A stretch of DNA of 64,000 nucleotides from Spirochaetota bacterium (GTDB lineage: Bacteria > Spirochaetota > UBA4802 > UBA5550), in contig JAXGNG010000003.1 of assembly GCA_040768125.1 (NCBI GenBank), positions 476,408 to 540,407 on the forward strand, written 5' to 3'. The notes under the pieces are model-generated. The model was not told the origin of the DNA. It ran no database searches and saw nothing but the letters and a program-made list of their open reading frames with translations. Shown piece after piece: positions 1 to 64,000 of this stretch. Made by a program: the position numbers and the translations under genes. Every line of letters begins with the position of its first letter. Positions within the stretch are counted from its first letter, which is position 1.

Positions 1-1
1 T

Positions 2-295
2 ATCGTGTATGGCGGCGATTACGGCGATTATTTCTGGATTGGTATCCCGGGAAAGATGTACCACAGAGTATCAGAGGAGATTGGCAGAGATCTTGAGCAG
101 ATCCCCGGATTCGAGCTTCTTGAGATGGGCACCGTGCCCTTTGTTCCGCTTGTGCCTGAATTTTTGTATGATTTTGGCCGTATCGGCGAATATTGTGAGG
201 ATGAGCGTGCAGGTACAACGTACCGGGATAAAAACTGGGATTCGGGTCTCAACCTGGAGGGGAGGGGCTGGATTCCGGAGGGGTATCTGGATTGA
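2..295 (+). CDS. Hypothetical protein, 3' end of a gene running in from the left edge
   Basis: Frame is open from base 2 to TGA at 295; no family recognised. Confidence 0.5.
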   Translation: MVYGGDYGDYFWIGIPGKMYHRVSEEIGRDLEQIPGFELLEMGTVPFVPLVPEFLYDFGRIGEYCEDERAGTTYRDKNWDSGLNLEGRGWIPEGYLD

Positions 296-322
296 GAATC
301 CGAAGGTGGATATCGAACTATC

Positions 323-351
323 TTGACAAAACACATGCAATTTTTCATAAT
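323..351 (+). promoter_or_regulatory. Sigma70-type promoter for the DUF262 gene cluster
   Basis: TTGACA (323-328), 17 nt spacer, CATAAT (346-351), about 100 nt upstream of the ATG at 451. Confidence 0.7.
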
Positions 352-450
352 TTTGGCGGGGGTCCCGTCTAAATCAAGCACGAGGATGTTATATGCTGAT
401 ATAAAGTCCTGTGCGGGCTGATCAATTAATTATATGAAAAGGATAATTTA

Positions 451-2418
451 ATGTCTGGTGCGAATAACAGAAAAACACGGCTGATGTCAGTTCAGCAGAT
501 CATCGACGAAACAACGAAAGTGAACAGCTGGAAGCTCAGTGTCGCCCAGCGGGCTTTTGAATGGGACATCCAGCGCGTGACAAACTTGGTGGATTCCCTT
601 CTGCGTGGCTTTCCTGTCGGAAGCATACTCGTAATGGACAGCAAGGAGCCGTATTACGATATGGACAGCACGGCCCGTTTCAGGGAGAAAAAGGAATCAA
701 CAACCGGCAATGAATATACTCATATCATTGACGGTCAGCAGCGGTGCTTCGCAATGCGCGCCGCGTTCAACGGCGAAGGGTACCATGATAAAAAGACTGG
801 AAATGTTTTAAGCCTCTTCATCAATATCGCATCGCTCAATAAATCCCTCCGGGAGTTCGATGAAAAGAGAAACCAGAAGTACTATTTTCACTGGAGCGCC
901 CGGAAAGACATCAACGGGCTGAATGACGATGAAAGAAAACAGGAAAAAATTAATTCAAAGGTTCCTTCGGACGGATGGATTTCATTTCATGGTCTCATCC
1001 GCCATATACGCGACGGCATGGCCATCGACGAACTGAGAAAAAAGGCAGGAATTCCACAAGGCGATTCCAGTGATATCGACACAATTCGAGGTATTATTAA
1101 TTCCGTTACTGACGCTCTTGATGGCGAGTGCATTCCGGTGCATTTTCTTAATGAGTTGCACAAGGAGATAGAAGATATTTTCCATGTGTTCATTCGCATC
1201 AATACGAGCGCCCTTGCCCTGGGGCCGGTCGACGTATTTTTCACAGGTGTCAAGAGGGAGTGGAGGGACGCGGAAGAGCACCTTGAGTCGATAGTGAACA
1301 GTGAAAGTATATTCGACCGGAAGGGCGCGATCACATGTCTGGCGCGGTGCGCCGCGAAGTCGCTGGACAGGGGTGCCTTTGATCCGGATGTGCTGCGTCT
1401 CGAGCACCTGCGCCAGGATGCCGCAACGGGCCGCTTTCCGCTTATCGAAAGGATGCGCGAGCTTGCTCCCTATAAAGGCACATCGAAATTCATTGAAGCC
1501 GTATTATGGACCAGCAGGGTTGCGCGTGAGCATCTGTATGCGGCCTCGTCGCAGATTCATCATAATAATCTTATGGCCGTTGTCGGGTGGGCCTTCCAGT
1601 ACGGCCTTTTAAATCCGCTGCCTGATATACATGATGAACAATACTACAAGCCGATTATCGGATTTCTCTTCTGGACGACCATATACGGTTCCAGAATGTA
1701 CGGCCGTGGCAGTTTTGACCGCGGGGTCCTTGAAGCGGCATGGAATGCAGGCGCAAATGGAGCCCCTTTCCCTTATGAACAGGAAGGCATGCAGAAGCTC
1801 TGCTTCAATTATCACTATATAATAAACGAGTACCGGCCGTTCGATCCGCGGCCTTCCAGCATATACTATTCGACAAAAGAAGACGCAAATCACGCCAACG
1901 GCCACAGAATCCACGGTTTAACGCGATCGGGCGGAGCCTCCCTGTTCCTTTCCGTTTTCCAGAAGCTGCGGCATGCGCCTGTAGATATTGACCATCTGCT
2001 GGCGTACAATTACGGATACAACAAATTCCGTAGCGGCAGAACGGTGCTGACATACACAAACTGGCTCAACCTGCTTGGAAATTTCTCGGCGATTGACGCG
2101 AGCGCAAATCGCGTTCTGCAAGACAGACCGCCGTCACTCAAATTTAATCGAGATGACGATTCAGGGCAGACCTATCACAACAAGGATTTTATCAAAACCG
2201 ACTATGGCATTACAGAAGATGAAATGAATGCCTTTCTCGAGATTGAGCGGCTTCTGGAGCTCAAGAAGCAGGAAGAGGCTGGTGGTTTATTTCAGCGAAT
2301 AATGGCAGATCGTACCCTGCGGATTTGGAACACTGTGCTTGATGTGGTGGGATATCCGAGTTTTCTTGAGAAAATTAATGATCAATTGGATGCCGAGAAC
2401 AATATACCAGTTGCATAA
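451..2418 (+). CDS. GmrSD-family (DUF262 + C-terminal HNH/DUF1524-like) modification-dependent restriction protein
   Basis: DUF262 motifs QRAFEW, GFPVGSIL and IIDGQQR. C-terminal DIDH...LGNFSAIDASAN is an HNH-like motif. Confidence 0.8.
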   Translation: MSGANNRKTRLMSVQQIIDETTKVNSWKLSVAQRAFEWDIQRVTNLVDSLLRGFPVGSILVMDSKEPYYDMDSTARFREKKESTTGNEYTHIIDGQQRCFAMRAAFNGEGYHDKKTGNVLSLFINIASLNKSLREFDEKRNQKYYFHWSARKDINGLNDDERKQEKINSKVPSDGWISFHGLIRHIRDGMAIDELRKKAGIPQGDSSDIDTIRGIINSVTDALDGECIPVHFLNELHKEIEDIFHVFIRINTSALALGPVDVFFTGVKREWRDAEEHLESIVNSESIFDRKGAITCLARCAAKSLDRGAFDPDVLRLEHLRQDAATGRFPLIERMRELAPYKGTSKFIEAVLWTSRVAREHLYAASSQIHHNNLMAVVGWAFQYGLLNPLPDIHDEQYYKPIIGFLFWTTIYGSRMYGRGSFDRGVLEAAWNAGANGAPFPYEQEGMQKLCFNYHYIINEYRPFDPRPSSIYYSTKEDANHANGHRIHGLTRSGGASLFLSVFQKLRHAPVDIDHLLAYNYGYNKFRSGRTVLTYTNWLNLLGNFSAIDASANRVLQDRPPSLKFNRDDDSGQTYHNKDFIKTDYGITEDEMNAFLEIERLLELKKQEEAGGLFQRIMADRTLRIWNTVLDVVGYPSFLEKINDQLDAENNIPVA

Positions 2419-2440
2419 TAATAGAAATTATTTTAAGCAT

Positions 2441-3931
2441 ATGACATCAAAACCAATCCACACCCTCAGCAAATCCACCTTCTTGAAGGGCATCCAATGC
2501 CACAAAGCGCTCTGGCTGAACCGCTACCGGCCCGACCTGCGCGATGAGATATCCGCGGATCAGCAGGCCGTGTTCGATCGCGGCCATGACGTGGGCAAGC
2601 TAGCCCGTGATCTCTTTCCCGGAGGGGCAGACTCGTCGCCGGTGGACAGGGACTATGCTGGCGCTATAAAACGCACCGCCGAACTCATTGAGAATGGCGA
2701 AAAGGTCATCTATGAGGCTGCTTTTTTATACAACGGCGTTCTCTGCCTGGGTGACATTCTGGTCAAGGGCAGGGGAGGGTGGAAGCTTTACGAGGTGAAG
2801 AGCTCCACCGGCGTGAAAGATGTTTATCTCCCTGACGCGGCGGTCCAGTACTATATCATGACCGGCTGCGGGATTAAATTAACCGACGTCTCTATTGTCT
2901 ATCTCAATAATCAATACGTGCGTCAAGGCGAGTTGAACCTGAACGAGCTTTTTACCATTGAGAGTGTTCTTGACCAGGCTGAAGGCATGCAAGCGGAGAT
3001 AGTCGAAAAGGTTGATGAATTAAAGAAAATCCTTTCCCGGAAGCAAGTCCCGGATATTGAAATCGGCCCGCACTGCTCTGACCCCTATGACTGCGATTTC
3101 ATAGGCCATTGCTGGGAGCATGTGCCTTCGCCATCGGTTTTTGATATTAACAGGCTCACGACAGAGAAGAAATTCGAATTATATCGCTCTGGCATTGTCA
3201 AGCTTGAGGATATCCCTGAGGACTATCCCCTGAACAATCGCCAACAAATTCAGGTTGATGCTCAAGTATCGGGGAAGAAGCACATTGATAAACAGGAGAT
3301 AGCGCGGTTTCTGAAATTGTTAACCTATCCGCACTATTACATGGATTTCGAGACCTTCATGCCGGCGGTGCCACTTTTTGATAACGCGCGGCCGTACCAG
3401 CAGGTCCCGTTCCAGTTCTGCGTGTATTATCTTGGTGCGAAAGGCACAGAGCCCGAGCTGCGCGAGTTTCTGGCAGAGGCAGGCTCTGACCCGCGAGAAA
3501 CCTTTATCCGAGCCCTTATCGAGGCAACGCCGACGCCTGGGCCGATTGTCGTGTACAACAAAGCTTTTGAAGCAACGCGCATGGCGGAGCTGGCGAGAGA
3601 CTTTACCAAATATGAAGCTGAATTGACCGAACGCCAGGAGCGGCTTGTGGATTTACTGGAGCCCTTCGCTAAAGGTTATTTCTACGATCCGTCCATGGGA
3701 GGGAGCGCCTCGATCAAGGTGGTGCTGCCGGCACTGGTGAAGGACCTGTCGTATAACGGGCTGACCATCAGCGACGGCGGTATGGCGATGCAGGCGTATG
3801 AACATCTGTGGGTGGAAACGGATGCGGAGAAAAAAAAGGAGATTCGCGCTCAGCTCCTGGAATATTGCAAGATGGATACGTATGGGATGGTGAGGATTGT
3901 GGAGGAGTTTGAGAAGTTAATTGCATTATAA
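2441..3931 (+). CDS. DUF2779-domain protein (N-terminal PD-(D/E)XK/Cas4-like nuclease, C-terminal RNase H-like DUF2779)
   Basis: LSKSTFLKGIQCHKALWL, DIL...YEVKSST, CSDPYDCDFIGHCW, YYMDFET, SIKVVLPAL and YCKMDT. Start moved to the ATG at 2441 to avoid overlap with the upstream gene. Confidence 0.8.
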   Translation: MTSKPIHTLSKSTFLKGIQCHKALWLNRYRPDLRDEISADQQAVFDRGHDVGKLARDLFPGGADSSPVDRDYAGAIKRTAELIENGEKVIYEAAFLYNGVLCLGDILVKGRGGWKLYEVKSSTGVKDVYLPDAAVQYYIMTGCGIKLTDVSIVYLNNQYVRQGELNLNELFTIESVLDQAEGMQAEIVEKVDELKKILSRKQVPDIEIGPHCSDPYDCDFIGHCWEHVPSPSVFDINRLTTEKKFELYRSGIVKLEDIPEDYPLNNRQQIQVDAQVSGKKHIDKQEIARFLKLLTYPHYYMDFETFMPAVPLFDNARPYQQVPFQFCVYYLGAKGTEPELREFLAEAGSDPRETFIRALIEATPTPGPIVVYNKAFEATRMAELARDFTKYEAELTERQERLVDLLEPFAKGYFYDPSMGGSASIKVVLPALVKDLSYNGLTISDGGMAMQAYEHLWVETDAEKKKEIRAQLLEYCKMDTYGMVRIVEEFEKLIAL

Positions 3932-3990
3932 AAGTATTTAGCTATTAATAAACCATTAGCTGTAAATTAAATATTGCAGGTATTTAACTA

Positions 3991-4929
3991 ATGAAATTAA
4001 AAACGGGTCAATGGTACCCTTCGAGAGATAAGATACGCAAGTATTATGGCGAATATTGGAAGGGCATCTTGTTAAAAAGAAATGAAATAGCGGTTATTTT
4101 AAACTATAGAGGTGCCAAGAGAAAACATTATGATGATTATGTTGATTTAGAAAATGGAATGATATTTTATCTTGGAGAAGGTAAAACTGGAGATCAACAA
4201 GAAAATGCCCGGAACAGAGCATTGATAGAGTTAGCGGGAACGAAAAAAACAATAAAAATATATTTCGATTGTGGTGATATTTTTACCCCCAAGCATTTAC
4301 TTTATATGGGAGATTGGTGTGTAGATAATTTTACCTTTATTAAAATAAAGGGATCTAAGAAATATTATTTTCAATTTTCACCCGGCAGCAATGATGCAAA
4401 GAAAATATTATACTTTCAGTTCGGTACTCAAGGAAAGGATGGGAAATTTGAAAAAAGTCTTATCAGTTTTGCAAAATCTCGTGAACATGTTTACAAAAAG
4501 TTTTCGCATATACTCAGAGCACGAGATTCGATTGCAGGTGAAATCGGAGAATATTTTGCAATTAGTCGATTTAATGAAAGTTATAAATCGAAACCTCTAA
4601 TACGATTGCATGGTAGCAATAAAGACATCGATGCTGTGCAAATTAAATCTGGCAAGACATATGCAATAAAGACAATTGGAAAGTATCCAGCTACAACAAG
4701 CAATATTTGGTCAAAAGATATTGTCAATGCAGTGGATTTTTTTATTATAGTCCACCTTGATCCATTTAAATTATGTCCAATATTTATTGTCATGATATCA
4801 ACTAAGATGGCATCTAATGTTGGGCTGCAAAAAGATAAATACCAAGGTTCGTATAAATTAAGAGTAAATCAAAAATTATTGAAAAAATCAAAGTTTTTAT
4901 TTGGTGATAAAAATAAATGGCTCAGTTAA
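3991..4929 (+). CDS. SRA/YDG-like domain fused to a PD-(D/E)XK nuclease; putative modified-cytosine-dependent restriction endonuclease
   Basis: N-terminal YDDY...IFYLGEGKTGDQ...RNRAL is SRA-like. C-terminal GEIGEYFA...DIDAV...YAIKT has a nuclease pattern. AT-rich gene. Confidence 0.6.
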   Translation: MKLKTGQWYPSRDKIRKYYGEYWKGILLKRNEIAVILNYRGAKRKHYDDYVDLENGMIFYLGEGKTGDQQENARNRALIELAGTKKTIKIYFDCGDIFTPKHLLYMGDWCVDNFTFIKIKGSKKYYFQFSPGSNDAKKILYFQFGTQGKDGKFEKSLISFAKSREHVYKKFSHILRARDSIAGEIGEYFAISRFNESYKSKPLIRLHGSNKDIDAVQIKSGKTYAIKTIGKYPATTSNIWSKDIVNAVDFFIIVHLDPFKLCPIFIVMISTKMASNVGLQKDKYQGSYKLRVNQKLLKKSKFLFGDKNKWLS

Positions 4930-5080
4930 AATTTGATATAATATATTTCCGCTTAATATTCTATATTCGGCTGTATGTGTTCCCTGTGTGTTTTTCATGA
5001 TTTAAGTTGAATAAGGGCGGGTCGGTGAATGACCAGACCTATTATTATGTGGATAGTTTTATACAGTTCAAACCTTTCTT

Positions 5081-5110
5081 TTGCGGTTTATTACGGTTTA
5101 TTGCGGTTGA
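5081..5110 (+). repeat. Three tandem 10-bp direct repeats TTRCGGTTKA overlapping the -35 box
   Basis: TTGCGGTTTA, TTACGGTTTA, TTGCGGTTGA; a fourth CGGTTTA core at 5125-5131. Confidence 0.85.
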
Positions 5111-5135
5111 CAGTCGTAAAGGATCGGTTTAGAAT
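5107..5135 (+). promoter_or_regulatory. Sigma70-type promoter of the DISARM operon
   Basis: TTGACA (5107-5112), 17 nt spacer, TAGAAT (5130-5135). Confidence 0.8.
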
Positions 5136-5219
5136 GATTTTTGTCCATTAAACAATCAGAAATTCATTTTATATGTATAGTAAAAGAAATATACAGAAGT
5201 CCCGGAAGGAGTTTTGTAA

Positions 5220-5423
5220 ATGACTGAAATTGATGACCGATGGGTGTCTGTGGATGAAATATCCAGATATCTAGGTATCAGTTGTGATACCGTTTATCGA
5301 TGGATAGAAAAACATAGTATGCCTGCACATAGAATGGGACGGTTGTGGAAATTCAAGAAAAACGAAGTTGATACTTGGGTCAAAGCAGGTGGAGCTACAT
5401 CTAATAACAGGAAAACCATTTAG
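5220..5423 (+). CDS. Excisionase-like HTH_17 DNA-binding protein (Mad1-like regulator)
   Basis: RWVSVDEISRYLGISCDTVYRWI...PAHRMGRLWKFKKNEVDTWV; GAAGGAG RBS upstream. Confidence 0.85.
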   Translation: MTEIDDRWVSVDEISRYLGISCDTVYRWIEKHSMPAHRMGRLWKFKKNEVDTWVKAGGATSNNRKTI

Positions 5424-5439
5424 ATAGGTATTGAAAGGA

Positions 5440-6549
5440 ATGAGACAAAAAATGCGTTTTAAAAGTGGGATATATTCCAAACGTAAAATATATGCCGTGG
5501 ACCTCTTTTGCGGAGCTGGTGGATTGACAAACGGCCTTGAAAAATCCGGTATCGATGTTCGACTCGGTGTCGATATCGATCCCGCATGTGAATATCCTTA
5601 TTCGGCAAATAACAAGGCAGATTTTCTACTTAAATCGGTCGAAGAGCTCGAAACCCGAGATTTTAAAACTGCATTCCGGAAAAATGGCATATGTCTTTTG
5701 GCAGGATGTGCACCTTGTCAAACCTTTTCAAAATATAACCAGAAGGCAACCCCGGAAGATAAACGCTGGTGGTTGCTACTTCAATTCTCTCGTCTTGTTA
5801 AGGAACTCTCTCCCGAGTTGGTGACAATGGAAAATGTACCTGGACTCGTTGAAAGGGATGTGTTCAAAAAATTTATTGGTGTTCTAAAAAGAACTAATTA
5901 TTATTTGAGTATTACAATAGTCAATTGTGAGGATTATGGTGTTCCTCAACATAGACAGAGGCTAGTTCTATTGGCATCGAAACTTGCACCTATTAGTTTG
6001 TTGTCTCCTGTTGAATTCGGGGCTGATCGCATAACTGTTCGTGAAAGTATCGAGAATTTGCCACGATTGAGGGCTGGTGAGACTCATGGGGACGATCCAC
6101 TGCATCAGGTTTCGACATTATCAGAAATCAACATGAAACGTATCAAGGCATCACGGCCTGGTGGGACATGGAATGATTGGGATAAGAAATTGGTTGCCGA
6201 TTGTCACAAGAAGAGAAAAGGAAAAACATATCAAAGTGTATATGGGCGTATGTGTTGGGACGAGCCAGCTCCTACAATAACAACGCAATTCTTCGGATTC
6301 GGGAATGGACGTTTTGGGCATCCTCGGCAAAATCGTGCCATCTCGTTGCGAGAAGGTGCAATTCTCCAGAGTTTTCCGAAGAATTATGAATTCGCACCTC
6401 CAGGACAACTCATTTACAAAAAAGCGGTTGGTAGGCTTATTGGCAATGCAGTGCCACCAAAACTCGGAGAAGTGATCGGTCTCAGTATTGTAAATCATGT
6501 CGAAGCATGGATAAAAATGAGAACCCATAAAAAAAGCAATGCAAAGTGA
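5440..6549 (+). CDS. dcm: DNA (cytosine-5) methyltransferase (DrmMII-like)
   Basis: Motif I DLFCGAGG, motif IV GCAPCQ, motif VI ENVPG, motif VIII QHRQR, and motif X IGNAVPP. Confidence 0.92.
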   Translation: MRQKMRFKSGIYSKRKIYAVDLFCGAGGLTNGLEKSGIDVRLGVDIDPACEYPYSANNKADFLLKSVEELETRDFKTAFRKNGICLLAGCAPCQTFSKYNQKATPEDKRWWLLLQFSRLVKELSPELVTMENVPGLVERDVFKKFIGVLKRTNYYLSITIVNCEDYGVPQHRQRLVLLASKLAPISLLSPVEFGADRITVRESIENLPRLRAGETHGDDPLHQVSTLSEINMKRIKASRPGGTWNDWDKKLVADCHKKRKGKTYQSVYGRMCWDEPAPTITTQFFGFGNGRFGHPRQNRAISLREGAILQSFPKNYEFAPPGQLIYKKAVGRLIGNAVPPKLGEVIGLSIVNHVEAWIKMRTHKKSNAK

Positions 6550-9500
6550 AATACCTGAAGATATCGGTTTTGAATCTGAAGATTATCGACGGCATCGTAT
6601 TGTTCCTGAACCGGGACAGCTGGTCGAAGTAAGACGACGCCAGTGGATTGTTGGTGATGTACAAGCATCTGCTATATCGTCATCGGGAAATGGGAGGCAG
6701 CATCTAGTTACACTGACCGCCCTAGATGAAGATTCTCTCGGAGAAAGTGTGCAAGTCTTGTGGGAATTGGAACCAGGGGCTCATATACTGGAAAGAGCGG
6801 GTCTTCCGAAAATCACCGGTTGGGACAATTCTGAAAAACTCGAAGCTTTTCTCGATGCAGTTCGCTGGGGAGCCGCTACAAATGCAGATAGGTCTTTTAT
6901 TCAGTCACCGTTCCGTAGTGGAATCACAATTGAAGACTATCAACTCGATCCTCTCGTCCGTGCAATCGACATGGCGCGAGTCAATCTGCTGATCGCCGAT
7001 GACGTAGGATTGGGAAAGACCATCGAAGCGGGTCTGGTGATTCAGGAACTTCTTGTGCGTCACCGAGCGAGATCCGTAATGATCGTCTGTCCCGCGTCTC
7101 TGCAGGTCAAATGGCGGACAGAGATGCAGGAGAAGTTCGGTCTCGAATTTCGTATTGTCGATACGGATTACGTCAAGACACTTCGGCGGGAACGTGGGAT
7201 ACACGCCAATCCGTGGACATCTTTTCCGCGACTCGTCTCATCCATGGACTGGATGAAATCCGGGGAGGGTCTGCGTTTGCTTAAAGATATATTGCCTCCT
7301 CACATGACTTATCCACGAAAATTCGACATTCTCGTGGTCGACGAGGCCCATAATGTCGCTCCTGCCGCAGCGACAAGGTACGCCCTGGAAAGCCAGCGTA
7401 CCCGATTGATCCGCACCTTGGCTCCCCATTTTTCTCATCGTCTGTTTCTAAGCGCAACACCACACAACGGGTATCAAGAATCATTCACATCCCTTCTGGA
7501 ACTACTCGACGATCAACGTTTTGCACGGTCCGTGATGCCTGATGAAAGGCAACTCAATCGGGTCATGGTCAGAAGAATGAAGAGCGACATTGTCGATGCC
7601 GACGGCCAGCCGGTTTTCCCGATCCGACGGCTTCAATGTATAGAAATCGCCTATTCGGATGAAGAACAAAACATCCATCGCTTGCTACACGATTTTACGG
7701 CCGCAAGAACCAGCAGTGTCAAGGGAACGCGGTACGAGTTCGGCACCGACTTTGTACATATGCTGTTGAAGAAGAGATTATTCTCGTCTCCGATGGCTTT
7801 CGCTATTACATTAGCGAAACACAGAGATACTCTGTTGAGAGGTCGCCCCAAGACCGTCTCGTCGTTGGACGAAAGAATACTCCGCAGGGCGATCGTTCGA
7901 AGCGAGGAAGAGTACTCCGACGAATCGAAGGTGGAAGAGGCCCAGATCGAAGCAGTCGAATTGGCGAGCGAGATGGCCGTAGCGCTCGGTGAAACGGAAC
8001 GTGCTATGCTTGACCGGCTCTCCGATTGGGCTGAAAAATATAGAAACCGGGTGGACGCGAAGGCCAATGCCATTCTCCATTGGCTCGAAACCTATCTGAA
8101 ACCTGAAGGACACTGGAACGAAAAAAGAGTCATTCTCTTCACCGAGTATCGTGCTACCCATATCTGGCTTCATCAGATTCTCACGGCCAATGGTTACGGA
8201 GGGGATCGTCTCGCCATCCTGCATGGAAGCATGCGCCCAGACGAACGCGAAGCTGTCAAGGCTGCCTTTCAAACACATCCGATCGTAGCCCCAGTTCGGA
8301 TTCTGTTGGCGACCGATGCCGCATCGGAAGGAATCGATCTCCAAAACCATTGCAACTACTTGATCCATATCGAAATTCCCTGGAATCCCAACGTGATGGA
8401 GCAGCGTAACGGAAGGATCGATCGTCACGGTCAGAGACAGAAGGAAGTTTTTATCTGGCATCCTGTGAGCAAGGGATTCGATCCAAGTGTAATATCTAGA
8501 CACCGGAAGTTAGGTGAAATAGAAGGGGATCACGAGTACCTAATGAGGGCCGTTTTAAAAGTGGATACAATACGGGAGGATTTGGGCAGTGTGGGTCCCG
8601 TCATTGCAAGCCAGATAGAAGAGGCCATGCACGGAAGACGGACCAATCTGGATACCAGTGCCGCCGAGGAGAAAGCGGCGAAAGCGCGTCGTTTTATCGC
8701 TGCAGAGCGAAAGCTTCAGGAAAAAATCGCACGTCTACACGATAAACTCGTTGAGGCGAAGACAGATTTTCATCTCGCCCCGGAAAATGTGCATCGTGCA
8801 GTCGAGATCGGCCTCGAGCTCGCCGAGAAGCCACCACTGAAATGCTTTTCTATTTCGGATATTCCTGACGGCAAGGTATTCGAAGTGCCGGTTTTGCCCG
8901 GCTCATGGGGACGAGCGACCATCGGACTCGAACACCCTCATACTGGAGTACGACGTCCAATCACATTCGATCACGAAGTGGCGAAGTCGCGTGACGATGT
9001 GGTTTTGGTTCATCTCGAACACAAGTTGGTTCAGATGAGCCTCCGTTTGTTGCGTGAAGAAATCTGGAAACTTGATGATGTCAAATTACTACATCGAGTT
9101 GCCGTTCGAGCAGTTCCTGACGATGAACTCGATTTGCCTATGGTAGCCATCTGGTCGCGCCTAGTCGTGACAGGCGGTGGCCACCATCGACTACACGAGG
9201 AATTGACTCTCTCTGGTGGTGATCTTGAACACAAGTCTTTCAGAAGGATCACACAGGTGAGTAAACTCGAAGAACTCGTGGGCAAGGCCATGCCTACTGC
9301 TCTCGATAATGATCTCTTCGAAATCCTCAAGGACAGATTCGATAGTCACGAGAAAGCGATCCTGGCAGCTGTGGAGGCCCGTTCTCGTGATCGTTTGAAA
9401 TACCTGGAGAACACGCTGAATCGTCGAAAAGAAAGCGAGATCGCCGATCTAACGGCCGTTCTTGATGATCTGGCAAAGAGCATCCGGAAAGAACTCACAG

Positions 9501-9718
9501 ATTCCAGTCTGCAAACCGTGCAATTGACAATCTGGCCAGAGGACGAGCGCAACCAATTGAAGCAGGATATCGAGGCGTTGAAAGCCAGACTCGCCCGTAT
9601 TCCTGAAGAGGAGAAAAACGAGGTTACTGCAATCGAGAGCAGCTATGCCAATCCCACTGCCCGAACGTTTCCCGTCGCCATTCTTTTTATAGTGCCAATT
9701 TCGTGGAGTGGAAAATAA
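6539..9718 (+). CDS. drmD: DISARM SNF2-like helicase DrmD
   Basis: PEPGQLVEVRRRQW N-terminus, LIADDVGLGKT, VVDEAH, LSATPHNG, ATDAASEGIDLQ and EQRNGRIDR. Overlaps the dcm stop. Confidence 0.92.
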   Translation: MQSEIPEDIGFESEDYRRHRIVPEPGQLVEVRRRQWIVGDVQASAISSSGNGRQHLVTLTALDEDSLGESVQVLWELEPGAHILERAGLPKITGWDNSEKLEAFLDAVRWGAATNADRSFIQSPFRSGITIEDYQLDPLVRAIDMARVNLLIADDVGLGKTIEAGLVIQELLVRHRARSVMIVCPASLQVKWRTEMQEKFGLEFRIVDTDYVKTLRRERGIHANPWTSFPRLVSSMDWMKSGEGLRLLKDILPPHMTYPRKFDILVVDEAHNVAPAAATRYALESQRTRLIRTLAPHFSHRLFLSATPHNGYQESFTSLLELLDDQRFARSVMPDERQLNRVMVRRMKSDIVDADGQPVFPIRRLQCIEIAYSDEEQNIHRLLHDFTAARTSSVKGTRYEFGTDFVHMLLKKRLFSSPMAFAITLAKHRDTLLRGRPKTVSSLDERILRRAIVRSEEEYSDESKVEEAQIEAVELASEMAVALGETERAMLDRLSDWAEKYRNRVDAKANAILHWLETYLKPEGHWNEKRVILFTEYRATHIWLHQILTANGYGGDRLAILHGSMRPDEREAVKAAFQTHPIVAPVRILLATDAASEGIDLQNHCNYLIHIEIPWNPNVMEQRNGRIDRHGQRQKEVFIWHPVSKGFDPSVISRHRKLGEIEGDHEYLMRAVLKVDTIREDLGSVGPVIASQIEEAMHGRRTNLDTSAAEEKAAKARRFIAAERKLQEKIARLHDKLVEAKTDFHLAPENVHRAVEIGLELAEKPPLKCFSISDIPDGKVFEVPVLPGSWGRATIGLEHPHTGVRRPITFDHEVAKSRDDVVLVHLEHKLVQMSLRLLREEIWKLDDVKLLHRVAVRAVPDDELDLPMVAIWSRLVVTGGGHHRLHEELTLSGGDLEHKSFRRITQVSKLEELVGKAMPTALDNDLFEILKDRFDSHEKAILAAVEARSRDRLKYLENTLNRRKESEIADLTAVLDDLAKSIRKELTDSSLQTVQLTIWPEDERNQLKQDIEALKARLARIPEEEKNEVTAIESSYANPTARTFPVAILFIVPISWSGK

Positions 9719-9720
9719 CG

Positions 9721-10344
9721 ATGAAATGGCAAGAATACCAAAATGCGGTTTCTGTTTTCTATGAACAATTGGAAGGATTCGGTGATGTTCGTCACAATTT
9801 ATTCTTGCCTGATGTTGTCACGGGACAACGAAGACAAATTGATGTTATGATAGAACTGAACGAGCGTGGACACTCGCTCAAGATGCTCGTTGATGCAAAA
9901 TTTCACGCCACCCCACTTGATGTGAAGGATATCGAAGAGGTCTTTTCACTTTCTAAAGCAGTCGGTGCTAATAAGGCAGTCATTGTTGCAGCGAATGGGT
10001 ATACAGAACCTGCAATGGTCAAGGCTAAGTTCCTTCAGTGTGACCTGATGACCCTCACTCTCGAAGAAGCGTTGGATCTTGTTGTTCCTGACAAATGGAA
10101 AATGTGCCCTATTTGTAACACCGATTGTATCGTTCTTGATCAGAATGGAATGATTCAACTTGGAAATGGACTGGTCTTGTGGTGGTTGGCAGGCCAATGT
10201 CGTGAATGTAAGTGTGCACGTGTTCACTGCCAAGATTGTGGCATGAAAATGTTCATTGAAATTGGCAGATCCATGGAGTGCGGATGCGGCCATGAATGGT
10301 CAAGTACATCTGAAGGCGTATCCATCGACTTATTTCAAAAATAA
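9721..10344 (+). CDS. Mrr-family restriction endonuclease with C-terminal Cys-rich zinc-ribbon domain
   Basis: RQIDVMI...VDAKF...KAVIVAANGYT is Mrr_cat-like; CPIC, CREC, CQDC and CGCG follow. Confidence 0.75.
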   Translation: MKWQEYQNAVSVFYEQLEGFGDVRHNLFLPDVVTGQRRQIDVMIELNERGHSLKMLVDAKFHATPLDVKDIEEVFSLSKAVGANKAVIVAANGYTEPAMVKAKFLQCDLMTLTLEEALDLVVPDKWKMCPICNTDCIVLDQNGMIQLGNGLVLWWLAGQCRECKCARVHCQDCGMKMFIEIGRSMECGCGHEWSSTSEGVSIDLFQK

Positions 10345-10352
10345 CCATAATA

Positions 10353-13300
10353 ATGAAAAAAATATCACAGCATACGGAGTGGCTTTCCCTAATCGAGTTG
10401 TCTGGGCCATTTCTCGCCATACCGATCCTGGAGAAGATATATCCACAGGGTTTGGATGTGATAGAGACTCCCAAACGGCAACGTCTTCGTGCAGCATATG
10501 ACGAATGGTGCGAAGCAGTCGAGAACGAAGACCCATTACTTCCCGAGCTCCATCGCGAGTGGATTCGACTCGTGTTCACGGAAATTCTCGAATACGACGA
10601 ATCGACATTGAAGTCGGATGCGGAGAGTGGCAAATCCTACGCTACGACTTCTCCAGAACGAACCGAGACTTTCGTGCCAGACTGGTTGATTGTATCGCCT
10701 ACTGACAACATTCCTCATCTTTTCGTTTCCATCCAACCTCCAGAAACCGATTTCGATAGGGTACACAAGGATGACAGATGGCCAGCGTCACTCGTCGAAC
10801 GCATGACGGCACTCTGCCGAGCATACAATGTTCGTTTGGGGATGATCACCGACGGAGAACGGTGGATGCTGGTAAACGCTCCGGTGGGAGGGACATCGAG
10901 CGACGCTTCGTGGTACGCCCGCCTTTGGTTCCATGAGCCGGTCACTCTCAAGGCATTCCAATCGCTATGGAGCGTGAGGCGTTGTTTCGGCCCATCGGAC
11001 GAGACCTTGGAATCCTTGCTGGATAGATCGCTCGAACATAACGAGGAGATCACTGACACCCTAGGCGAGCAGGTCCGTCGTGCGGTAGAGGTTCTGGTCC
11101 AGTGTTTGGACAAGGCCGATGCGGATCGCAACAGGGAGTTGCTCCGGGATGTCACGCCTGCCGAGCTCTACGAAGCCGGGCTGACCGTGATGATGCGCCT
11201 GGTATTCGTTCTTTGCGCCGAAGAGCGCGGACTTTTATTGTTTGGTGATCCCGTCTATGATGAGTGTTATGCGGTGTCCACTCTGCGATCGCAACTCGCC
11301 GAGGAAGCCGATCGCCATGGCAATGAAGTGCTTGATCGTCGGCACGATGCATGGGCTCGACTCCTATCGGTGTTCAGGGCCGTCTATGGCGGGATCGAAC
11401 ACGAATCACTGCGAATGCCCGCATTGGGGGGGTCCTTGTTCGATCCGGATCGGTTTCCATTCCTGGAAGGTCGGCTCAAGGGGACGAACTGGCGCGATTC
11501 GGATGCCATCCCTCTTCCAATAGACAACAGGACGGTTCTACTTCTCTTGAATTCGCTTCAATTGCTCGAACAACATGGGGGGGCCCTGTTACTGTCCTAC
11601 CGTGCGCTTGATGTCGAACAGATCGGCCATGTCTACGAAGGTCTTCTCGAGTACACCGTCGTTCGTGTGCCATCCGTGACCATAGGACTGATAGGTTCCA
11701 AAAAAGCAAAAAATTCGAATCTCGCTCTTTCCGAGCTCGAATCGGCATGTATGGACGGAGTAGACAACCTCGTTACATTGGTGAAGACAACTACCGACCG
11801 CAGTGAGTCGGCCATTCGCAGTGCGTTGGCTCGACCAGTCGAAGACGCTGATTTGGGATGCCTGCTCGCCGTATGTGGGGGAGACATGCCTCTCGTCGAA
11901 CGTATCCATCCGTTCGTCAACCTGATCCGAACTGACGCATGGGACGATCCTATCATCTATCGTGAAGGAGCCTTCATGGTCACGCTGGGAGCCGTTAGAC
12001 GTGAGACAGGCACGCACTATACACCGAAATCGTTAACAGAAAGCATCGTCGAAACAACGCTGGAACCGGTCGTCTACGTTGGGCCGTCTGAAGGAAAGCC
12101 ACGTGATGAGTGGAAACTGAAAACTCCTACCGAGTTGCTGGACCTCAAGATTTGCGATCCCGCAATGGGGTCCGGAGCGTTCCTCGTACAGGCATGCCGA
12201 TGGCTCGCCGAGAGGTTGGTCGAGACCTGGGCGATTCAAGAGGCAAAAGGTGGATTCATCAATGCCGATGGTGAAGTCATGCCGTCGGCCGGCGGAGCTG
12301 ACCCCATTCCCGGCAGTATGTACGAACGCCTGTCAATTGCAAGACGTCTGATTGCCGAACGATGTCTTTATGGTGTGGATGTGAATCCATTCGCCGTCGA
12401 ACTCGCCAAGCTTTCAATCTGGTTGGTTACTCTGGCCAAAGGTCGCCCCTTCGGGTTCCTCGACCACAATCTGCGTCATGGAGACAGTCTCCTGGGCATT
12501 TATCGGTTGGATCAACTCACAAAATTCGAACCAAATCCAGTGGACGAGAACTACCAGCAGCGTATTTTCGGCCAAAAAGTGACCGGTATGGTAGCCGAAG
12601 CTCTGGAAATCAGGAAGCGACTTCGTTCCGTTCCGATTCGGGACATCCGCGATGTCGAAGCCATGGCGGCTCTCAATTTTCAGGCCGAGGCGAAGCTGGA
12701 GACTTCGGAACGTCTCGCAGATGCTTTCATGGGTATAGTGCTAGCCAGTGACCACGATAGCGCTGTCCGATCGCGGATGGATTCCCTAGCGGTCGTGGCG
12801 GACCGCGCGGTGGAAGGTGATACGGAGACTCTCGCCTCCATCAATCGTATGGCTGCACTTGATCTCGCCAAAGGCGTGCTCGACCATCGTCATCGCAGGC
12901 CGTTCCATTGGCCGCTTGAGTTCCCAGAGGTCTTCGTCCGTTCTGACAGCGGCTTCGATGCCTTCATCGGGAATCCGCCCTTCTTAGGCAACAGGCTTTG
13001 GAAAGGAACACATGGGCCAGCCCTCCAGCGTATCGTTCAAATGATACTCGAAGCGTCTCCTGGAAAGGTCGATCTTTGCGTCGCCTTCCATAGAAGGGCA
13101 GCTACTCTCCTGAAGAGCGGCGGGTCATATGGCCTTTTGGCCACGAGCAATATCGCCGAAGGTAGTGCTCTCTCTGTCGGTCTTGAGCGAATTGCAGTCC
13201 TAGGTGATTTTTACTTCACACGCAAGGGAATACCGTGGCCTGGAACAGCCTCGACGGTAGTCGCCATTGTGTGCTTCTGGAAGGGGACTTGGACAGGATT

Positions 13301-14381
13301 ACGCGACTGTGATGGTGAAGCTTGTGAGAAAATCAGCCCTCGACTCCAACCGGAAATTGCCGAGGGCTGGGAACCAAAGGTTCTTGAGGACGCCATGTTC
13401 ACTTTTGCCGGGGTCGACAACAGTAAGGGACTTGCTTTCGTCGTTACGGAACAGCATCCGTGGTTCGAGCGACTACGCTTGGAACGGGGATCGCTGCTGC
13501 GTCCCTATGTCACCGGAGATGACATCACTAGATCGTCACTTACGCGTATCGAACGATGGGCTCTGGACATTGCTGACATGCCCTTGGATATAATCGCAAA
13601 GAATTGGCCCATCGCTTACCGCTTTCTCACTGAGACTGTGAAACCGACTAGGACCCCGGAAGCTTTGAAGAGCTATAATGGGTTGATTAACAGATGGTGG
13701 CAGTTCTGGAACCACCGGGCGGACCAGATGAGGAGGCTCCGTCGACAGAAGAAATGCGTGGCCTTTGCCAAGGCCGCAAAGTATCCCATCTGTATTGTCG
13801 CTCCAACAGACTGGATTTACACGAATATGGTCACGTTGGTCGAGTCAACACGTGAAGACACCCTTGCAATCTGCCTGAGTTCGATGTTACAGGCTTGGCT
13901 ACGCAATTACTCTGTTCGCAGTCTCGGTCGTGATAACAAGACTATGAGGCTATCGATTAGTGAAGCTTTCACTACATTCCCGCTTCCTGACCAGCCGATC
14001 GCGATTGAGGGTGTCGATGCTGCCGAAGAGTTCCTGACCAATCTCGTCTCCTGGAGTAAACGTAAATCAGCCGGAATGACCGATGCGATGAACGCCGTAC
14101 ACTCACCAAAGACAACTGACGGTGAGATCATCCGATTGCGCGAACTATTGGAGCGTATTGATACAGCAGTCGCAAGCGCGTATGACTGGTCTTGTCTGGA
14201 CCTGTCTCACGATTTTCGCGAAGAGATGGACCCAGATGGCGGTACCATCGTTCGGCATGGTCTAGCAAGAACCATGTACGATCTGGTACTGTCTAATCTG
14301 ATCATTCTGAACCGTTCTATATATCAGGCAAGCGATCATTCGGGATTAGAGACCTGCAGATGGAACGCCAAAAAAGATTAG
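10353..14381 (+). CDS. drmMI: DISARM N6-adenine methyltransferase DrmMI, copy 1 (type IIG-like; MmeI/type IIL-like TRD)
   Basis: GTHYTPK, ICDPAMGSGAFL, FHWPLEFPEVF and FIGNPPFLG; C-terminal RWWQF...EAFTTFPLP. Confidence 0.88.
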   Translation: MKKISQHTEWLSLIELSGPFLAIPILEKIYPQGLDVIETPKRQRLRAAYDEWCEAVENEDPLLPELHREWIRLVFTEILEYDESTLKSDAESGKSYATTSPERTETFVPDWLIVSPTDNIPHLFVSIQPPETDFDRVHKDDRWPASLVERMTALCRAYNVRLGMITDGERWMLVNAPVGGTSSDASWYARLWFHEPVTLKAFQSLWSVRRCFGPSDETLESLLDRSLEHNEEITDTLGEQVRRAVEVLVQCLDKADADRNRELLRDVTPAELYEAGLTVMMRLVFVLCAEERGLLLFGDPVYDECYAVSTLRSQLAEEADRHGNEVLDRRHDAWARLLSVFRAVYGGIEHESLRMPALGGSLFDPDRFPFLEGRLKGTNWRDSDAIPLPIDNRTVLLLLNSLQLLEQHGGALLLSYRALDVEQIGHVYEGLLEYTVVRVPSVTIGLIGSKKAKNSNLALSELESACMDGVDNLVTLVKTTTDRSESAIRSALARPVEDADLGCLLAVCGGDMPLVERIHPFVNLIRTDAWDDPIIYREGAFMVTLGAVRRETGTHYTPKSLTESIVETTLEPVVYVGPSEGKPRDEWKLKTPTELLDLKICDPAMGSGAFLVQACRWLAERLVETWAIQEAKGGFINADGEVMPSAGGADPIPGSMYERLSIARRLIAERCLYGVDVNPFAVELAKLSIWLVTLAKGRPFGFLDHNLRHGDSLLGIYRLDQLTKFEPNPVDENYQQRIFGQKVTGMVAEALEIRKRLRSVPIRDIRDVEAMAALNFQAEAKLETSERLADAFMGIVLASDHDSAVRSRMDSLAVVADRAVEGDTETLASINRMAALDLAKGVLDHRHRRPFHWPLEFPEVFVRSDSGFDAFIGNPPFLGNRLWKGTHGPALQRIVQMILEASPGKVDLCVAFHRRAATLLKSGGSYGLLATSNIAEGSALSVGLERIAVLGDFYFTRKGIPWPGTASTVVAIVCFWKGTWTGLRDCDGEACEKISPRLQPEIAEGWEPKVLEDAMFTFAGVDNSKGLAFVVTEQHPWFERLRLERGSLLRPYVTGDDITRSSLTRIERWALDIADMPLDIIAKNWPIAYRFLTETVKPTRTPEALKSYNGLINRWWQFWNHRADQMRRLRRQKKCVAFAKAAKYPICIVAPTDWIYTNMVTLVESTREDTLAICLSSMLQAWLRNYSVRSLGRDNKTMRLSISEAFTTFPLPDQPIAIEGVDAAEEFLTNLVSWSKRKSAGMTDAMNAVHSPKTTDGEIIRLRELLERIDTAVASAYDWSCLDLSHDFREEMDPDGGTIVRHGLARTMYDLVLSNLIILNRSIYQASDHSGLETCRWNAKKD
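10371..12518 (+). repeat. Copy 1 of a ~2.1 kb imperfect direct repeat (drmMI N-terminal part)
   Basis: Colinear with 17181-19328 at a constant 6810-nt offset at the positions checked. Includes an 83-nt perfect match (11055-11137 = 17865-17947). Confidence 0.92.
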
Positions 14382-14491
14382 ACTCGACGTTGTGTATCCA
14401 GACAATTTAGTCCGGTTTTCGATACTCCGAAGACGGATGAAACGGCGGCTGTTGTCACACAAGCGAAAACTTCCTTGCGGAGGCAGAAACA

Positions 14492-15916
14492 ATGACAAGA
14501 CTATCCGGTGATGTAGCACAAGCTAGCCCAACGAAACAGTTCTTCGTGTCGATGCTGACACGAGACATCACCCTCGCCGATGCAATTCTCGATCTGGTCG
14601 ACAATTGCCTTGACGGTTCCCTTCGAGTGGCGGGTGGTAAACGGGTCGATTACTCGAAACATTTTGTGAAGATTGAGATTGCAGTTGATCACTTTTCGAT
14701 AGAAGACAACTGTGGTGGGATTCCGCGCGACGTCGCGAAAAATTATGCATTCAAGATGGGGCGCGAGCCTGATGACGACCGCGATTCAGATACCGAAACC
14801 ATTGGCATGTACGGTGTCGGTATGAAACGTGCAATCTTCAAGATGGGGCGTAACGCGCTAGTGAGGACGAGGTGCGACCATGATACGTTCGAAGTGCCGA
14901 TCACATCAGAATGGCTTGATGCCAAGAACTGGGACCCTCTACCGATCAACGAATTAACTGGAGCAAATAAGGAACTCAATGAACCGGGGACTATAATCTT
15001 TGTCAACGATCTCTATGAAGGTGTCTCAAGACACTTTTCTAATGCGGCTTTTGAGAATGAGGTACGTACTGCCATCTCCGAGCATTTTACGATGTTTCTC
15101 CAATGGGGTTTGAAGGTGGAACTCAATGGCACACCCATAGAGTCGGTCCGCGTCGAAGTGCTCGTTTCAATGGGCGAAAATCGCCCTGCACCGTTCATAT
15201 ACCAGAAGATGATCGACGATGTTCTCGTCTCCATCGCGGTTGGCTTGAACACTGGCAAGAGCCTCGGCAACGAGGATGAGGATGAGGGTGATTATGGTTT
15301 CGAAAGAGATCGTTCGTCGGTGACGGCTGGTTGGACGGTGTTCTGCAACGACCGTGCCGTCATCGTTGGTGACAAGAGCCGCCTCACGGGGTGGGGCGAC
15401 GGTATTCCACTCTATCATGCGCAATTTGCAATCATAACGGGCATCATTGAGTTTCGTTCGAAACATGCCGAAAAGCTCCCAGTTACGACAACGAAGCGTG
15501 CACTCGACACGTCGTCAAACGTCTGGCTCGAGTCACTTGTAAAGATGAAAGAGGGCATGAGAATCTGGATCTCATACACGAACCAGTGGAAGAACCATCC
15601 ACGGGCGGATCAGTCGAGCTACTGGGAAGATGCTCGGCCGATGTCCTTAAGCGTGGCCATCAAGAAAGTCGCTTCACGTAAGTCCACAAAGAAAACAGGC
15701 AGCGTTATTGAGTTCAACCCCCAGAAAGCCAAGGTCCTTCCGGAGCCAGAGAACAGGAAGCCATCGTCGAAGAAGATCGTGTTCTCCCGCCCAGTAGAGG
15801 AATTACGTCTTGTCTCAAAGATGCTGTTCGATGACCCAGATGAAAAACCTGGCATTGTCGGCGACAAGTGCTTCGATATGCAGCTCGCGAAGGCCAAGAA
15901 ACGAGGAGCTGAATAA
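14492..15916 (+). CDS. GHKL (MORC/HATPase_c_3-like) ATPase
   Basis: N-box AILDLVDNCLD, G1 IEDNCGGI, G2 IGMYGVGMKRA, and transducer-like CNDR...WG...GII.F. Confidence 0.85.
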   Translation: MTRLSGDVAQASPTKQFFVSMLTRDITLADAILDLVDNCLDGSLRVAGGKRVDYSKHFVKIEIAVDHFSIEDNCGGIPRDVAKNYAFKMGREPDDDRDSDTETIGMYGVGMKRAIFKMGRNALVRTRCDHDTFEVPITSEWLDAKNWDPLPINELTGANKELNEPGTIIFVNDLYEGVSRHFSNAAFENEVRTAISEHFTMFLQWGLKVELNGTPIESVRVEVLVSMGENRPAPFIYQKMIDDVLVSIAVGLNTGKSLGNEDEDEGDYGFERDRSSVTAGWTVFCNDRAVIVGDKSRLTGWGDGIPLYHAQFAIITGIIEFRSKHAEKLPVTTTKRALDTSSNVWLESLVKMKEGMRIWISYTNQWKNHPRADQSSYWEDARPMSLSVAIKKVASRKSTKKTGSVIEFNPQKAKVLPEPENRKPSSKKIVFSRPVEELRLVSKMLFDDPDEKPGIVGDKCFDMQLAKAKKRGAE

Positions 15917-16911
15917 TGAGAACCGTTTTTTCACTACCCTATCAGTTGCGGCCGAACAAGGCTGTAGATAGAGAACTTTTCCTGTCGTTGCTTATGCGGT
16001 TAGCCCCTGCGTTAGCTCTTGAGAAGTACCACTATGTAGGGCTTGGAGGTCCGTTTCTTGAGGACTTCAGGCTGGTCCATGCTAGACTCGGCATCGCGAA
16101 TATGACGTGTATTGAAATCGAAGAGGAAGTGCATAAGCGCCAGCTTTTCAATCGTCCGATCACAACAATAGAGTGCATCCACTCGACGCTTGAGGACTAC
16201 CTCGACGGACAGGACTTCGAAATACCCACCATCATCTGGTTCGACTTTAACGAGCCTAAGGGAATTACAGCGCAGATTGAACGCTTCGCCCACACCATTG
16301 GGACCGTGCCGGTCGGCAGCGTGCTTCGCGTGACGTTGAACGCAAACCCGACATCTCTCGGGAAACCTGATATGATGGAAATATCTGTCGAGGTCGAAGG
16401 AGAGTCTTCCAAGGACCGTGCGGTGAAGCCGACGATCCAAGAGTGGCGCCTCGCGCGATTCAAGGAGCGCCTCGGCGCACTCTTTCCCAACGGCCTCACT
16501 GCCGAAGGAATGAGTTTCAAGACATACGGTCCGAGCCTACTACGTGTTCTCAAGTTGGCAGTAGACAAGGAAATCCTGAGCTATAGTGCCCGCCGAGTCG
16601 TCTGGGCGCTTGCCACTCACTACGCTGACGGCCAACCGATGGTGACTGCTACTCTCGTCGTATGCCATAAAGACGACACCATGATTGAAGAACTGGTTAA
16701 AAGTTGGGAATTCTATACGACAATCGAAACTCCCCATCGTCTCGACTTGCCAGTACTTTCAATTCGGGAGAGACTGACGATGGAGTCAAACGACAACGCC
16801 AAGGTTCACATAGGCTTCGAGCTACCGATCTCCGACATGGGTGAAAACCCATTCGAGGTTTTCAAAAAATTTTATCGCATCTACCCACACTTCTCGAAGG
16901 TCGAGTTCTGA
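15916..16911 (+). CDS. Putative class I SAM-dependent methyltransferase-fold protein (non-canonical; 'O-methyltransferase'-like)
   Basis: PNKAVDRELF N-terminus, YVGLGGPFLED (motif I-like), TCIEIE (motif II-like) and IIWFDF. TAATG coupling to the ATPase. Confidence 0.65.
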   Translation: MRTVFSLPYQLRPNKAVDRELFLSLLMRLAPALALEKYHYVGLGGPFLEDFRLVHARLGIANMTCIEIEEEVHKRQLFNRPITTIECIHSTLEDYLDGQDFEIPTIIWFDFNEPKGITAQIERFAHTIGTVPVGSVLRVTLNANPTSLGKPDMMEISVEVEGESSKDRAVKPTIQEWRLARFKERLGALFPNGLTAEGMSFKTYGPSLLRVLKLAVDKEILSYSARRVVWALATHYADGQPMVTATLVVCHKDDTMIEELVKSWEFYTTIETPHRLDLPVLSIRERLTMESNDNAKVHIGFELPISDMGENPFEVFKKFYRIYPHFSKVEF

Positions 16912-17156
16912 TAAAGAAAAACGATTTGGGAATGGAATGGGATGCAAGAGTATAAGTGCCTGGCTTATTCCGTCTTGGAGACAAGTGATTCTGATCGAAA
17001 AAGGTGATGGCAGGGAGTATCGTAGATTCCGCAGAGAGTGGGTGCCAGAGGGGGCAAGTCTGGTCTTACAAGAGACCCTGAACGATTCGATTGTGTGTTC
17101 CACCACCTCATTGATGCCGATGCCTCAGAAATGCGTTCTATTGAGGTTCTTACCTA

Positions 17157-20100
17157 ATGAAACGATTAACCCTTTCGCGACATACGGAGTGGCTTTCCCT
17201 AATTGAGTTGACCGGTCCTTTCCTCGCAGTACCAGTCTTGGAGAAGGCGTTTCCACAGGGTTTAGACATAATAGAGATACCTAAACGGCAACGCCTCCGT
17301 GCGGCTTATGATGAATGGTGCGAGGCAGTCGAGAACGAAGACCCATTACTTCCCGAGCTCCACCGTGAATGGATTCGACTCGTATTTACGGAAATCCTCG
17401 AATATGATGGTTTGACCTTGAAGACGAATCCAGAGATCATAAAAACTTATTCAGTGACTTCCCCTGAACGAAGCGATGCTTTCGTACCAGATTGGCTAAT
17501 TACATCATCTTCCGACAGCAGACCTCGTTTGTTCATTTCCATCCAGCCTCCGGAAACCGATTTCTATCTAGTTCACAAGAACGACAAATGGCCTGCATCT
17601 CTGATCGAACGTATGATGGCACTCTGCCGAGCACATGCCGTGCGATTGGGGGTGATCACTGACGGCGAACTGTGGATGTTGGTCAATGCACCTGTGGGCG
17701 GGGTGTCGAGCAACGCATCGTGGTACGCCCGCATTTGGTTCCAGGAGCCGATCACCCTCAAGGCTTTCAAATCCCTGTGGAGTGTGAGACGCCTTTTCGG
17801 TCCTTCGGAAGAGACCGTGGAGGCACTACTCGACAGCTCTATGGAATACCACGAAGAGATCACAGACACCCTAGGCGAGCAGGTCCGTCGTGCGGTAGAG
17901 GTTCTGGTCCAGTGTTTGGACAAGGCCGATGCGGATCGCAACAGGGATTTGCTCCGGGATGTCTTGCCAGCCGAGCTCTACGAAGCCGGGCTGACCGTCA
18001 TGATGCGCCTTGTGTTTATTCTATGTGCCGAGGAGCGTGGACTCTTGCTCTCTGGGGATCCAGTCTACGACGAGAGTTATGCCGTGTCCACCCTGAGGGC
18101 ACAGCTCGCCGAAGATGCAGATTGTCATGGTTCCGAGGTGCTCGATCGTCGGCATGACGCATGGGCCCGAGTGCTATCGGTGTTCAGGGCCGTCTATGGC
18201 GGGATCGAACACGAATCGCTGCGGATGCCCCCATTGGGAGGTTCATTGTTCGATCCGGATCGGTTTCCATTCCTGGAAGGTCGGCTCAAGGGGACGAACT
18301 GGCACGATTCGGATGCAATCCCTCTCCCGATAGACAACAGGACGGTTCTACTTCTGTTGAACTCGCTTCAATTGCTCGAACAACACGGGGGAGCCCTTTT
18401 ACTTTCCTATAGGTCCCTAGACGTCGAGCAGATCGGCCATGTCTACGAAGGTCTTCTCGAATACACCGTCGTCCGTGTGCCATCCGTAACCATAGGACTG
18501 ATAGGTTCCAAAAAGGCGAAGAACCCGAATCTCGCTCTTTCCGAGCTCGAATTGGCACGCATGGACGGCGAAGATGCCCTCGTCGCCTTGGTGAAGGAAA
18601 CCACCGAACGCAGCGAGTCGGCCATACGCAATGCTCTGTCGTGTGAAGTCGAAGATGCGATCTTCGGACTCCTGCATGCTGTATGCGGGGGCGACACGAC
18701 ACTTGCGGAGCGAATCCGTCCGTTTGCCAACCTTGTCCGTACCGACGCCTGGGGGGATCCCATAGTCTATCGCGACGGTGCTTTTATGGTCACCATCGGT
18801 TCAGACCGTAGGGAAACGGGCACGCATTATACGCCCAAATCACTCACTGAAAGTATCGTCGAGACGACATTGGAACCGGTCGTCTATGTCGGGCCGTCCG
18901 AAGGAAAGCCACGTGATGGGTGGAAACTGAAAACTCCTGCCGAGTTGCTTGACCTCAAGATCTGCGATCCCGCAATGGGGTCAGGAGCGTTCCTCGTACA
19001 AGCCTGCCGATGGCTCGCTGAACGACTGGTCGAGGCATGGGTCGCCGAGGAGGCAATGGGCAGGTTCGTCAATGACGATGGTGAGGTTTTGCTGTTGGCC
19101 GGTGAATCCGATCCACTGCCTACCGATACTGACTATCGATTGCAAACCGCAAGACGTCTGATAGCCGAACGGTGTCTATATGGTGTGGACATCAATCCCC
19201 TTGCGGTCGAATTGGCCAAACTGTCAATATGGTTGGTGACCCTTGCGAAAGGAAGACCTTTCGGATTTCTTGATCACAACCTGCGATGTGGCGACAGTTT
19301 GCTGGGTATTCACCGACTGGATCAACTTACGTTGTTCAAAATGAATCCGGACGACAGTCCCTGCCAGTTGAGTATATTCGGCAAGAAGGTGGCAGGAACG
19401 GTCATCGAGGCGGAAGAAATCAGGAAGCGATTGCGATCTATCCCGATTCGGGATATGCGCGATATCGATACGATGGCCCATTTAAATGCTGAAATCAGGA
19501 AGAAACTCGGATCCATGGAGCTGGTTGCTGATGCAATGATCGGCGAGGTTCTTCGAGCCAACGGTAAAATGCGTGCCATCGAATCGGCTTTGGATTTCCT
19601 CGAAGTACAGGTAGACGCTTTTCTAAAAGGCGATGTGGAGACGAGGGAAACAATTGCCAAAAAGGCGTGTGAAGCTTTATCAATTGGTTTGTCAGAGGGC
19701 ATGCCCCCAAGAAAACCGTTTCATTGGCCTTTAGAATATCCAGAAATATTTGCATCAAATAATGGAGGATTCGATGTCATATTATGCAATCCACCGTTTG
19801 GAGCTATCAATTATTCAAAAAAATCGATGAGTGACCAATATACAATCCTGATAGAATATTGGAATAATTTCTATTTGTATCATTCAAAACGATTGAATTT
19901 CATGATGCTTTTTCTAGAAAGAATTCTATTCAACTTGTTAAACAAGACTAAACAGAGTTGTATTGGATTGATTTTAGATTTTAACTTTTTTGAGAAGATA
20001 TATGAATTATTGCGGTTGAATATCAATGATAGATATGAATTCAAACATATAGTATTTAATTTGAAATCTTTTTCGAATGTCAATAGCGGTCAATTGATAC

Positions 20101-20966
20101 TGATCCTTGGAGACAAAAAAAATCCTTCAAATGATTCAGAGGTTGTTGTCAGCCAAGGAAACCTGAACATTGATCATTTTTCAGTAAAACAAAGCAATTT
20201 GTTCAAAAAGAGTGTTGAAAAAATAAATTATTATAATTTAAAATATCTCGATAAATATTCTCATTTGGAAAATAATACTCTTTTTGAACCACTGGAGAAT
20301 TTTGTTGAATGTACATATGGAGTTGAATTGGGTGGAAAATCGATAACACATCCTTTGTTTATCTTTAATGAAAGAGCAGGCGATGCTGACTATATTCCTA
20401 TAATTGATCTGAATCAATTCGAAAATTTTTGTGATGTTAAATATCGATTTTATTTAAAATATGACATTGATTTGCAAAATAAAATCAACAAAAAGTATTC
20501 GAAATTGAATGTAGCATTGAGGAATAGATCGATTTGGGGAAATCCTCGCATTATATTGCGACAAAGTTCGAAAAGTCTGTGCGCAACAATCGATTACAAC
20601 GAAAGTGTTACATTGTTGAACGCTTTCCATATTTACAAAAGAACACCTGACACAGTGGATTTATTGTATATATTGGGTTTGTTGACTTCTGATATTATCA
20701 ACGATTATTGTAGTTATTCAGGTATCAACAAAATAGAAAAAGGGAAATTTCCTCAAATTAGAATAGAGAGTCTAAAAAAAATTCCTATTAGAATTATTAG
20801 TCGAGGCACTCCCGAAGAAATTATCTATAAAATGATAATCGAAGATACTGCCAAGATATTAAATATAAAAAAAAATATTGTTCGATCTAGTAATGAATTA
20901 AAAGATGTTGAAGGATTGAAAAATGCTTTAAATTTTAATGTTGAAGAACTATATTCTCGAAAATAA
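17157..20966 (+). CDS. drmMI: DISARM N6-adenine methyltransferase DrmMI, copy 2 (TaqI_C/Eco57I-like TRD)
   Basis: Same N-terminal motifs as copy 1, plus FHWPLEYPEIF and ILCNPPF. AT-rich TRD with PRIILRQ...YILGLLTS...FPQIRIESLKKIPI. Confidence 0.88.
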   Translation: MKRLTLSRHTEWLSLIELTGPFLAVPVLEKAFPQGLDIIEIPKRQRLRAAYDEWCEAVENEDPLLPELHREWIRLVFTEILEYDGLTLKTNPEIIKTYSVTSPERSDAFVPDWLITSSSDSRPRLFISIQPPETDFYLVHKNDKWPASLIERMMALCRAHAVRLGVITDGELWMLVNAPVGGVSSNASWYARIWFQEPITLKAFKSLWSVRRLFGPSEETVEALLDSSMEYHEEITDTLGEQVRRAVEVLVQCLDKADADRNRDLLRDVLPAELYEAGLTVMMRLVFILCAEERGLLLSGDPVYDESYAVSTLRAQLAEDADCHGSEVLDRRHDAWARVLSVFRAVYGGIEHESLRMPPLGGSLFDPDRFPFLEGRLKGTNWHDSDAIPLPIDNRTVLLLLNSLQLLEQHGGALLLSYRSLDVEQIGHVYEGLLEYTVVRVPSVTIGLIGSKKAKNPNLALSELELARMDGEDALVALVKETTERSESAIRNALSCEVEDAIFGLLHAVCGGDTTLAERIRPFANLVRTDAWGDPIVYRDGAFMVTIGSDRRETGTHYTPKSLTESIVETTLEPVVYVGPSEGKPRDGWKLKTPAELLDLKICDPAMGSGAFLVQACRWLAERLVEAWVAEEAMGRFVNDDGEVLLLAGESDPLPTDTDYRLQTARRLIAERCLYGVDINPLAVELAKLSIWLVTLAKGRPFGFLDHNLRCGDSLLGIHRLDQLTLFKMNPDDSPCQLSIFGKKVAGTVIEAEEIRKRLRSIPIRDMRDIDTMAHLNAEIRKKLGSMELVADAMIGEVLRANGKMRAIESALDFLEVQVDAFLKGDVETRETIAKKACEALSIGLSEGMPPRKPFHWPLEYPEIFASNNGGFDVILCNPPFGAINYSKKSMSDQYTILIEYWNNFYLYHSKRLNFMMLFLERILFNLLNKTKQSCIGLILDFNFFEKIYELLRLNINDRYEFKHIVFNLKSFSNVNSGQLILILGDKKNPSNDSEVVVSQGNLNIDHFSVKQSNLFKKSVEKINYYNLKYLDKYSHLENNTLFEPLENFVECTYGVELGGKSITHPLFIFNERAGDADYIPIIDLNQFENFCDVKYRFYLKYDIDLQNKINKKYSKLNVALRNRSIWGNPRIILRQSSKSLCATIDYNESVTLLNAFHIYKRTPDTVDLLYILGLLTSDIINDYCSYSGINKIEKGKFPQIRIESLKKIPIRIISRGTPEEIIYKMIIEDTAKILNIKKNIVRSSNELKDVEGLKNALNFNVEELYSRK
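17181..19328 (+). repeat. Copy 2 of the drmMI direct repeat
   Basis: Counterpart of 10371-12518. Confidence 0.92.
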
Positions 20967-21034
20967 TCGAATCCGAAGAAATCAGAATGGACTTCTCGAT
21001 TCTATTGTGAATTTGATAATTTAAAATCAGGGTT

Positions 21035-24000
21035 ATGATGATGGTTGTTGATAATAGTAGCGTCAGAAACGCATGGGTGATTGATTTAAGAATGGATGCT
21101 AATTTGAATGGATTTCTGATCGAAATTCATGATGAATCGCAAGGTCTTGTCGGAATCCGAGATGGAGATGGTCTGATAATTGTAGATCAAATTGGTAATA
21201 ATCATAATATAATATACTTTGCTCGTGTATACCGCGTAAGGCGTACCCATGATGGAATCGTGCTCCTTCTTGATGGATTGATCCCTGTCACAAGTCCTCG
21301 ACCTATCGATGATTTCGGTATGCAACCATCGACCGTGACAGTTTCACGTCTGGAATGGCCAAGCTTCGTATCGGCACTGAAGCTGGCCTGTGGCATTGAC
21401 TTCTCTGCGTTTCCCGTTTTAGAAGGGAAAACTGCAGTGGAACAGAAATATATCAGGGACCTCCTGCAATGGGCGGTCGAAGATGACTTGCTTGGCCCCG
21501 CGGACGGTCCAGTCGAGGAAATCATAGGGATGAGTGTGCGGGATCGGTATCTAGTCGGCAAGCTAGCTCCACCAGATACACAATTGTCGGACGACCAAGT
21601 TGAGGATCTACCGGATGCAACCACCTCCGATTCCGAAACAAACGATCGTGAGGCAGATGCTTCGACGAGCAACTCGTTGGTGCCCTCGTCTATCGGTTTT
21701 ACCTTCTGCGTGGACGGATTGGCGGAATCCGTTGAGGTTCGTGCGAGTTGGGGAAGATACGAGCGAACGGAGAGTGAGCGTACGACCGACGAAGGGAAAC
21801 CGCTCCGTTGCTGGAAAAGAATACCGTCGGGAGGCATGGCGACCATATCGTTCGATCGAAGAATCGTTACCCCTATAGTCATGGACAGCGCTTGTCCCGA
21901 TGTGTCTGTCCAGGGAACTATCGGCGATTTGCTGCCGAACGGTTATCGACTAGTCACATTATTCCTGGTGAACGATCAGACCAAGCCAGATGAAAACCAG
22001 GATCAGGCGTGGATTTTCCAGCCCGAACTGATTGTCCGAGACCCCCATGGACAATCCATCTTCAGAAAGAGACCTTTTCAATCCGACATCGGTTGGGACG
22101 AGGAGCGAGAAGCGCTGGAGATGATATACCGGCGGAGGGTGGAATTCGCTGTCGGACATGGGGTTTCCGTCCATGCCACACCTTCGTCTGACGATCCTGA
22201 AATGGCGATAGAGGTGCGAACCCGAGTACTTCCGCGTTACGAGGTCGCTGTCACCGAGACGCCCGGGACCTCTCTAGAGGACAGACCAGTCATGAAGCAA
22301 CTTGTCTCGGATGGTTCTCTAGACATGCTACATCTCGCAGAAATGAATCGTGATGGTGTTGTCACCGTTCTTGATGCGTTGGCGAACGATTATGCCGCAT
22401 GGATCGAAGAACAGAGGGCTAGGATAGGAATCGACGTGCAGGGGTACGATTCTTCTGCGATGGCCGCCCTTGAAAGATGTGAATCCATTCTCGAAAGAAT
22501 TCGAGAAGGGATTGGGGTTCTGAAATCGGACGACGCGACCTTCGAAGCGTTTCGTTTCGCCAACCGTTCGATGTCGTCGCAACGTGTACACAGTGTCTAT
22601 TCACTCAAGGTGCGGCGAGGTGAAACCGTCGATCTTTCGAGCGTCGACGTTTCCGAAAACCGCTCGTGGAGACCGTTCCAGTTGGCCTTCATCCTGCTGT
22701 CCATTCCTGCCCTGGCGAATCCAACTCATCGCGATCGGACAGAACCGGTGGAAGGCTATGCCGATCTTCTTTGGTTCCCGACTGGAGGTGGGAAGACCGA
22801 AGCCTACCTCGGAGTGGCCGCTTTCACAATGGCGATCCGTAGATTGCAGGGGCGCCTCGGAGGGTTCGACGGAAGCCGTGGTTTAGCGGTGATTATGCGC
22901 TACACGCTGCGTTTGCTCACTATCCAGCAGTTCCAGAGGGCCACTGCCTTGATGTGTGCCATGGAGGTATTGAGGAGGGCAGATACTGCGAAGTGGGGTA
23001 CCACGCCCTTTACGATTGGACTCTGGGTGGGGCAGCGTGTGACACCAAACACCACCCAGGAAAGCCATGAAGCTATCGAGCGGGAAAGGGACGGGAAATA
23101 CGGAACTGGTTCAACACCTGCACAACTCGTCTTCTGCCCTTGGTGCGGTGCAGAGATCATACCCGGGCGAGACATCAGGGTAGTACGCGAAATCGGTCGG
23201 ACTTTCATCTACTGCGGAGACAAATATGGATCCTGCGAATTCGGGAAGGTAAAATCACCGGAACTCGGTCTACCGGTGCTTGTGGTGGATGACGAGATAT
23301 ACAGACATCCGCCTTCCATGCTGATAGCTACGGTCGATAAGTTCGCTATGATGGCCTGGCGTGGTCAGGTGCGAACGCTGTTCGGAAGGGTCGATACGGA
23401 ATGTCCTCGTCACGGTCTTCTGTGGCCCGGAGCAGATTGTGGCGGAACTCATCGGAAGAAAGGGTCTCTTCCCGCGACAACACCACGACAGGTGATGCCG
23501 ATCCGCCCTCCGGATTTGATCATCCAGGATGAGTTCCATCTCATCAGCGGTCCTTTGGGTACCATGGTCGGTCTTTATGAAACGGCAGTGGACGAGCTTT
23601 CCGGATGGAACCTGGACGGTAAGACCGTGAGGCCCAAAATAATCGCGTCGACCGCAACTGTTCGCAAGGCGGACGAACAAGTCAACAATGTCTTTCTTCG
23701 CCGCGTAGCTGTCTTTCCTCCGCATGGTATCGATGTGGAGGACAATTTCTTTTCAGTGCAGCGTTCGATCGATTTGAAACCAGGACGTCAATACATTGGC
23801 ATATGTTCGCCTGGCAGTTCTCGACCCGCCGTACTCATCCGGGTATACGTGGCGCTACTTACGGCCGCTCAATTCCTGTTCGAAAGATTCGGGCAGGCTG
23901 CCGATCCGTATATGACCTTGGTAGGCTATTTCAATTCGCTACGCGAACTGGGCGGAATGCGTAGGCTCGCCGAAGACGATGTCCAGACCCGCTCCTATCG

Positions 24001-24883
24001 CGTCCAGATGAGCGACGTATCGCGACCAGGATTGAGTCAACGTTCCATTCGAAACGTCGACGAACTCACCTCTCGGGTTTCGAATAAGGATATACCAAGA
24101 AAGCTCAATCAACTTGAAGTCAAATTCAAGGAGACCTGGGCCAAAGGCGAGACTCGAGCCATCGATATTGTCCTCGCCACGAACATGCTTTCCGTCGGTG
24201 TCGATGTGAGCCGACTCGGCCTAATGGTCGTCAACGGGCAGCCAAAGAACACGGCGGAATATATCCAGGCGACCAGTCGAGTTGGCCGTGTCTTTCCGGG
24301 ACTGGTCTGTTCAGTGTTGACTTGGTCCCGTCCTCGCGACCTCTCGCACTATGAAACCTTCGAACACTACCACGCGACTTTCTACAAACATGTGGAAGCT
24401 CAATCAGTTACGCCTTTTGCACCCCGGGCCTTGGACAGAGGCTTGATGGGTACGATTGTGAGCGTTGTGCGTCTAGTGAACGAACCTTTGAATCCTAACC
24501 TTGGAGCCCAGACACTGGACAACTCAGGGAGACCGGAGGCCTCGGCCGTGAGAAGAGTTGTTTCGGATCGTGCCTGGAAGGTGAAGGACAAGGCTGCCCG
24601 TTTGCATGCAGACACAATGGTCGCCGACCGCATCGATCGTTGGGTGAAGGAGGCAATAAAGGCAGGTCGTAGGCTCGGTTACGAGACCGAGTACGGTCAG
24701 GGAGACGTCGCAGCACTCTTGAAGAAACCAGGTGCGATGGCTTGGGACGAATTTACTGTGCCTTTTTCAATGAGGGAGGTCGAACCCGGTGTCCGGCTCG
24801 TCATGGACGTGGCCAGACTCACCGACCCTCCACCATGGCGTGCGAGGGAGAGAGGCACGGGAAGAGAGGGAGGTGAAGCATGA
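21035..24883 (+). CDS. drmA: DISARM helicase DrmA, with ~130 aa extra N-terminal domain
   Basis: DDLLGPADGP, WRPFQLAFIL, WFPTGGGKTEAYLG, YTLRLLTIQQFQR, IIQDEFHLI, ATNMLSVGVDV and YIQATSRVGR. Confidence 0.94.
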   Translation: MMMVVDNSSVRNAWVIDLRMDANLNGFLIEIHDESQGLVGIRDGDGLIIVDQIGNNHNIIYFARVYRVRRTHDGIVLLLDGLIPVTSPRPIDDFGMQPSTVTVSRLEWPSFVSALKLACGIDFSAFPVLEGKTAVEQKYIRDLLQWAVEDDLLGPADGPVEEIIGMSVRDRYLVGKLAPPDTQLSDDQVEDLPDATTSDSETNDREADASTSNSLVPSSIGFTFCVDGLAESVEVRASWGRYERTESERTTDEGKPLRCWKRIPSGGMATISFDRRIVTPIVMDSACPDVSVQGTIGDLLPNGYRLVTLFLVNDQTKPDENQDQAWIFQPELIVRDPHGQSIFRKRPFQSDIGWDEEREALEMIYRRRVEFAVGHGVSVHATPSSDDPEMAIEVRTRVLPRYEVAVTETPGTSLEDRPVMKQLVSDGSLDMLHLAEMNRDGVVTVLDALANDYAAWIEEQRARIGIDVQGYDSSAMAALERCESILERIREGIGVLKSDDATFEAFRFANRSMSSQRVHSVYSLKVRRGETVDLSSVDVSENRSWRPFQLAFILLSIPALANPTHRDRTEPVEGYADLLWFPTGGGKTEAYLGVAAFTMAIRRLQGRLGGFDGSRGLAVIMRYTLRLLTIQQFQRATALMCAMEVLRRADTAKWGTTPFTIGLWVGQRVTPNTTQESHEAIERERDGKYGTGSTPAQLVFCPWCGAEIIPGRDIRVVREIGRTFIYCGDKYGSCEFGKVKSPELGLPVLVVDDEIYRHPPSMLIATVDKFAMMAWRGQVRTLFGRVDTECPRHGLLWPGADCGGTHRKKGSLPATTPRQVMPIRPPDLIIQDEFHLISGPLGTMVGLYETAVDELSGWNLDGKTVRPKIIASTATVRKADEQVNNVFLRRVAVFPPHGIDVEDNFFSVQRSIDLKPGRQYIGICSPGSSRPAVLIRVYVALLTAAQFLFERFGQAADPYMTLVGYFNSLRELGGMRRLAEDDVQTRSYRVQMSDVSRPGLSQRSIRNVDELTSRVSNKDIPRKLNQLEVKFKETWAKGETRAIDIVLATNMLSVGVDVSRLGLMVVNGQPKNTAEYIQATSRVGRVFPGLVCSVLTWSRPRDLSHYETFEHYHATFYKHVEAQSVTPFAPRALDRGLMGTIVSVVRLVNEPLNPNLGAQTLDNSGRPEASAVRRVVSDRAWKVKDKAARLHADTMVADRIDRWVKEAIKAGRRLGYETEYGQGDVAALLKKPGAMAWDEFTVPFSMREVEPGVRLVMDVARLTDPPPWRARERGTGREGGEA

Positions 24884-26730
24884 GTACATATCTCGTGGGG
24901 CAAGTTCGTCCGAGTCAGTTGCTCTGGACATATGGTCCTGGTGCGCTGGTCGATCTTCCGAATGTGTCAGTCGTGACGATGGGTCTGGATCGGTGGGATG
25001 TCAACCAATGCCAGCCGGTGGATGAAGCCAGATTGCTTGCGGCAGTACGCCGGGTACTTGGTCCACAGGTTGAACGTCTACGCATCCCTCCTTTTCTACA
25101 TGATGAAGGTGCAAGTCCTATGTCATCGGAGGGCAAGATCGGCGTGCCGGTGAGACCTTTTCCACGATGGTTGCGGTGTGTGAAATGTGGTTTGCTGGCA
25201 GAATACGACTCCGGCTTGTTCGATATCAAACCATATCCATTCAGGCCGGAACAGACACATTTTATACATACCAACTGTGAAAAAGGAAGAAACGCAGATG
25301 CGGTCCCGGCCCGCTTTCTGTTGGCTTGCAGGAACGGACATCTCGACGATTTTCCTTGGCACTGGTTCGTTCATGGTGGACCATCGGAATGCCGAGGCAC
25401 GCTGCGTTTCTTCGAGCGTGGTGCATCGCTCCAGACGGAAAACCTCTGGGTAAAATGTGATGCGTGCGACTCTGCCCGATCGCTTGTTCACGCATTCGGT
25501 CGGGAAGCCCAGCAAAATCTTCCCGCCTGCCGAGGAAGACACCCGCATCTCGACACCTTCGATGCATCGTGTCAGGAATCTCCAAGAGCGGTCTTGCTAG
25601 GGGCCACGAACAGCTGGTTTCCTGTGTCTCTTTCGGTATTGGCTATACCTCTGGAACGCAATCAATTGAGCCAGCTTGTCCTCGACGGCTGGGAATACTT
25701 TACGGATGTGGCATCTGCAGATGAATTGAAAGTGGTGATCAAGACTCTGGTAAAGAGTGGAAGTCTTCCGGGCATCGAACGTTTCGATATCGGAGACATA
25801 TGGCGCTGTATACAGGAGCGGCAGGAAGGAAAGGGCGATGATACATATGTTACAGAGAATGACCTCAAGATTCCCGAATGGGAGGTTTTGATCGCACCAA
25901 CACCTCCTACTGACTGGCCGCAATTCATGAGCAAAACGGAGCCCCCACCCGTTGTGTACATGGGGAAAATCGCAGGCGTGTTGCTTTTGGAACGCTTGAG
26001 GGAAGTGAATGCATTGATAGGTTACACCCGCGTAGAGGCTCCTGAAGAGACCAACGATCCGAACGAGCGGCCTCCGATGGCGGCATTGTCGCGTACACGT
26101 CCTGATTGGATTCCTGCTTGTGAGGTACATGGCGAAGGAATCTTCATCCGATTCAACGAGGAGGCTGTTCGGAGTTGGGAAGATAGACCTTCGGTCAAAC
26201 GACGCAGTAAAATATTGGAAGCGGGACATAGAGGGTGGAGAAATGCTCGTGGGTTGGATCCCGAAGAGGGTTACCCCGGAATTCGATACACAATGATCCA
26301 CACGTTCGCTCATCTCCTGATCCGGGAGCTTGCATTGGAGTGCGGATACAACGCGGCCAGCATACGCGAACGCATCTATGCGAACTCGGATCCCGATTCA
26401 CCCATGGCAGGAGTCATCATCTACACGGCTGCTGCGGATTCCGATGGGACTCTCGGTGGGCTGGTTGAACTGGGGAAATCGGAGAAACTGGGCCGTCTTA
26501 TCGGACAGGCTCTCGATCGTGCGTCCATATGTTCTTCCGATCCACTTTGTTCGGAGCATAATCCCAGCGTCGATCGTTCCTTACACGTAGCTTCCTGCCA
26601 CGCATGTACGTTCGTAGCCGAGACTTCTTGCGAACGGGGTAATCGTTATCTGGACAGGGCATTGCTCGTGAATACGTTCGAATGCATTGATGCCGCTTTT
26701 TTGCAACGGCAAGGTGGCGCAAATGAATGA
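24880..26730 (+). CDS. drmB: DISARM DUF1998 protein DrmB
   Basis: VRPSQLLWTYGPGAL, ACRNGHLDDFPW, HTFAHLLI...CGY, DGTLGGLV, CSSDPLC and CHAC...ETSCE. Confidence 0.94.
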   Translation: MSTYLVGQVRPSQLLWTYGPGALVDLPNVSVVTMGLDRWDVNQCQPVDEARLLAAVRRVLGPQVERLRIPPFLHDEGASPMSSEGKIGVPVRPFPRWLRCVKCGLLAEYDSGLFDIKPYPFRPEQTHFIHTNCEKGRNADAVPARFLLACRNGHLDDFPWHWFVHGGPSECRGTLRFFERGASLQTENLWVKCDACDSARSLVHAFGREAQQNLPACRGRHPHLDTFDASCQESPRAVLLGATNSWFPVSLSVLAIPLERNQLSQLVLDGWEYFTDVASADELKVVIKTLVKSGSLPGIERFDIGDIWRCIQERQEGKGDDTYVTENDLKIPEWEVLIAPTPPTDWPQFMSKTEPPPVVYMGKIAGVLLLERLREVNALIGYTRVEAPEETNDPNERPPMAALSRTRPDWIPACEVHGEGIFIRFNEEAVRSWEDRPSVKRRSKILEAGHRGWRNARGLDPEEGYPGIRYTMIHTFAHLLIRELALECGYNAASIRERIYANSDPDSPMAGVIIYTAAADSDGTLGGLVELGKSEKLGRLIGQALDRASICSSDPLCSEHNPSVDRSLHVASCHACTFVAETSCERGNRYLDRALLVNTFECIDAAFLQRQGGANE

Positions 26731-27481
26731 ATTGTGGCAGATCATCGCGGAACTCGGCTTGGAACTGCACCCTGATCGTGTTGCGGCCATCGCTTCGAAA
26801 ATAGAGTCACTAGGATCGGTCGAACAATTCGCTATGGTCAAACCAGTCTTTGGTCCCAATGCAGACAAGTTAATGATCGACCGTTTGGATGCCGCGTGGC
26901 GTGAAGCCAAACAGGTGCAACCCGTCGAGCTGGCTGCGGCTCTGCGTGGAGCTTCGGCGACCGCGTCGCTACAAGAACAACGAGGTTCCGTGGAAATGGT
27001 GTGGACTGGTCCCTCGACGGGAATGGTTTCTGTCCGGCATACCGAACAGGTTCTTTGCGAAGTCATTGAATCAGCGCGCAATCAGCTGTTTGTCGTTAGC
27101 TTCGTTGCATACGAGGTGGCATCGATAATCAAGGCGCTACAGGATGCTGTAGGCCGTCAGGTCAAAGTGGATATCCTGATGGAACCTTCGACTGACAGAG
27201 GCGGGAAAGTCACTGTCGATTCCTTCACGACGATGAAAGCTGCAGTACCCTCCGCAAATCTTTATGTATGGCATCACAGAAACGGGAGCACAGGCTCGGT
27301 GCATGCAAAATGTGCGGTTTCGGACGGGAAGATAGCGTTTATCACCAGTGCGAATCTGAGTACGGCTGCTATGGAACGGAACATGGAATTGGGTGTCCTC
27401 GTGAGAGGTGGGCACCTGCCTGACGACCTCCATAGGCACCTTGAATCACTCGTAATGACTGAAACAGTGGAACGGATTTGA
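26723..27481 (+). CDS. drmC: DISARM phospholipase D-family nuclease DrmC
   Basis: VWTGP; single HKD motif HAKCAVSD; TSANLS...NMELG. Overlaps the drmB stop. Confidence 0.92.
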   Translation: MNELWQIIAELGLELHPDRVAAIASKIESLGSVEQFAMVKPVFGPNADKLMIDRLDAAWREAKQVQPVELAAALRGASATASLQEQRGSVEMVWTGPSTGMVSVRHTEQVLCEVIESARNQLFVVSFVAYEVASIIKALQDAVGRQVKVDILMEPSTDRGGKVTVDSFTTMKAAVPSANLYVWHHRNGSTGSVHAKCAVSDGKIAFITSANLSTAAMERNMELGVLVRGGHLPDDLHRHLESLVMTETVERI

Positions 27482-27931
27482 ATGGATACGGTAGACAAAA
27501 AAACAAGATCACGGATCATGGCAAGTGTTAAACAAAAAAATACTGGCCCTGAAATCCAGCTCCGTCGTATTCTTCATCGTCTTGGATTGCGTTACAAATT
27601 GAATGACTCGAAACTGCCCGGATCCCCCGATCTTGTTTTCCCACGATTCAATGCAGTTATATTTGTCCATGGATGTTTTTGGCATGCTCATAAAGGTTGT
27701 AAGTTTTCGACCAAGCCTTCATCAAGACGAGATTATTGGGAAAATAAATTCAAAGCGAATATAAAACGTGACAAGAAAAAATGTGATGAATTATTGAAAA
27801 GCGGTTGGAGAGTTCTTGTCGTTTGGGAATGTGCAATTAAAGGTAAGCGTAATAGAGATCTGGAAAAAATGGGGATAGGAGTGATGAAGTGGCTATATTC
27901 CAATTATAGATACAAAGAGAAGAGTGGTTGA
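27482..27931 (+). CDS. vsr: Very-short-patch repair endonuclease
   Basis: MDTVDKKTRSRIMASVK, LPGSPDL, FVHGCFWH and GWRVLVVWEC. Confidence 0.95.
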   Translation: MDTVDKKTRSRIMASVKQKNTGPEIQLRRILHRLGLRYKLNDSKLPGSPDLVFPRFNAVIFVHGCFWHAHKGCKFSTKPSSRRDYWENKFKANIKRDKKKCDELLKSGWRVLVVWECAIKGKRNRDLEKMGIGVMKWLYSNYRYKEKSG

Positions 27932-28045
27932 ATATGATATTGACTGTAAAGGACGAAGCATTTGCTGTCGGCGGTGAATGTTCCATGATTATAACTTGAT
28001 ATACTATAATTCGGTAATATAGAATCATAAATTGTAGTGACCTAT

Positions 28046-29395
28046 ATGAAAATTCAGCACTCTAGCGATATAGTACCATTCATAACAGCATTCGATCCTG
28101 CCAGTAAAATTGCGGGCAGTGTTGATCCCCTTGGCGCACTTCAGTCCTATGGCGCGTTAGCTGACTTGTTGCTGCCAGGGATTACAACTATAACAAATAG
28201 ATCACGATATCTGTCCATGATATGTGCGGCCTTGTTAAATTCGACTACACATCATAAGTCATTTCCTCATGGATCTATGGGGCTGGTATTACGCAGGAAA
28301 TCCATTAAGAAGTTCGAGAGATTATGGGCTCTTGCATGCGTGGCCGCAAGAGAAAAGGGGGCTAAAGACGCAGCTGACGGTATACGGGGTATTACATATG
28401 CCGAAAGTGCTTATCGAACCTTTATGGATAAAGATTATGCATCAACCAAGTATGATATGTTACAAAGCCAGGAGCGTGCTGGCGGAATAGGCACTTATTG
28501 GTCGGCCCTAATTGCTGCAGACCTCATCGATGAGAAAACAGGGATGCTTACTACTATAGGTTGGGATCTGGCGAATACCTTCCCCATGCCTGATATTGGG
28601 CCTGACAAATTGAAGAATCTTGCTGATCCGAATCCTTCAAAGCATGTAACCATTGATTTTGATGAATTAGGAAGTTGGGGTAAAGTATGTCATTTGACAA
28701 AAGCTAGGAAGAATGAGAGGACATGCTTGATAGCAGCACTTAGAGCTGATGATAGGCGAGCCAGTGTTGCCGATGCTTTTATCAAATTACGGAAACGACA
28801 AAAATTACCAGATTACTGGGACATCACCTGGCTAAATCGACTCAAAGATGCCCTAAAAGAAATCCCCGTGGGAAGAAAGCTTGGACTTCCGGCCGTGATT
28901 GATGGGATCGTCGTTGTTGAGAGATTTCATGAAGCAGCGCTTACTGTTTTCGAAACACTTCTTTGGTGGGCGACAATGAAACCGGGCGAGCCCATACACG
29001 ATCTCCATGAAGATAAGGCCTTTATACGTGATGTTGAAAGAACTATTACGACTGCTGATAAGCTTGCTGGTTACTATAAAAGGTGTGATAACAAAGAAGC
29101 GAAAGAATCAATGGTAACAATTGTTAATTTGGCATCGGATATTCTCAAGCGACCAAATGTTACTTATGTATTTGAAGAATTATTACATCGGCATAAGAAG
29201 GTTCAGGAAGGAAAAATATACGGAGGAGTTAGAAAACGTGAGTGGATTACATTTGATGGGAATGGGTTTCTGAGACCGGCTCCTCGATTTCAGGTAAATG
29301 AGCGCCCCGGAAAGGCTTATGGCCGTTATCTTACTCACCCCTATCGTCTAGAACAGTTCGTGCACATGTTGCGAGAAAATAACGTCATTGATTAA
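28046..29395 (+). CDS. Uncharacterised protein (DUF6361/ZacA-like), first gene of a three-gene module
   Basis: N-terminal DPLG...ADLLLPGITTITNRSRY motif, typical of the first gene of PLD+helicase triads. Confidence 0.55.
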   Translation: MKIQHSSDIVPFITAFDPASKIAGSVDPLGALQSYGALADLLLPGITTITNRSRYLSMICAALLNSTTHHKSFPHGSMGLVLRRKSIKKFERLWALACVAAREKGAKDAADGIRGITYAESAYRTFMDKDYASTKYDMLQSQERAGGIGTYWSALIAADLIDEKTGMLTTIGWDLANTFPMPDIGPDKLKNLADPNPSKHVTIDFDELGSWGKVCHLTKARKNERTCLIAALRADDRRASVADAFIKLRKRQKLPDYWDITWLNRLKDALKEIPVGRKLGLPAVIDGIVVVERFHEAALTVFETLLWWATMKPGEPIHDLHEDKAFIRDVERTITTADKLAGYYKRCDNKEAKESMVTIVNLASDILKRPNVTYVFEELLHRHKKVQEGKIYGGVRKREWITFDGNGFLRPAPRFQVNERPGKAYGRYLTHPYRLEQFVHMLRENNVID

Positions 29396-29424
29396 TATAA
29401 ATCAGGTTTAAGAATCAGCGGACA

Positions 29425-31596
29425 ATGCATCTGGAAGACAAACTCATTAACTATTATTTACCCCCGGACGAAGGGTTTATCTTGGAGTCGCTCGTTGCAA
29501 CGACATACGAGATCGATTTTGAATTTCTAGAGGAGGAGTTACTTGCTACATCTCTTGGTGTGCGTTCACCCGTCAGCAGGTGGAAGGGATTTCGATCCGA
29601 GCTAGAGAGGAAACTTCAGGCAGCAGATGTTACCATCTTCTATGATCCGGGCGGCTGTGATAAACTAACCAGAATGTCACCCCGGATTGATATTATACCT
29701 GTAATCACCCGGAAGCTTCATGCGAAAATATCAATAATTCTTTGGGTTAAACAAGCAATCAAAGAAAGCAAGAGTCCAGAGTATTTTATCCGTTTAATAA
29801 TAGGGTCAGCAAACCTGACCAGAAAAGGATTCCGTGAGAATTATGAATGTGCCGTGGCAATCGACTATTCAAGGAAGCAATCGGGTTCGAGATGGGTCCT
29901 TAATGAAGCAATAGAGATTATTCGTGAGTTGGCAAAAGGTTCAACAAGCACATTGCTGGATCGTCAATTGATGGCGGTCGAATCAAGATTGAAACGCATG
30001 CCAAAGCAAAGAGAAAGCAAGATTGGCCCTGTTGCATTTGTCACAGCTGATCAAGTCGTACCTCAATTGAAGTGGGCCTGGAGCAAGATTTCTCGGAAGG
30101 CCCCCGAAAGGATGATCATTGTTTCTCCATTCTGGCCCGTGGGGGATAGGGCAGCTAGTGTTGTAGCAAATTTGGTGAATAATTTTGGATCGCCTGGTCG
30201 AGTCGAGCTTGTATGTCAGGGGGCGTCGGATATTGCAACAGGCAAATGGATTCCCAGATTCGATTCTGATCTGGCTTATGGGGTGTGTAATCTACTCCAC
30301 TCACGATTATATATAAGACCCGCCAAGCCAGATTTTGGAATCGATGAAGGGATGGGACGACCTGATCCCACTATCGATACAGAAGATTCTACTATTTCTG
30401 ATCGTAAGATTGGAACAAATGGGCTAGGGTTCTTGCAGAGAAAACTCCATGCCAAGATGATAATTCTGGAATGTGTCAATGGAGCGGTGATATATATTGG
30501 TTCTTCAAATTGTACTAGAAGAGGCCTATCGTTGGGTGGACCGACAAACTGGGAGGCCGGTCTAATATTTCATTACCCCAAGGGAAGTAACCAGATAGTC
30601 GAGAAGATGATGGCATTTGCAGGCGATGCGATTGAAGTTCAAGAAAATGACAGAATTAGTATGGAAAAGCCAACAGAAGATCCTGAGAGATTCTTCCCAC
30701 GCTTCATTTTCGAGGTGGTAGCATCTGAGTCTAAAATTGTAATCTATTTCCGTGAAGGGATGCAGATACCGGAAGATCTTGTTGTTTTAATGAGAGTAAC
30801 CGATTCTAGTGAACGGAATAAGTATTGGCTCCTGATTGATAATGATGCCAGAGATAAAATCATGTCGGATAAATATGAAACCGACCTTCACGAATGTCAT
30901 ATCTGTGATGAGTCACTTGAGCATCTTGAGGATGAAGTAATTACGAAGTACATACCAGACCTATTGATTGAGATACGCTGGGATGATCATAATGCCGAGT
31001 TCCCTGTTCGTTTTGACGACAAAGCATCTCTTCCTCTGTTATTGCAAAGCAGGAGATATACTGAAGACGAGCTTTTGGATTATTTCAAGACTGGGTATGA
31101 TCCAAATAGCGATTCTGGGGGCACTGATCTGGGTTGGGGTGATGATGAACAGAATACTGATAAATCTAATGAATATGGCCAGGTGGATACTCGTAAAATA
31201 TTGTCATACCACATCCGCCGATTCATACAGGCACTTCCAGGTATTGAAACTGAACTTCATCACGCTGCTTATAGTAAGCCTGCATTGGAGGCAGCGTTAC
31301 GTGGACCTACAAGTCCACTTGAATTGGCTAACCGTATCTACTTGAGTTTAACCGAAGCACGAGGTCCTGATGAGCCGAAAAGGACTCCCGTTGCTATTGT
31401 GTTCCAACTTGTCGAATTACTTGCTTCTCTTTCGAGATGTAAAAAGCAGATCAAGGATACTGAACTAAAGCAATGCTTTGATCCGGTCATAAATCATTGT
31501 CATGACTTGATCGCCGAAGTACGGGAGCAGGCAATAGAATCAGAGGATGATCTCTTTAAAACATATATTGAGACATTTGCCGGGAGGTTGAATTGA
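29425..31596 (+). CDS. Phospholipase D-superfamily nuclease with two HxK motifs
   Basis: LHAKISI...IGSANLT and LHAKMII...IGSSNCT...NWEAG. Confidence 0.8.
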   Translation: MHLEDKLINYYLPPDEGFILESLVATTYEIDFEFLEEELLATSLGVRSPVSRWKGFRSELERKLQAADVTIFYDPGGCDKLTRMSPRIDIIPVITRKLHAKISIILWVKQAIKESKSPEYFIRLIIGSANLTRKGFRENYECAVAIDYSRKQSGSRWVLNEAIEIIRELAKGSTSTLLDRQLMAVESRLKRMPKQRESKIGPVAFVTADQVVPQLKWAWSKISRKAPERMIIVSPFWPVGDRAASVVANLVNNFGSPGRVELVCQGASDIATGKWIPRFDSDLAYGVCNLLHSRLYIRPAKPDFGIDEGMGRPDPTIDTEDSTISDRKIGTNGLGFLQRKLHAKMIILECVNGAVIYIGSSNCTRRGLSLGGPTNWEAGLIFHYPKGSNQIVEKMMAFAGDAIEVQENDRISMEKPTEDPERFFPRFIFEVVASESKIVIYFREGMQIPEDLVVLMRVTDSSERNKYWLLIDNDARDKIMSDKYETDLHECHICDESLEHLEDEVITKYIPDLLIEIRWDDHNAEFPVRFDDKASLPLLLQSRRYTEDELLDYFKTGYDPNSDSGGTDLGWGDDEQNTDKSNEYGQVDTRKILSYHIRRFIQALPGIETELHHAAYSKPALEAALRGPTSPLELANRIYLSLTEARGPDEPKRTPVAIVFQLVELLASLSRCKKQIKDTELKQCFDPVINHCHDLIAEVREQAIESEDDLFKTYIETFAGRLN

Positions 31597-34500
31597 AGAT
31601 TTCACGAGATATAAATCTTGGGCTGTCGTTGCGTAAAGTGTTCGGCAACGACAAGAAATCAAATTCCCAGGTACGGGAGGATCAAGCTCGGCAAACAGCT
31701 ACCGCAAATGAAATACTCAAGCGCTTCTTTAGTTCAAGTAGTGTATCAAGACGTGAAATGATTCTGCTGGCTGATGAGGTAGGTTTGGGTAAAACCTATG
31801 TCGCGCTGGCTGTAGCTGTATCAATATTGGATGCGATAAGAAAGGGCAGGGCCCCGTCCGGTATGCCCTCTTATCAACCGGTTGTCATCGTATTTACTCC
31901 CAACAATAAGGCATTGCATAATAAGTGGATTCGCGAGGCTGAAGAATTCAAGAACAATTGTACCCGCGGGAACAAACTTGATTGGCTGCAGATATTCCAA
32001 CCTGACCCTGATGGTGATAATGTCGGAAATATCATTGAAATGACAGACAAGATAAGTAGTGCAACCCGCGCCAAACCAGTTCTCATTATCGCCAGGCATG
32101 GTGTGATGCGCAGGCAATTACACCAAAAGGAAATCTGGCAAAAGCGAGCTCTTGCGGTTATATTCAAAGAGAAACATTTCAATAATAAACTTAGAAAATG
32201 GTGTTGCCGTGCGGTGTTTAACGATTCTCGTAAATCAACAAGGGGAGATTTATATGATTTAAAGAAGTCAGAATATTTGTGGGATGATGGAATATCCTCT
32301 GATCTGAAAACGGCATTCAAACGTGCTCTCTTGAGTAGCGATTTCAACGAATGGATAGATACGTGTATTGATGAAAGAGATGCAGGGGAATTTTACGCAG
32401 TTATCAATGAACTTATCAGGCAGGCCTTGGCACAAGATTGGCCGCCAATACCGCTTGTTATCATTGATGAAATACATGGTTTGAAGAATAAACATGTTCA
32501 ACATAGAAAACAATTGGAGCGTTACCTTGAAGGGAAGGTACACCGTATTCTTGGTCTGTCTGCGACTCCTTTCCAACTATATCACGAAGAGCTATTGAGT
32601 GTTTTGGAGTTGAGGTCAATTCTTAAAATCAAGCGAAGTAGATCTCGTGAACTTGATAAAATGACAGAGAAACTAGAAGAAGCTTTAATCGATTCACGAA
32701 ACAAAGGAGAAGAATTTAGAGCACGATGGCAGGCTCTATGGTCGCATGATAAAGATGTAATCTATGGGTTATGGGAAAGGTCACAGAGTTTAAATATAAA
32801 GTCTGGAGGTCTGTTAATCAGCCAGGTGCGCCCGGAACGGGTAGCCAAGGCTTTGAAAACAGCAATTGACCTCGAGAATGCTAACAGCAGGTTATCGGAA
32901 CATTTAAAGCAGTTTGTAATACGTCATCGACATGCTCGTGGATATCGCGAACATTTTGTCGGTAGAAATGTAGATGGTGAGGCTGGTACCAGTAGAGGAA
33001 CTGTCAACTTTCAATGGGCACCGGGAATCGAAGTTGATGGCGGTGAGGAGCTGGTGCACTATATGATGATGCGTGCAGTTTCTTTAGCGAAGGAAGAGAA
33101 AGGTTTACCTGGCTTGGGGGCCGAGTTGACTGGTAGTTATCGTCATCTTGTAGAGACTTCAGCTGTGTGGAGACGTATTAAAGATGCTGAAAATCCTTCA
33201 TTAAGAGATTATCGCAAGATACTTGATCGTCATATTGATCAACCCTCGGCTGATTCCACACACCGGAAGATTGCTGCAACTGTGAATCGTACACTGGAAT
33301 TCTTCAAGAAGGGGCAGAAAACTATTATATTCTGTGTATATACAAAGACTGCAGAAGCAGTAAGGGACCAGCTCGAAGAGGCAATCAATAATCATTTTGT
33401 GTCAACAAGAGACCGTGTGTTTGGGAGTGAACAAGCATTCGAGAATTTCAGGAGAAGGTTCTTCAATAAACGAGAACCTCTCAATTCAATGATACAGGAT
33501 CATCCTCTTCTGGGCAAACTGTCTGATAATACTATTGGCATCCCGGATCAATTGAAATTGAACAAAGAAGATCTTGAGCGAGTGGCTGAATTATTGGTTA
33601 TAAAAGGTGAGGATCCAAATAGTGACAGACCCGACAGGCGGCTGATATTGTCGGCTGTCGAACATATTTTGGTTTTGAAATGGAAGAATCTTAGACAAGG
33701 AAAGAAATGGCTAGAGAGGGTATTCAAGAATTGCCCGGATCTTGAAGATGACATTTCCAGCCAGACCTGGCTCGATGGCAGGGTCCCTTTGTCATCAAGA
33801 AGAAAAAGCCGGCGCACGTATGAAGTAATCGATCCAGAGGCCAATGATACAATTGCCGACCCCCTTGATGTCGAAAATGAAGATGATGAATCGATGCTTA
33901 GTGTCAGAAGAAGGAATGATCAAGGATATTTCTCTGCATGGATGAAACGTTTTAGAGAAAAAGCTGTTTCAAGTATAATAGCCCCATATATCGAAACACC
34001 ATCGGTTGCCGCCAAACGATATCGGGTTCCATTGTTAATAGAACATCATGGCGATTTGTTGTCAATGTTGGATAAAGAAACTCGATCTGTAGCCGGCCAT
34101 GTATTCAGGCGTATATTGATGGCTGAAGAATTTCTTTTAAGATATCTTGCCGATATTGAAAAGGATAAATCGGAACGTTGGTATGATTTTCTCGAAAAGC
34201 GATACCTTGAACCAATACATGAAACAGGTGAATCTTTGAGGGATCGTGTTCATGCATATCTTGAAACCCTGGTCAGAGCTGATAGGAACATTGCATTGCT
34301 GGAAGGTTATCAGAAAGCTTCTGAAAACCGTAATGTAGTACAGCTTACCAGGGGTGATACACAGGACAGGGATCGTTATTTTCTCGGTTTCAATACACCA
34401 TATCGTCCGGAGATTCTCATTTCAACTGCCGTTGGGCAAGAGGGCATCGATTTACATCGTGAGTGTCGGCATGTAATTCATCATGATCTGTGCTGGAACC

Positions 34501-34901
34501 CTGCAACAATAGAACAGCGTACGGGGCGGGTTGATCGAATTGGGAGTAAGGTTGAACGTGAACGGATGGGAGCTGCTGATGGTGAGGGACCGACACTGGA
34601 AATAGCGATACCCTACCTTGCTGCGACATATGATGAGCGTATGTTTGAGGAGCTTTATAAACGATCACAGCTTTTTGAAGTAACTTTAGGCGGTGAGTTT
34701 TTAGTTGATGGACGGATTGAAGAAGAATCGGTTTCGTTGGAGAAAAGACGTCGTAAACGAATGGGTATTAATACCGAAGATAATGAGGATCTGGGTTCTG
34801 CACCCATGGATGAATCAAGTATAGTGGCATTGCCACCCGATATGGTTGAACGTTTGAGGGTGGACCTCGCTGTCTGGAAGAGTCCGAAGAGAAAGAGTTG
34901 A
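31593..34901 (+). CDS. SF2 (SNF2-like) helicase
   Basis: LADEVGLGKT, IIDEIH, SATPFQ, STAVGQEGIDLH and WNPATIEQRTGRVDR. TTG start overlaps the PLD stop. Confidence 0.88.
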   Translation: MKISRDINLGLSLRKVFGNDKKSNSQVREDQARQTATANEILKRFFSSSSVSRREMILLADEVGLGKTYVALAVAVSILDAIRKGRAPSGMPSYQPVVIVFTPNNKALHNKWIREAEEFKNNCTRGNKLDWLQIFQPDPDGDNVGNIIEMTDKISSATRAKPVLIIARHGVMRRQLHQKEIWQKRALAVIFKEKHFNNKLRKWCCRAVFNDSRKSTRGDLYDLKKSEYLWDDGISSDLKTAFKRALLSSDFNEWIDTCIDERDAGEFYAVINELIRQALAQDWPPIPLVIIDEIHGLKNKHVQHRKQLERYLEGKVHRILGLSATPFQLYHEELLSVLELRSILKIKRSRSRELDKMTEKLEEALIDSRNKGEEFRARWQALWSHDKDVIYGLWERSQSLNIKSGGLLISQVRPERVAKALKTAIDLENANSRLSEHLKQFVIRHRHARGYREHFVGRNVDGEAGTSRGTVNFQWAPGIEVDGGEELVHYMMMRAVSLAKEEKGLPGLGAELTGSYRHLVETSAVWRRIKDAENPSLRDYRKILDRHIDQPSADSTHRKIAATVNRTLEFFKKGQKTIIFCVYTKTAEAVRDQLEEAINNHFVSTRDRVFGSEQAFENFRRRFFNKREPLNSMIQDHPLLGKLSDNTIGIPDQLKLNKEDLERVAELLVIKGEDPNSDRPDRRLILSAVEHILVLKWKNLRQGKKWLERVFKNCPDLEDDISSQTWLDGRVPLSSRRKSRRTYEVIDPEANDTIADPLDVENEDDESMLSVRRRNDQGYFSAWMKRFREKAVSSIIAPYIETPSVAAKRYRVPLLIEHHGDLLSMLDKETRSVAGHVFRRILMAEEFLLRYLADIEKDKSERWYDFLEKRYLEPIHETGESLRDRVHAYLETLVRADRNIALLEGYQKASENRNVVQLTRGDTQDRDRYFLGFNTPYRPEILISTAVGQEGIDLHRECRHVIHHDLCWNPATIEQRTGRVDRIGSKVERERMGAADGEGPTLEIAIPYLAATYDERMFEELYKRSQLFEVTLGGEFLVDGRIEEESVSLEKRRRKRMGINTEDNEDLGSAPMDESSIVALPPDMVERLRVDLAVWKSPKRKS

Positions 34902-34990
34902 TATTGGATATTGAAAAATCAATAATGATTATTAAAAATAAGAAAAAAGTGTATTAATTATCACGATATGATAACATTGAATGGTTAAAT

Positions 34991-36892
34991 ATGCCCCACC
35001 TCCACCCACCATCCCTCGACCACCTCGACTCCCGTTTCGATTCGGAGAAGGAAGTGTACGGCCGCATGGCCGCCCTGGATGACTCCTACCATGTATTTCA
35101 CTCGGTCACTTGGAAAGACTCCCGTGACGGCGAGTGCGACATCATAATATTCCATGAGCTCAAAGGCTTTATCGCACTTGAAGTAAAGGGCGGCGGAGTG
35201 AAGCATGATGGAAGGATCTGGACCTCTACCGACCGCTTTGGAGAAGTCCACTTCATCCATAATCCGGTGAAACAGGCCAGAGACGCCATGTTTGCTATTA
35301 AGCGCACCTGGGAAGAAAAGTATCGGACTGACTTGCCAGGAGTGTTCACCTGGGCAGTCTGCTTTCCTGACTGCGCCTGGGACTCATCCTGCCGCACACT
35401 GGACTTGCCGGAACATGCGGTCCTGGAATCGAAAGGCCTTAATGATATCAAATCATGGGTTGAACGCCAGTTCCATGAACAGGAAAAGCGTCATGGATCG
35501 AAGATACTATCAAAGAATGACATGAAACAGTTCCTTGACCTATTTGACAAGACCATGTCAGTGCCCCTATCCCTGAACCGCGCCATTGTGCGCCAGGAGG
35601 AGGAGCTCCGTATCACTGACCGGATGCAGGACTACCTGCTGGACCTTTTTGACGACAAGGTACGCATCGGGTTCCAGGGCGCCGCGGGTACGGGTAAGAC
35701 CTGGATTGCCATGAAAAAGGCCCGACGGCTGGCCGAAGAGGGGAAATCGGTTCTGTTGCTCACCTACAACCGCCATGTGAACGATTTCCTATCACAAGCG
35801 CTTGGTAATGTCGAATCAATAACAGTAAAGACCTTCCATGCCTTTGCACAGGGCATTATCCGGGAGTACCTGAAAGACCATCTGGTTGATCCGGGTTGTC
35901 AGAAGTGCTTTTTTGCCTGCATCGACGGCCTGGCAAATCAGGTGGGCGAGAGTAGTGATGGTGAAAGTGAAAAGAGCGGCAGGAAAAAAGAACTAACCAT
36001 TGACAATAAATTAAATGGGGCCCTTCATTTTTTAAGCATCATCCCGGATGATATGGCATGTAGTGATATACTAAATGACCATGGGGCTGACCTGCCGGCA
36101 GCTGTGCGCCAGGTGATGAAATATCTTTTGCCTGATGGGGAAGGTGATTATTATGCGGACCGAGTCCCCCTGGCGGTGATGTCAATTTTTGAAGCCGACC
36201 AGAAGATGCGCGAACGGTATCATTATGATGCACTCCTCATTGACGAGGCGCAGGACTTTCACAAACATTGGTGCGAGTGTCTCAAGTACCTGTTTCTGGA
36301 TTATTCAGATCGCATCTGCTACATTTTTTATGATGACAACCAGACCATCTTCACCAGTGATGCCGAGCTGCCGGTCACTGACCTGATAGCCTCGGCTGGG
36401 CTGGAAGATCATATCTTCAGGTTACGTGACAATCTTCGAAACACTGCATTGATCCATGACTATGCCGTTGCAAAAACCGGGATGGGGGCCACGGCAAGGC
36501 CTTTCGAGATTTCCGGCATGAGTCCGGAAGAGATAAATGTTAAGAGCGATGCTGCCGGGAGATCAGCTGTAGCGGATATTTTGAAAGATCTCATTGAAAC
36601 TCACGGCATCAGCCGGGACCGTATTGCAATTTTATCCAATCGGAGCATGGATAAATCGATATTCGGGGACATGCAGGTCATCGGCGGATATAGTATTACC
36701 GAAGGTTCCGGTGCTCGGGGCGGTGTGCGATTCCGGACCATTCAGAAGTTCAAGGGCCTTGAGTCTGATGTAGTAATTCTAATCATCCATAAAAGGGCCC
36801 AGGAGAAAGAGGCACGCTTTCTGGCTGAGGAATTGCTCTATGTGGGGTATACTAGGGCGAAGCATTTGCTGTGGGTGGTGGAGGTAGAGTAA
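34991..36892 (+). CDS. NERD nuclease fused to a UvrD-like SF1 helicase
   Basis: GECDII...LEVKGG (NERD), GAAGTGKT, IDEAQDF, TIQKFKGLE and YVGYTRAK. Confidence 0.85.
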   Translation: MPHLHPPSLDHLDSRFDSEKEVYGRMAALDDSYHVFHSVTWKDSRDGECDIIIFHELKGFIALEVKGGGVKHDGRIWTSTDRFGEVHFIHNPVKQARDAMFAIKRTWEEKYRTDLPGVFTWAVCFPDCAWDSSCRTLDLPEHAVLESKGLNDIKSWVERQFHEQEKRHGSKILSKNDMKQFLDLFDKTMSVPLSLNRAIVRQEEELRITDRMQDYLLDLFDDKVRIGFQGAAGTGKTWIAMKKARRLAEEGKSVLLLTYNRHVNDFLSQALGNVESITVKTFHAFAQGIIREYLKDHLVDPGCQKCFFACIDGLANQVGESSDGESEKSGRKKELTIDNKLNGALHFLSIIPDDMACSDILNDHGADLPAAVRQVMKYLLPDGEGDYYADRVPLAVMSIFEADQKMRERYHYDALLIDEAQDFHKHWCECLKYLFLDYSDRICYIFYDDNQTIFTSDAELPVTDLIASAGLEDHIFRLRDNLRNTALIHDYAVAKTGMGATARPFEISGMSPEEINVKSDAAGRSAVADILKDLIETHGISRDRIAILSNRSMDKSIFGDMQVIGGYSITEGSGARGGVRFRTIQKFKGLESDVVILIIHKRAQEKEARFLAEELLYVGYTRAKHLLWVVEVE

Positions 36893-36944
36893 AATCGATT
36901 TCTCAACTATCTTTACTATAATGATCATAAATTAGGTGGAATCT

Positions 36945-37988
36945 ATGGAAAAAGCACTCCTTATTAACGTTGACAAAAGAAATCTGTTTGAAATTTCTGA
37001 CTATAAGAATGAACTTGAATTACAGGAATTGATAAAAGATAATCCTTCTCTGGTCAATATCAGTGCGATATTTGACTCCCCATTATTAATGATTGCAAGG
37101 GAAGCACTTCATATAGATGTTCTTGCACTTACCAGTGACTGTGTTCCAGTAATAATAGAGTGCAAGAGAAAGAATAATCCAGATATGAGGTATTTAATTG
37201 CTCAAATTTTTGAATATGCTTCATTGCTGCAGACCAAATCATATGGAGATATTGTAGATATCGCAAATAGATTTTTCTCAAGCGGCAAATGTGCTGAATC
37301 AAAATACAAAAATCATACTTTCTATGAAAACTTTTCTGTATTTATTAAAGAACATGGCAATGATGATTATACTGAGGAAGGGTCTTTCCAGGCAAGAATT
37401 GATAATAATTTAAAATCAGGTCAATTTTACTGCGTTATTGTAGTGGATTCTCTTGATGAAAACACAAGAAGATCAATAGACTTTTTTAATGATAAACTTG
37501 AAAAACTAAGAATTGAAGTTATAGAAGTAAAAAAACTCAAATCCAATGGTATGAGTATTTATATTCCTTTTCACGCAAATCCTCCACGGCAGATTGTTCA
37601 GGAAAAAAATACACCAGGCAGGATCAGTTTCAATGAAATGATTGAGAAAGGGACATTAAGACAGGCTGAAATTGTTAAAGAAATAGTTGATTTTTGGTGT
37701 AATCAGGATGACTGCAAAAAGGAAATGGGAACAACCGGATTAAGTTTGAGATATAAGCAATATTCATTATTCTGGGTATTTATAGATCGAATGCATATTG
37801 CTAATCCTTTATCGACCCAATTGGAAAGAGAGAAAAAGGATGTTGGGATTTGCGAAATATTAAAAGAAAAAATTCAGGCTGAATATAAAAAGAAACAAAT
37901 ATTTTTCGACGAAAAAGGTATTTCAATTGAAAAATTGAAGAATACAATTGTTGATATATTAAATACTTTCAAAGAACGGATTGAATAA
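36945..37988 (+). CDS. NucS/EndoMS (DUF91)-like PD-(D/E)XK nuclease
   Basis: ELELQELI...IDVLAL...IIECKR...AQIFEYA; AGGTGG RBS before the ATG at 36945. Confidence 0.65.
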   Translation: MEKALLINVDKRNLFEISDYKNELELQELIKDNPSLVNISAIFDSPLLMIAREALHIDVLALTSDCVPVIIECKRKNNPDMRYLIAQIFEYASLLQTKSYGDIVDIANRFFSSGKCAESKYKNHTFYENFSVFIKEHGNDDYTEEGSFQARIDNNLKSGQFYCVIVVDSLDENTRRSIDFFNDKLEKLRIEVIEVKKLKSNGMSIYIPFHANPPRQIVQEKNTPGRISFNEMIEKGTLRQAEIVKEIVDFWCNQDDCKKEMGTTGLSLRYKQYSLFWVFIDRMHIANPLSTQLEREKKDVGICEILKEKIQAEYKKKQIFFDEKGISIEKLKNTIVDILNTFKERIE

Positions 37989-38026
37989 CTTTTAGAATCC
38001 ACTATGCGTGGAAAAATTATCATCAA

Positions 38027-38221
38027 TCATTCCTCAAACGGATTAATCTTCATCTTCTTGCAGTAAAACACACACTTCTTGATCAGCTCCCCCTTGAGCA
38101 CCTTCCTCTTCATCTTCTGCTGTAGATAATTCACGAAATCATCGACCGCCAGGTCTTCTTCCGGTGTGAACTTGACATTGGGGCGCACGACGCTGCTGTA
38201 TTGGTTCTTTTTCTCAGCCAT
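38027..38221 (-). CDS. Small basic protein, putative (RHH-like) repressor of the recombinase module
   Basis: 64-aa Lys-rich ORF directly downstream of a consensus promoter; divergent from the recombinases. Confidence 0.55.
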   Translation of the reverse strand: MAEKKNQYSSVVRPNVKFTPEEDLAVDDFVNYLQQKMKRKVLKGELIKKCVFYCKKMKINPFEE

Positions 38222-38228
38222 GAAAATT

Positions 38229-38316
38229 ATTATAAATCAATAATCGTATATGTCAATCTTTTAGACGTTTTGGTTCGAAAAAAGTACTTGACACATAGAC
38301 GTCTAAGTGTTATATT
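38229..38316. promoter_or_regulatory. Back-to-back sigma70 promoters with a palindromic operator
   Basis: Minus strand: TTGACA (38256-38251), 16 nt, TATAAT (38234-38229). Plus strand: TTGACA (38288-38293), 17 nt, TATATT (38311-38316). The 20-bp palindrome ACACATAGACGTCTAAGTGT (38291-38310) has one mismatch. Confidence 0.78.
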
Positions 38317-38341
38317 CTATGTATCAGATATCGGGAGTAAT

Positions 38342-38521
38342 ATGAAAGATAACGACAAAAATAAGCCCCATGGTGCCTCGATTCAGCCTGATTCACAGGA
38401 TAAAACCAAGACTCAGGCCCAGGAATTCATTGAGCATTTCTCCAAGCTCGATCAAAGCACACGGGAACGCTATATAAAAGCCATTCTCAAATTATACTAT
38501 ATTTTACGCGATGAAAAATAA
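38342..38521 (+). CDS. Small hypothetical protein, first gene of the recombinase operon
   Basis: GGGAG RBS and ATG at 38342 after the plus-strand promoter; overlaps the recombinase start. Confidence 0.5.
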   Translation: MKDNDKNKPHGASIQPDSQDKTKTQAQEFIEHFSKLDQSTRERYIKAILKLYYILRDEK

Positions 38522-40016
38522 GATCGAACATTCTATCGAGCTTTTTAATGCTATTGAGAAAGGACTCGAGAAATCACGGGAGCTCTCCCTGCCACCGGCC
38601 TTTGCCTATGATCGGGTAAGCACCGCTGAGCAGGCGGACGGCCTGAGCCTGGAATACCAGAGCCAGGGTGCGGAAAAGTATGCCCGGGAGCATGATTTGC
38701 ATATAGCCCATTATTTTACAATCGCCGAAAGCGCCTCAAAGGAGGGGCGGCGGGTATTCAACGAAATGATCGACATGGCGCTGCGGTTTGACGTGAAGCA
38801 CTTGATTTTCAAGTCAACGGACAGAATGTCGCGCAATTACCGGGACCTTGCCCGAATCATCGACCTGATCGAGCGCCATGATTTTGCCATACATTTTTAT
38901 CAAACAAACAAAGTCATCACCAGGGAATCGTCGCATGATGAGAAATTCATCATCGGGATCGAACAGGCTGTGGCAAAGCACCTGTCAGACAAGATAAGCC
39001 ATGATATACGAAATGTGAACAAGTACAAGGTCCAGAAAGGGATTTATTGCGGTCAGGCACCTTATGGATACAAATATGACAGACAGCAGAAAAGATTTGT
39101 TATCGATAAAAATACCGAATACATCCTCAGGTTCATTTTCGATGAATTTGATACAGGCAGATACAGCCTAGAGACATTACGTGAGCTCCTCAACAGGAAA
39201 AGGATCGCAGCCGCGAAAGGGGGCGAATGGTCCAAATCGAGCGTGTATCAGACATTGAAAAATCCCTTTTACCATGGAGAATTCATCCATGACGGCACGC
39301 TCTTGAAGGGAAACCATGAGACCTATTATGACCGCGAGCGGTTTGAGGAGCGGATGAAAAAGATGAAGCTAAGCTGTGTGACCAGCCGGAACAGGAATCA
39401 TGCGGCGCTGTTGCAAAAATTGATGATGTGCGAATGCGGCAAGATCATGACCCCGGACCTCAAGAAGAGGAAGTATCTCTACTATGTGCATAAATGCTCT
39501 CATAAGAATATGCGGCAGTCCACTATAGCTGAAAGGGTTTTGTTTGCGCGTATCGATAAAAAGATCAACGGGATCAGGTTTTATCCGGAATCAGCTGATA
39601 TGATGAAAGCATTGTTCGGAAACACGATAATCAACCATAAGAAAGAGCGTAATAGTGAAATTATGGGACAAAGGCGCAGGTTAAGCGGCCTGGAATTGAA
39701 AAAGAACAGGCTCTATGATCTCTATTCTGAGGATGAGAATTTCAGCAGGGAGGATCTCAAGAGAAAGCTATTGGAAATAGATCGATCCATTGTGTCACTG
39801 AGATCGTATCTTTCATCGCTGGAGCAGGATCAAAAACAGGTCACGCTGGATGTTGAAGACGTGATTGTCGTATTCCTGGGGCTTCGCGATGTGTATAAGA
39901 CATCTAAAAGCGAGAAGAAGGCCCGTATCCTGAAAGAGATGGCTGAAAGCATCAAAGTCAATAAAGAAGCACTGACGATTAACTGGAAAAAACCATTTTC
40001 TTACTTCATTCAATAG
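38511..40016 (+). CDS. Large serine recombinase 1
   Basis: YDRVSTAEQ catalytic Ser, STDRMSRN, APYGY, NPFYHG, zinc ribbon CECG, and a coiled coil. Confidence 0.92.
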   Translation: MKNKIEHSIELFNAIEKGLEKSRELSLPPAFAYDRVSTAEQADGLSLEYQSQGAEKYAREHDLHIAHYFTIAESASKEGRRVFNEMIDMALRFDVKHLIFKSTDRMSRNYRDLARIIDLIERHDFAIHFYQTNKVITRESSHDEKFIIGIEQAVAKHLSDKISHDIRNVNKYKVQKGIYCGQAPYGYKYDRQQKRFVIDKNTEYILRFIFDEFDTGRYSLETLRELLNRKRIAAAKGGEWSKSSVYQTLKNPFYHGEFIHDGTLLKGNHETYYDRERFEERMKKMKLSCVTSRNRNHAALLQKLMMCECGKIMTPDLKKRKYLYYVHKCSHKNMRQSTIAERVLFARIDKKINGIRFYPESADMMKALFGNTIINHKKERNSEIMGQRRRLSGLELKKNRLYDLYSEDENFSREDLKRKLLEIDRSIVSLRSYLSSLEQDQKQVTLDVEDVIVVFLGLRDVYKTSKSEKKARILKEMAESIKVNKEALTINWKKPFSYFIQ

Positions 40017-40026
40017 GGCTGCTCCC

Positions 40027-40272
40027 TTGAAAAAAGCGATAACAACCCATAAAAGAGCAATATCCCATGAGAATACCCATCCTCTCATTGATGTTGCTTC
40101 ATGGCACGCAACCGACGACCGGCTCTTGACCATGACCATGAATTATTATCTGGAAGACTGCACCTTCCAGGATATCTCCGCTTCCCTGGAACGGTCACTG
40201 GATAAGAATCAAATAGCCCAACTCACCGAAATGGTATCGGTCCTGATTAAAGAATATGAAAAGAAAGATTGA
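40027..40272 (+). CDS. Small hypothetical protein between the recombinases
   Basis: 81-aa ORF filling the gap and overlapping the start of recombinase 2; start codon uncertain. Confidence 0.4.
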   Translation: MKKAITTHKRAISHENTHPLIDVASWHATDDRLLTMTMNYYLEDCTFQDISASLERSLDKNQIAQLTEMVSVLIKEYEKKD

Positions 40273-41905
40273 TTCAAATTATAAGATTGCCGCCTATGTC
40301 AGGGTCAGCACCCAGCGGCAGGCACTTGTCAAGGAAGGATCGCTCAAGAACCAGGAGGAGCGTATACGGGGATGGTTTGATTTTTTCAACAGCAAGAACG
40401 GGTTCATATTCAACTGGGACCAGAATGTCGTCATATACCGGGAGGAGGGGAAGTCCGCCAAGGATGTCAAGCAGAGGCCCCAGTTCCAGAAGATGGTCAG
40501 CGACATACACAGGGGCCAGATCCACAATGTTGTTGTGGCTTCCATTGACCGGATCTTCCGGAATATCAGGGACGCCCTCGATTTCATCACCCTCATAAAC
40601 AAGATCAACGTCGATTTCACCTCGCTCAAGGAAAACTTCGATACTTCATCCGCCACGGGCCGCGCCTTTCTCAATATCATGATGGTCTTCGCCCAGATGG
40701 AGCGGGAGCAGACGAGCGAGCGCGTGCGTATCGGGAACCGGCAGCGGGTGGAGCGGGGGCTCTGGACCTTCGCCAGGGTGCCCTATGGGTACGAGATGGA
40801 CAAGAACAAGAATGGGGCCCTCCTGATTCTGGACAGCGAGCGGGCAGGGGTTGAAATGGCCTTCCAGAACTATCTGAAAAGCGGGTCTATCAGGGGCGTC
40901 GCGAAGCTGCTTAACAATGCCGGGTTCAGGACAAAGATCGGCACTCCCTGGAAGCATGATACTATATACCGTATGCTTACGAATAAGGCATATCTTGGCC
41001 TGATACAGATCAATAAACGAAATATTGCCAAGGACAAGGAAAATGTGCCTGAACTGGACCGCTATAAAGAAGGGAAGGGCAACTGGGACCCGATCATAGA
41101 CGAGGATATCTTTTACCGGGTCCAGGAGATCCTTGTTAAGAATTACAAATCACGGACAAATCGGATGAAGGAAAAGCCCCATCCGTACCTGTTCCAGGGC
41201 GGCATTTTACAGTGCCATCACTGCGGCGGGACCATGGCCGGAACTTCAACGAAAAAGAATGGGAAGAAGTATTTTTATTACTATTGCGAGAAGTGCAGGT
41301 TCCAGACGACTGCGGTCAGGCTGGATGAGATAATCAAAAAGGTTATCTATGACTTTATCGAGAACGAGAGCGTCATCATTAAAAAGGCCCTGGAAAAGGT
41401 CAACGAGCGCAAGGGCGGGGACATGGCCCTGCTCAGGGACAGCATGAGCAATGCGAAAAAGATCCTCTTCGGGATCCAGAAAAAGATCGAGGTCAAGACC
41501 GTTGCCCTGGGGAATACTGATAACCGGCAGCTTATTGAAAAGATAAACGAGGAGTTGACTGACCTGCTCCAGGAGGAAGGGAAGATCCTGGGAGCAATCC
41601 AGGGACTGGAAAAGCAGATCGAAGACCTCGATTACCAGAGCATCATGGAACAGGCATTGAAGAATGTGAAATACTACCGCAAGCTCATCCTGAGCCATAT
41701 CACCCCTATCCATCTCCGTGAAATTGTGCACCTGTTGTTTTCACGCATCCAGGTCGGTGATAACTATATCAAGCTCGGCATCAGGGGCGAGGTAAACCTT
41801 GAGGAATTCAGCGTTATTATGGGCAAAGAGGGTCCGGCGTCGCATGAGGAAAATAAAACGGCCCAAACTGAAAAGTTTGGGCCGTGTCGTGCTTTGCGGG
41901 GTTGA
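40256..41905 (+). CDS. Large serine recombinase 2 (integrase); stop codon inside tRNA-Asp
   Basis: YVRVSTQRQ, SIDRIFRN, FAQMEREQTSER, VPYGY, and CHHC...CEKC zinc ribbon. Confidence 0.92.
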   Translation: MKRKIDSNYKIAAYVRVSTQRQALVKEGSLKNQEERIRGWFDFFNSKNGFIFNWDQNVVIYREEGKSAKDVKQRPQFQKMVSDIHRGQIHNVVVASIDRIFRNIRDALDFITLINKINVDFTSLKENFDTSSATGRAFLNIMMVFAQMEREQTSERVRIGNRQRVERGLWTFARVPYGYEMDKNKNGALLILDSERAGVEMAFQNYLKSGSIRGVAKLLNNAGFRTKIGTPWKHDTIYRMLTNKAYLGLIQINKRNIAKDKENVPELDRYKEGKGNWDPIIDEDIFYRVQEILVKNYKSRTNRMKEKPHPYLFQGGILQCHHCGGTMAGTSTKKNGKKYFYYYCEKCRFQTTAVRLDEIIKKVIYDFIENESVIIKKALEKVNERKGGDMALLRDSMSNAKKILFGIQKKIEVKTVALGNTDNRQLIEKINEELTDLLQEEGKILGAIQGLEKQIEDLDYQSIMEQALKNVKYYRKLILSHITPIHLREIVHLLFSRIQVGDNYIKLGIRGEVNLEEFSVIMGKEGPASHEENKTAQTEKFGPCRALRG

Positions 41906-41971
41906 CGAGACTCGAACTCGCGACCCCCTGCGTGACAGGCAGGTACTCTAACCAAACTGAGCTACAACCCC
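41897..41971 (-). tRNA. tRNA-Asp (GTC), CCA not encoded
   Basis: Minus strand GGGGTTG-TA-GCTC AGTTTGGTTA GAGT-A-CCTGC CTGTCAC GCAGG-GGGTC-GCGAG TTCGAGT CTCGT-CAACCCC-G folds into a complete cloverleaf. Confidence 0.97.
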
Positions 41972-42236
41972 GTGCAAATCGTGGTACATCAAACAATATG
42001 CCCCGTCTCTGTCAAACAATTTTTTCAGGTTCCCCCCCGCCGTGGAGCGAGGCGTCATGATCGGGGCCCCCCGGCGCCATTTTCACCGCGGTACGGTTGC
42101 TGATCGGCGGAATAGTTGGTATATTGTACGTAAGGGCCCCGGGTTTTTTCCATTGACAGGGAGGGGCGGGGTCCCGAATCTGTGAAGGGGGCCTCCGAGG
42201 GGGCCGGGCGATACCATTCAAGAGGAGAACCAGAAC

Positions 42237-42776
42237 GTGGCGGAACAGGGGGTCGCGAGGGCCCATGAAATAATCTATTACGGGCACGACACCCTCCGGA
42301 AGGTGGCGGAGGAGATCGCCGACGTCAACGGCGAGATCATCAGCCTCATCGATTCGATGTACAACGTGATGTACCGCTCGAAGGGGATCGGCCTGGCGGC
42401 GCCCCAGGTGGACGTGTCCAAGCGCCTTTTCATCCTCGATATCTCCGAGGAGGAGGGGGGGAAGGGCGTCTCCCTGGAGCTGATCAACCCGGTCATCAGG
42501 GAGTCCTCCGAGAAAGAGGGACCCTACAACGAGGGATGCCTCTCCGTGCCCGGCATATGGGAGGAGGTGACGCGCCCCCTGGAGATACTCGTCACCGGCG
42601 TTGACCGCGAGGGGAACGAGGTGGAGTACGAGGCGAGGGGCCTCCTCGCCCGGGTGATGCAGCACGAGATCGACCACCTGAACGGCATTCTCTTCGTTGA
42701 CCGCATCGAGGACTATATCCGCAACGAGCTCCGCCCGGAGCTGAAGAAAATCAAGAAGCTGAACCGCCGGACATGA
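42237..42776 (+). CDS. def: Peptide deformylase
   Basis: GIGLAAPQV, EGCLSVP and QHEIDHLNG. Confidence 0.96.
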   Translation: MAEQGVARAHEIIYYGHDTLRKVAEEIADVNGEIISLIDSMYNVMYRSKGIGLAAPQVDVSKRLFILDISEEEGGKGVSLELINPVIRESSEKEGPYNEGCLSVPGIWEEVTRPLEILVTGVDREGNEVEYEARGLLARVMQHEIDHLNGILFVDRIEDYIRNELRPELKKIKKLNRRT

Positions 42777-43699
42777 GGGTAGGGTTCTTCGGCACCCCCG
42801 ACCTGGCCGCCCGGGTCCTGGCGGACCTGGCGAGACGGCACGAGATGCTCTTCATCGTCACGGCCCCCGACCGGGAGGCGGGGCGGCACCGCGCCCTCCG
42901 TCCCTGCGCTGCCAAGCTCTGCGCCGGCGACATCGACGCGCCGGTGCTCCAGCCGGAGACCCTGAAGGGCCCCGCCTTTCTCGAGGAGATCCGCGCCTTC
43001 AACGCCGACATCTTCGTCGTCGTGGCCTACGGGAGCCTTATTCCGAGGAGCGTTTTCGATCTCCCACCCCTGGGAACCGTCAACCTCCACCCCTCCCTCC
43101 TGCCGAAGTACCGCGGCGCGGCGCCGATCCCCTGGGCCATCATGAACGGCGAGACCGGGACCGGCATCACCGTCCAGCTCATCAACGAGCGCCTCGACGC
43201 CGGGGACATAGTTGTCCAGGAGCCCCTGGCCATCGGGCCGGACATGACCGCCGGGGACCTCGTGGACATCGTCTGCGCGCGCGGCGCCGGTCTCATCGAC
43301 CGGGCCATGGCGATACTGGCCGCCGGGGACCCGAAGCCCATGGTGCAGGATGAATCGAAGGCGACCTACTGCGGGAAGATCGACCGCGACATGGCGCGGA
43401 TCAGGTGGGACGCGCCGGCCCATGCGGTACACGACCTGGTACGGGCCATGAACCCGAAGCCCGTGGCCTTCACGGAATTCCGTGGGGAGCCCCTGAAGAT
43501 ATTCAACACGGCGGTTCAAGGGGGAGGGGAGGGGGCGCCCCCGGGTTCGATCATCATGGAGGGGAAGAAACGCCTCCTGGCGGCCGCGGGGGACGGCCTC
43601 GTGGAGATCCGGTCCCTCCAGCCCGCCAGCAGGAAGGTGATGGACGCCCTCTCCTTCATCAACGGCTTCCGCCCCGCCCCGGGCGAGCGCTTCGGGTGA
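42773..43699 (+). CDS. fmt: Methionyl-tRNA formyltransferase
   Basis: FFGTP, VVAYG, NLHPSLLPKYRGAAPI and LDAGD; coupled to def. Confidence 0.96.
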   Translation: MRVGFFGTPDLAARVLADLARRHEMLFIVTAPDREAGRHRALRPCAAKLCAGDIDAPVLQPETLKGPAFLEEIRAFNADIFVVVAYGSLIPRSVFDLPPLGTVNLHPSLLPKYRGAAPIPWAIMNGETGTGITVQLINERLDAGDIVVQEPLAIGPDMTAGDLVDIVCARGAGLIDRAMAILAAGDPKPMVQDESKATYCGKIDRDMARIRWDAPAHAVHDLVRAMNPKPVAFTEFRGEPLKIFNTAVQGGGEGAPPGSIIMEGKKRLLAAAGDGLVEIRSLQPASRKVMDALSFINGFRPAPGERFG

Positions 43700-43720
43700 G
43701 GGGCGCCGGGCCGGTCTCCG

Positions 43721-45490
43721 CTACTTCTTCGGCGTCTTCTTCGAAAAGAGCCCCTTGATGCTCTGCACCAGGGTGCGCGGCTTCGCCTTTTTCCTCGAGT
43801 CCTCGATCACCCGGGTCTTCTCGAAATTCTCGCCGTATTTGTCCCGGAAATATTCAAGGCGCTGTTCCGGCGTCGCGTCACGGGAGAGCCTGGGCTCGCC
43901 CCTGCCGCCGCCGGATCGGGACCGGTCGGAGCGCTGGCCCTGGCGGGAACGTCCCTTCGGTGCCGGTTCCTGGCGGGGCGCCGCGCCGTTTTCGGGTTTT
44001 TTACCCCGGCGGGGCCGACGATTCCGCGCGCCCTTCGGCGCCTCGGCAGACGCCGCCGCGCGCGCCGGAGCAGCCTCCGGGGCAGCGGGGGCCTTTTTCT
44101 CCACCGTGGCCGCCGCTGCGGGGGCGGCCTTTTCGGCGCTTCGCTTGCCGGCGTCCTTTCTCGCTGGTCGGCGGGACCGCGGGGGCGCGGTCTCGCCCGC
44201 GGCTTCCGTTTTTTTCTGCTCCCTGCGCGGCGCCGGCGCGGAGGTCCTTCCCCGCCGCGCCCCGCTCTCCTGCCGTCGCGGGCCCCGCCGGTCGCCGGGG
44301 CGGCCCCTGCGGTCGCCACCGTACCCGCGGCCCGACGGGATCGGCGATCCCGCGGCCTCGACGATGAGGGACTCGTCGGCCCACTTCGTGGGGATCTGCA
44401 TGCCGATCAGCTTCTCGATGGGGGCCAGGTTGAAGACGTCGTCCTCGCATGCCAGGGTGATCGCCTTCCCGGACTTGCCGGCCCGGGCCGTCCTGCCGAT
44501 GCGGTGCACGTAGTTCTGGTTGTCCTCGGGGAGGTCGTAGTTGATCACCATGTCGAGCTCCTCGATGTGGAGGCCCCGGGCGGCCACGTCCGTGGCGACC
44601 AGTATCTCCGTCTTTCCCGCCTTGATCGAATCGATGATCTGGAGGCGCTGCTTCTGGGGAAGGTCCCCGGAGATGTAGTCGTTCTTCACGCCGTTGGCCT
44701 CCAGGCGCTTCGAGACCCGCTCGGCGGTCCGCTTCATGTTGGTGAAGATGAGTACGCTTTTCGGCTTCTCGGAGCGGAGGAGCCCCAGGAGGAGATTGAA
44801 CTTCTCATCCCTGCCGACGTGGTAGAGCTCCTGGGTGATCAGGTCCACGGTGAGCTTCTCAGGCGTGATCTCGATCTCCACGGGGTCGTTCATGTACTCC
44901 CAGGCCAGGTGCTTGACGCGCTGGCTCAGGGTCGCGCTGTAGAGCATGGTGAGCCGCTCCGCCGGGGGCACCATCCGCTTGATCATGAAGCGGATGTCCG
45001 GGATGAAGCCCATGTCGAACATCCTGTCGGCCTCGTCGATGACCAGGATCTCGAATTTACCGAAATCGATCTTCCGCGACTTCTGGTAGTCGATCAGGCG
45101 GCCCGGGGTGCCGATGAAAAGATCGACGTCCTCCTTGAGGAGGCGGTCCTGGGTGGCGTAGCCCACGCCGCCGTAGAAGCAGCCGGTCCTGATGCCGCAG
45201 TACTTGCCCAAAAGCTGCGCGTCCTGCTCCACCTGCACGGCGAGCTCCCTCGTGGGGGTGAGGACCAGGGCCTTCCGGTGGCGGCACCGCTCGTCCGTGA
45301 GAAAAAGGTTGAAGATGGTGATGAGAAAGGCGGCGGTCTTGCCCGTCCCCGTCTGTGACTGGACGTAGACGTCCCTTCCCTCGAGGGTTTCCCGCAGGGT
45401 CTTTTCCTGCACCGGCGTGCAGTGGATGAAGCCGGCCTCCTCGATCCCCTTCATGACCAGGGGGTGTAGGTTCAATTCTGTGAATAACAT
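43721..45490 (-). CDS. DEAD-box RNA helicase (RhlB/RhlE-like) with low-complexity basic C-tail
   Basis: QTGTGKT, PTRELA, IDEADRM, YSAT, ATDVAARG and YVHRIGRTAR. Start taken at the ATG at 45490. Confidence 0.93.
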   Translation of the reverse strand: MLFTELNLHPLVMKGIEEAGFIHCTPVQEKTLRETLEGRDVYVQSQTGTGKTAAFLITIFNLFLTDERCRHRKALVLTPTRELAVQVEQDAQLLGKYCGIRTGCFYGGVGYATQDRLLKEDVDLFIGTPGRLIDYQKSRKIDFGKFEILVIDEADRMFDMGFIPDIRFMIKRMVPPAERLTMLYSATLSQRVKHLAWEYMNDPVEIEITPEKLTVDLITQELYHVGRDEKFNLLLGLLRSEKPKSVLIFTNMKRTAERVSKRLEANGVKNDYISGDLPQKQRLQIIDSIKAGKTEILVATDVAARGLHIEELDMVINYDLPEDNQNYVHRIGRTARAGKSGKAITLACEDDVFNLAPIEKLIGMQIPTKWADESLIVEAAGSPIPSGRGYGGDRRGRPGDRRGPRRQESGARRGRTSAPAPRREQKKTEAAGETAPPRSRRPARKDAGKRSAEKAAPAAAATVEKKAPAAPEAAPARAAASAEAPKGARNRRPRRGKKPENGAAPRQEPAPKGRSRQGQRSDRSRSGGGRGEPRLSRDATPEQRLEYFRDKYGENFEKTRVIEDSRKKAKPRTLVQSIKGLFSKKTPKK

Positions 45491-45666
45491 AGTTTCCTTT
45501 ATATAGTATTGTGATGAATGTACCATCCTCTTTCAGGTATTGCCGAATATTGTCAATACAAATAATTGAAAAATGGGAAACGGGCCCCGCCGTCTGAATA
45601 ACCGCGCCGGGGAGAAACGGGACCATTGACGAACGGGTCCCTTTTCCCCGTAACGAGTAATATTTA

Positions 45667-45696
45667 TTGACAAATAACCGGTAAATGCGGTAATCT
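45667..45696 (+). promoter_or_regulatory. Sigma70-type promoter upstream of the HNH gene
   Basis: TTGACA, 18 nt spacer, TAATCT, in an AT-rich patch. Confidence 0.55.
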
Positions 45697-45844
45697 ATAG
45701 GTGAGGTCCCGCCGCGGTGAAGCAGAGGGCGATCGGTCGTGACCCGAGCGCGCCGCCCCACAACGAAGCGCAACGAGTTCCGAGACGCGGACGATGCCCC
45801 TGGCGCCGCGGGAGCATGCCGGGGAAGCGGCCCGATGGATCGGC

Positions 45845-45874
45845 GAAAGATGACGGGGTGAAAGATGACGGGGT
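45845..45874 (+). repeat. 15-bp tandem duplication GAAAGATGACGGGGT x2
   Basis: Read directly at 45845-45859 and 45860-45874. Confidence 0.85.
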
Positions 45875-45880
45875 GGGCAC

Positions 45881-46159
45881 GTGCACGATGAGGCGGCGAT
45901 CGCCAGGGAGAAACGGAAGGCCAGGGAACTGCGTCATTCGGCGTGGTGGCGCCGGAAGACCGCTTCCGGGATATGCCACTACTGCGGGGGGAAGTTTTCC
46001 CCCTCCGAGCTCACGATGGACCACGTGATACCCCTGGGCCGCGGCGGCACATCGGAGAAAATAAACATCGTTGCCGCGTGCAAGGAGTGCAACACGAAGA
46101 AGAAGACCCTCCTCACCGTTGAGTGGGAGGAATACATGCGAAGCCTGAAGTCGAGATAG
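45881..46159 (+). CDS. Small HNH endonuclease
   Basis: CHYC...[12 protein letters not shown]...[10 protein letters not shown]. Confidence 0.88.
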
Positions 46160-46168
46160 GATGGTGCG

Positions 46169-48592
46169 ATGGCGGGAACCGTGGAACGCTTGAAGAAGGG
46201 GGACGTGCTCTTCGCCCAGGGTGAAAAGCCCCGGGACCTCTACATGCTCCAGGAAGGGTCCCTGGAGATACTCACCGCCTCCGAGGAATTCGAGGGCCTT
46301 GACCGGAACATCGTGATCTCCCGAAGCGACCGGGTGGGCCTTCTCGCGGGAAAAACGCTTCTCTCCGGTTTCGCGGACCACCTCACGGGCCCCTACCGCT
46401 TCAGCGTCCGCGCGGTCGCGGACTCCTCCGTGGCGACCCACGCCCTCCCGAAAAACGGGATCCAGGGGATCGCCGACGCCCAGCCGGCCCAGGCCGTCGC
46501 CGTGCTCAAGCACCTCTACCAGAACATTCGGGCGGCCCAGCAGACCGTGGCGCGCCACGCGAAGCTCTACCAGACGATATGCATCATGGCGGACAACATG
46601 TCCCTGCTGTACCGCGAGATGTCGGAGACCAACGCGTCGGACCGCCTCCATTCCGCCGCGGAGTCCCTCCACAAAAAATTCAAGTCGAAGGGCGGCGCCC
46701 TGGCCCCGCCCCTGGACGCCCGGTTCCTGATCACGAACAACGGCCAGTACCTGGGAAGGGAGTACGGGCTCCCCGAGGCGCTGCGGGACGACGAGGCGTC
46801 CAGGTCCGACGACTTCATACTCCGGACCCTCAAGCTCGAGCAGAACGTCGTGGTGTCGATGTTCAAATCCGACGCGACCATGGCGTCGAGCATGTACGAC
46901 GGGCTCTCCGCGAGTTTCGCCGGGACCCTGGGGCGGGCCGGGGCGATCACGGGCTACACGGACCGGGAGCTCGCGCTCCTCTTCGGCGACGACAACAGCT
47001 GGACCTCCTACCTCTTCGACGCCGGGGGCATCGGCGAATGGGAGCGGAGCGGGAAACTCTCCCCCGATTTCGTGAAAAACCTCCTCTCCCTCCTGGTCAA
47101 GGTGAACGCCCTCTACGAGGAGCTGACCGGCAGGAAGGTCACCGCGCAATTTCCCGCCATCCGGAAGATCCACGAGTACTATTCATCGGGGTCATCCCGG
47201 GACGCAGGGAAGCCCGCGGCCCCGGCGGTGATAGCGACGGGTGCCCTGAGCAAGTCGATCCACCAGATATTCGAGTTCGCCCTGGTGACCAAGGACTTCA
47301 AGACCAGGTTCCTGAAGCTGCTCAACGAGTTCAAGTCCGCCAAGAACCCCCTCAACACCGAGCCCGAGGGGCGGAAGCTGAGGCGCCACATCGCCTCCCT
47401 CTACTGGGACCTTTACAAGCAGACCTACGTCAGGAGCATCAGCGATTCCGCCGTGCCGCGGCCGGCCCAGATGATGCTGAATTTCGGCTTTCTCGACGAG
47501 GGGCTTCTCGAGGACGAGCAGGTGAAGGACCTGACCGAGCTGTCGCGACTCCGCGAGAAGACGCGGGACGTCCCCGTGCTCATGGAAACGGAGTTCCTCA
47601 CCATGGTCCACGGCGGCCAGGTCGAGCCGAGCATCACGGAGATGGGCCTCAACTACCGCGGTTTCCTGGAGGAGCAGGAGAAGCACCGCACGAAGAAGGA
47701 CCGGGAGAAGGACCCCAAGGTCGACGAGAACATCTCGAAGGTGATGTACGAGATCGACCAGCGCCTGGCGCCCACGGCGGCGATCTGCTCGGGGTCCACG
47801 GCCACGGCCTTTCCGATACTCACCTCCCTGATGGTGCGCGGCAACCTGAAGCAGATCTACACGCACAAGCAGAAGATCGAGGCCATCGTGAAGGACGTGC
47901 GGAACATCGATTTCTCCGTGTTTTTCCGGGAGACGGTCCTGAAGATCGGCGACGCCCGGGAGATCATCCAGGAGGAGGTGGTCCCCTATTTCATTCTCCT
48001 TCCCGTCTTCGGCACGCGGACCCAGCTCTGGCAGGACATGACGGGGACCAACAAGCGGAGCCGGGGGAGGATCGTCCTGCCCGTCTTTTTCGTCGGCGAC
48101 CTGATGAGGAGCCTGGTCCACACCTTCGCCTGCTTCAGGTGGGAGCTCAACCGCGACGTGAAGGGGCCGATGTGGGCCGACCCCATCGACGGCGGCGTCA
48201 CGGGGGAGTATTTCGATTACGTCAACACCTACAAGAAGATGTCGAAGCTCTCCCAGGAGGCCAAGGAGAAGATCGACGAGAAGTTCCGCGGCATCAGGAA
48301 CAACCGGGACCGCTTCGCCGACGATTATCTCCAGTGGGTGCTCTACGAGAAGGACGGCATCATGAAGCTGAACGGCGTGGTGCGGGAGATGTTCTTCCGG
48401 CACATACCCTTTCGGCAGGACATACGCGAGAAGCTCGAGGCAATGCCCGCCTTCACCCAGCCCGCGACCCGTTACAAGAACATCCACAAGAGGGAGGTGG
48501 AGGCCTTCGAGCGCAGGTTCAAGAAATACCAGGACGCCCAGGGCAACCACCCGGAAGAGATACGCAGGTTCTTCGAGTTCCTCAACCTGTGA
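46169..48592 (+). CDS. Cyclic-nucleotide-binding-domain protein (large, spirochaete-type)
   Basis: N-terminal LKKGDVLFAQGEKPRDLYMLQEGSLEI is a cNMP fold; long helical C-terminus. Confidence 0.75.
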   Translation: MAGTVERLKKGDVLFAQGEKPRDLYMLQEGSLEILTASEEFEGLDRNIVISRSDRVGLLAGKTLLSGFADHLTGPYRFSVRAVADSSVATHALPKNGIQGIADAQPAQAVAVLKHLYQNIRAAQQTVARHAKLYQTICIMADNMSLLYREMSETNASDRLHSAAESLHKKFKSKGGALAPPLDARFLITNNGQYLGREYGLPEALRDDEASRSDDFILRTLKLEQNVVVSMFKSDATMASSMYDGLSASFAGTLGRAGAITGYTDRELALLFGDDNSWTSYLFDAGGIGEWERSGKLSPDFVKNLLSLLVKVNALYEELTGRKVTAQFPAIRKIHEYYSSGSSRDAGKPAAPAVIATGALSKSIHQIFEFALVTKDFKTRFLKLLNEFKSAKNPLNTEPEGRKLRRHIASLYWDLYKQTYVRSISDSAVPRPAQMMLNFGFLDEGLLEDEQVKDLTELSRLREKTRDVPVLMETEFLTMVHGGQVEPSITEMGLNYRGFLEEQEKHRTKKDREKDPKVDENISKVMYEIDQRLAPTAAICSGSTATAFPILTSLMVRGNLKQIYTHKQKIEAIVKDVRNIDFSVFFRETVLKIGDAREIIQEEVVPYFILLPVFGTRTQLWQDMTGTNKRSRGRIVLPVFFVGDLMRSLVHTFACFRWELNRDVKGPMWADPIDGGVTGEYFDYVNTYKKMSKLSQEAKEKIDEKFRGIRNNRDRFADDYLQWVLYEKDGIMKLNGVVREMFFRHIPFRQDIREKLEAMPAFTQPATRYKNIHKREVEAFERRFKKYQDAQGNHPEEIRRFFEFLNL

Positions 48593-48634
48593 AGTCCCCC
48601 GCCTTCGCGGAGCGCCGCCCAGCGCGGCGGCCCC

Positions 48635-49633
48635 TCAGTCCTCCGTCGCGTCGAAGAAGACGCCCATGTTCGTGATGGCCTGGCCGTAGGCTTTCTCCAG
48701 GGTGAGGGACGACTTGTATCCCGCGGCGTTCCTGTGGCCGCCGCCCCCGTTCTCCATGGCCACCCGGGCCACGTCCAGTTCCCCCTTGGTCCGCAGGCTC
48801 ACCTTGACGGGGCCGTCGATGTCCTGTTTCACCAGGACGCTCGCCACGACCCCCCGGACGGTGAGGGGAAGGTTGATCGCCGGCTCCCCCTCGGTGAAGG
48901 CCGCCCCCGTTTCCATCAGCATCTCCCGCGTGAGCTTCATGGCGACGAGCCTGCCTCCGTAGAGGACCTCCATGGTGGCGAGTATGCGGCTTCTCAGCTC
49001 GAAGCTCGAGAGGGCGTTCTGCTCGTATATCTGCTCGTGGATGAAGCTGGGCACCACGCCCAGCTCCTCCAGGTGGGCGGCGATGCGGAACGTCTCCGCC
49101 GAGGTCTTCGGGTAGACGAAGGACCCCGTGTCGTAGACGATCCCCGCGAAGAGGGCCTGGGCCGCCCTCAGGGTGATGGGGCGGTCGTAGTGGCGGATGA
49201 TGTGGTAGATCAGCTCGCACACCGACGAGGCCCCGGTCTTGATTATGTTTTCCCCGAGCTTCGCGTATTCCCCGTCGTGGTGGTCGATGATCATGATTTC
49301 CCGCACGACCTTCCCCAGGATGATGCTGGCACGGCCGATGTTGGAGTAGTCGTTCGTGTCCAGGACGATGTGCCCGTACTCACGTATGTCGTCGGGGAGA
49401 CGGTAGGAACCGTCCATGACGTGGATGTCGTTGTCGGGGTCGAGGAAGCGGAAGGTTTCGGGAGTGGGGTCGGAATTGATGATGAGGGCCGTTTTGCCCA
49501 TGGACTTCAGGAGCTCGAACATCGCGATCTCGCCGCCGAGGCCGTCCCAGTCGGGATTTTCATGGGTCGACAGTATGATTTTATCATAGTCCGCGAGAAA
49601 GGTGTCGAGCCTGGCGAACTCTTCCTGCATCAA
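48635..49633 (-). CDS. nrnA: DHH/DHHA1 phosphoesterase (NrnA-like)
   Basis: [27 protein letters not shown] and [10 protein letters not shown]. Confidence 0.88.
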
Positions 49634-50526
49634 TCAACCCTGGCCGCGGCGTCGCGGAGGAGGGGGAAGCCCATCTCCTCCCGGATGGCGACGTACTGCT
49701 CGGCGCAGCGCCTGGCGATGGTGCGCACCCGGGCGATGTAACCCACGCGCTCGGTCACCGAGATTGCCCCCCGGGCGTCGAGCATGTTGAAGACGTGGGA
49801 GCACTTGAGCACGTAGTCGTAGGCGGGGAGCACCACCTTCGGGGAGGGAGCGTCGAGTATGGCGAGGCATTCCTTTTCGTACAGGTCGAAGAGGGTGAAG
49901 TGCAGGGCCGTGTCCGCCAGGTTGAAGTTGTAGTGCGAAAATTCGTACTCGCTCCGGTGGTGGACGTCACGGTAGGTTATCAAATCGTTCCAGGTGATGT
50001 CGAAAACGCTGTCCTTTCCCTGGATGTACATGCATATCCGCTCGAGGCCGTAGGTGAGCTCCACTGAGACCGGGGAGAGGTCGAGGCTGCCGCACTGCTG
50101 GAAGTAGGTGAACTGCGTGATCTCCATGCCGTCGAGCCACACCTCCCACCCGAGGCCCGCGGCCCCCAGGGTGGGGGACTCCCAGTCGTCCTCGACGAAG
50201 CGCACGTCGTGCTCTTCAAGGCGGATCCCCAGGTGGCGCAGGGAGTCGAGGTACAGGTCCTGGACATCCACGGGGGAGGGCTTCAGGATCACCTGGTACT
50301 GGTAGTAGTGCTGGAGCCGGTTCGGGTTGTCGCCGTACCTTCCGTCCGTGGGGCGCCGCGAGGGCTCCACGTAGGCGACGTTCCAGGGCTCGGGCCCGAG
50401 GACGCGGAGGAACGTCGCCGGGTTGAAGGTCCCGGCCCCGACCTCCAGGTCGTAACCCTGAATCACCAGGCATCCCCGTTCCGCCCAGAATTCGTTCAGC
50501 TTCGCGATCAGGTCCTGAAAATGCAT
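49630..50526 (-). CDS. glyQ: Glycine--tRNA ligase alpha subunit
   Basis: [42 protein letters not shown] and TYGLER. Confidence 0.97.
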
Positions 50527-50697
50527 CCCTGGCTCCTCTGCGGCCCCGGGAAAGGGGCCCGCGGCTCGTGCTTCACCCTACTACCGCCCTGGGGCGTATG
50601 CGAGTAGCCTCCCCGGAAAATGTTTTTCGTCAAGTAATTTATTGCCGGGACCGGGCGCCCCTGCCATGGGGGCGCCGCGGCCACGGAATGGGCGTTA

Positions 50698-51234
50698 TCA
50701 GGCCTCCCCCCCCAGGACGAACCCCTTCGTGGCGGGACCCGTCGACGCCGAGGTGCCCGCGATCCTCGCCAGGTAGCTCGCGCCCAGCTTCTCGATATGG
50801 TCCTTCACGTTGTCGAAGTAGTTGAGGTGCGCCTGTTCCTCGTCGATCACGGTCTCGAAGAGCTTCGCCGTGGTGCTGTCCCCGTTCTCCAGGCACACCT
50901 GGAGAAAGCCGTTATAGGCGACGATGGCGTCGTCCTCGGCCTTCGAATCCGCCGGATAGATCGCCTCCACGGCCTGGCCCTTCTCCACGGGGCCCGACAT
51001 CTCCGTCGTGGGTTCGCCCCCGAGTTCCTTGATCCGCTCCGCGAAGGCCTCGGCGTGGCGCATCTCGTCGATGGCGATCAGCTTGATGTTTTTCGCCAGC
51101 TCGCCGTAGTCCATGTCGTCAAGATTGTAATGCTGGTTCATGTACTGGTGGATCGCCTGGAGCTCCATGGCCCGCGCCCTGTTCAGGGCGTCGATCACCT
51201 TTTTTTTGCGGTCTTCCCTCGATGCCTGTGCCAT
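50698..51234 (-). CDS. bfr: Bacterioferritin (Desulfovibrio-type)
   Basis: MELQAIHQYMNQHY, AIDEMRHAE and EEQAHL; GGAGG RBS before the ATG at 51234. Confidence 0.9.
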   Translation of the reverse strand: MAQASREDRKKKVIDALNRARAMELQAIHQYMNQHYNLDDMDYGELAKNIKLIAIDEMRHAEAFAERIKELGGEPTTEMSGPVEKGQAVEAIYPADSKAEDDAIVAYNGFLQVCLENGDSTTAKLFETVIDEEQAHLNYFDNVKDHIEKLGASYLARIAGTSASTGPATKGFVLGGEA

Positions 51235-51394
51235 CCTGTTCCTCCATCTGTCCGGTATCACGGTAATGCCGCCGAAGGCCCCGCGGGTGCGGGGCGGCAA
51301 CGATACCCGAAATCATAAATAGTATAATCGATGCCGGCGATATCGTCAACCATAATAGTTGGCGGGGGCGGCGACGAGGGGGAGGCGGGGCGGC

Positions 51395-52996
51395 TCAGGC
51401 TGTGGAATCTTCCTTCGCGCAGGATTCCCTGAGGAGGGCGCGGAGCCCCTCGAAGGATTCCCTGTCCGTCAGCCTGAAGTGGCCGGTCACCTCCTCGTCG
51501 ATGAACTCGTAGCGTGACCGGCCGGCGTCGGTCTCGATCATGCAGTCGGCGAGATACACGATGAACACGGCGTTCCTCGCCGGCGCCGGTGCCATGTGGG
51601 GACGGTGGTGGAATTCGACGATCTGCGCGATAGTCTCGTTGAAATTCCATTTCCGCATGATCATCGCCCCCAGGGAGCTGTGGGAGAGGCCCAGGCTTAT
51701 TTCCTCGAGGAGGTTCGAATCCTTGATGCCCTTGAACCCGGCGAGGTCCTGGAGCGACCGGAGGAGCTTCGGTTTCAGGGAGAGCATCACGATGTAGCCT
51801 ATGTCCGCGAGAAGCGCGCCCAGGTAGGCGTGTTCCTCCTCGCCGCCTTTCTTGAACCGGGTCGAGATGGCGCGGGCGTAGGCGGCGCGTTTGTAGGAGG
51901 CCATCCATGAGGCTTCGGCGCGCTTGTAACGGCCGTCGAGGACCTTGTGGACCCCCGTGGCGAGAAGGAGCGTGCCGATCCCCTTCATGCCGATGATCTT
52001 GATGGCCTCCTCTATGGTTTCCGTTTTTTTGCTCGTGATGTAGCCCGCGGAGTTGGCGAGCCTGAGGATGGAGGTGGTGAGCCCCGGGTCCATGGTGATG
52101 GCGCCGGCGATTTCCCTGATGTCGGCCTCGGGATCGGAGCAGAGCCCCTGGATCCTCGCGATGTTTTCCGGGAAGGCCGGTATATCGTCGATCTCGCGGA
52201 GTATCTCCTCGGCGATGCGCACGCGGAACCTGCTCCGGTCCATCTGCCGGGGAATGGCGATGGCGGCCACGGTGAGTTCGTCTTTCTTGTAGAGCTTGAA
52301 GGAGCCCGGGGGCATGCCGATGTTCTTGAAAATCATGAGGGCCATGATGAGGCCGAGTCCCGCGCCCTCGGAGTCGTCGAGCACGTCGTCGAAGGCCTCG
52401 GTGATGTCGCGGTACCGGTAGGCCTTCTTGATCCGGGCGTTGATCTTCGACAGCTCGGCGTCGAGTATCGGCACGTTGTTGATCACGCTGATGTAGAGGT
52501 AGTCGTCCGTCGTCTTGAAGGAGACGCGGACCACCATGCCGGACCGGCCGAGCATCTCGGTGTACTCGTTGTTTTCCCCGTTGAAGGTCTCCTCCTTGAA
52601 GGTCTCCATCCCGGCGCGATAGTCCTCGGTTCGCGTGATGTCGAGTCCCTTGAGGCGAAAGTAGAGTCGCTTCAGGTTGGCCTTCACCGCGTTGTGGATC
52701 AGCTCCTTGACGATGTTGATGATCTGGATCTTGACGTACTCAAGGTCGTAGTGCTCGAGGTACCGGTGGATACCCTTGATGACCGCGCCTTCGGCGTCGG
52801 TGGTGAAGCTCGGGAACTGAATGAAGAAATTGGCGCGTTCGTCGATCGCCTTCATGTAGTCGGGAGGGTGGATGGTGAAGCCGTGCACCACGCCTGCGCT
52901 CAAGGCTTTGCTCCTTGTGATGGAATCGGTCGGGTAGGGCCGGATGTTCCCCTTGATAGTTACTATATCGCTCGGCAAGGTAAAATAATCAAGCAT
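51395..52996 (-). CDS. HATPase-like domain + HDOD signal transduction protein
   Basis: ELIHNAVK and EGAGLGL (N and G boxes); MDPGLTTSILRLANSA...ALLADIG...HH (HDOD). Confidence 0.8.
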   Translation of the reverse strand: MLDYFTLPSDIVTIKGNIRPYPTDSITRSKALSAGVVHGFTIHPPDYMKAIDERANFFIQFPSFTTDAEGAVIKGIHRYLEHYDLEYVKIQIINIVKELIHNAVKANLKRLYFRLKGLDITRTEDYRAGMETFKEETFNGENNEYTEMLGRSGMVVRVSFKTTDDYLYISVINNVPILDAELSKINARIKKAYRYRDITEAFDDVLDDSEGAGLGLIMALMIFKNIGMPPGSFKLYKKDELTVAAIAIPRQMDRSRFRVRIAEEILREIDDIPAFPENIARIQGLCSDPEADIREIAGAITMDPGLTTSILRLANSAGYITSKKTETIEEAIKIIGMKGIGTLLLATGVHKVLDGRYKRAEASWMASYKRAAYARAISTRFKKGGEEEHAYLGALLADIGYIVMLSLKPKLLRSLQDLAGFKGIKDSNLLEEISLGLSHSSLGAMIMRKWNFNETIAQIVEFHHRPHMAPAPARNAVFIVYLADCMIETDAGRSRYEFIDEEVTGHFRLTDRESFEGLRALLRESCAKEDSTA

Positions 52997-53259
52997 TTTG
53001 TAATTATTTAACGATAGTTAAATTATAATCAGGCGAGGCGGCGGCCATGGGGATTCTCGCCCCGCGGCATGAGCGCGGCGGAAGGATGGCCGTCGTGTCG
53101 CGCCGAAGGCCGGGGGAATTTTCCTTACGTTATTAATCTTGACAACATCCTCGATGGTTTGGCATTTTGATCCTCATGTTTATCGCGCCCGGACGCGTCC
53201 TTCCGGGGCGGTACCGTCCGCAGTTACCGCGTGCAACCATGATCGGCAGGGAGGGGCAA

Positions 53260-53718
53260 ATGAAGGGAAGAGGTGATTTCCCGAGTCTGAACACGAAACA
53301 GCCTGACGGCCTCAAGCCCGGGGGAAGGCCCTACAAGCTGATGGTCGTCGAGAACAAGGATTTTATCCGCAAGCAGATAGTGCAGATATTCGAATCGGAA
53401 AGCTACAACGTGGTGGCGACGGCGAGCAACGGCCGGGAGGCCCTGGACAAGCTCGGGAAGATCGAGGGGAAAATCGACCTCATCACCACGACGCTGGACA
53501 TGCCGATCCTCGACGGGTATGCCCTTATGCATGAACTGGCGAAAATTCCCAACCGCCCCCTGGTGGTCTTCGTGAGCGATGAAACGACCAAGGGCGTCAT
53601 GGCCGACCTCATCAAGCTCGGCGTCAGCGATTTCATACTCAAACCCATTGACCGCAGGACCATTCTCTACCGCGTTAAAAGCGTGCTCATGAAGCAGAGA
53701 ATGGCGTCATCAGAATAA
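53260..53718 (+). CDS. Single-domain response regulator, atypical (phospho-Asp replaced)
   Basis: CheY-like fold with VVENK, DLITTTLDMP and FILKP. Confidence 0.8.
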   Translation: MKGRGDFPSLNTKQPDGLKPGGRPYKLMVVENKDFIRKQIVQIFESESYNVVATASNGREALDKLGKIEGKIDLITTTLDMPILDGYALMHELAKIPNRPLVVFVSDETTKGVMADLIKLGVSDFILKPIDRRTILYRVKSVLMKQRMASSE

Positions 53719-53801
53719 AAAATCGTTGTAAAAAGTCCCTTTTAATGATCTGGTGCACCCGGGGCCGTCGTGAATCCATGGCCTCGACGGATGGTAGGTG
53801 A

Positions 53802-54872
53802 ATGTCGGAAACATTTGACCAGGCGGCGGGATCGCTGACGGACTACACCAAGAAGCTCGAGATCGCCCTCTTCTACACCAACGGCGACGAGGAGCGGGCG
53901 CGGCAGATGATCGCCGGGACGCTGCTGGACGTCTACGTCATCAAGGGCCGCTTCTCTTCGACCAGCTCCTTCGGCGCCTTTATCGCCTTCGCGAACCAGC
54001 ACTACCTCACCCTGAACAGCGTCTATGCCGTGGTAACCGACGATTTCGAGATGAAGGACATCAGGACCAGCGTCGACTGGAAGACCTTCGAGCGTGACCT
54101 CGTGGATTTTATCAGCACCCACAGCCATGACGAGGTGCTGGGAAGGCAGTTCAAGACCGTGTTCACCTCCTCCTACAACATCAATTTCGCCGGGCAGCTG
54201 AAGCGCCTTGTGGAGGAGCAGGGCGACATGGAGATCAACCGGCTCTTCCAGCAGGTGGTGCAGGACCGGATGGGCCTCCAGAGCGTGTCCATGAGCGTCG
54301 ACGTGGAGCTCGTATCCTCCCTTGACATGGAGATCTCCTCCATCACGAGCCGCAAGGCGGCGGACTACCGGAGCCAGAGCGGCGGGGGGAAGAGCGAGGA
54401 CCCCGACATCCAGATCGATCTCGACGACGACGCGGAGGCCCTCAAGGGGAAGGACATACGCCTGATCATGAACGGCAGCCTGATCCTTTCCCCCATCAGC
54501 GGGAGGGACATCAGCCTCCTCGTCGTGGGTGACCGGATACGGGTCAAGATCCTCGACACCCACAAGAGGGCCGTCCAGGTCGCGAAGGCCTTCAACGCCT
54601 ACGACGATGACGGCATCAAGCCGATCACGGGCCGCATCGTCTCGCTACGTCACCGCCGCGACGGGGGTTACACGATCTTCGCCATTGTCGCCAAGGGGAT
54701 CTACGTGAAAATCGAGGAGCTCGAGGACAACATCAAGGTGGCCATCGACACCTCCTACATGGACGCCGCGGGCGAGGAGGGCGGCCTTTCGAAGGCGGGC
54801 ATCATCATGATCGTCTGCCTGGTGGCGCTGCTCATTATCCTCGTGTCGGCCATCGTCTTCATATTCGCGTGA
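53802..54872 (+). CDS. Conserved hypothetical protein with C-terminal transmembrane anchor
   Basis: Host-like codon usage; hydrophobic C-terminus IIMIVCLVALLIILVSAIVFIFA. Confidence 0.75.
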   Translation: MSETFDQAAGSLTDYTKKLEIALFYTNGDEERARQMIAGTLLDVYVIKGRFSSTSSFGAFIAFANQHYLTLNSVYAVVTDDFEMKDIRTSVDWKTFERDLVDFISTHSHDEVLGRQFKTVFTSSYNINFAGQLKRLVEEQGDMEINRLFQQVVQDRMGLQSVSMSVDVELVSSLDMEISSITSRKAADYRSQSGGGKSEDPDIQIDLDDDAEALKGKDIRLIMNGSLILSPISGRDISLLVVGDRIRVKILDTHKRAVQVAKAFNAYDDDGIKPITGRIVSLRHRRDGGYTIFAIVAKGIYVKIEELEDNIKVAIDTSYMDAAGEEGGLSKAGIIMIVCLVALLIILVSAIVFIFA

Positions 54873-54887
54873 CCGCACCTCCCGGTC

Positions 54888-55652
54888 CTAGAAGGGATAG
54901 CGGACCGGCACGCCCCTCGACATGAGTTCCCGCTTCACCTCGGTGATCGATATTTCCCGGAAATGAAAGATGGACGCGGCGAGGACCGCGTCGGCGCCCC
55001 CCGCGGTGAGCCCCTCGTACATGTGGTCGATGGTGCCGACGCCACCCGAGGCGATGACGGGCATCGATACCGCGTCGGCGACCCGCCGGGTGAGCTCGAG
55101 GTCGTAGCCCAGCTTCGTGCCGTCCCGGTCCATGCTGGTGAGCAGTATCTCCCCCGCGCCCAGCTCCTGGACCCTGGCGGCCCAGGCGAGGGCGTCGATG
55201 TCCGTGGGCGTCCGGCCGCCGTCAAGATACACCGTCCAGCCCCCGCTCCCGTTCCTCTTCGCGTCGATGGCCACGAGGATGCACTGGGACCCGAACCTGC
55301 GCGCCGACTCGGTGATGAGGGAGGGGTTCCTCACCGCCGCGGTGTTGATGGATATCTTGTCCGCGCCGTTTTCCAGGATGAGCCGCACGTCTTCGACGGT
55401 CCTGATGCCTCCCCCCACGGTGAAAGGGATGTGCACCGTTTCCGCCACGCCCTTGACCATCTCGAGGATGATGTCGCGGCGGTCCGAGGAGGCCGTGATG
55501 TCCAGGAACACGAGCTCGTCGGCCCCCTCGGCGTCGTAGAAGCGGCCGTTCTCGACGGGGTCGCCCGCGTCGATCAGGTTGACGAAGTTCACTCCCTTCA
55601 CCACCCTTCCCTTGTCCACGTCGAGGCAGGGTATGATGCGCTTGGCGAGCAT
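54888..55652 (-). CDS. hisF: Imidazole glycerol phosphate synthase cyclase subunit
   Basis: [12 protein letters not shown]...[13 protein letters not shown]...[15 protein letters not shown]. The true gene is the last 254 aa of the 865-aa ORF. Confidence 0.96.
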
Positions 55653-55937
55653 GGGCGGGCCACCCCTCCGAAAAATTATCGCGTTCCCCGGGGCGCTGCC
55701 ACCGGGGCGTCGCGGGTAATCCCGTGACGTTCCGCGATGCCGGCGCGTCGCCGCGTGTTCCCGGGCCGCGCTTCGCGGATGCGGTTTCAGGGAATGAACG
55801 GGAGCCGGATTTAGCAATACTTTTTTTTCCGGGAGGACACGATTCATGGCGTCCCGTTCATACGCCATGGCGCCGCGCGGTTTTATGGTTGATTTTTGCG
55901 CGTGGCGCGTGACCATTGGGGAGAAAGGGGGTGCGCC

Positions 55938-57974
55938 ATGTCGAGGGGATTTATTGTCGCGGTACTGACCCTTCCCTTGCTCGTCCTGGGATGCGCGTCG
56001 TACCGGTATTCCGTCATCGAGGTCGAGAACCGCGCGCCGCTTCCCGCGGCCAACTCCGGTTCCTTCCTTGCGGGGGCCGCCAGGGCGGATATCACCCCGC
56101 CGCCGGGCCTTCCCATGGCGGGGCACTCCCGGAACGGGGGCTTCGCCAGGGGGGTGCGCACACGCCTTTACGCCCGGGCGCTCTATCTCAAGCCGAAGTC
56201 GGGACGGCCCGTCGCCCTGGTGCAGGTCGATCTTCTTTCGGGTTCGCGCATCCTGCACCATCGCGTGGCCGAGCTCGTGGCCCCGAAGACCGATATCGAG
56301 GCGGGGGGCCTCGTCCTGGCGGCGACCCACACGCACTCCGCCCAGGGAAACTTTTTCGGGGACGCCTTTTACGACAGGATGGCCTCCCACGTGCCCGGAT
56401 TCCAGGTCCGGCTCTACGAGTTCATGGCGGAGCGGATCGCCGGGGCGGTCATCGGGGCCTACGAGGCCAGGTCCCCGGCGCGGATCGCCGCGGGCTCCGC
56501 CGCGATCGAGGGCGTGAACAGGAACCGCAGCCTCCCGGCGTACAGGAAGAACGTCGAGGTCCAGGGGACGGATCCGGGGGAGCGGGATGCGGTGAATGCC
56601 GATCTGTACATGCTGCGCGTTGACCGCGTCACCCCTTCCGGCGCGGCGGTGCCCCTCGGCGCCTTCAGCAGTTTTTCCATACACCCGAACCTGACGAACC
56701 GGGACACTGGCATGCTCTACAACGGGGACGTGGCGGCCTACGTGGAGCGCGAGGTGGAGCGGGGCATCAGGCGGCGCTATCCCGACGCGAAGGACCCGCT
56801 CCACGCCATCGCCAACCAGGTGAACGGCGACGTCACCTTCGATTACGGAAAGAAGGAACGCCTCGGGTACCCGGCCATGAGGCGGGTCGGATCCCTCATC
56901 GCAGGGAAGGCGCTGGAGCTTTTTCAGTCCCTGGGCGAAAGGATGCGCGATGATCCCCTGATCCGCTACCGCGCCATGGAGGTGGACGTGTACGGGGAGC
57001 GGCAGCTCGACGGGGAGTCCCTCTGCGAAAAACCCGCCGCGGGGCAGGCCGCCCTGGCCGGGGCGAGCGACCGTCCCTTCAAGGCCCTGAGCTGGCTCCC
57101 CGGCTTCGCCCCGGGATGGCCGAAGCGCTTTCGCACGGACACCTGCCAGGGTAAGAAAAGGATCATGGGGGGCGCCCTGCAGCACAAGGTGTTCCCCCTG
57201 CAGGAATATCCCCATCTCCTGTTCCTCCAGGCAGTTCAGGTAGACGACATGGTGCTGCTCCCCATTCCCTTCGAGGCGACCACCATGGCGGGCAGGCGCA
57301 TCGCGGAGCGCGCCCGCCGAAGCGCGGAGAAAGAGGGCCTTCCCGGCGCCCCGAGGCCCGTTGTCGTGAGCACGGCGAACGGCTACTGGGGCTACTGCAC
57401 CACGCCGGAGGAGTATGCGCTCCAGTATTACGAGGGGGGGCAGACCATCTACGGCCCCGGGACCATGGGGTTCCTCGCCGCCCATGCCGCGCGCCTGGTG
57501 GCCGACCTGCCCCGGGGGAGCGGGGGCAATCTTCCGGAGAGGTGGTCGTTCAACGTGAAAATCATGAAGGACTATTTCCCGGGGCCGGGGAATCAGGATA
57601 CGACGGTGGAAAAATCAGCCATGGGTGAACCGGGCGAGGTGGAGGCCGGCCGGAAGAGCGAGGAGCCTTTCCGCTATTTTCGCTGGCGCGATTTCCCCCC
57701 CGCTTCGATAGCGCTGCACCGGCCCCTGGTCTCCGTCGAGGAAAGCGAAGACGGCGAGACCTGGCGCGCCCTGGCCGTCGGGGGCGTCCCCGTGGACGAC
57801 GCGGGAACGGACATCGCCATCATACATTGCGGCACGAAGAAGAAAGAGGGCCATGCCCTCTACGAGGCGCGCTGGTACAATCCCGTCATGGTCGAGGGAC
57901 GGCGGTATCGGTTCAGGATACACCCGCGGCGGGGCCAGGAGCCTCTCTATTCTCAGCCCTTCACGGCCAGGTGA
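55938..57974 (+). CDS. Neutral/alkaline ceramidase-family lipoprotein
   Basis: Lipobox [26 protein letters not shown] and [13 protein letters not shown]...YEG. Confidence 0.8.
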
Positions 57975-58076
57975 GAACGCGGGGTATTGCGCCGTTCACG
58001 CTCCGCGCCGTCCGGGCAACGCCGCGGCGGGGCGCATACTCGTCGGGTCGCGGGAACCTCAGAAAGGACGGGCACC

Positions 58077-59159
58077 ATGGGGAACAGGACATCACCGGAA
58101 GATCCATTCCGGCGTTTCAGCCGGGCGCATGCAGGGAAAATCGACGCGGCGATACGTGGTTTTTTTGACGGGAAAATCACCCGCGCGGAGCTTCCCTTCA
58201 TCGGCGAGATGTACGGCCTCCTCCGGGAATACTGCGGGAGGGACGGGAAGCGGGTGCGCCCACTCGTCATGATCGCCTCCTGCCTCGGCTACGGCGGGAA
58301 CATTCCCGCCGGAAGGCTGGCGAGAATCGCCTCGGTCCTTGAACTGATGCACTCATTCCTTCTCGTCCAGGACGACATCATAGACAGGTCCGATCTCCGG
58401 CGCGGCGGGAAGTCGCTTCACCGCGCCTGCGGCGATCGCTACGGAAAGACCTCGCATAACAAACTGATAGGCAACGATATCGCCCTCATCCTCGGGGACG
58501 TCCTCATGGCGAACGCCATGGAGATACTCGGTAAGGCCGGCATCGAGTCCCGACGCGCCGGGGCCTTTTTAAAAGAGTTCGCCCGGTCCCTGGAAATCAC
58601 CGCCTGGGGGCAGATACTTGACATCATGAATTCAGGGTCGAAGAAGCCGAAGAGCCCCCGGGAAACGGCCCTGCGGATCGGCATGATGAAGACCGCGCAC
58701 TACACCGTCCATTACCCGATGCTCCTGGGCTGCATCCTGGCGGGGGCCGACTCCCCGGGGGAGAGAAAACGGATCCGGGATTTCTCCCTTCCCCTCGGGG
58801 TCGCCTTCCAGGTGCGGGACGACATCCTGGGGGTCTTCGGCAGGGAGGAGCATACGGGCAAGCCCTCGGATTCCGACATCCTCGAGGGGAAGATGACGCT
58901 CCTCGTAAGCGGCGCGATCGAGCTGCTCAGGGGGAGGGAGCGGGAGCGCTTCATCGCCCTTTTTTCAGCACCAGATAAGAGCGGACGCGATGTCGAGGCG
59001 ATTCGGGGGATCATCGCCGGGAGCGGTTCCCTGGCCATGGCGAAACGGATGCATGGGGAGAGGATACGGTCGTCCTCCCGCGCGCTGGAACGGCTCTCGA
59101 TCACCGGTCCCATGAGGCGCGTCCTCGATGGCCTCGTGGCCATCGTTTCCACACTGTAG
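58077..59159 (+). CDS. Polyprenyl diphosphate synthase (GGPP synthase-like)
   Basis: GKRVRP, QDDIIDRSDLRRG (FARM), KTAHYT and FQVRDDILG (SARM). Confidence 0.9.
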   Translation: MGNRTSPEDPFRRFSRAHAGKIDAAIRGFFDGKITRAELPFIGEMYGLLREYCGRDGKRVRPLVMIASCLGYGGNIPAGRLARIASVLELMHSFLLVQDDIIDRSDLRRGGKSLHRACGDRYGKTSHNKLIGNDIALILGDVLMANAMEILGKAGIESRRAGAFLKEFARSLEITAWGQILDIMNSGSKKPKSPRETALRIGMMKTAHYTVHYPMLLGCILAGADSPGERKRIRDFSLPLGVAFQVRDDILGVFGREEHTGKPSDSDILEGKMTLLVSGAIELLRGRERERFIALFSAPDKSGRDVEAIRGIIAGSGSLAMAKRMHGERIRSSSRALERLSITGPMRRVLDGLVAIVSTL

Positions 59160-59189
59160 GCCCCATGCCGCGGGGACCGGGAGGGCCCG

Positions 59190-59885
59190 TTATTTCATTA
59201 TAACGGTTCCGCGGATGTTGCGGTAATGATCGGGTAGCCCCAGTTTCGACCTGTCCAGCCTGCGAAAAAATATCGGGTAATCGTCCTGCCTGTCGTTCCT
59301 GAGCCAGACAATGGATCGGTATTCGAGGATGTCCCCCCGGATCTCTTCCCTCTTTTTGCGATTGTCTCCGGGAGAGGCCTTCCCGATGGGGGTGCCGCTG
59401 AACCGCCCGTCGGGTGTGCATCGGAAGATCGACAGGGTATCGCCCAGGATCACCCTGATTTCCCGCGCCTTCCATGAGTCGGGCTTCCGGAATTGCGCCG
59501 GAAACGCCAGGAAATGATCGAAGATCCATCCCTCGCGGGTCAGCTGCGTGGTGTCCCTGACATAGGCCCATCGACCCGGCAGGCCCCCGATGGTGACGGT
59601 CTCCGGATTGACATGGAGCACGATGACTTTTCTCGTGAGGGGCAGTAATGCGATAACGCGGGATTCCAGGCCGGCCCTGCTCCTGAGCTTGACGCCGTCA
59701 CCGCTGACCAGGGCGAAGCGCTGGTAGGTGGTTTCGAACTGGCCCTCCACGCACTGGCCGGAGAGGCAGCCTTCCTGCATCTCAGGAACCTCGACATCCC
59801 GGGATGTCTCTTCTGTTTTGGAGCATGCCAGGGCGCCAAGGCACGACATGACGATGATTGCAATGATCGGACGCATTCTTTTCAA
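59190..59885 (-). CDS. SH3-domain lipoprotein
   Basis: Lipobox GALAC; VKLRSRAG...GRWAYV...EGWIF is bacterial SH3-like. Confidence 0.7.
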   Translation of the reverse strand: MKRMRPIIAIIVMSCLGALACSKTEETSRDVEVPEMQEGCLSGQCVEGQFETTYQRFALVSGDGVKLRSRAGLESRVIALLPLTRKVIVLHVNPETVTIGGLPGRWAYVRDTTQLTREGWIFDHFLAFPAQFRKPDSWKAREIRVILGDTLSIFRCTPDGRFSGTPIGKASPGDNRKKREEIRGDILEYRSIVWLRNDRQDDYPIFFRRLDRSKLGLPDHYRNIRGTVIMK

Positions 59886-60272
59886 TTTCTTTCCTCCCTG
59901 AATCGGCGCTGGTTAATGGGTCCGCGGCACAACCTTTCTTTACGGAGGGGTCCGGGGGGAGGAGCCCTCTGCAGGCCCCCCGCGAGGGCGGGGGGCGGTT
60001 TCGCGCGACAGTTACAATCAGCCGGTATGCCTCATTATGTCAAGAATTTAGACGGAATAATCAATAACTCCCGGTGAGAAGGAAAAATGCGCAATAGTAA
60101 TTGAAAAAATGATCCGAAGTAATAAGGGGACCCCTGAAAATCAGATCTGGATGTTTCCTTCCGGGTACTTTCAATGGAAAAATCGGATTTTCAGCTGGTT
60201 CCATTATGAAGAATCTGATTTTTCGGGGTGCGTGCAGGTTATAACGCACCCGGTCGGCAACAGGTACGTTAC

Positions 60273-61823
60273 ATGGGACTCAAGGTAAAAACCGCGATTT
60301 TCGGCGCCGCATTCCTGGCACTATGTCTGTTCGCGTATTTCTCCATTCGGTTTACCTACACCGAAAGAGACATCATCGCGTCCTATCGCACGACGACGGA
60401 CCGTGTGGTCGCGGAGTATAAGGCGTATGAAAAAAAAGTAAAGGGCGGCGACGCCGGCCTCTCCCCCCGTGATCTATCCGGATATCTGAAGCTGATGCAT
60501 GCCGCGCACAGGGATATCGCCCTCCTGGCGATAACCGATGATAACCTCTCGGTGCGCGTATCAAGCAAGAATTCCCGCTTCATCCGGTCATCCTATCTCT
60601 TCGAGGCGCTATTGCGGGACTTCACGCGTGAAAGTCTGAACATCACCCGGGAACGGCCCTACTCCGTAAGGTATTATCCGGATGACGGCGGCGAAAACGC
60701 GGCGCAGCGGAAGTACTACCTATTTCTCGTTCAACTCGGGAACTACAACCTCCTCGCGGTGTATCCCTATAGAATGAGCGATACGATACTCATCCGCACG
60801 GTCCTCGAGCTGTCGCTTCTTGTCGTGGTGGCGGTCATGCTTTCCCTCGTCCTGTATATATCCTTAAACAGCGGAAGGCTCCGAAGCGCGCCGGCGCCCG
60901 GTCCCATCACCATTGACCTCGGGGCGTCTCCCGGCTCGATCGCCGACGCGGAGGGAAGCGCCGCGCGGCATACCTCCCGGGTCGCCTCTGAATCCCTCGT
61001 GGAGTTTGTCCACGGGCAATTTAAAAAGATCCATGACCTGTGCGATGCCCGGAGCATCTCGCTGTACATATCTCACGCATCGGGGAAGCTCATCAAGACA
61101 ATGGAGCTGACGGGGGCAGTCTTCATGAGGATCGATTCGCTGAGCTTCGATACCATTGACCCGGATAACGACGTGGGCGGGGCCCTCAGGGAGGGGTCCA
61201 CCATGCTCCTGGAGGATGGAAGCAGGCTCCTCCTGCCGTTGATTTATAACGGATCATTTCTCGGGGTGGTAATGATAACCGGCAGAGAACCGTTCCAGGG
61301 ACCCGTTATCCAGATGATAAAAGAAGAAACCGCGGGAATTGTAAAGAACCTGAATGATTTCCTCGCCCTGAATGATGTCATGATCGATTCATCATCGGGG
61401 CTTCACAGCAAAACCTATTTTCATTTTAAGTATGACGAATGCCTTAAGTCCTGGAAAAGCCATGGCGCGCATTTCTCAATAATGTTTGTTGAACTTTTTG
61501 ATAAAAATGTCCAGATTGATGAGGGTGATAAAAATCGAGTCATCAAGCTCATCGCCCCGGCAATACTGGACTCCGTTAAGAATAAAGGCCCCCTCTGCAG
61601 ATATGATGATTATATCGCCCTGATCCTTTCGGACGTGAACATGAAGATGGCAAAGGGCCTGGGGCACGCCATCACCGCGAAGCTGGCCAGGTACCGCATC
61701 AGGGACAGGCACGATTCCATCATAACCCTGCATCCTTCCGTCGATATCGCTTCAACCGAATCAACCGCCGCGGAGATGGATCCCCTGGGGCACGTCAGGG
61801 AGAGACTGGCCCGGTCATCCTGA
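60273..61823 (+). CDS. Membrane sensor protein with GAF-like and degenerate GGDEF-like domain
   Basis: Two TM segments; C-terminal DSSSGLHSK...FSIMFVE...CRYDDYI is a GGDEF fold without the GGDEF motif. Confidence 0.6.
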   Translation: MGLKVKTAIFGAAFLALCLFAYFSIRFTYTERDIIASYRTTTDRVVAEYKAYEKKVKGGDAGLSPRDLSGYLKLMHAAHRDIALLAITDDNLSVRVSSKNSRFIRSSYLFEALLRDFTRESLNITRERPYSVRYYPDDGGENAAQRKYYLFLVQLGNYNLLAVYPYRMSDTILIRTVLELSLLVVVAVMLSLVLYISLNSGRLRSAPAPGPITIDLGASPGSIADAEGSAARHTSRVASESLVEFVHGQFKKIHDLCDARSISLYISHASGKLIKTMELTGAVFMRIDSLSFDTIDPDNDVGGALREGSTMLLEDGSRLLLPLIYNGSFLGVVMITGREPFQGPVIQMIKEETAGIVKNLNDFLALNDVMIDSSSGLHSKTYFHFKYDECLKSWKSHGAHFSIMFVELFDKNVQIDEGDKNRVIKLIAPAILDSVKNKGPLCRYDDYIALILSDVNMKMAKGLGHAITAKLARYRIRDRHDSIITLHPSVDIASTESTAAEMDPLGHVRERLARSS

Positions 61824-61871
61824 GCGCACCCGCCGGAAATTTTTATGGTGAACCATGACGCGATGAAGCAT

Positions 61872-61890
61872 GCGCCCGGATGCCGGGCGC
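61872..61890. terminator. GC-rich hairpin, possible terminator
   Basis: GCGCCCGG-ATG-CCGGGCGC just after the 61823 stop; U-tract weak. Confidence 0.4.
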
Positions 61891-62058
61891 GTATTTCGTG
61901 CTGTTCAGGCCAATTATTGAGGAAAAACCATAATTTTGTTGACATATATAGTGAGGCCAAAATTATATAAAAGAATTAAATATGAGCATTTCAAGGATCG
62001 CTTACTATTTAATGCGCTCGATTAACAGTTATTCACTTTTTTATGAAAAAGGAGAAGC

Positions 62059-62634
62059 TTGGTGAAACGGACAGCGCTGTTTATCGGAATTCCCTTCGTA
62101 GTAGCTCTCTATTTTACTTTCATCATTTCTCAGAACGCCTGTGACTACGTCATGGCGAATCACCCTGAGAAGCAGGTGGCCTTCAACCACAAGTCGCACC
62201 TCGAAAAGTATTTTCCCGCCAACGGGCTCGGCAAGGACGACTGCACCGTCTGTCACGGCTATTACGACAACGGGCGCTTCAAGGGGCTTCCCACCATGGG
62301 GGACTGCACCTCCTGCCATGACCCCAATGGAACAATGGATGATCTTGAACCCATGTCGCCCCGGCCCAAGCGATTTCTCTCCAAGTACAAGGATACCGAC
62401 AAGCCCTGGGGATCCAACGCGGAGCAGCCCGACCTCGTCTATTTCAGCCACAAGGTCGTCATGACCGCGCAATACGAGGACGGCAGGCTGAAGGCGCGGT
62501 GCGGATCGTGCCACGGCGACAAGGCGGGATCCACCACCACCGCGAAAATCAAGGGCAAGATGCTGATGGGCCAGTGCGAGGATTGCCACACGGCGTTGCA
62601 TCTCAGCAATAAATGCGCGGTGTGCCACGATTGA
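62059..62634 (+). CDS. Membrane-anchored pentaheme cytochrome c (QrcA/ActA-like)
   Basis: N-terminal TM helix; five CxxCH motifs (CTVCH, CTSCH, CGSCH, CEDCH, CAVCH); FNHKSH and YFSH. Confidence 0.85.
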   Translation: MVKRTALFIGIPFVVALYFTFIISQNACDYVMANHPEKQVAFNHKSHLEKYFPANGLGKDDCTVCHGYYDNGRFKGLPTMGDCTSCHDPNGTMDDLEPMSPRPKRFLSKYKDTDKPWGSNAEQPDLVYFSHKVVMTAQYEDGRLKARCGSCHGDKAGSTTTAKIKGKMLMGQCEDCHTALHLSNKCAVCHD

Positions 62635-62676
62635 TCTCTTGATCTGAAGAAACTTGCGAGAGGAGAGAACTGATCC

Positions 62677-64000
62677 ATGAAAAAAATCGAACGTAAGGAT
62701 TTCCTGAAAATAGGCGGTGGCGTCATCGCCGGCGGCCTCACCGGGTACGTGTTTTCCGGGGCCCCCTTCCTCGGACTCCAGTGGCTCGTTGAATGGACCC
62801 AGGACCAGCATCGTCCCGCCGGGGGTCCCGAGGCATATCTCAAGGCCGTGTGCGAGGCATGCAGGCAGAAATGCGAGATGTCGATACGCATGATCGGCGA
62901 CCGCGCCGTCAAGATAGAGACCTCGAACAGCGGCTGTCCCTTCAGCCAGAACGCCCTGCAATTGCTGTATCATCCCGAGAGAATAGACGCGCCCCTGAAG
63001 CGGACGGGCAAGAAGGGTACGGTGAAGGCCTCGGCCTTCGAGAAGGTGACCTGGGAGGAGGCCCTGGGAGACATCGCGGGCCGCATGCAGAAGATGATCA
63101 CCGATAAAAAGGGCTCCCGCATCGCCGCCGTGAGCAAGCAGGACAACCTGGCCGCGGCCCTTCTCGATAGGATGGTCCGCGCGGCGGGAAGCGCGAACGC
63201 CTTCTACGATCCCTCCCTTGATGCCGTGACCCGCGGCGCCCTGGGGGGGTACCTCGAGTATGATTTCAATAACTGCGATTATATACTCAGCTTCGGGGCC
63301 AGGATCCTTGAAGGATGGGGGTCCCCCTGTTCCATCAACAAATCCTTCGTCGAATGGAAAAAGAAGGGGGTCACCCTGGTCCAGGCCGACGCGATCTGCA
63401 CCAGGACCGCCTCCCTGGCGGACCGGTGGCTTCCGATAAAACCGGGCACGGAGCTTCATCTCGCCCTCGGTATCGCCAACTATCTCAAGCGGCGGGGACG
63501 GGCCGCCGGTGGAGCCGACTGGGCCGCCGTGGTGAACGAGTACACCCTTGAGAAGACCGCGTCCCTCACGGGCCTTCCGGCAAAGACCATAGAAGAGGTG
63601 GCCGGGGCCTTCGCGAAGGCCAGGAACCCCGTGGCGGTGGCGGGGCGCGGCGGCAGGGGCGTTTCCTCAACGGCCGCGGAGATCATGGCGGTCTACGCAC
63701 TCAACGCCATGGCGGGCTCCAGGGCCGTGACCCTGAAGAAGAGCCAGGGGCTCGGCGCGCCGGCCATGTCGGCCGAGGCCGCTGAGTCGATGAGAAACGG
63801 GAAAACCTTCGCCGGCCTTGACGATTTCATCAAGAACGGCGAGTTCGACATGCTCTTCGTGAACGAGGCCGACCCGGTCTACAAGAGCGTGTACGGCGCC
63901 CTGCTGGAAGAAAAGATGCAAAAGGCATTCGTGGTTTCAGTGGCGCCCCTCCTGAACGAAACGGCGATGTACGCGGACTACGTCCTGCCCTCCCTGAGTT
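62677..64000 (+). CDS. Molybdopterin-oxidoreductase-like subunit (QrcB/ActB-like), truncated by the window end; absent from the ORF track
   Basis: Own translation gives MKKIERKDFLKIGGG (Tat-like), CEACRQKC...C, LLYHPERIDAPLKR and VTWEEAL; no stop noticed before the edge. Confidence 0.85.
   Translation, partial: MKKIERKDFLKIGGGVIAGGLTGYVFSGAPFLGLQWLVEWTQDQHRPAGGPEAYLKAVCEACRQKCEMSIRMIGDRAVKIETSNSGCPFSQNALQLLYHPERIDAPLKRTGKKGTVKASAFEKVTWEEALGDIAGRMQKMITDKKGSRIAAVSKQDNLAAALLDRMVRAAGSANAFYDPSLDAVTRGALGGYLEYDFNNCDYILSFGARILEGWGSPCSINKSFVEWKKKGVTLVQADAICTRTASLADRWLPIKPGTELHLALGIANYLKRRGRAAGGADWAAVVNEYTLEKTASLTGLPAKTIEEVAGAFAKARNPVAVAGRGGRGVSSTAAEIMAVYALNAMAGSRAVTLKKSQGLGAPAMSAEAAESMRNGKTFAGLDDFIKNGEFDMLFVNEADPVYKSVYGALLEEKMQKAFVVSVAPLLNETAMYADYVLPSLS

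Follow-up and report, generated by a model that had tools for sequence, protein, structure and literature searches.

Among the closest described systems is the class 1 DISARM locus of Serratia sp. SCBI, in which DrmMI places an m6A mark (ACACAG), DrmMII places a 5mC mark, and one set of effectors responds to the unmethylated sites of both methylases (Aparicio-Maldonado et al., 10.1101/2021.12.28.474362). Loss of the DISARM methylases in this organism gives no autoimmunity (10.1101/2021.12.28.474362). Specificity can also be diversified by programmed inversion, as described for class 1 DISARM drmMI and BREX pglX. The loci concerned rely on inverted repeats. Their silent copies are usually incomplete, a recombinase gene often lies close by, and the inversions can be undone, each cell expressing a single variant (Milman, Yelin and Kishony 2023, PMC9881135). 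A third point of reference is Lacticaseibacillus paracasei Zhang, whose BREX locus has two PglX-like methylase genes. There, 6mA is attributed to pglX alone and a regulatory role to the second gene (cited in PMC10164179), so a second copy need not mean a second specificity.

Canonical DISARM has a single drmMI per locus, as the earlier note on this DNA stated. Two copies are present in the window, by which we mean the whole 64-kb stretch that was analysed, and a third drmMI-like copy or silent cassette is absent from it. No second drmMI was found in any of the 62 related loci in which drmMI and drmA are both present, and each of 28 plasmid records that match over the full length has just one. 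The loci compared came from a one-genome-per-species scan (5 loci) and from a metagenome scan (80 of 528). The two-drmMI arrangement is rare.

In other respects the class 1 DISARM operon is complete, in the order drmMII-drmD-mrr-drmMI-[slot]-drmA-drmB-drmC-vsr, with all genes on the forward strand and with all five core genes and DrmMII detected by PADLOC. A promoter-like site (11/12 match) is located at 5107-5135. The first large gene of the operon is a drmMII-type C5 cytosine DNA methyltransferase (5431-6549; Pfam DNA_methylase E = 8.9e-52, PADLOC DrmMII 289 bits). It is followed by the SNF2 helicase gene drmD (6539-9718), which matches the PADLOC DrmD profile over its full length (1478 bits) and whose product is 84-87% identical to DrmD of three related loci. 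A small gene with an Mrr_cat nuclease fold (9703-10344; Pfam E = 6.6e-7) adjoins the first drmMI on its upstream side, and is an optional DISARM accessory that occupies the equivalent position in nine other loci. Downstream, drmA (helicase, 21035-24883; PADLOC 1613 bits), drmB (DUF1998/MZB, 24880-26730; PADLOC 268 bits, Pfam MZB) and drmC (PLD, 26687-27481; PADLOC 333 bits, Pfam PLDc_2) lie within the same operon. The placement of drmD and drmMI upstream of drmA agrees with whole-locus relatives. The operon is closed by vsr (27482-27931; Pfam Vsr E = 1.8e-28), the usual partner of a C5 methylase, which has an identical position in four related loci.

The earlier note had described the two drmMI genes as intact paralogues that keep the motifs DPAMGSG and NPPF and share about 2.1 kb of colinear DNA, including an 83-nt perfect match, at an offset of 6810 nt. 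Both open reading frames are indeed intact. The first, drmMI-1 (10353-14381, 1342 aa), matches the full-length PADLOC DrmMI profile PDLC02643 including its MmeI-type C-terminal module (1584 bits, residues 2-1334), and the second, drmMI-2 (17157-20966, 1269 aa), matches the DrmMI profile at residues 7-939 only (1257 bits). The products are 77% identical over 876 aa, the BLASTP match stops exactly at NPPF, and both motif I (DPAMGSG) and motif IV (NPPF) are kept in each. Both copies are predicted to be N6-adenine methyltransferases of the DrmMI family. At the DNA level, blastn returns a single ungapped match of 2301 nt with 79.8% identity between direct repeats at 10371-12667 and 17181-19477. The 6810-nt offset therefore holds, while the length is closer to 2.3 kb, and since 6810 = 3 x 2270 the repeats are in frame with each other.

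This shared DNA encodes the DISARM-specific N-terminal region and the methylase N-lobe up to motif IV. The perfect 83-nt run was recovered at 11055-11137 and 17865-17947, and other perfect runs of 58, 44, 38 and 32 nt occur in the repeat. Values of dN/dS between the copies are 0.10-0.13 in every segment of the shared part, showing that purifying selection maintains both copies there. The sequence of the second specificity module (TRD2) has no close homologues, so these figures are limited to the shared part.

Beyond NPPF the copies carry modules that are unrelated in sequence, MmeI-like in copy 1 and TaqI_C-like in copy 2, as the earlier note had stated and as Pfam searches and matches to MmeI (5HR4) agree. 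In drmMI-1, the N-terminal region and methyltransferase N-lobe are followed by an MmeI-type C-lobe/TRD module that starts at 12984, and the Pfam domains are Eco57I, MmeI_Mtase and MmeI_TRD. The MmeI_TRD match scores 27.0 bits, exactly the Pfam cut-off, and is accompanied by the 5HR4 match at residues 871-989. This module is 68% identical to that of a related protein (P0319), and the gene has a GC content of 0.55 in its N part and 0.52 in its C part. In drmMI-2, the N-terminal 880 aa of DrmMI are instead joined, at NPPF, to a C-lobe/TRD module of the TaqI_C type (Pfam TaqI_C E = 7.8e-12).

The TRD2 module (19800-20966) is compositionally foreign, with 28% GC compared to about 53% and a GC3 of 0.26, and the low-GC tract extends from about 19740 to 21215. 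Only three matches below 1e-30 were found among 1.84 billion representatives. The nearest relative (P0122), a 962-aa Eco57I/TaqI_C enzyme, is just 41% identical, and its C-terminal module is colinear with TRD2 from end to end. An AF2 model of drmMI-2 residues 540-1269 is poor (pLDDT 64) and at that quality offers a coarse check, in which it matches CamA, M.BseCI, BrxX and M.TaqI; with low confidence, this is consistent with a gamma-class methyltransferase/TaqI-like fold. We also looked for a low-GC DISARM donor through the 5′ end of drmA, whose best matches lie within the same clade; the N-terminus of DrmA varies among all the relatives. The unameliorated GC content of TRD2 could mark a recent, functionally unproven graft.

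The two types of sequence that follow motif IV are exchangeable specificity modules. TaqI_C modules are present in 15 of 120 close DrmMI family members, scattered on the N-terminal tree, and in ordinary DISARM loci, of which L011 is an example, a TaqI_C-type gene is the sole drmMI. Module type switches at least 5-10 times along this tree, and the C module has a lower GC content than the N part in 82 of 82 relatives. In class 1 DISARM, drmMI beyond motif IV behaves as a horizontally moving module.

The DNA between the two copies holds a GHKL (HATPase_c_3) ATPase gene (14492-15916; Pfam) and its partner, a putative methyltransferase of the Methyltransf_35 family (MT35; PF20553, 15916-16911, E = 3.4e-81). 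The ATPase is 85% identical to a DISARM copy from Ralstonia solanacearum, with core genes at 55-57%. Methyltransf_35 has 982 homologues, the best 120 of which share 74-82% identity with it and span several phyla. This family is located between drmMI and drmA in five other loci, and GHKL plus MT35 also fill the drmMI-drmA slot of loci with a single drmMI. The two genes are a recurrent cassette of a variable slot, whose contents in other loci include GHKL alone, GHKL plus MT35, PRTase plus RT, a kinase, a KAP NTPase and nucleases. Accessory defence cassettes are present at the drmMI-drmA junction in more than half of the loci examined, making it a hot spot in class 1 DISARM, and a second drmMI inside the slot occurs in this window alone. 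A sequence search of the PDB with GHKL and MT35 gave no match, and no mention of PF20553 or GHKL within DISARM was found in the literature.

The history of the pair is mosaic. The copies differ by a dS of 0.88, compared to about 1.0 to orthologues in other lineages. Segment trees differ along the gene, and residues 761-877 of drmMI-1 cluster with another clade than does the rest of the gene. Moreover, the 3′ end of a Schlafen-group-3 (DUF2075) helicase gene survives as a decayed stump at 16997-17148, on the forward strand, in the spacer between MT35 and drmMI-2. By tblastx, two colinear pieces in different frames match the end of the gene that lies directly upstream of drmMI in two other loci (E = 2e-7 for one of them), and in both loci that gene is an SLFN-g3_helicase by Pfam. 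A local tandem duplication was rejected, given a dS of about 1, the differing upstream flanks and the helicase stump. The fossil helicase flank upstream of copy 2 instead suggests that two loci merged. The most likely origin of the locus is recombination between two related DISARM loci. One donor would have had the arrangement mrr-drmMI-GHKL-MT35, and in the other a helicase gene of the Schlafen type would have immediately preceded drmMI, with copy 2 additionally gaining its low-GC C-terminal module from a distant donor.

The copies have swapped short patches through gene conversion. The 83-nt run is longer than that in every one of 20000 shuffles of mismatch positions, the largest shuffled run being 77 nt, and 27 consecutive third codon positions are identical between the copies (p = 5e-4). 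Also, in codons 241-280 the two copies have 97% identical synonymous codons, compared with 66-67% for either copy against an orthologue. The tract at 11055-11137 and 17865-17947 is a gene-conversion tract.

We favor the view, at a probability of roughly 0.58, that this is a merged class 1 DISARM locus in which two maintained DrmMI proteins operate with shared machinery and read two m6A motifs besides 5mC. Both enzymes would dock on the same DrmD/DrmABC machinery via their similar N-terminal parts, and each would methylate its own motif. The differing modules suggest that the operon probably marks two DNA motifs, and it is plausible that one DrmABC serves both. If both enzymes are active, the system would use two m6A motifs, besides the 5mC mark, both to label self and to recognize non-self.

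A less probable explanation is that the locus is transitional or partly redundant, with one copy inactive, regulatory or being lost, and that it is a snapshot of TRD-module replacement running from acquisition of a new copy through co-residence to deletion. The leading candidate for the dispensable gene would be drmMI-2 with its fresh low-GC graft, or alternatively a superseded drmMI-1. Pervasive turnover of modules and their lower GC content among relatives are consistent with this explanation, as are the deviant clade of residues 761-877 and the finding of single copies in all loci and plasmid records compared, which is expected of a short-lived state. The BREX locus whose second methyltransferase is not the active 6mA enzyme offers a precedent. 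However, reading frames of 1269 and 1342 codons are intact with their catalytic motifs, and dN/dS over the shared part is near 0.1. The decayed helicase stump and conversion tracts that differ in age suggest prolonged co-residence, and related strains from other habitats keep both copies.

An improbable extension of the dual-specificity reading is that the pair is also an intermediate in a general route of motif renewal for DISARM, and perhaps for BREX-like systems. A second drmMI with a new module would be captured from another locus, both copies would temporarily serve one DrmABC so that self-protection is never lost, and a homeologous crossover, itself a rare event, within the shared 2.3 kb would then leave one hybrid gene. 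In a population, this route would generate one-way, bet-hedging heterogeneity in specificity.

The earlier note went further and proposed a recombination switch, in which frequent RecA-mediated deletion of 6.8 kb creates subpopulations with a single TRD2 hybrid and thus varies specificity at the population level. We consider this very unlikely, even though the repeat layout supports one part of the proposal. Because the direct repeats are colinear and keep the same reading frame, a crossover anywhere within them would yield an intact in-frame hybrid with loss of TRD1, GHKL and MT35. The perfect tracts exceed the minimal processing segment of E. coli RecA, which is about 25-30 nt. Past conversion also indicates that the copies do pair, and the tolerance of methylase loss in Serratia suggests that such a deletion would be tolerated. 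However, direct repeats make deletion one-way, the excised circle would lack a replicon, and TRD1 is homologous on one side only, making its restoration by conversion impossible. Identity of 80% with a dS of about 1 strongly depresses homologous recombination, and related strains from three studies retain the two-copy state. Deletion junctions between copy 1 and copy 2 were absent from seven metagenome runs, although contigs at about 5x depth are blind to rare junctions, and a word-based search of 5.8 billion clusters, a weak negative, revealed neither a hybrid nor a further protein with TRD2. In contrast to drmMI loci where inversion is proven (PMC9881135), this locus has no inverted repeats in 8000-24000, with none noted in the 64-kb window either, and no recombinase or invertase gene in the operon. 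One contig (X3) carries copy-1 letters at 18 of 18 differing sites between 18304 and 18428 within a copy-2 context, as a recombinant might. It was rejected as such, since the patch lies between shared stretches of 58 and 32 nt, exactly the pattern expected from the collapse of a k = 31 assembly bubble. The switchable locus is thus not supported, and a crossover that deletes 6.8 kb and leaves one hybrid could occur as rare, irreversible decay.

Logan contigs of single runs extend across copy 2's NPPF junction (19620-20209) and across the junction of TRD2 with drmA (20014 to beyond 21500), and pieces specific for each copy are present in metagenomes of two other studies; the stretch is absent from three metatranscriptomes of the same study. 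That the tandem pair is a chimeric join of two strains' DISARM loci can be dismissed as highly implausible, despite the low coverage of the digester metagenomes and the dependence of linkage at 17075-17117, in the MT35-drmMI-2 spacer, on the window assembly without an independent contig, because copies only 80% alike fit neither repeat collapse nor expansion, MT35 and the helicase stump have no sequence in common that could confuse an assembler, runs X1 and X2 show an even depth of about 4-5x over the region, per-run contigs support the remaining junctions, and copy-specific pieces co-occur in three studies.

Several features of the proposed dual-specificity locus are familiar from other systems. 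MmeI-family type IIL/IIG enzymes are said, from the work of Morgan and of Callahan and their colleagues, to be modular with swappable specificity. Like MmeI (5HR4), the DrmMI copies are predicted gamma-class N6A methylases in which a C-terminal TRD sets the target and members differ mainly in that TRD, but here there is a long DISARM-specific N-terminal region and an operon setting with helicase and PLD genes. Neither copy has an MmeI_N or other nuclease domain by Pfam, and although the PADLOC profile REase_MTase_IIG (PDLC03618) matches strongly, DrmMI profiles outscore it. As in the BREX island of pEFER, where a type IV restriction gene is embedded (PMC8565348), a fixed intergenic slot hosts unrelated accessory defence genes, the slot here being drmMI-drmA.

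The closest counterparts differ in how a second methylase copy is arranged. L. paracasei Zhang BREX likewise has two methylase genes in a defence locus (cited in PMC10164179), but here both copies are full length, have catalytic motifs and are under purifying selection. The programmed inversion loci also diversify the specificity end via a second, partly homologous copy (PMC9881135). In contrast, the genes described here are two complete co-directional copies in direct repeat with no operon recombinase, so both variants can be co-expressed, unlike at inversion loci. Serratia sp. SCBI class 1 DISARM (also Ofir et al. 2018) has the same drmD, drmMI, drmA, drmB, drmC and C5 methylase drmMII, with one DrmMI and one DrmMII, whereas this locus has two DrmMI proteins with differing TRD modules in addition to DrmMII, GHKL and MT35. 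Provided that both methylases are active, the locus would be, as far as we found, the first DISARM that reads two adenine motifs, and with 5mC would carry three marks, making phage escape through site loss harder. It would also offer a natural test of DrmMI as the site sensor of class 1 DISARM, comparable to BrxX for BREX.

The class 1 DISARM genes lie in a long operon on the plus strand, in which all genes are co-directional and follow a promoter-like site at positions 5107-5135. The order is a C5 methylase (5431-6549), DrmD (6539-9718), a small Mrr_cat protein (9703-10344), DrmMI-1 (10353-14381), a GHKL ATPase (14492-15916), a Methyltransf_35 protein (MT35; 15916-16911), DrmMI-2 (17157-20966), and finally DrmA, DrmB, DrmC and Vsr (21035-27931). 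All five core genes were found, with very high PADLOC scores. The nearest loci, present in MAGs labelled Syntrophobacteraceae, Deltaproteobacteria, Nitrospiraceae and Bacteroidales and in many metagenome contigs, are arranged drmMII-drmD-(mrr)-drmMI-drmA-drmB-drmC-vsr, with a single drmMI. Defence genes border the operon on both sides, with a GmrSD-like protein, a DUF2779 protein and a protein weakly resembling a methyl-directed nuclease upstream (451-4929), and a ZacABC-like/PDC-M27 triad of unknown protein, PLD protein and SF2 helicase downstream (28037-34901).

DrmMI-1 and DrmMI-2 share 77% identity across 876 residues, and the likeness ends exactly at the NPPF motif. Beyond this point copy 1 carries an MmeI-type specificity module (TRD1) and copy 2 a TaqI_C-type module (TRD2). 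Both open reading frames are unbroken, and each protein has motif I (DPAMGSG) and motif IV (NPPF). At the DNA level the copies form a single ungapped match of 2301 nt (10371-12667 versus 17181-19477, 79.8% identity, offset 6810) that contains perfect runs of 83, 58, 44, 38 and 32 nt, the first being longer than any run obtained in 20000 shuffles of the mismatch positions. An earlier note was therefore correct in describing two intact, colinear paralogues with an 83-nt perfect match, a 6810-nt offset and different modules; it also recognized the repeat, while slightly understating its length at ~2.1 kb.

The two-copy state was seen only here. Within the DNA examined, none of 92 related stretches, among them all 62 loci with both drmMI and drmA, holds a second match to the DrmMI N-terminal region, and full-length matches on plasmids are single-copy in 28 of 28 cases. 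DrmMI-2 forms a one-member cluster among 5.8 billion clusters.

The same note proposed that RecA-mediated deletion between the copies switches specificity across the population. The geometry is as claimed: with direct, in-frame repeats, a crossover would yield a hybrid of the copy 1 N-terminal part and the copy 2 C-terminal part, with loss of TRD1, GHKL and MT35. However, such a deletion is one-way: the excised circle lacks a replicon, and since homology flanks TRD1 on a single side, conversion cannot carry specificity modules from one copy to the other. The copies are moreover only 80% identical, a level of divergence that, as established for homeologous recombination in general, would be expected to cut RecA-dependent exchange by orders of magnitude. 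Pieces specific to either copy occur in related strains from three studies, which also speaks against the proposal. No joint between copy 1 and copy 2 appeared in the contigs of seven metagenome runs, which is weak evidence because low-depth contig sets lose rare variants. One 1011-nt Logan contig (run X3) has copy-1 letters at all 18 positions in 18304-18428 that distinguish the copies, flanked by copy-2 sequence; identical blocks of 58 and 32 nt edge the patch, and the mosaic could reflect either a conversion variant or a bubble of k = 31 de Bruijn assembly. A 32.9-kb contig from another organism (130-158x; runs X1, X3 and X4) has 18-nt matches to the ends of the MT35-drmMI-2 spacer (16905-16922 and 17146-17163) in non-colinear order, probably by chance. 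The drmMI loci whose phase variation has been confirmed by long reads undergo programmed inversions (PMC9881135), whereas no inverted repeat was detected within 8000-24000, and the operon contains no recombinase gene. A working switch is thus not supported, and the note's interpretation as a whole is only partly supported.

A recent tandem duplication is ruled out by a dS between the copies of 0.88 (residues 1-760), near the value of about 1.0 against orthologues of other lineages, and by more than 20 foreign proteins that match copy 1 as closely as copy 2 does, or more closely. In a tree of the whole N-terminal region the copies are sisters on long branches, but trees of individual segments conflict with each other. 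The copies are sisters over residues 1-230 and 231-480 (92% identity in the latter). Over residues 481-760 they have no supported pairing, each being nearest to other proteins (P0274 and P0281, 83% identity), and over residues 761-877 copy 1 joins the clade of P0319 and locus L009 while copy 2 joins the local clade. Synonymous codon identity between the copies is patchy, at 97% for codons 241-280 and 75-82% for codons 321-400 but 35-43% elsewhere, and the same windows show no comparable excess against orthologues. These codon patterns mark the patches as tracts of gene conversion between copies that reside together.

Two features suggest that two loci have merged. First, the 245-nt spacer upstream of drmMI-2 holds the 3′-end stump of a Schlafen-group-3 (DUF2075) helicase gene (16997-17148), with a frameshift and about 94 nt missing internally. 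Two related loci (L006 and L056) have such a gene intact after drmD and immediately before drmMI, and a third (L017) has its 3′ end there; gaps of similar size are seen at L052, L058, L065, L072 and L091. Unlike copy 2, with this stump upstream, the copy 1 gene starts 8 nt after mrr. Second, the TRD2 module has a GC content of 0.28 (GC3 0.26) against 0.51-0.55 in the remainder of the operon, with a sharp fall at NPPF, and its nearest relative, a 962-aa Eco57I/TaqI_C enzyme, is just 41% identical. The low-GC tract (19740-21215; 0.13-0.40 per 60-nt window) spans the drmMI-2 C-terminal module, a 68-nt spacer and approximately the first 60 codons of drmA.

Exchange of the specificity module is general in the DrmMI family. 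Of 120 close DrmMI proteins, 15 have a TaqI_C module, and these are dispersed on the tree; the otherwise ordinary locus L011 has a TaqI_C-type protein as its sole DrmMI. In all 82 relatives compared (from L001-L092), drmMI GC is lower after NPPF than before it, by 0.01-0.21, which suggests family-wide horizontal turnover of the module; copy 2 in the window shows the largest difference.

In class 1 DISARM the drmMI-drmA junction serves as a variable slot for accessory genes: 35 of 62 loci carry varied inserts of more than 900 nt there, always co-directional. A GHKL protein of 625-650 aa stands alone at 12 loci, and other contents are GHKL plus MT35, PRTase-CE plus reverse transcriptase, a KAP NTPase, DUF7380/DUF4209, a Ser/Thr kinase with a 153-aa protein, an AspBHI-like nuclease and a DpnII-like nuclease. 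The slot in the window (14382-17156 before copy 2) holds GHKL and MT35, plus the second drmMI that is unique to it. The GHKL-MT35 pair (14492-16911) is not peculiar to the window: it also occupies the drmMI-drmA slot of Ralstonia solanacearum (L006), an Archangium MAG (L009), Microvirga terrae plasmid pR24_2 (L093), where the genes are annotated ‘ATP-binding protein’ and ‘O-methyltransferase’, and several metagenome loci; loci with the pair include L043, L048, L054, L081 and L086. The pair is 75-85% identical to those of Ralstonia, Archangium and other loci, whose DISARM core genes reach only 55-57%. Among 982 MT35 homologues, the best 120 show 74-82% identity and come from different phyla, and a search by sequence returned no PDB relative for either protein. 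These comparisons mark the pair as a highly constrained, mobile two-gene cassette.

Both DrmMI copies are under purifying selection: pairwise dN/dS is 0.10-0.13 in each shared segment, which is incompatible with long neutral drift of either one. Each copy is 76-80% identical to relatives that share 80-93% among themselves, whereas for DrmA and DrmB the distance to those relatives equals that among the relatives themselves, suggesting that both DrmMI proteins are evolving moderately faster. TRD2 and the C-terminal module of the 962-aa Eco57I/TaqI_C enzyme align over their full length. An AF2 model of copy 2 residues 540-1269, although poor (pLDDT 64), matches CamA, M.BseCI, BrxX and M.TaqI, all adenine methylases of the gamma class whose TRDs resemble that of TaqI.

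Dual specificity of this DISARM is plausible. A caution comes from L. paracasei Zhang, in whose BREX locus the second methylase adds no 6mA (PMC10164179), so that a second copy need not bring a second specificity. In Serratia class 1 DISARM, unmethylated sites of two methylases enhance defence, and methylase loss occurs without autoimmunity (bioRxiv 10.1101/2021.12.28.474362); in BREX, BrxX is the site reader. By analogy with these two systems, one DrmD/DrmABC machine probably accepts both DrmMI proteins through their conserved N-terminal 720 residues, with each protein writing and reading a motif of its own.

Follow-up and report, generated by a model that had tools for sequence, protein, structure and literature searches.

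How DISARM senses methylation and avoids the genome of its own host is a question on which two genes of the locus presented here may bear. One clade of class-1 DISARM carries in the middle of its operon an extra, extremely conserved pair of genes for an ATPase and a methyltransferase-like protein, and one can ask what such a pair does there. We addressed this question for the window, i.e., the whole analysed stretch of 64,000 nucleotides, whose sequence traces to anaerobic-digester metagenomes. None of the RNA-seq runs searched for the window sequence carries it.

The first gene of the pair (positions 14492–15916, plus strand) encodes a GHKL (Bergerat-fold) ATPase of 474 aa, which also has a transducer domain of the S5-like type and, at its C-terminus, a small conserved helical domain. 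The second gene (15916–16911, plus strand) encodes a 331-aa protein of the class I SAM-methyltransferase fold, which belongs to PF20553 (“putative O-methyltransferase”) and is referred to below as MT35. An earlier note on this DNA described a GHKL gene coupled via TAATG to a gene for a 331-aa Rossmann-fold protein; both ORFs are indeed intact, the start of MT35 overlaps the GHKL stop, and the genes are translationally coupled, with a Shine–Dalgarno-like GGAGG/GAGGAG located 8–9 nt 5′ of each start. In a scan for promoters and terminators at 14300–17250, the counts deviated by no more than about 1.6 sd from those of shuffled controls. GHKL lies directly 5′ of MT35, with the stop and start overlapping or abutting, in all 46 loci for which upstream sequence is present, and the same coupling occurs in further relatives beyond these loci. 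The pairwise distances of the two proteins co-vary (r = 0.73).

Class-1 DISARM is defined by a core of drmA, drmB, and drmC with drmD (SNF2) and drmMI (N6-adenine methylase) in front of it; DrmMII occurs in some of these systems as well. All five genes are matched in the window by PADLOC and Pfam and form, together with a DrmMII-type C5 methylase, one co-directional cluster on the plus strand, so the locus is class-1 DISARM. The C5 cytosine DNA methyltransferase (5431–6549; PADLOC MTase_II/DrmMII, E about 1e-87), which is the likely marking partner of the pair, is followed by the DrmD SNF2 helicase of DISARM class 1 (6539–9718; PADLOC DrmD/DrmA models, E = 0). Between drmD and drmMI lies a gene with the Mrr_cat restriction-endonuclease fold (9703–10344; Pfam Mrr_cat, E 6.6e-7), which has no listed counterpart in any of the 20 compared genome loci. 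The first drmMI paralogue, encoding an MmeI-like N6-adenine methylase (10353–14381; PADLOC DrmMI, E = 0), is located immediately 5′ of the pair, in the same order as in the relatives. The second one (17157–20966; PADLOC) is an extra gene between the pair and drmA; its product is 77% identical to that of the first paralogue over the first 876 aa, and the C-terminus beyond is unrelated. The DrmA helicase (21035–24883; Pfam Helicase_C), which is 47–62% identical to DrmA of the relatives, DrmB (MZB/DUF1998; 24880–26730; Pfam MZB), and the PLD-family nuclease DrmC (26687–27481; Pfam PLDc_2) complete the core. The gene for the very-short-patch repair endonuclease Vsr (27482–27931; Pfam Vsr, E 1.8e-28) is displaced in the window, where it follows drmC, whereas in the relatives it adjoins the C5 methylase gene. 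Thus, the pair sits between two drmMI paralogues with DrmD, DrmA, DrmB, and DrmC encoded around it, and its nesting inside DISARM, suggested previously, is confirmed.

Twenty genome loci, spread over several phyla, and one plasmid have close relatives of the pair (67–82% MT35 identity) in the same slot. Where the flanks are of sufficient length, class-1 DISARM genes surround the pair in these 20 loci and in the Microvirga plasmid alike, the usual order being C5MT–Vsr–DrmD–DrmMI–GHKL–MT35–DrmA–DrmB–DrmC. Orthologues of the window C5 methylase were found in these relatives, and a C5 methylase gene adjoins the pair or belongs to the same operon in every locus of the clade with enough flank; all loci with sufficient upstream flank also have Vsr. 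Nesting in DISARM is therefore the rule for the whole DISARM clade and not a peculiarity of the window.

No other part of the operon is as well conserved as the pair (77% versus 40–63%). The ML trees of the pair and of DrmA+DrmB disagree, and the AU test rejects either tree when applied to the data of the other (p = 1.6e-30 and 9e-5); the pair has thus been swapped between DISARM cores. It is not among the defining genes of class-1 DISARM: the six-gene system of Serratia sp. SCBI works without GHKL or MT35 (bioRxiv 10.1101/2021.12.28.474362), whereas the clade of the window has the pair between drmMI and drmA, and the window itself adds the second drmMI, the Mrr-fold gene, and the displaced vsr. 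The closest plasmid DISARM, on Deinococcus p96k, also lacks the pair. DISARM as such therefore does not depend on it.

GHKL ATPases are recognised by motif I (ExxxNxxD), the G1 (DxGxG) and G2 (GxxGxG) boxes, and the ATP-lid. Judged by its sequence motifs, the first protein of the pair belongs to this group: N38, D41, D72-x-x-G75-G76, and G105-x-x-G108-x-G110 are invariant, as is the transducer Lys335 (K335), and the protein matches Pfam HATPase_c_3 (E 3.8e-9) and corresponds to phrog_20521 of PHROG, whose function is labelled as unknown. In motif I, an invariant Asp34 replaces the usual catalytic Glu, and because of this substitution ATP turnover may be slow or absent. The best fold matches of the AF2 model (pLDDT 78) are Hsp90/TRAP1, then SMCHD1, MORC2, and GyrB (TM about 0.45), and structural alignment pairs the second domain with the transducer/middle domains of Hsp90, SMCHD1, MORC2, and GyrB. 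MORC proteins in the strict sense combine the GHKL and S5 modules with a MORC-specific signature motif. The label “MORC-like” given earlier to the window ATPase is only loosely right, as Hsp90/TRAP1 lead the fold matches and MORC2 ranks 41st, after the Hsp90-type proteins.

MT35 matches PF20553 (Methyltransf_35) over profile positions 5–309 of 309 (E 3.4e-81, 273 bits at a cut-off of 27), as do all 107 diverse relatives examined, and corresponds to phrog_19983 of PHROG. In the class I fold, a Rossmann-like sheet of seven strands, strand 1 leads into a glycine-rich loop, and strands 2 and 4 end in an acidic and a polar residue, respectively. The AF2 model (pLDDT 71) shows a seven-stranded sheet with the strand order and helices of this fold, and the corresponding positions G44, E67, and D110 are (near-)invariant across the family; on the strength of this model, we assign MT35 to the class I SAM-dependent methyltransferase fold. 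Family-wide invariants are K15, R19, Y40, W108, D110, Y236, and E285. The fold search gave 197 PDB matches at E ≤ 0.001, with the SAM-methyltransferase fold in 50 of the 50 listed. The top one is Trm1, and generic and cation-dependent O-methyltransferases are also present, Rv0187, norbelladine OMT, and 3dr5 being among the matches of lower rmsd. In the model, D110 and N142 are placed at the strand ends (strands 4 and 5) where cation-dependent O-methyltransferases (COMT/CCoAOMT-like) bind metal through acidic/amide residues. No member of the family matched Pfam Methyltransf_3/24, and one gave a weak match to CmcI; a comparison of the 107 members with Pfam at a lax threshold revealed no recurrent second family, and therefore no subfamily is assigned.

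The MT35 sequence lacks motif IV, (D/N/S)PP(Y/F/W), of the N6-adenine/N4-cytosine DNA amino-methyltransferases, the end of its strand 4 reading W-F-D-F-N-E-P. It also lacks the PC (motif IV) and ENV (motif VI) of the C5 cytosine methylases and has no Pfam DNA_methylase match, while both PC and ENV are present in the methylases which neighbour the pair in the stand-alone triads described below. The earlier statement that the 331-aa protein has neither NPPY/DPPY nor PC/ENV motifs is thus correct. MT35 may conceivably methylate a non-DNA target, which the note had proposed as one option. Pfam and structure searches detected no nuclease domain in GHKL or MT35, in agreement with what had been proposed from the first reading of the two genes.

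To characterise the pair outside DISARM, we used 12 exact-protein context look-ups together with single-protein scans. Distant relatives (about 30% identity) keep the GHKL–MT35 coupling without DISARM in the moron slot of a Pf inovirus, in lambdoid prophages (10 IMG/VR contigs), in a Tn7-like element, and in integrase islands. The carriers of the pair further include a plasmid and a site that adjoins McrBC-like genes. Recurrence without DISARM, which the earlier note had named as a check, was therefore found on phages, transposons, and islands, and the association of the pair with defence is borne out. GHKL–MT35 is a separable, widespread, and horizontally mobile module. The idea of a stand-alone two-gene unit holds with respect to this separability, but the unit is not self-contained: 10 of 12 independent non-DISARM contexts have a C5 cytosine methylase next to the pair, and two do not. 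Vsr is adjacent in five contexts and missing from seven. Convergent layouts in the style of restriction–modification (R-M) are frequent, and NERD-UvrD is co-encoded with the pair in some relatives.

The methylases of the stand-alone triads comprise one lineage (39–66% identity), conserved even before motif IX, and therefore the methylase represents a dedicated third component. These triads contain no recognisable nuclease, so they have no obvious restriction activity. Those of Pseudomonas phage PfAC20 (PP058144) and of a Leclercia lambdoid prophage share with the window the same two families and the overlapping genes (GHKL 32–39% and MT35 26–32% identical to the window proteins); they differ from it by the absence of DISARM genes and by a C5 methylase of another lineage, 22–33% identical to that of the window. 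Their genes are annotated only as “ATP-binding protein”, “hypothetical protein”, or incomplete R-M, and in the PfAC20 paper the slot of the pair was scored as “incomplete RM, methylase only” (PMC11878078). Other Pf phages carry defence genes in accessory regions (PMC11878078).

That the pair has no match to a named system, as had been suspected, is consistent with the database searches. PADLOC-DB v2.0.0 gave no family at E ≤ 0.01 for the window GHKL or MT35, NCBIfam gave no match for either protein, and PDB sequence searches with the single proteins and the family profile returned nothing usable; the stand-alone GHKL relatives gave marginal, generic-GHKL matches to MzaB in PADLOC (E about 1e-3). 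We found no paper on “Methyltransf_35” or “PF20553” and no description of the pair in the literature on DISARM, GHKL, Vsr, MORC, and anti-phage systems.

The closest description is that of the paraMORC proteins, GHKL+S5 ATPases associated with cytosine methylases, Vsr, and SFII helicases, which Iyer, Abhiman, and Aravind predicted to be R-M components in 2008 (PMC2292703); this model was restated in 2026. Like them, the window protein combines the GHKL ATPase with a transducer-like second domain; restriction-fold nucleases, SFII helicases, Vsr, and cytosine methylases are encoded in its neighbourhoods, and its distribution is patchy and laterally mobile. It differs from them by Asp instead of Glu in motif I and by the obligate partner with the PF20553 SAM-methyltransferase fold, unmentioned in PMC2292703; it also lacks the conserved ExxxH motif of paraMORC2 and the fused nuclease, TIR, or HxH domain of paraMORC3–5. 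The neighbourhoods of the pair thus correspond to the description of paraMORC-type R-M-associated GHKL ATPases, with no assignment to any of paraMORC1–5. Tiamat, GHKL-Shedu (VcSduA/paraMORC3), and Mza also rely on a GHL-type ATPase to defend against phages, and methylases and helicases are often encoded nearby, but these systems carry a PD-(D/E)xK nuclease or have one alongside, and none has an MT35 partner. VcSduA/paraMORC3-Shedu and Tiamat were rejected as relatives for being nuclease-bearing and devoid of this partner, and CapK/CapS (a GHKL kinase with a STAS repressor) for a different architecture and partner.

We consider it somewhat probable that the pair is the non-methylase half of a cytosine-methylation-linked, R-M-like module of the paraMORC kind, which in the window is plugged into DISARM between drmMI and drmA. 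In favour of this reading are the strict coupling and the co-varying distances of GHKL and MT35, the association with C5 methylases, the mobile carriers and defence slots, the exchange between DISARM cores, and the paraMORC precedent. GHKL and MT35 would be two subunits of one module working with the C5 methylase, and often with Vsr too, to discriminate own from foreign DNA in an R-M-like manner. The C5 methylase would mark the host DNA, GHKL may act as an ATP-driven dimeric clamp on DNA without the mark, and MT35 would be its SAM-dependent catalytic or licensing partner. By analogy with MutL recruiting UvrD, the pair could pass unmarked DNA to the co-encoded helicase-nucleases (DrmA/DrmB/DrmC and Mrr here, NERD-UvrD elsewhere), and in the stand-alone triads it may act alone or via host enzymes.

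A more daring and quite tentative suggestion is that the pair is itself a nuclease-free immune effector, in which the Hsp90/MORC-like clamp and the SAM-dependent transferase read cytosine methylation and either disable unmarked DNA or license the co-encoded helicase-nuclease (DrmAB/DrmC, NERD-UvrD). Disabling might mean clamping or compacting the unmarked DNA, or chemically modifying this DNA or a host factor. The pair would then be a portable “reader” cassette captured repeatedly by different marking systems, and perhaps a prokaryotic counterpart of the methylation-linked MORC silencing in eukaryotes.

The residues at the catalytic positions of MT35 are as compatible with a modification enzyme as with an effector, and this speaks against our main reading, the R-M-like module. 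The same holds for the nuclease-free stand-alone triads, the two contexts in which no methylase adjoins the pair, the Asp in motif I of GHKL, and the DISARM systems that do without the pair. MT35 could belong to the modification side, adding a second DNA or RNA mark or elaborating the cytosine mark, with GHKL loading or regulating it; the outcome would be a broader self-protection or an anti-restriction armour for the carrier phages and plasmids. Phage-borne methylases are classically protective, temperate phages do carry the pair together with the methylase, and the conservation of G44, E67, and D110 across the family fits the predicted fold of an active class I methyltransferase. We nevertheless find this rather unlikely: MT35 has neither a variable target-recognition region nor the catalytic motifs of DNA methylases, a GHKL clamp would be unusual for a plain modification enzyme, and the convergent R-M-like layouts and the drmMI/drmA nesting fit an effector or a sensor better.

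The recurrence of Vsr raises the question of repair. A MutL-like ATPase and its partner could boost the Vsr-type repair of T:G mismatches which arise from 5-methylcytosine deamination, so that a mobile cytosine methylase would be carried at a smaller mutational cost. Stimulation of Vsr by MutL is established for E. coli, the GHKL+transducer arrangement is reminiscent of the N-terminal module of MutL, and Vsr accompanies the pair in 5 of the 12 stand-alone contexts as well as in the DISARM-clade loci with a long enough upstream flank. We regard this role as distinctly improbable given the seven stand-alone contexts without Vsr, the absence from GHKL of the MutL C-terminal dimerisation/endonuclease domain, and the unexpectedness of phage moron slots and defence islands as a home for a repair factor; moreover, it leaves MT35 without a role.

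The proposal of the earlier note that MT35 senses SAM/SAH, with the pair protecting DISARM or R-M from anti-restriction enzymes by which phages deplete SAM, found no support and appears very unlikely: it draws on the SAM-binding fold of MT35 and its location among SAM-dependent methylases only, contexts and sequences give no evidence of sensing, and what consistently accompanies the pair is a C5 methylase in particular rather than SAM-dependent enzymes in general. The residues conserved family-wide at catalytic positions fit an enzyme better, the invariant active-site-like ones extending beyond the cofactor pocket (K15, R19, W108, D110, Y236, and E285). A regulatory role of GHKL, as a kinase-like switch similar to CapK/CapS or an ATP-dependent controller of the neighbouring methylase/DISARM genes, agrees with the mid-operon position of the pair and with the existence of GHKL kinases regulating immune operons (PMC13373217), but it is hardly to be expected from a protein whose second domain is of the transducer/S5-like type, as is usual in GHL ATPases and not in kinases, with no HTH or STAS partner and with MT35 not being a DNA-binding regulator fold.

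The pair is thus not confined to DISARM; on phages and transposons, too, it constantly accompanies a dedicated cytosine methylase. Annotation pipelines label such loci as “ATP-binding protein / O-methyltransferase” and treat the neighbouring methylase as orphaned or as an incomplete R-M system. If the pair reads or acts on the methyl mark, it would represent a new R-M-like mechanism without a built-in nuclease and a tractable bacterial model for the MORC-type methylation-coupled ATPases.

The GHKL ATPase and MT35 genes form a strictly coupled unit, which is associated with C5 cytosine methylases (C5MT), Vsr and sometimes helicase-nucleases, and which is carried by mobile elements and occupies defence slots. 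In the window (14492-16911), both open reading frames are intact: the GHKL gene (14492-15916, 474 aa) matches Pfam HATPase_c_3 (E 3.8e-9), and the MT35 gene (15916-16911, 331 aa) matches over its full length Pfam PF20553, Methyltransf_35 (E 3.4e-81), labelled “putative O-methyltransferase”. The TAATG coupling described in the earlier note is confirmed, the last A of the GHKL TAA stop being the first base of the MT35 ATG, and each start is preceded, at 8-9 nt, by GGAGG or GAGGAG. As that note supposed, the pair corresponds to no named system in the PADLOC v2 defence models; NCBIfam models also matched neither protein, and in PHROGs they belong to families of unknown function (GHKL to phrog_20521, MT35 to phrog_19983).

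The GHKL model (pLDDT 78) aligns at TM ~0.45 with the two-domain ATPase modules of Hsp90/TRAP1/GRP94, SMCHD1, MORC2 and GyrB; it is therefore an ATPase of the GHL type, equipped with a transducer domain. The previous label “MORC-like” fits only loosely: Hsp90/TRAP1 rank first, ahead of SMCHD1, MORC2 and GyrB. Residues invariant in relatives down to 35% identity are N38, D41, D72-N-C-G-G76 and G105-x-Y-G-x-G110, as well as the “TTTKR” lysine K335, the “AGWT..CNDR” block and the C-terminal “VG..CF” helix. In MutL, MORC, Hsp90 and GyrB, the position four residues before the motif I Asn is occupied by the catalytic Glu. Here it is Asp34 (14591-14593), and all 25 relatives in the alignment, as distant as 35% identity, likewise have Asp; this replacement suggests slow or altered ATP hydrolysis.

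The MT35 model (pLDDT 71, with both ends ill-defined) has the seven-stranded class I SAM-methyltransferase fold, in agreement with the SAM-binding-like motifs noticed previously. Its best PDB match is the tRNA methyltransferase Trm1 (E 1e-6, TM 0.41), several cation-dependent O-methyltransferases occur among the lower-rmsd matches, and a viral structure library returned generic methyltransferases. The top two viral matches, giant-virus proteins of ~300-350 aa labelled “chromo domain-containing”, have E values of 1e-6 and 1e-5, and one PF20553 member has a marginal Pfam Chromo_2 match; these may be chance similarities. K15, R19, Y40, W108, D110, Y236 and E285 are invariant throughout the family, while near-invariant positions are G44 in the glycine loop, E67 at the end of strand 2 and T140/N142/A143 at the end of strand 5. 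Probably, MT35 binds SAM and is catalytic. Its sequence contains none of the DPPY/NPPY, PC and ENV motifs, as had been stated, and neither a variable target-recognition region nor a nuclease motif. That the pair provides a second modification activity seems to us unlikely.

The nesting inside DISARM was recognised correctly, and this DISARM is of class 1. All genes of the defence island are co-directional, with ~50% G+C (58-67% in the flanks, from ~42,000 to 60,000). They encode a GmrSD-like protein (451-2418), DUF2779 (2339-3931), a 312-aa ORF with weak matches to methyl-directed type II restriction enzymes (3991-4929; E 2.5e-6), a DrmMII-type C5 cytosine methylase (5431-6549), DrmD (6539-9718), an Mrr_cat protein (9703-10344), a first DrmMI (10353-14381), the pair, a second DrmMI (17157-20966), DrmA (21035-24883), DrmB (24880-26730), DrmC (26687-27481) and Vsr (27482-27931). 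A 452-aa ORF at 28037-29395 has a weak ZacA (Azaca) match (E 1.5e-5). The Mrr_cat gene, of restriction-endonuclease fold, overlaps the end of drmD and has a counterpart in none of the 20 genome loci compared. The DrmMI paralogues share 77% identity in their first 876 aa and have unrelated C-termini; their genes form direct repeats (~80% DNA identity, 6810 bp apart) on either side of the pair. No inverted repeats were found. Recombination between them would remove the pair together with the 3′ end of the first drmMI, leaving one chimeric drmMI.

An MT35 scan of species-representative genomes revealed 20 loci (67-82% identity) in Myxococcota, Planctomycetota, Acidimicrobiia and Alpha-, Beta- and Gammaproteobacteria, and the pair lies inside class-1 DISARM in every one of the 20 with sufficient flank. 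The usual gene order is C5MT-Vsr-DrmD-DrmMI-GHKL-MT35-DrmA-DrmB-DrmC; the Microvirga terrae plasmid pR24_2 carries the same operon with overlapping genes, the pair being annotated as “ATP-binding protein” and “O-methyltransferase”. Since this nesting is general in the clade, it is not the pair that sets the window apart, but its second drmMI, Mrr-fold gene and displaced vsr. Among the variants, the pair is 3′ of DrmC in L005, C5MT-Vsr-GHKL-MT35 is followed by the contig end in L015, and L030 (62% identity) has GHKL-MT35-DrmA-NERD/UvrD-DrmB-DrmC, with the NERD-UvrD helicase-nuclease gene at 8495-10213 of that locus. In L016, a second SNF2/DrmD-like gene (10720-14121) follows the pair instead of DrmA directly, and MT35 has a 14-residue deletion in a variable loop.

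Median identity of the clade proteins to those of the window is 77% for both GHKL and MT35, 63% for DrmB, 58% for DrmD, 56% for DrmA, 52% for C5MT, 51-55% for DrmMI, 42% for DrmC and 40% for Vsr. Pairwise distances correlate at r = 0.97 between DrmA and DrmB and at r = 0.73 between GHKL and MT35, and at only r = 0.2-0.4 between pair and core. Maximum-likelihood trees of GHKL+MT35 and DrmA+DrmB have several clades in common and differ in where the window, L003 and L005 fall; in the AU test, either data set rejects the tree built from the other (p = 1.6e-30 and 9e-5). In L005, an ordinary pair is joined to a very divergent core. This tree conflict and high identity suggest a cassette under very strong constraint, which has been exchanged between DISARM cores.

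PF20553 comprises 1,522 clusters at 50% identity; among the matches listed, full-length members have ~310-350 aa, and the few longer ones carry no added domain. Exact-protein look-ups of members ~30% identical to the window MT35 provided non-DISARM contexts, where the GHKL and MT35 genes are always together and mostly overlap. The order is GHKL-MT35-C5MT in the Pseudomonas inovirus PfAC20 and a Saccharospirillum island, C5MT-GHKL-MT35 in locus L049, C5MT-GHKL-MT35-Vsr in a verrucomicrobial locus and, adjoining an integrase fragment, in L051, and Vsr-GHKL-MT35-C5MT in the Tn7-like cargo L053. The C5MT is convergent with the pair in a Leclercia-type lambdoid prophage, 10 IMG/VR contigs and L055 (adjoining McrBC-like genes); in L036, the pair faces, in convergent orientation, genes for another GHKL protein and C5MT (+ Vsr), and in Rhodoferax NERD/UvrD-GHKL-MT35 is convergent with C5MT-Vsr. 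The Rhodoferax NERD-UvrD helicase-nuclease gene (L034, 3736-5598) is directly upstream of the stand-alone pair. In L036 (8303-11204) and L053 (7101-9291), the C5 methylase shares an operon with a further, unrelated HATPase_c_3 protein (594 aa, weakly similar to PD-Lambda-5_A, and 339 aa, respectively), so each locus has two different GHKL ATPases. The pSymA plasmid of Sinorhizobium meliloti (L057, 5950-7335) encodes a GHKL homologue 29.5% identical to that of the window, and a plasmid-wide search found no MT35 match on this plasmid; related GHKL ATPases may therefore have other partners.

The stand-alone two-gene defence module proposed in the earlier note stands in so far as the pair recurs outside DISARM, but of the 12 independent non-DISARM contexts, 10 have an adjacent C5MT and two lack it. 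The methylases of these triads (C5MT, GHKL and MT35) share 39-66% identity, are conserved even in the part preceding motif IX, and are closer to each other than are the accompanying GHKL and MT35 proteins; the triad methylase is thus a dedicated third component, and the DISARM clade uses a different C5MT lineage (22-33% identity only). The PfAC20 paper reports the defence genes TA, PfsE, IetAS, Avs and AbiE in the accessory regions of the other Pf phages it covers, and for PfAC20 itself only “cytosine methyltransferase, incomplete R-M” (PMC11878078). Vsr is present in five of the 12 contexts; a helper function in very-short-patch repair appears less likely still than a second modification activity. 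The SAM/SAH-sensing guard suggested previously and a regulatory switch are both highly improbable.

Iyer, Abhiman and Aravind (2008; PMC2292703) predicted from gene neighbourhoods that paraMORC GHKL+S5 ATPases are R-M components acting MutL-like between the methyl mark and nucleases/helicases, and the neighbourhood signature of the pair agrees with theirs. The 2026 Tiamat preprint restates this model, the methylases adjoining MORCs/paraMORCs being mostly cytosine-targeting. On balance, though by a slight inclination, we take the pair for the non-methylase half of a paraMORC-type R-M-like module, captured here by DISARM between drmMI and drmA. Our literature search found no paper on the MT35 partner, the triad or the DISARM nesting, nor an experimental test of them. 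GHKL ATPases in cytosine-methylase-linked R-M-like operons were already predicted in 2008, and both families are in Pfam and PHROGs; the pair is neither unique to the window nor categorically new.

The pair is dispensable for DISARM, as two comparisons show. Among plasmid-borne DrmA proteins, the closest (59%) belongs to Deinococcus sp. AJ005 p96k (L056), with the pair-less operon DrmD-DrmMI-DrmA-DrmB-DrmC, and only one out of 103 plasmids encoding a DrmA relative also has MT35. In p96k (5431-23305), the genes immediately behind drmC encode Vsr, a C5 methylase and a different HATPase_c_3 protein of 664 aa, which may be a non-orthologous replacement of the GHKL component. Since the characterised class-1 DISARM of Serratia sp. 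SCBI also functions without the pair (bioRxiv 10.1101/2021.12.28.474362), in the clade carrying it the pair is at most an accessory layer of DISARM, one that could couple the state of the methyl mark to DrmAB/DrmC.
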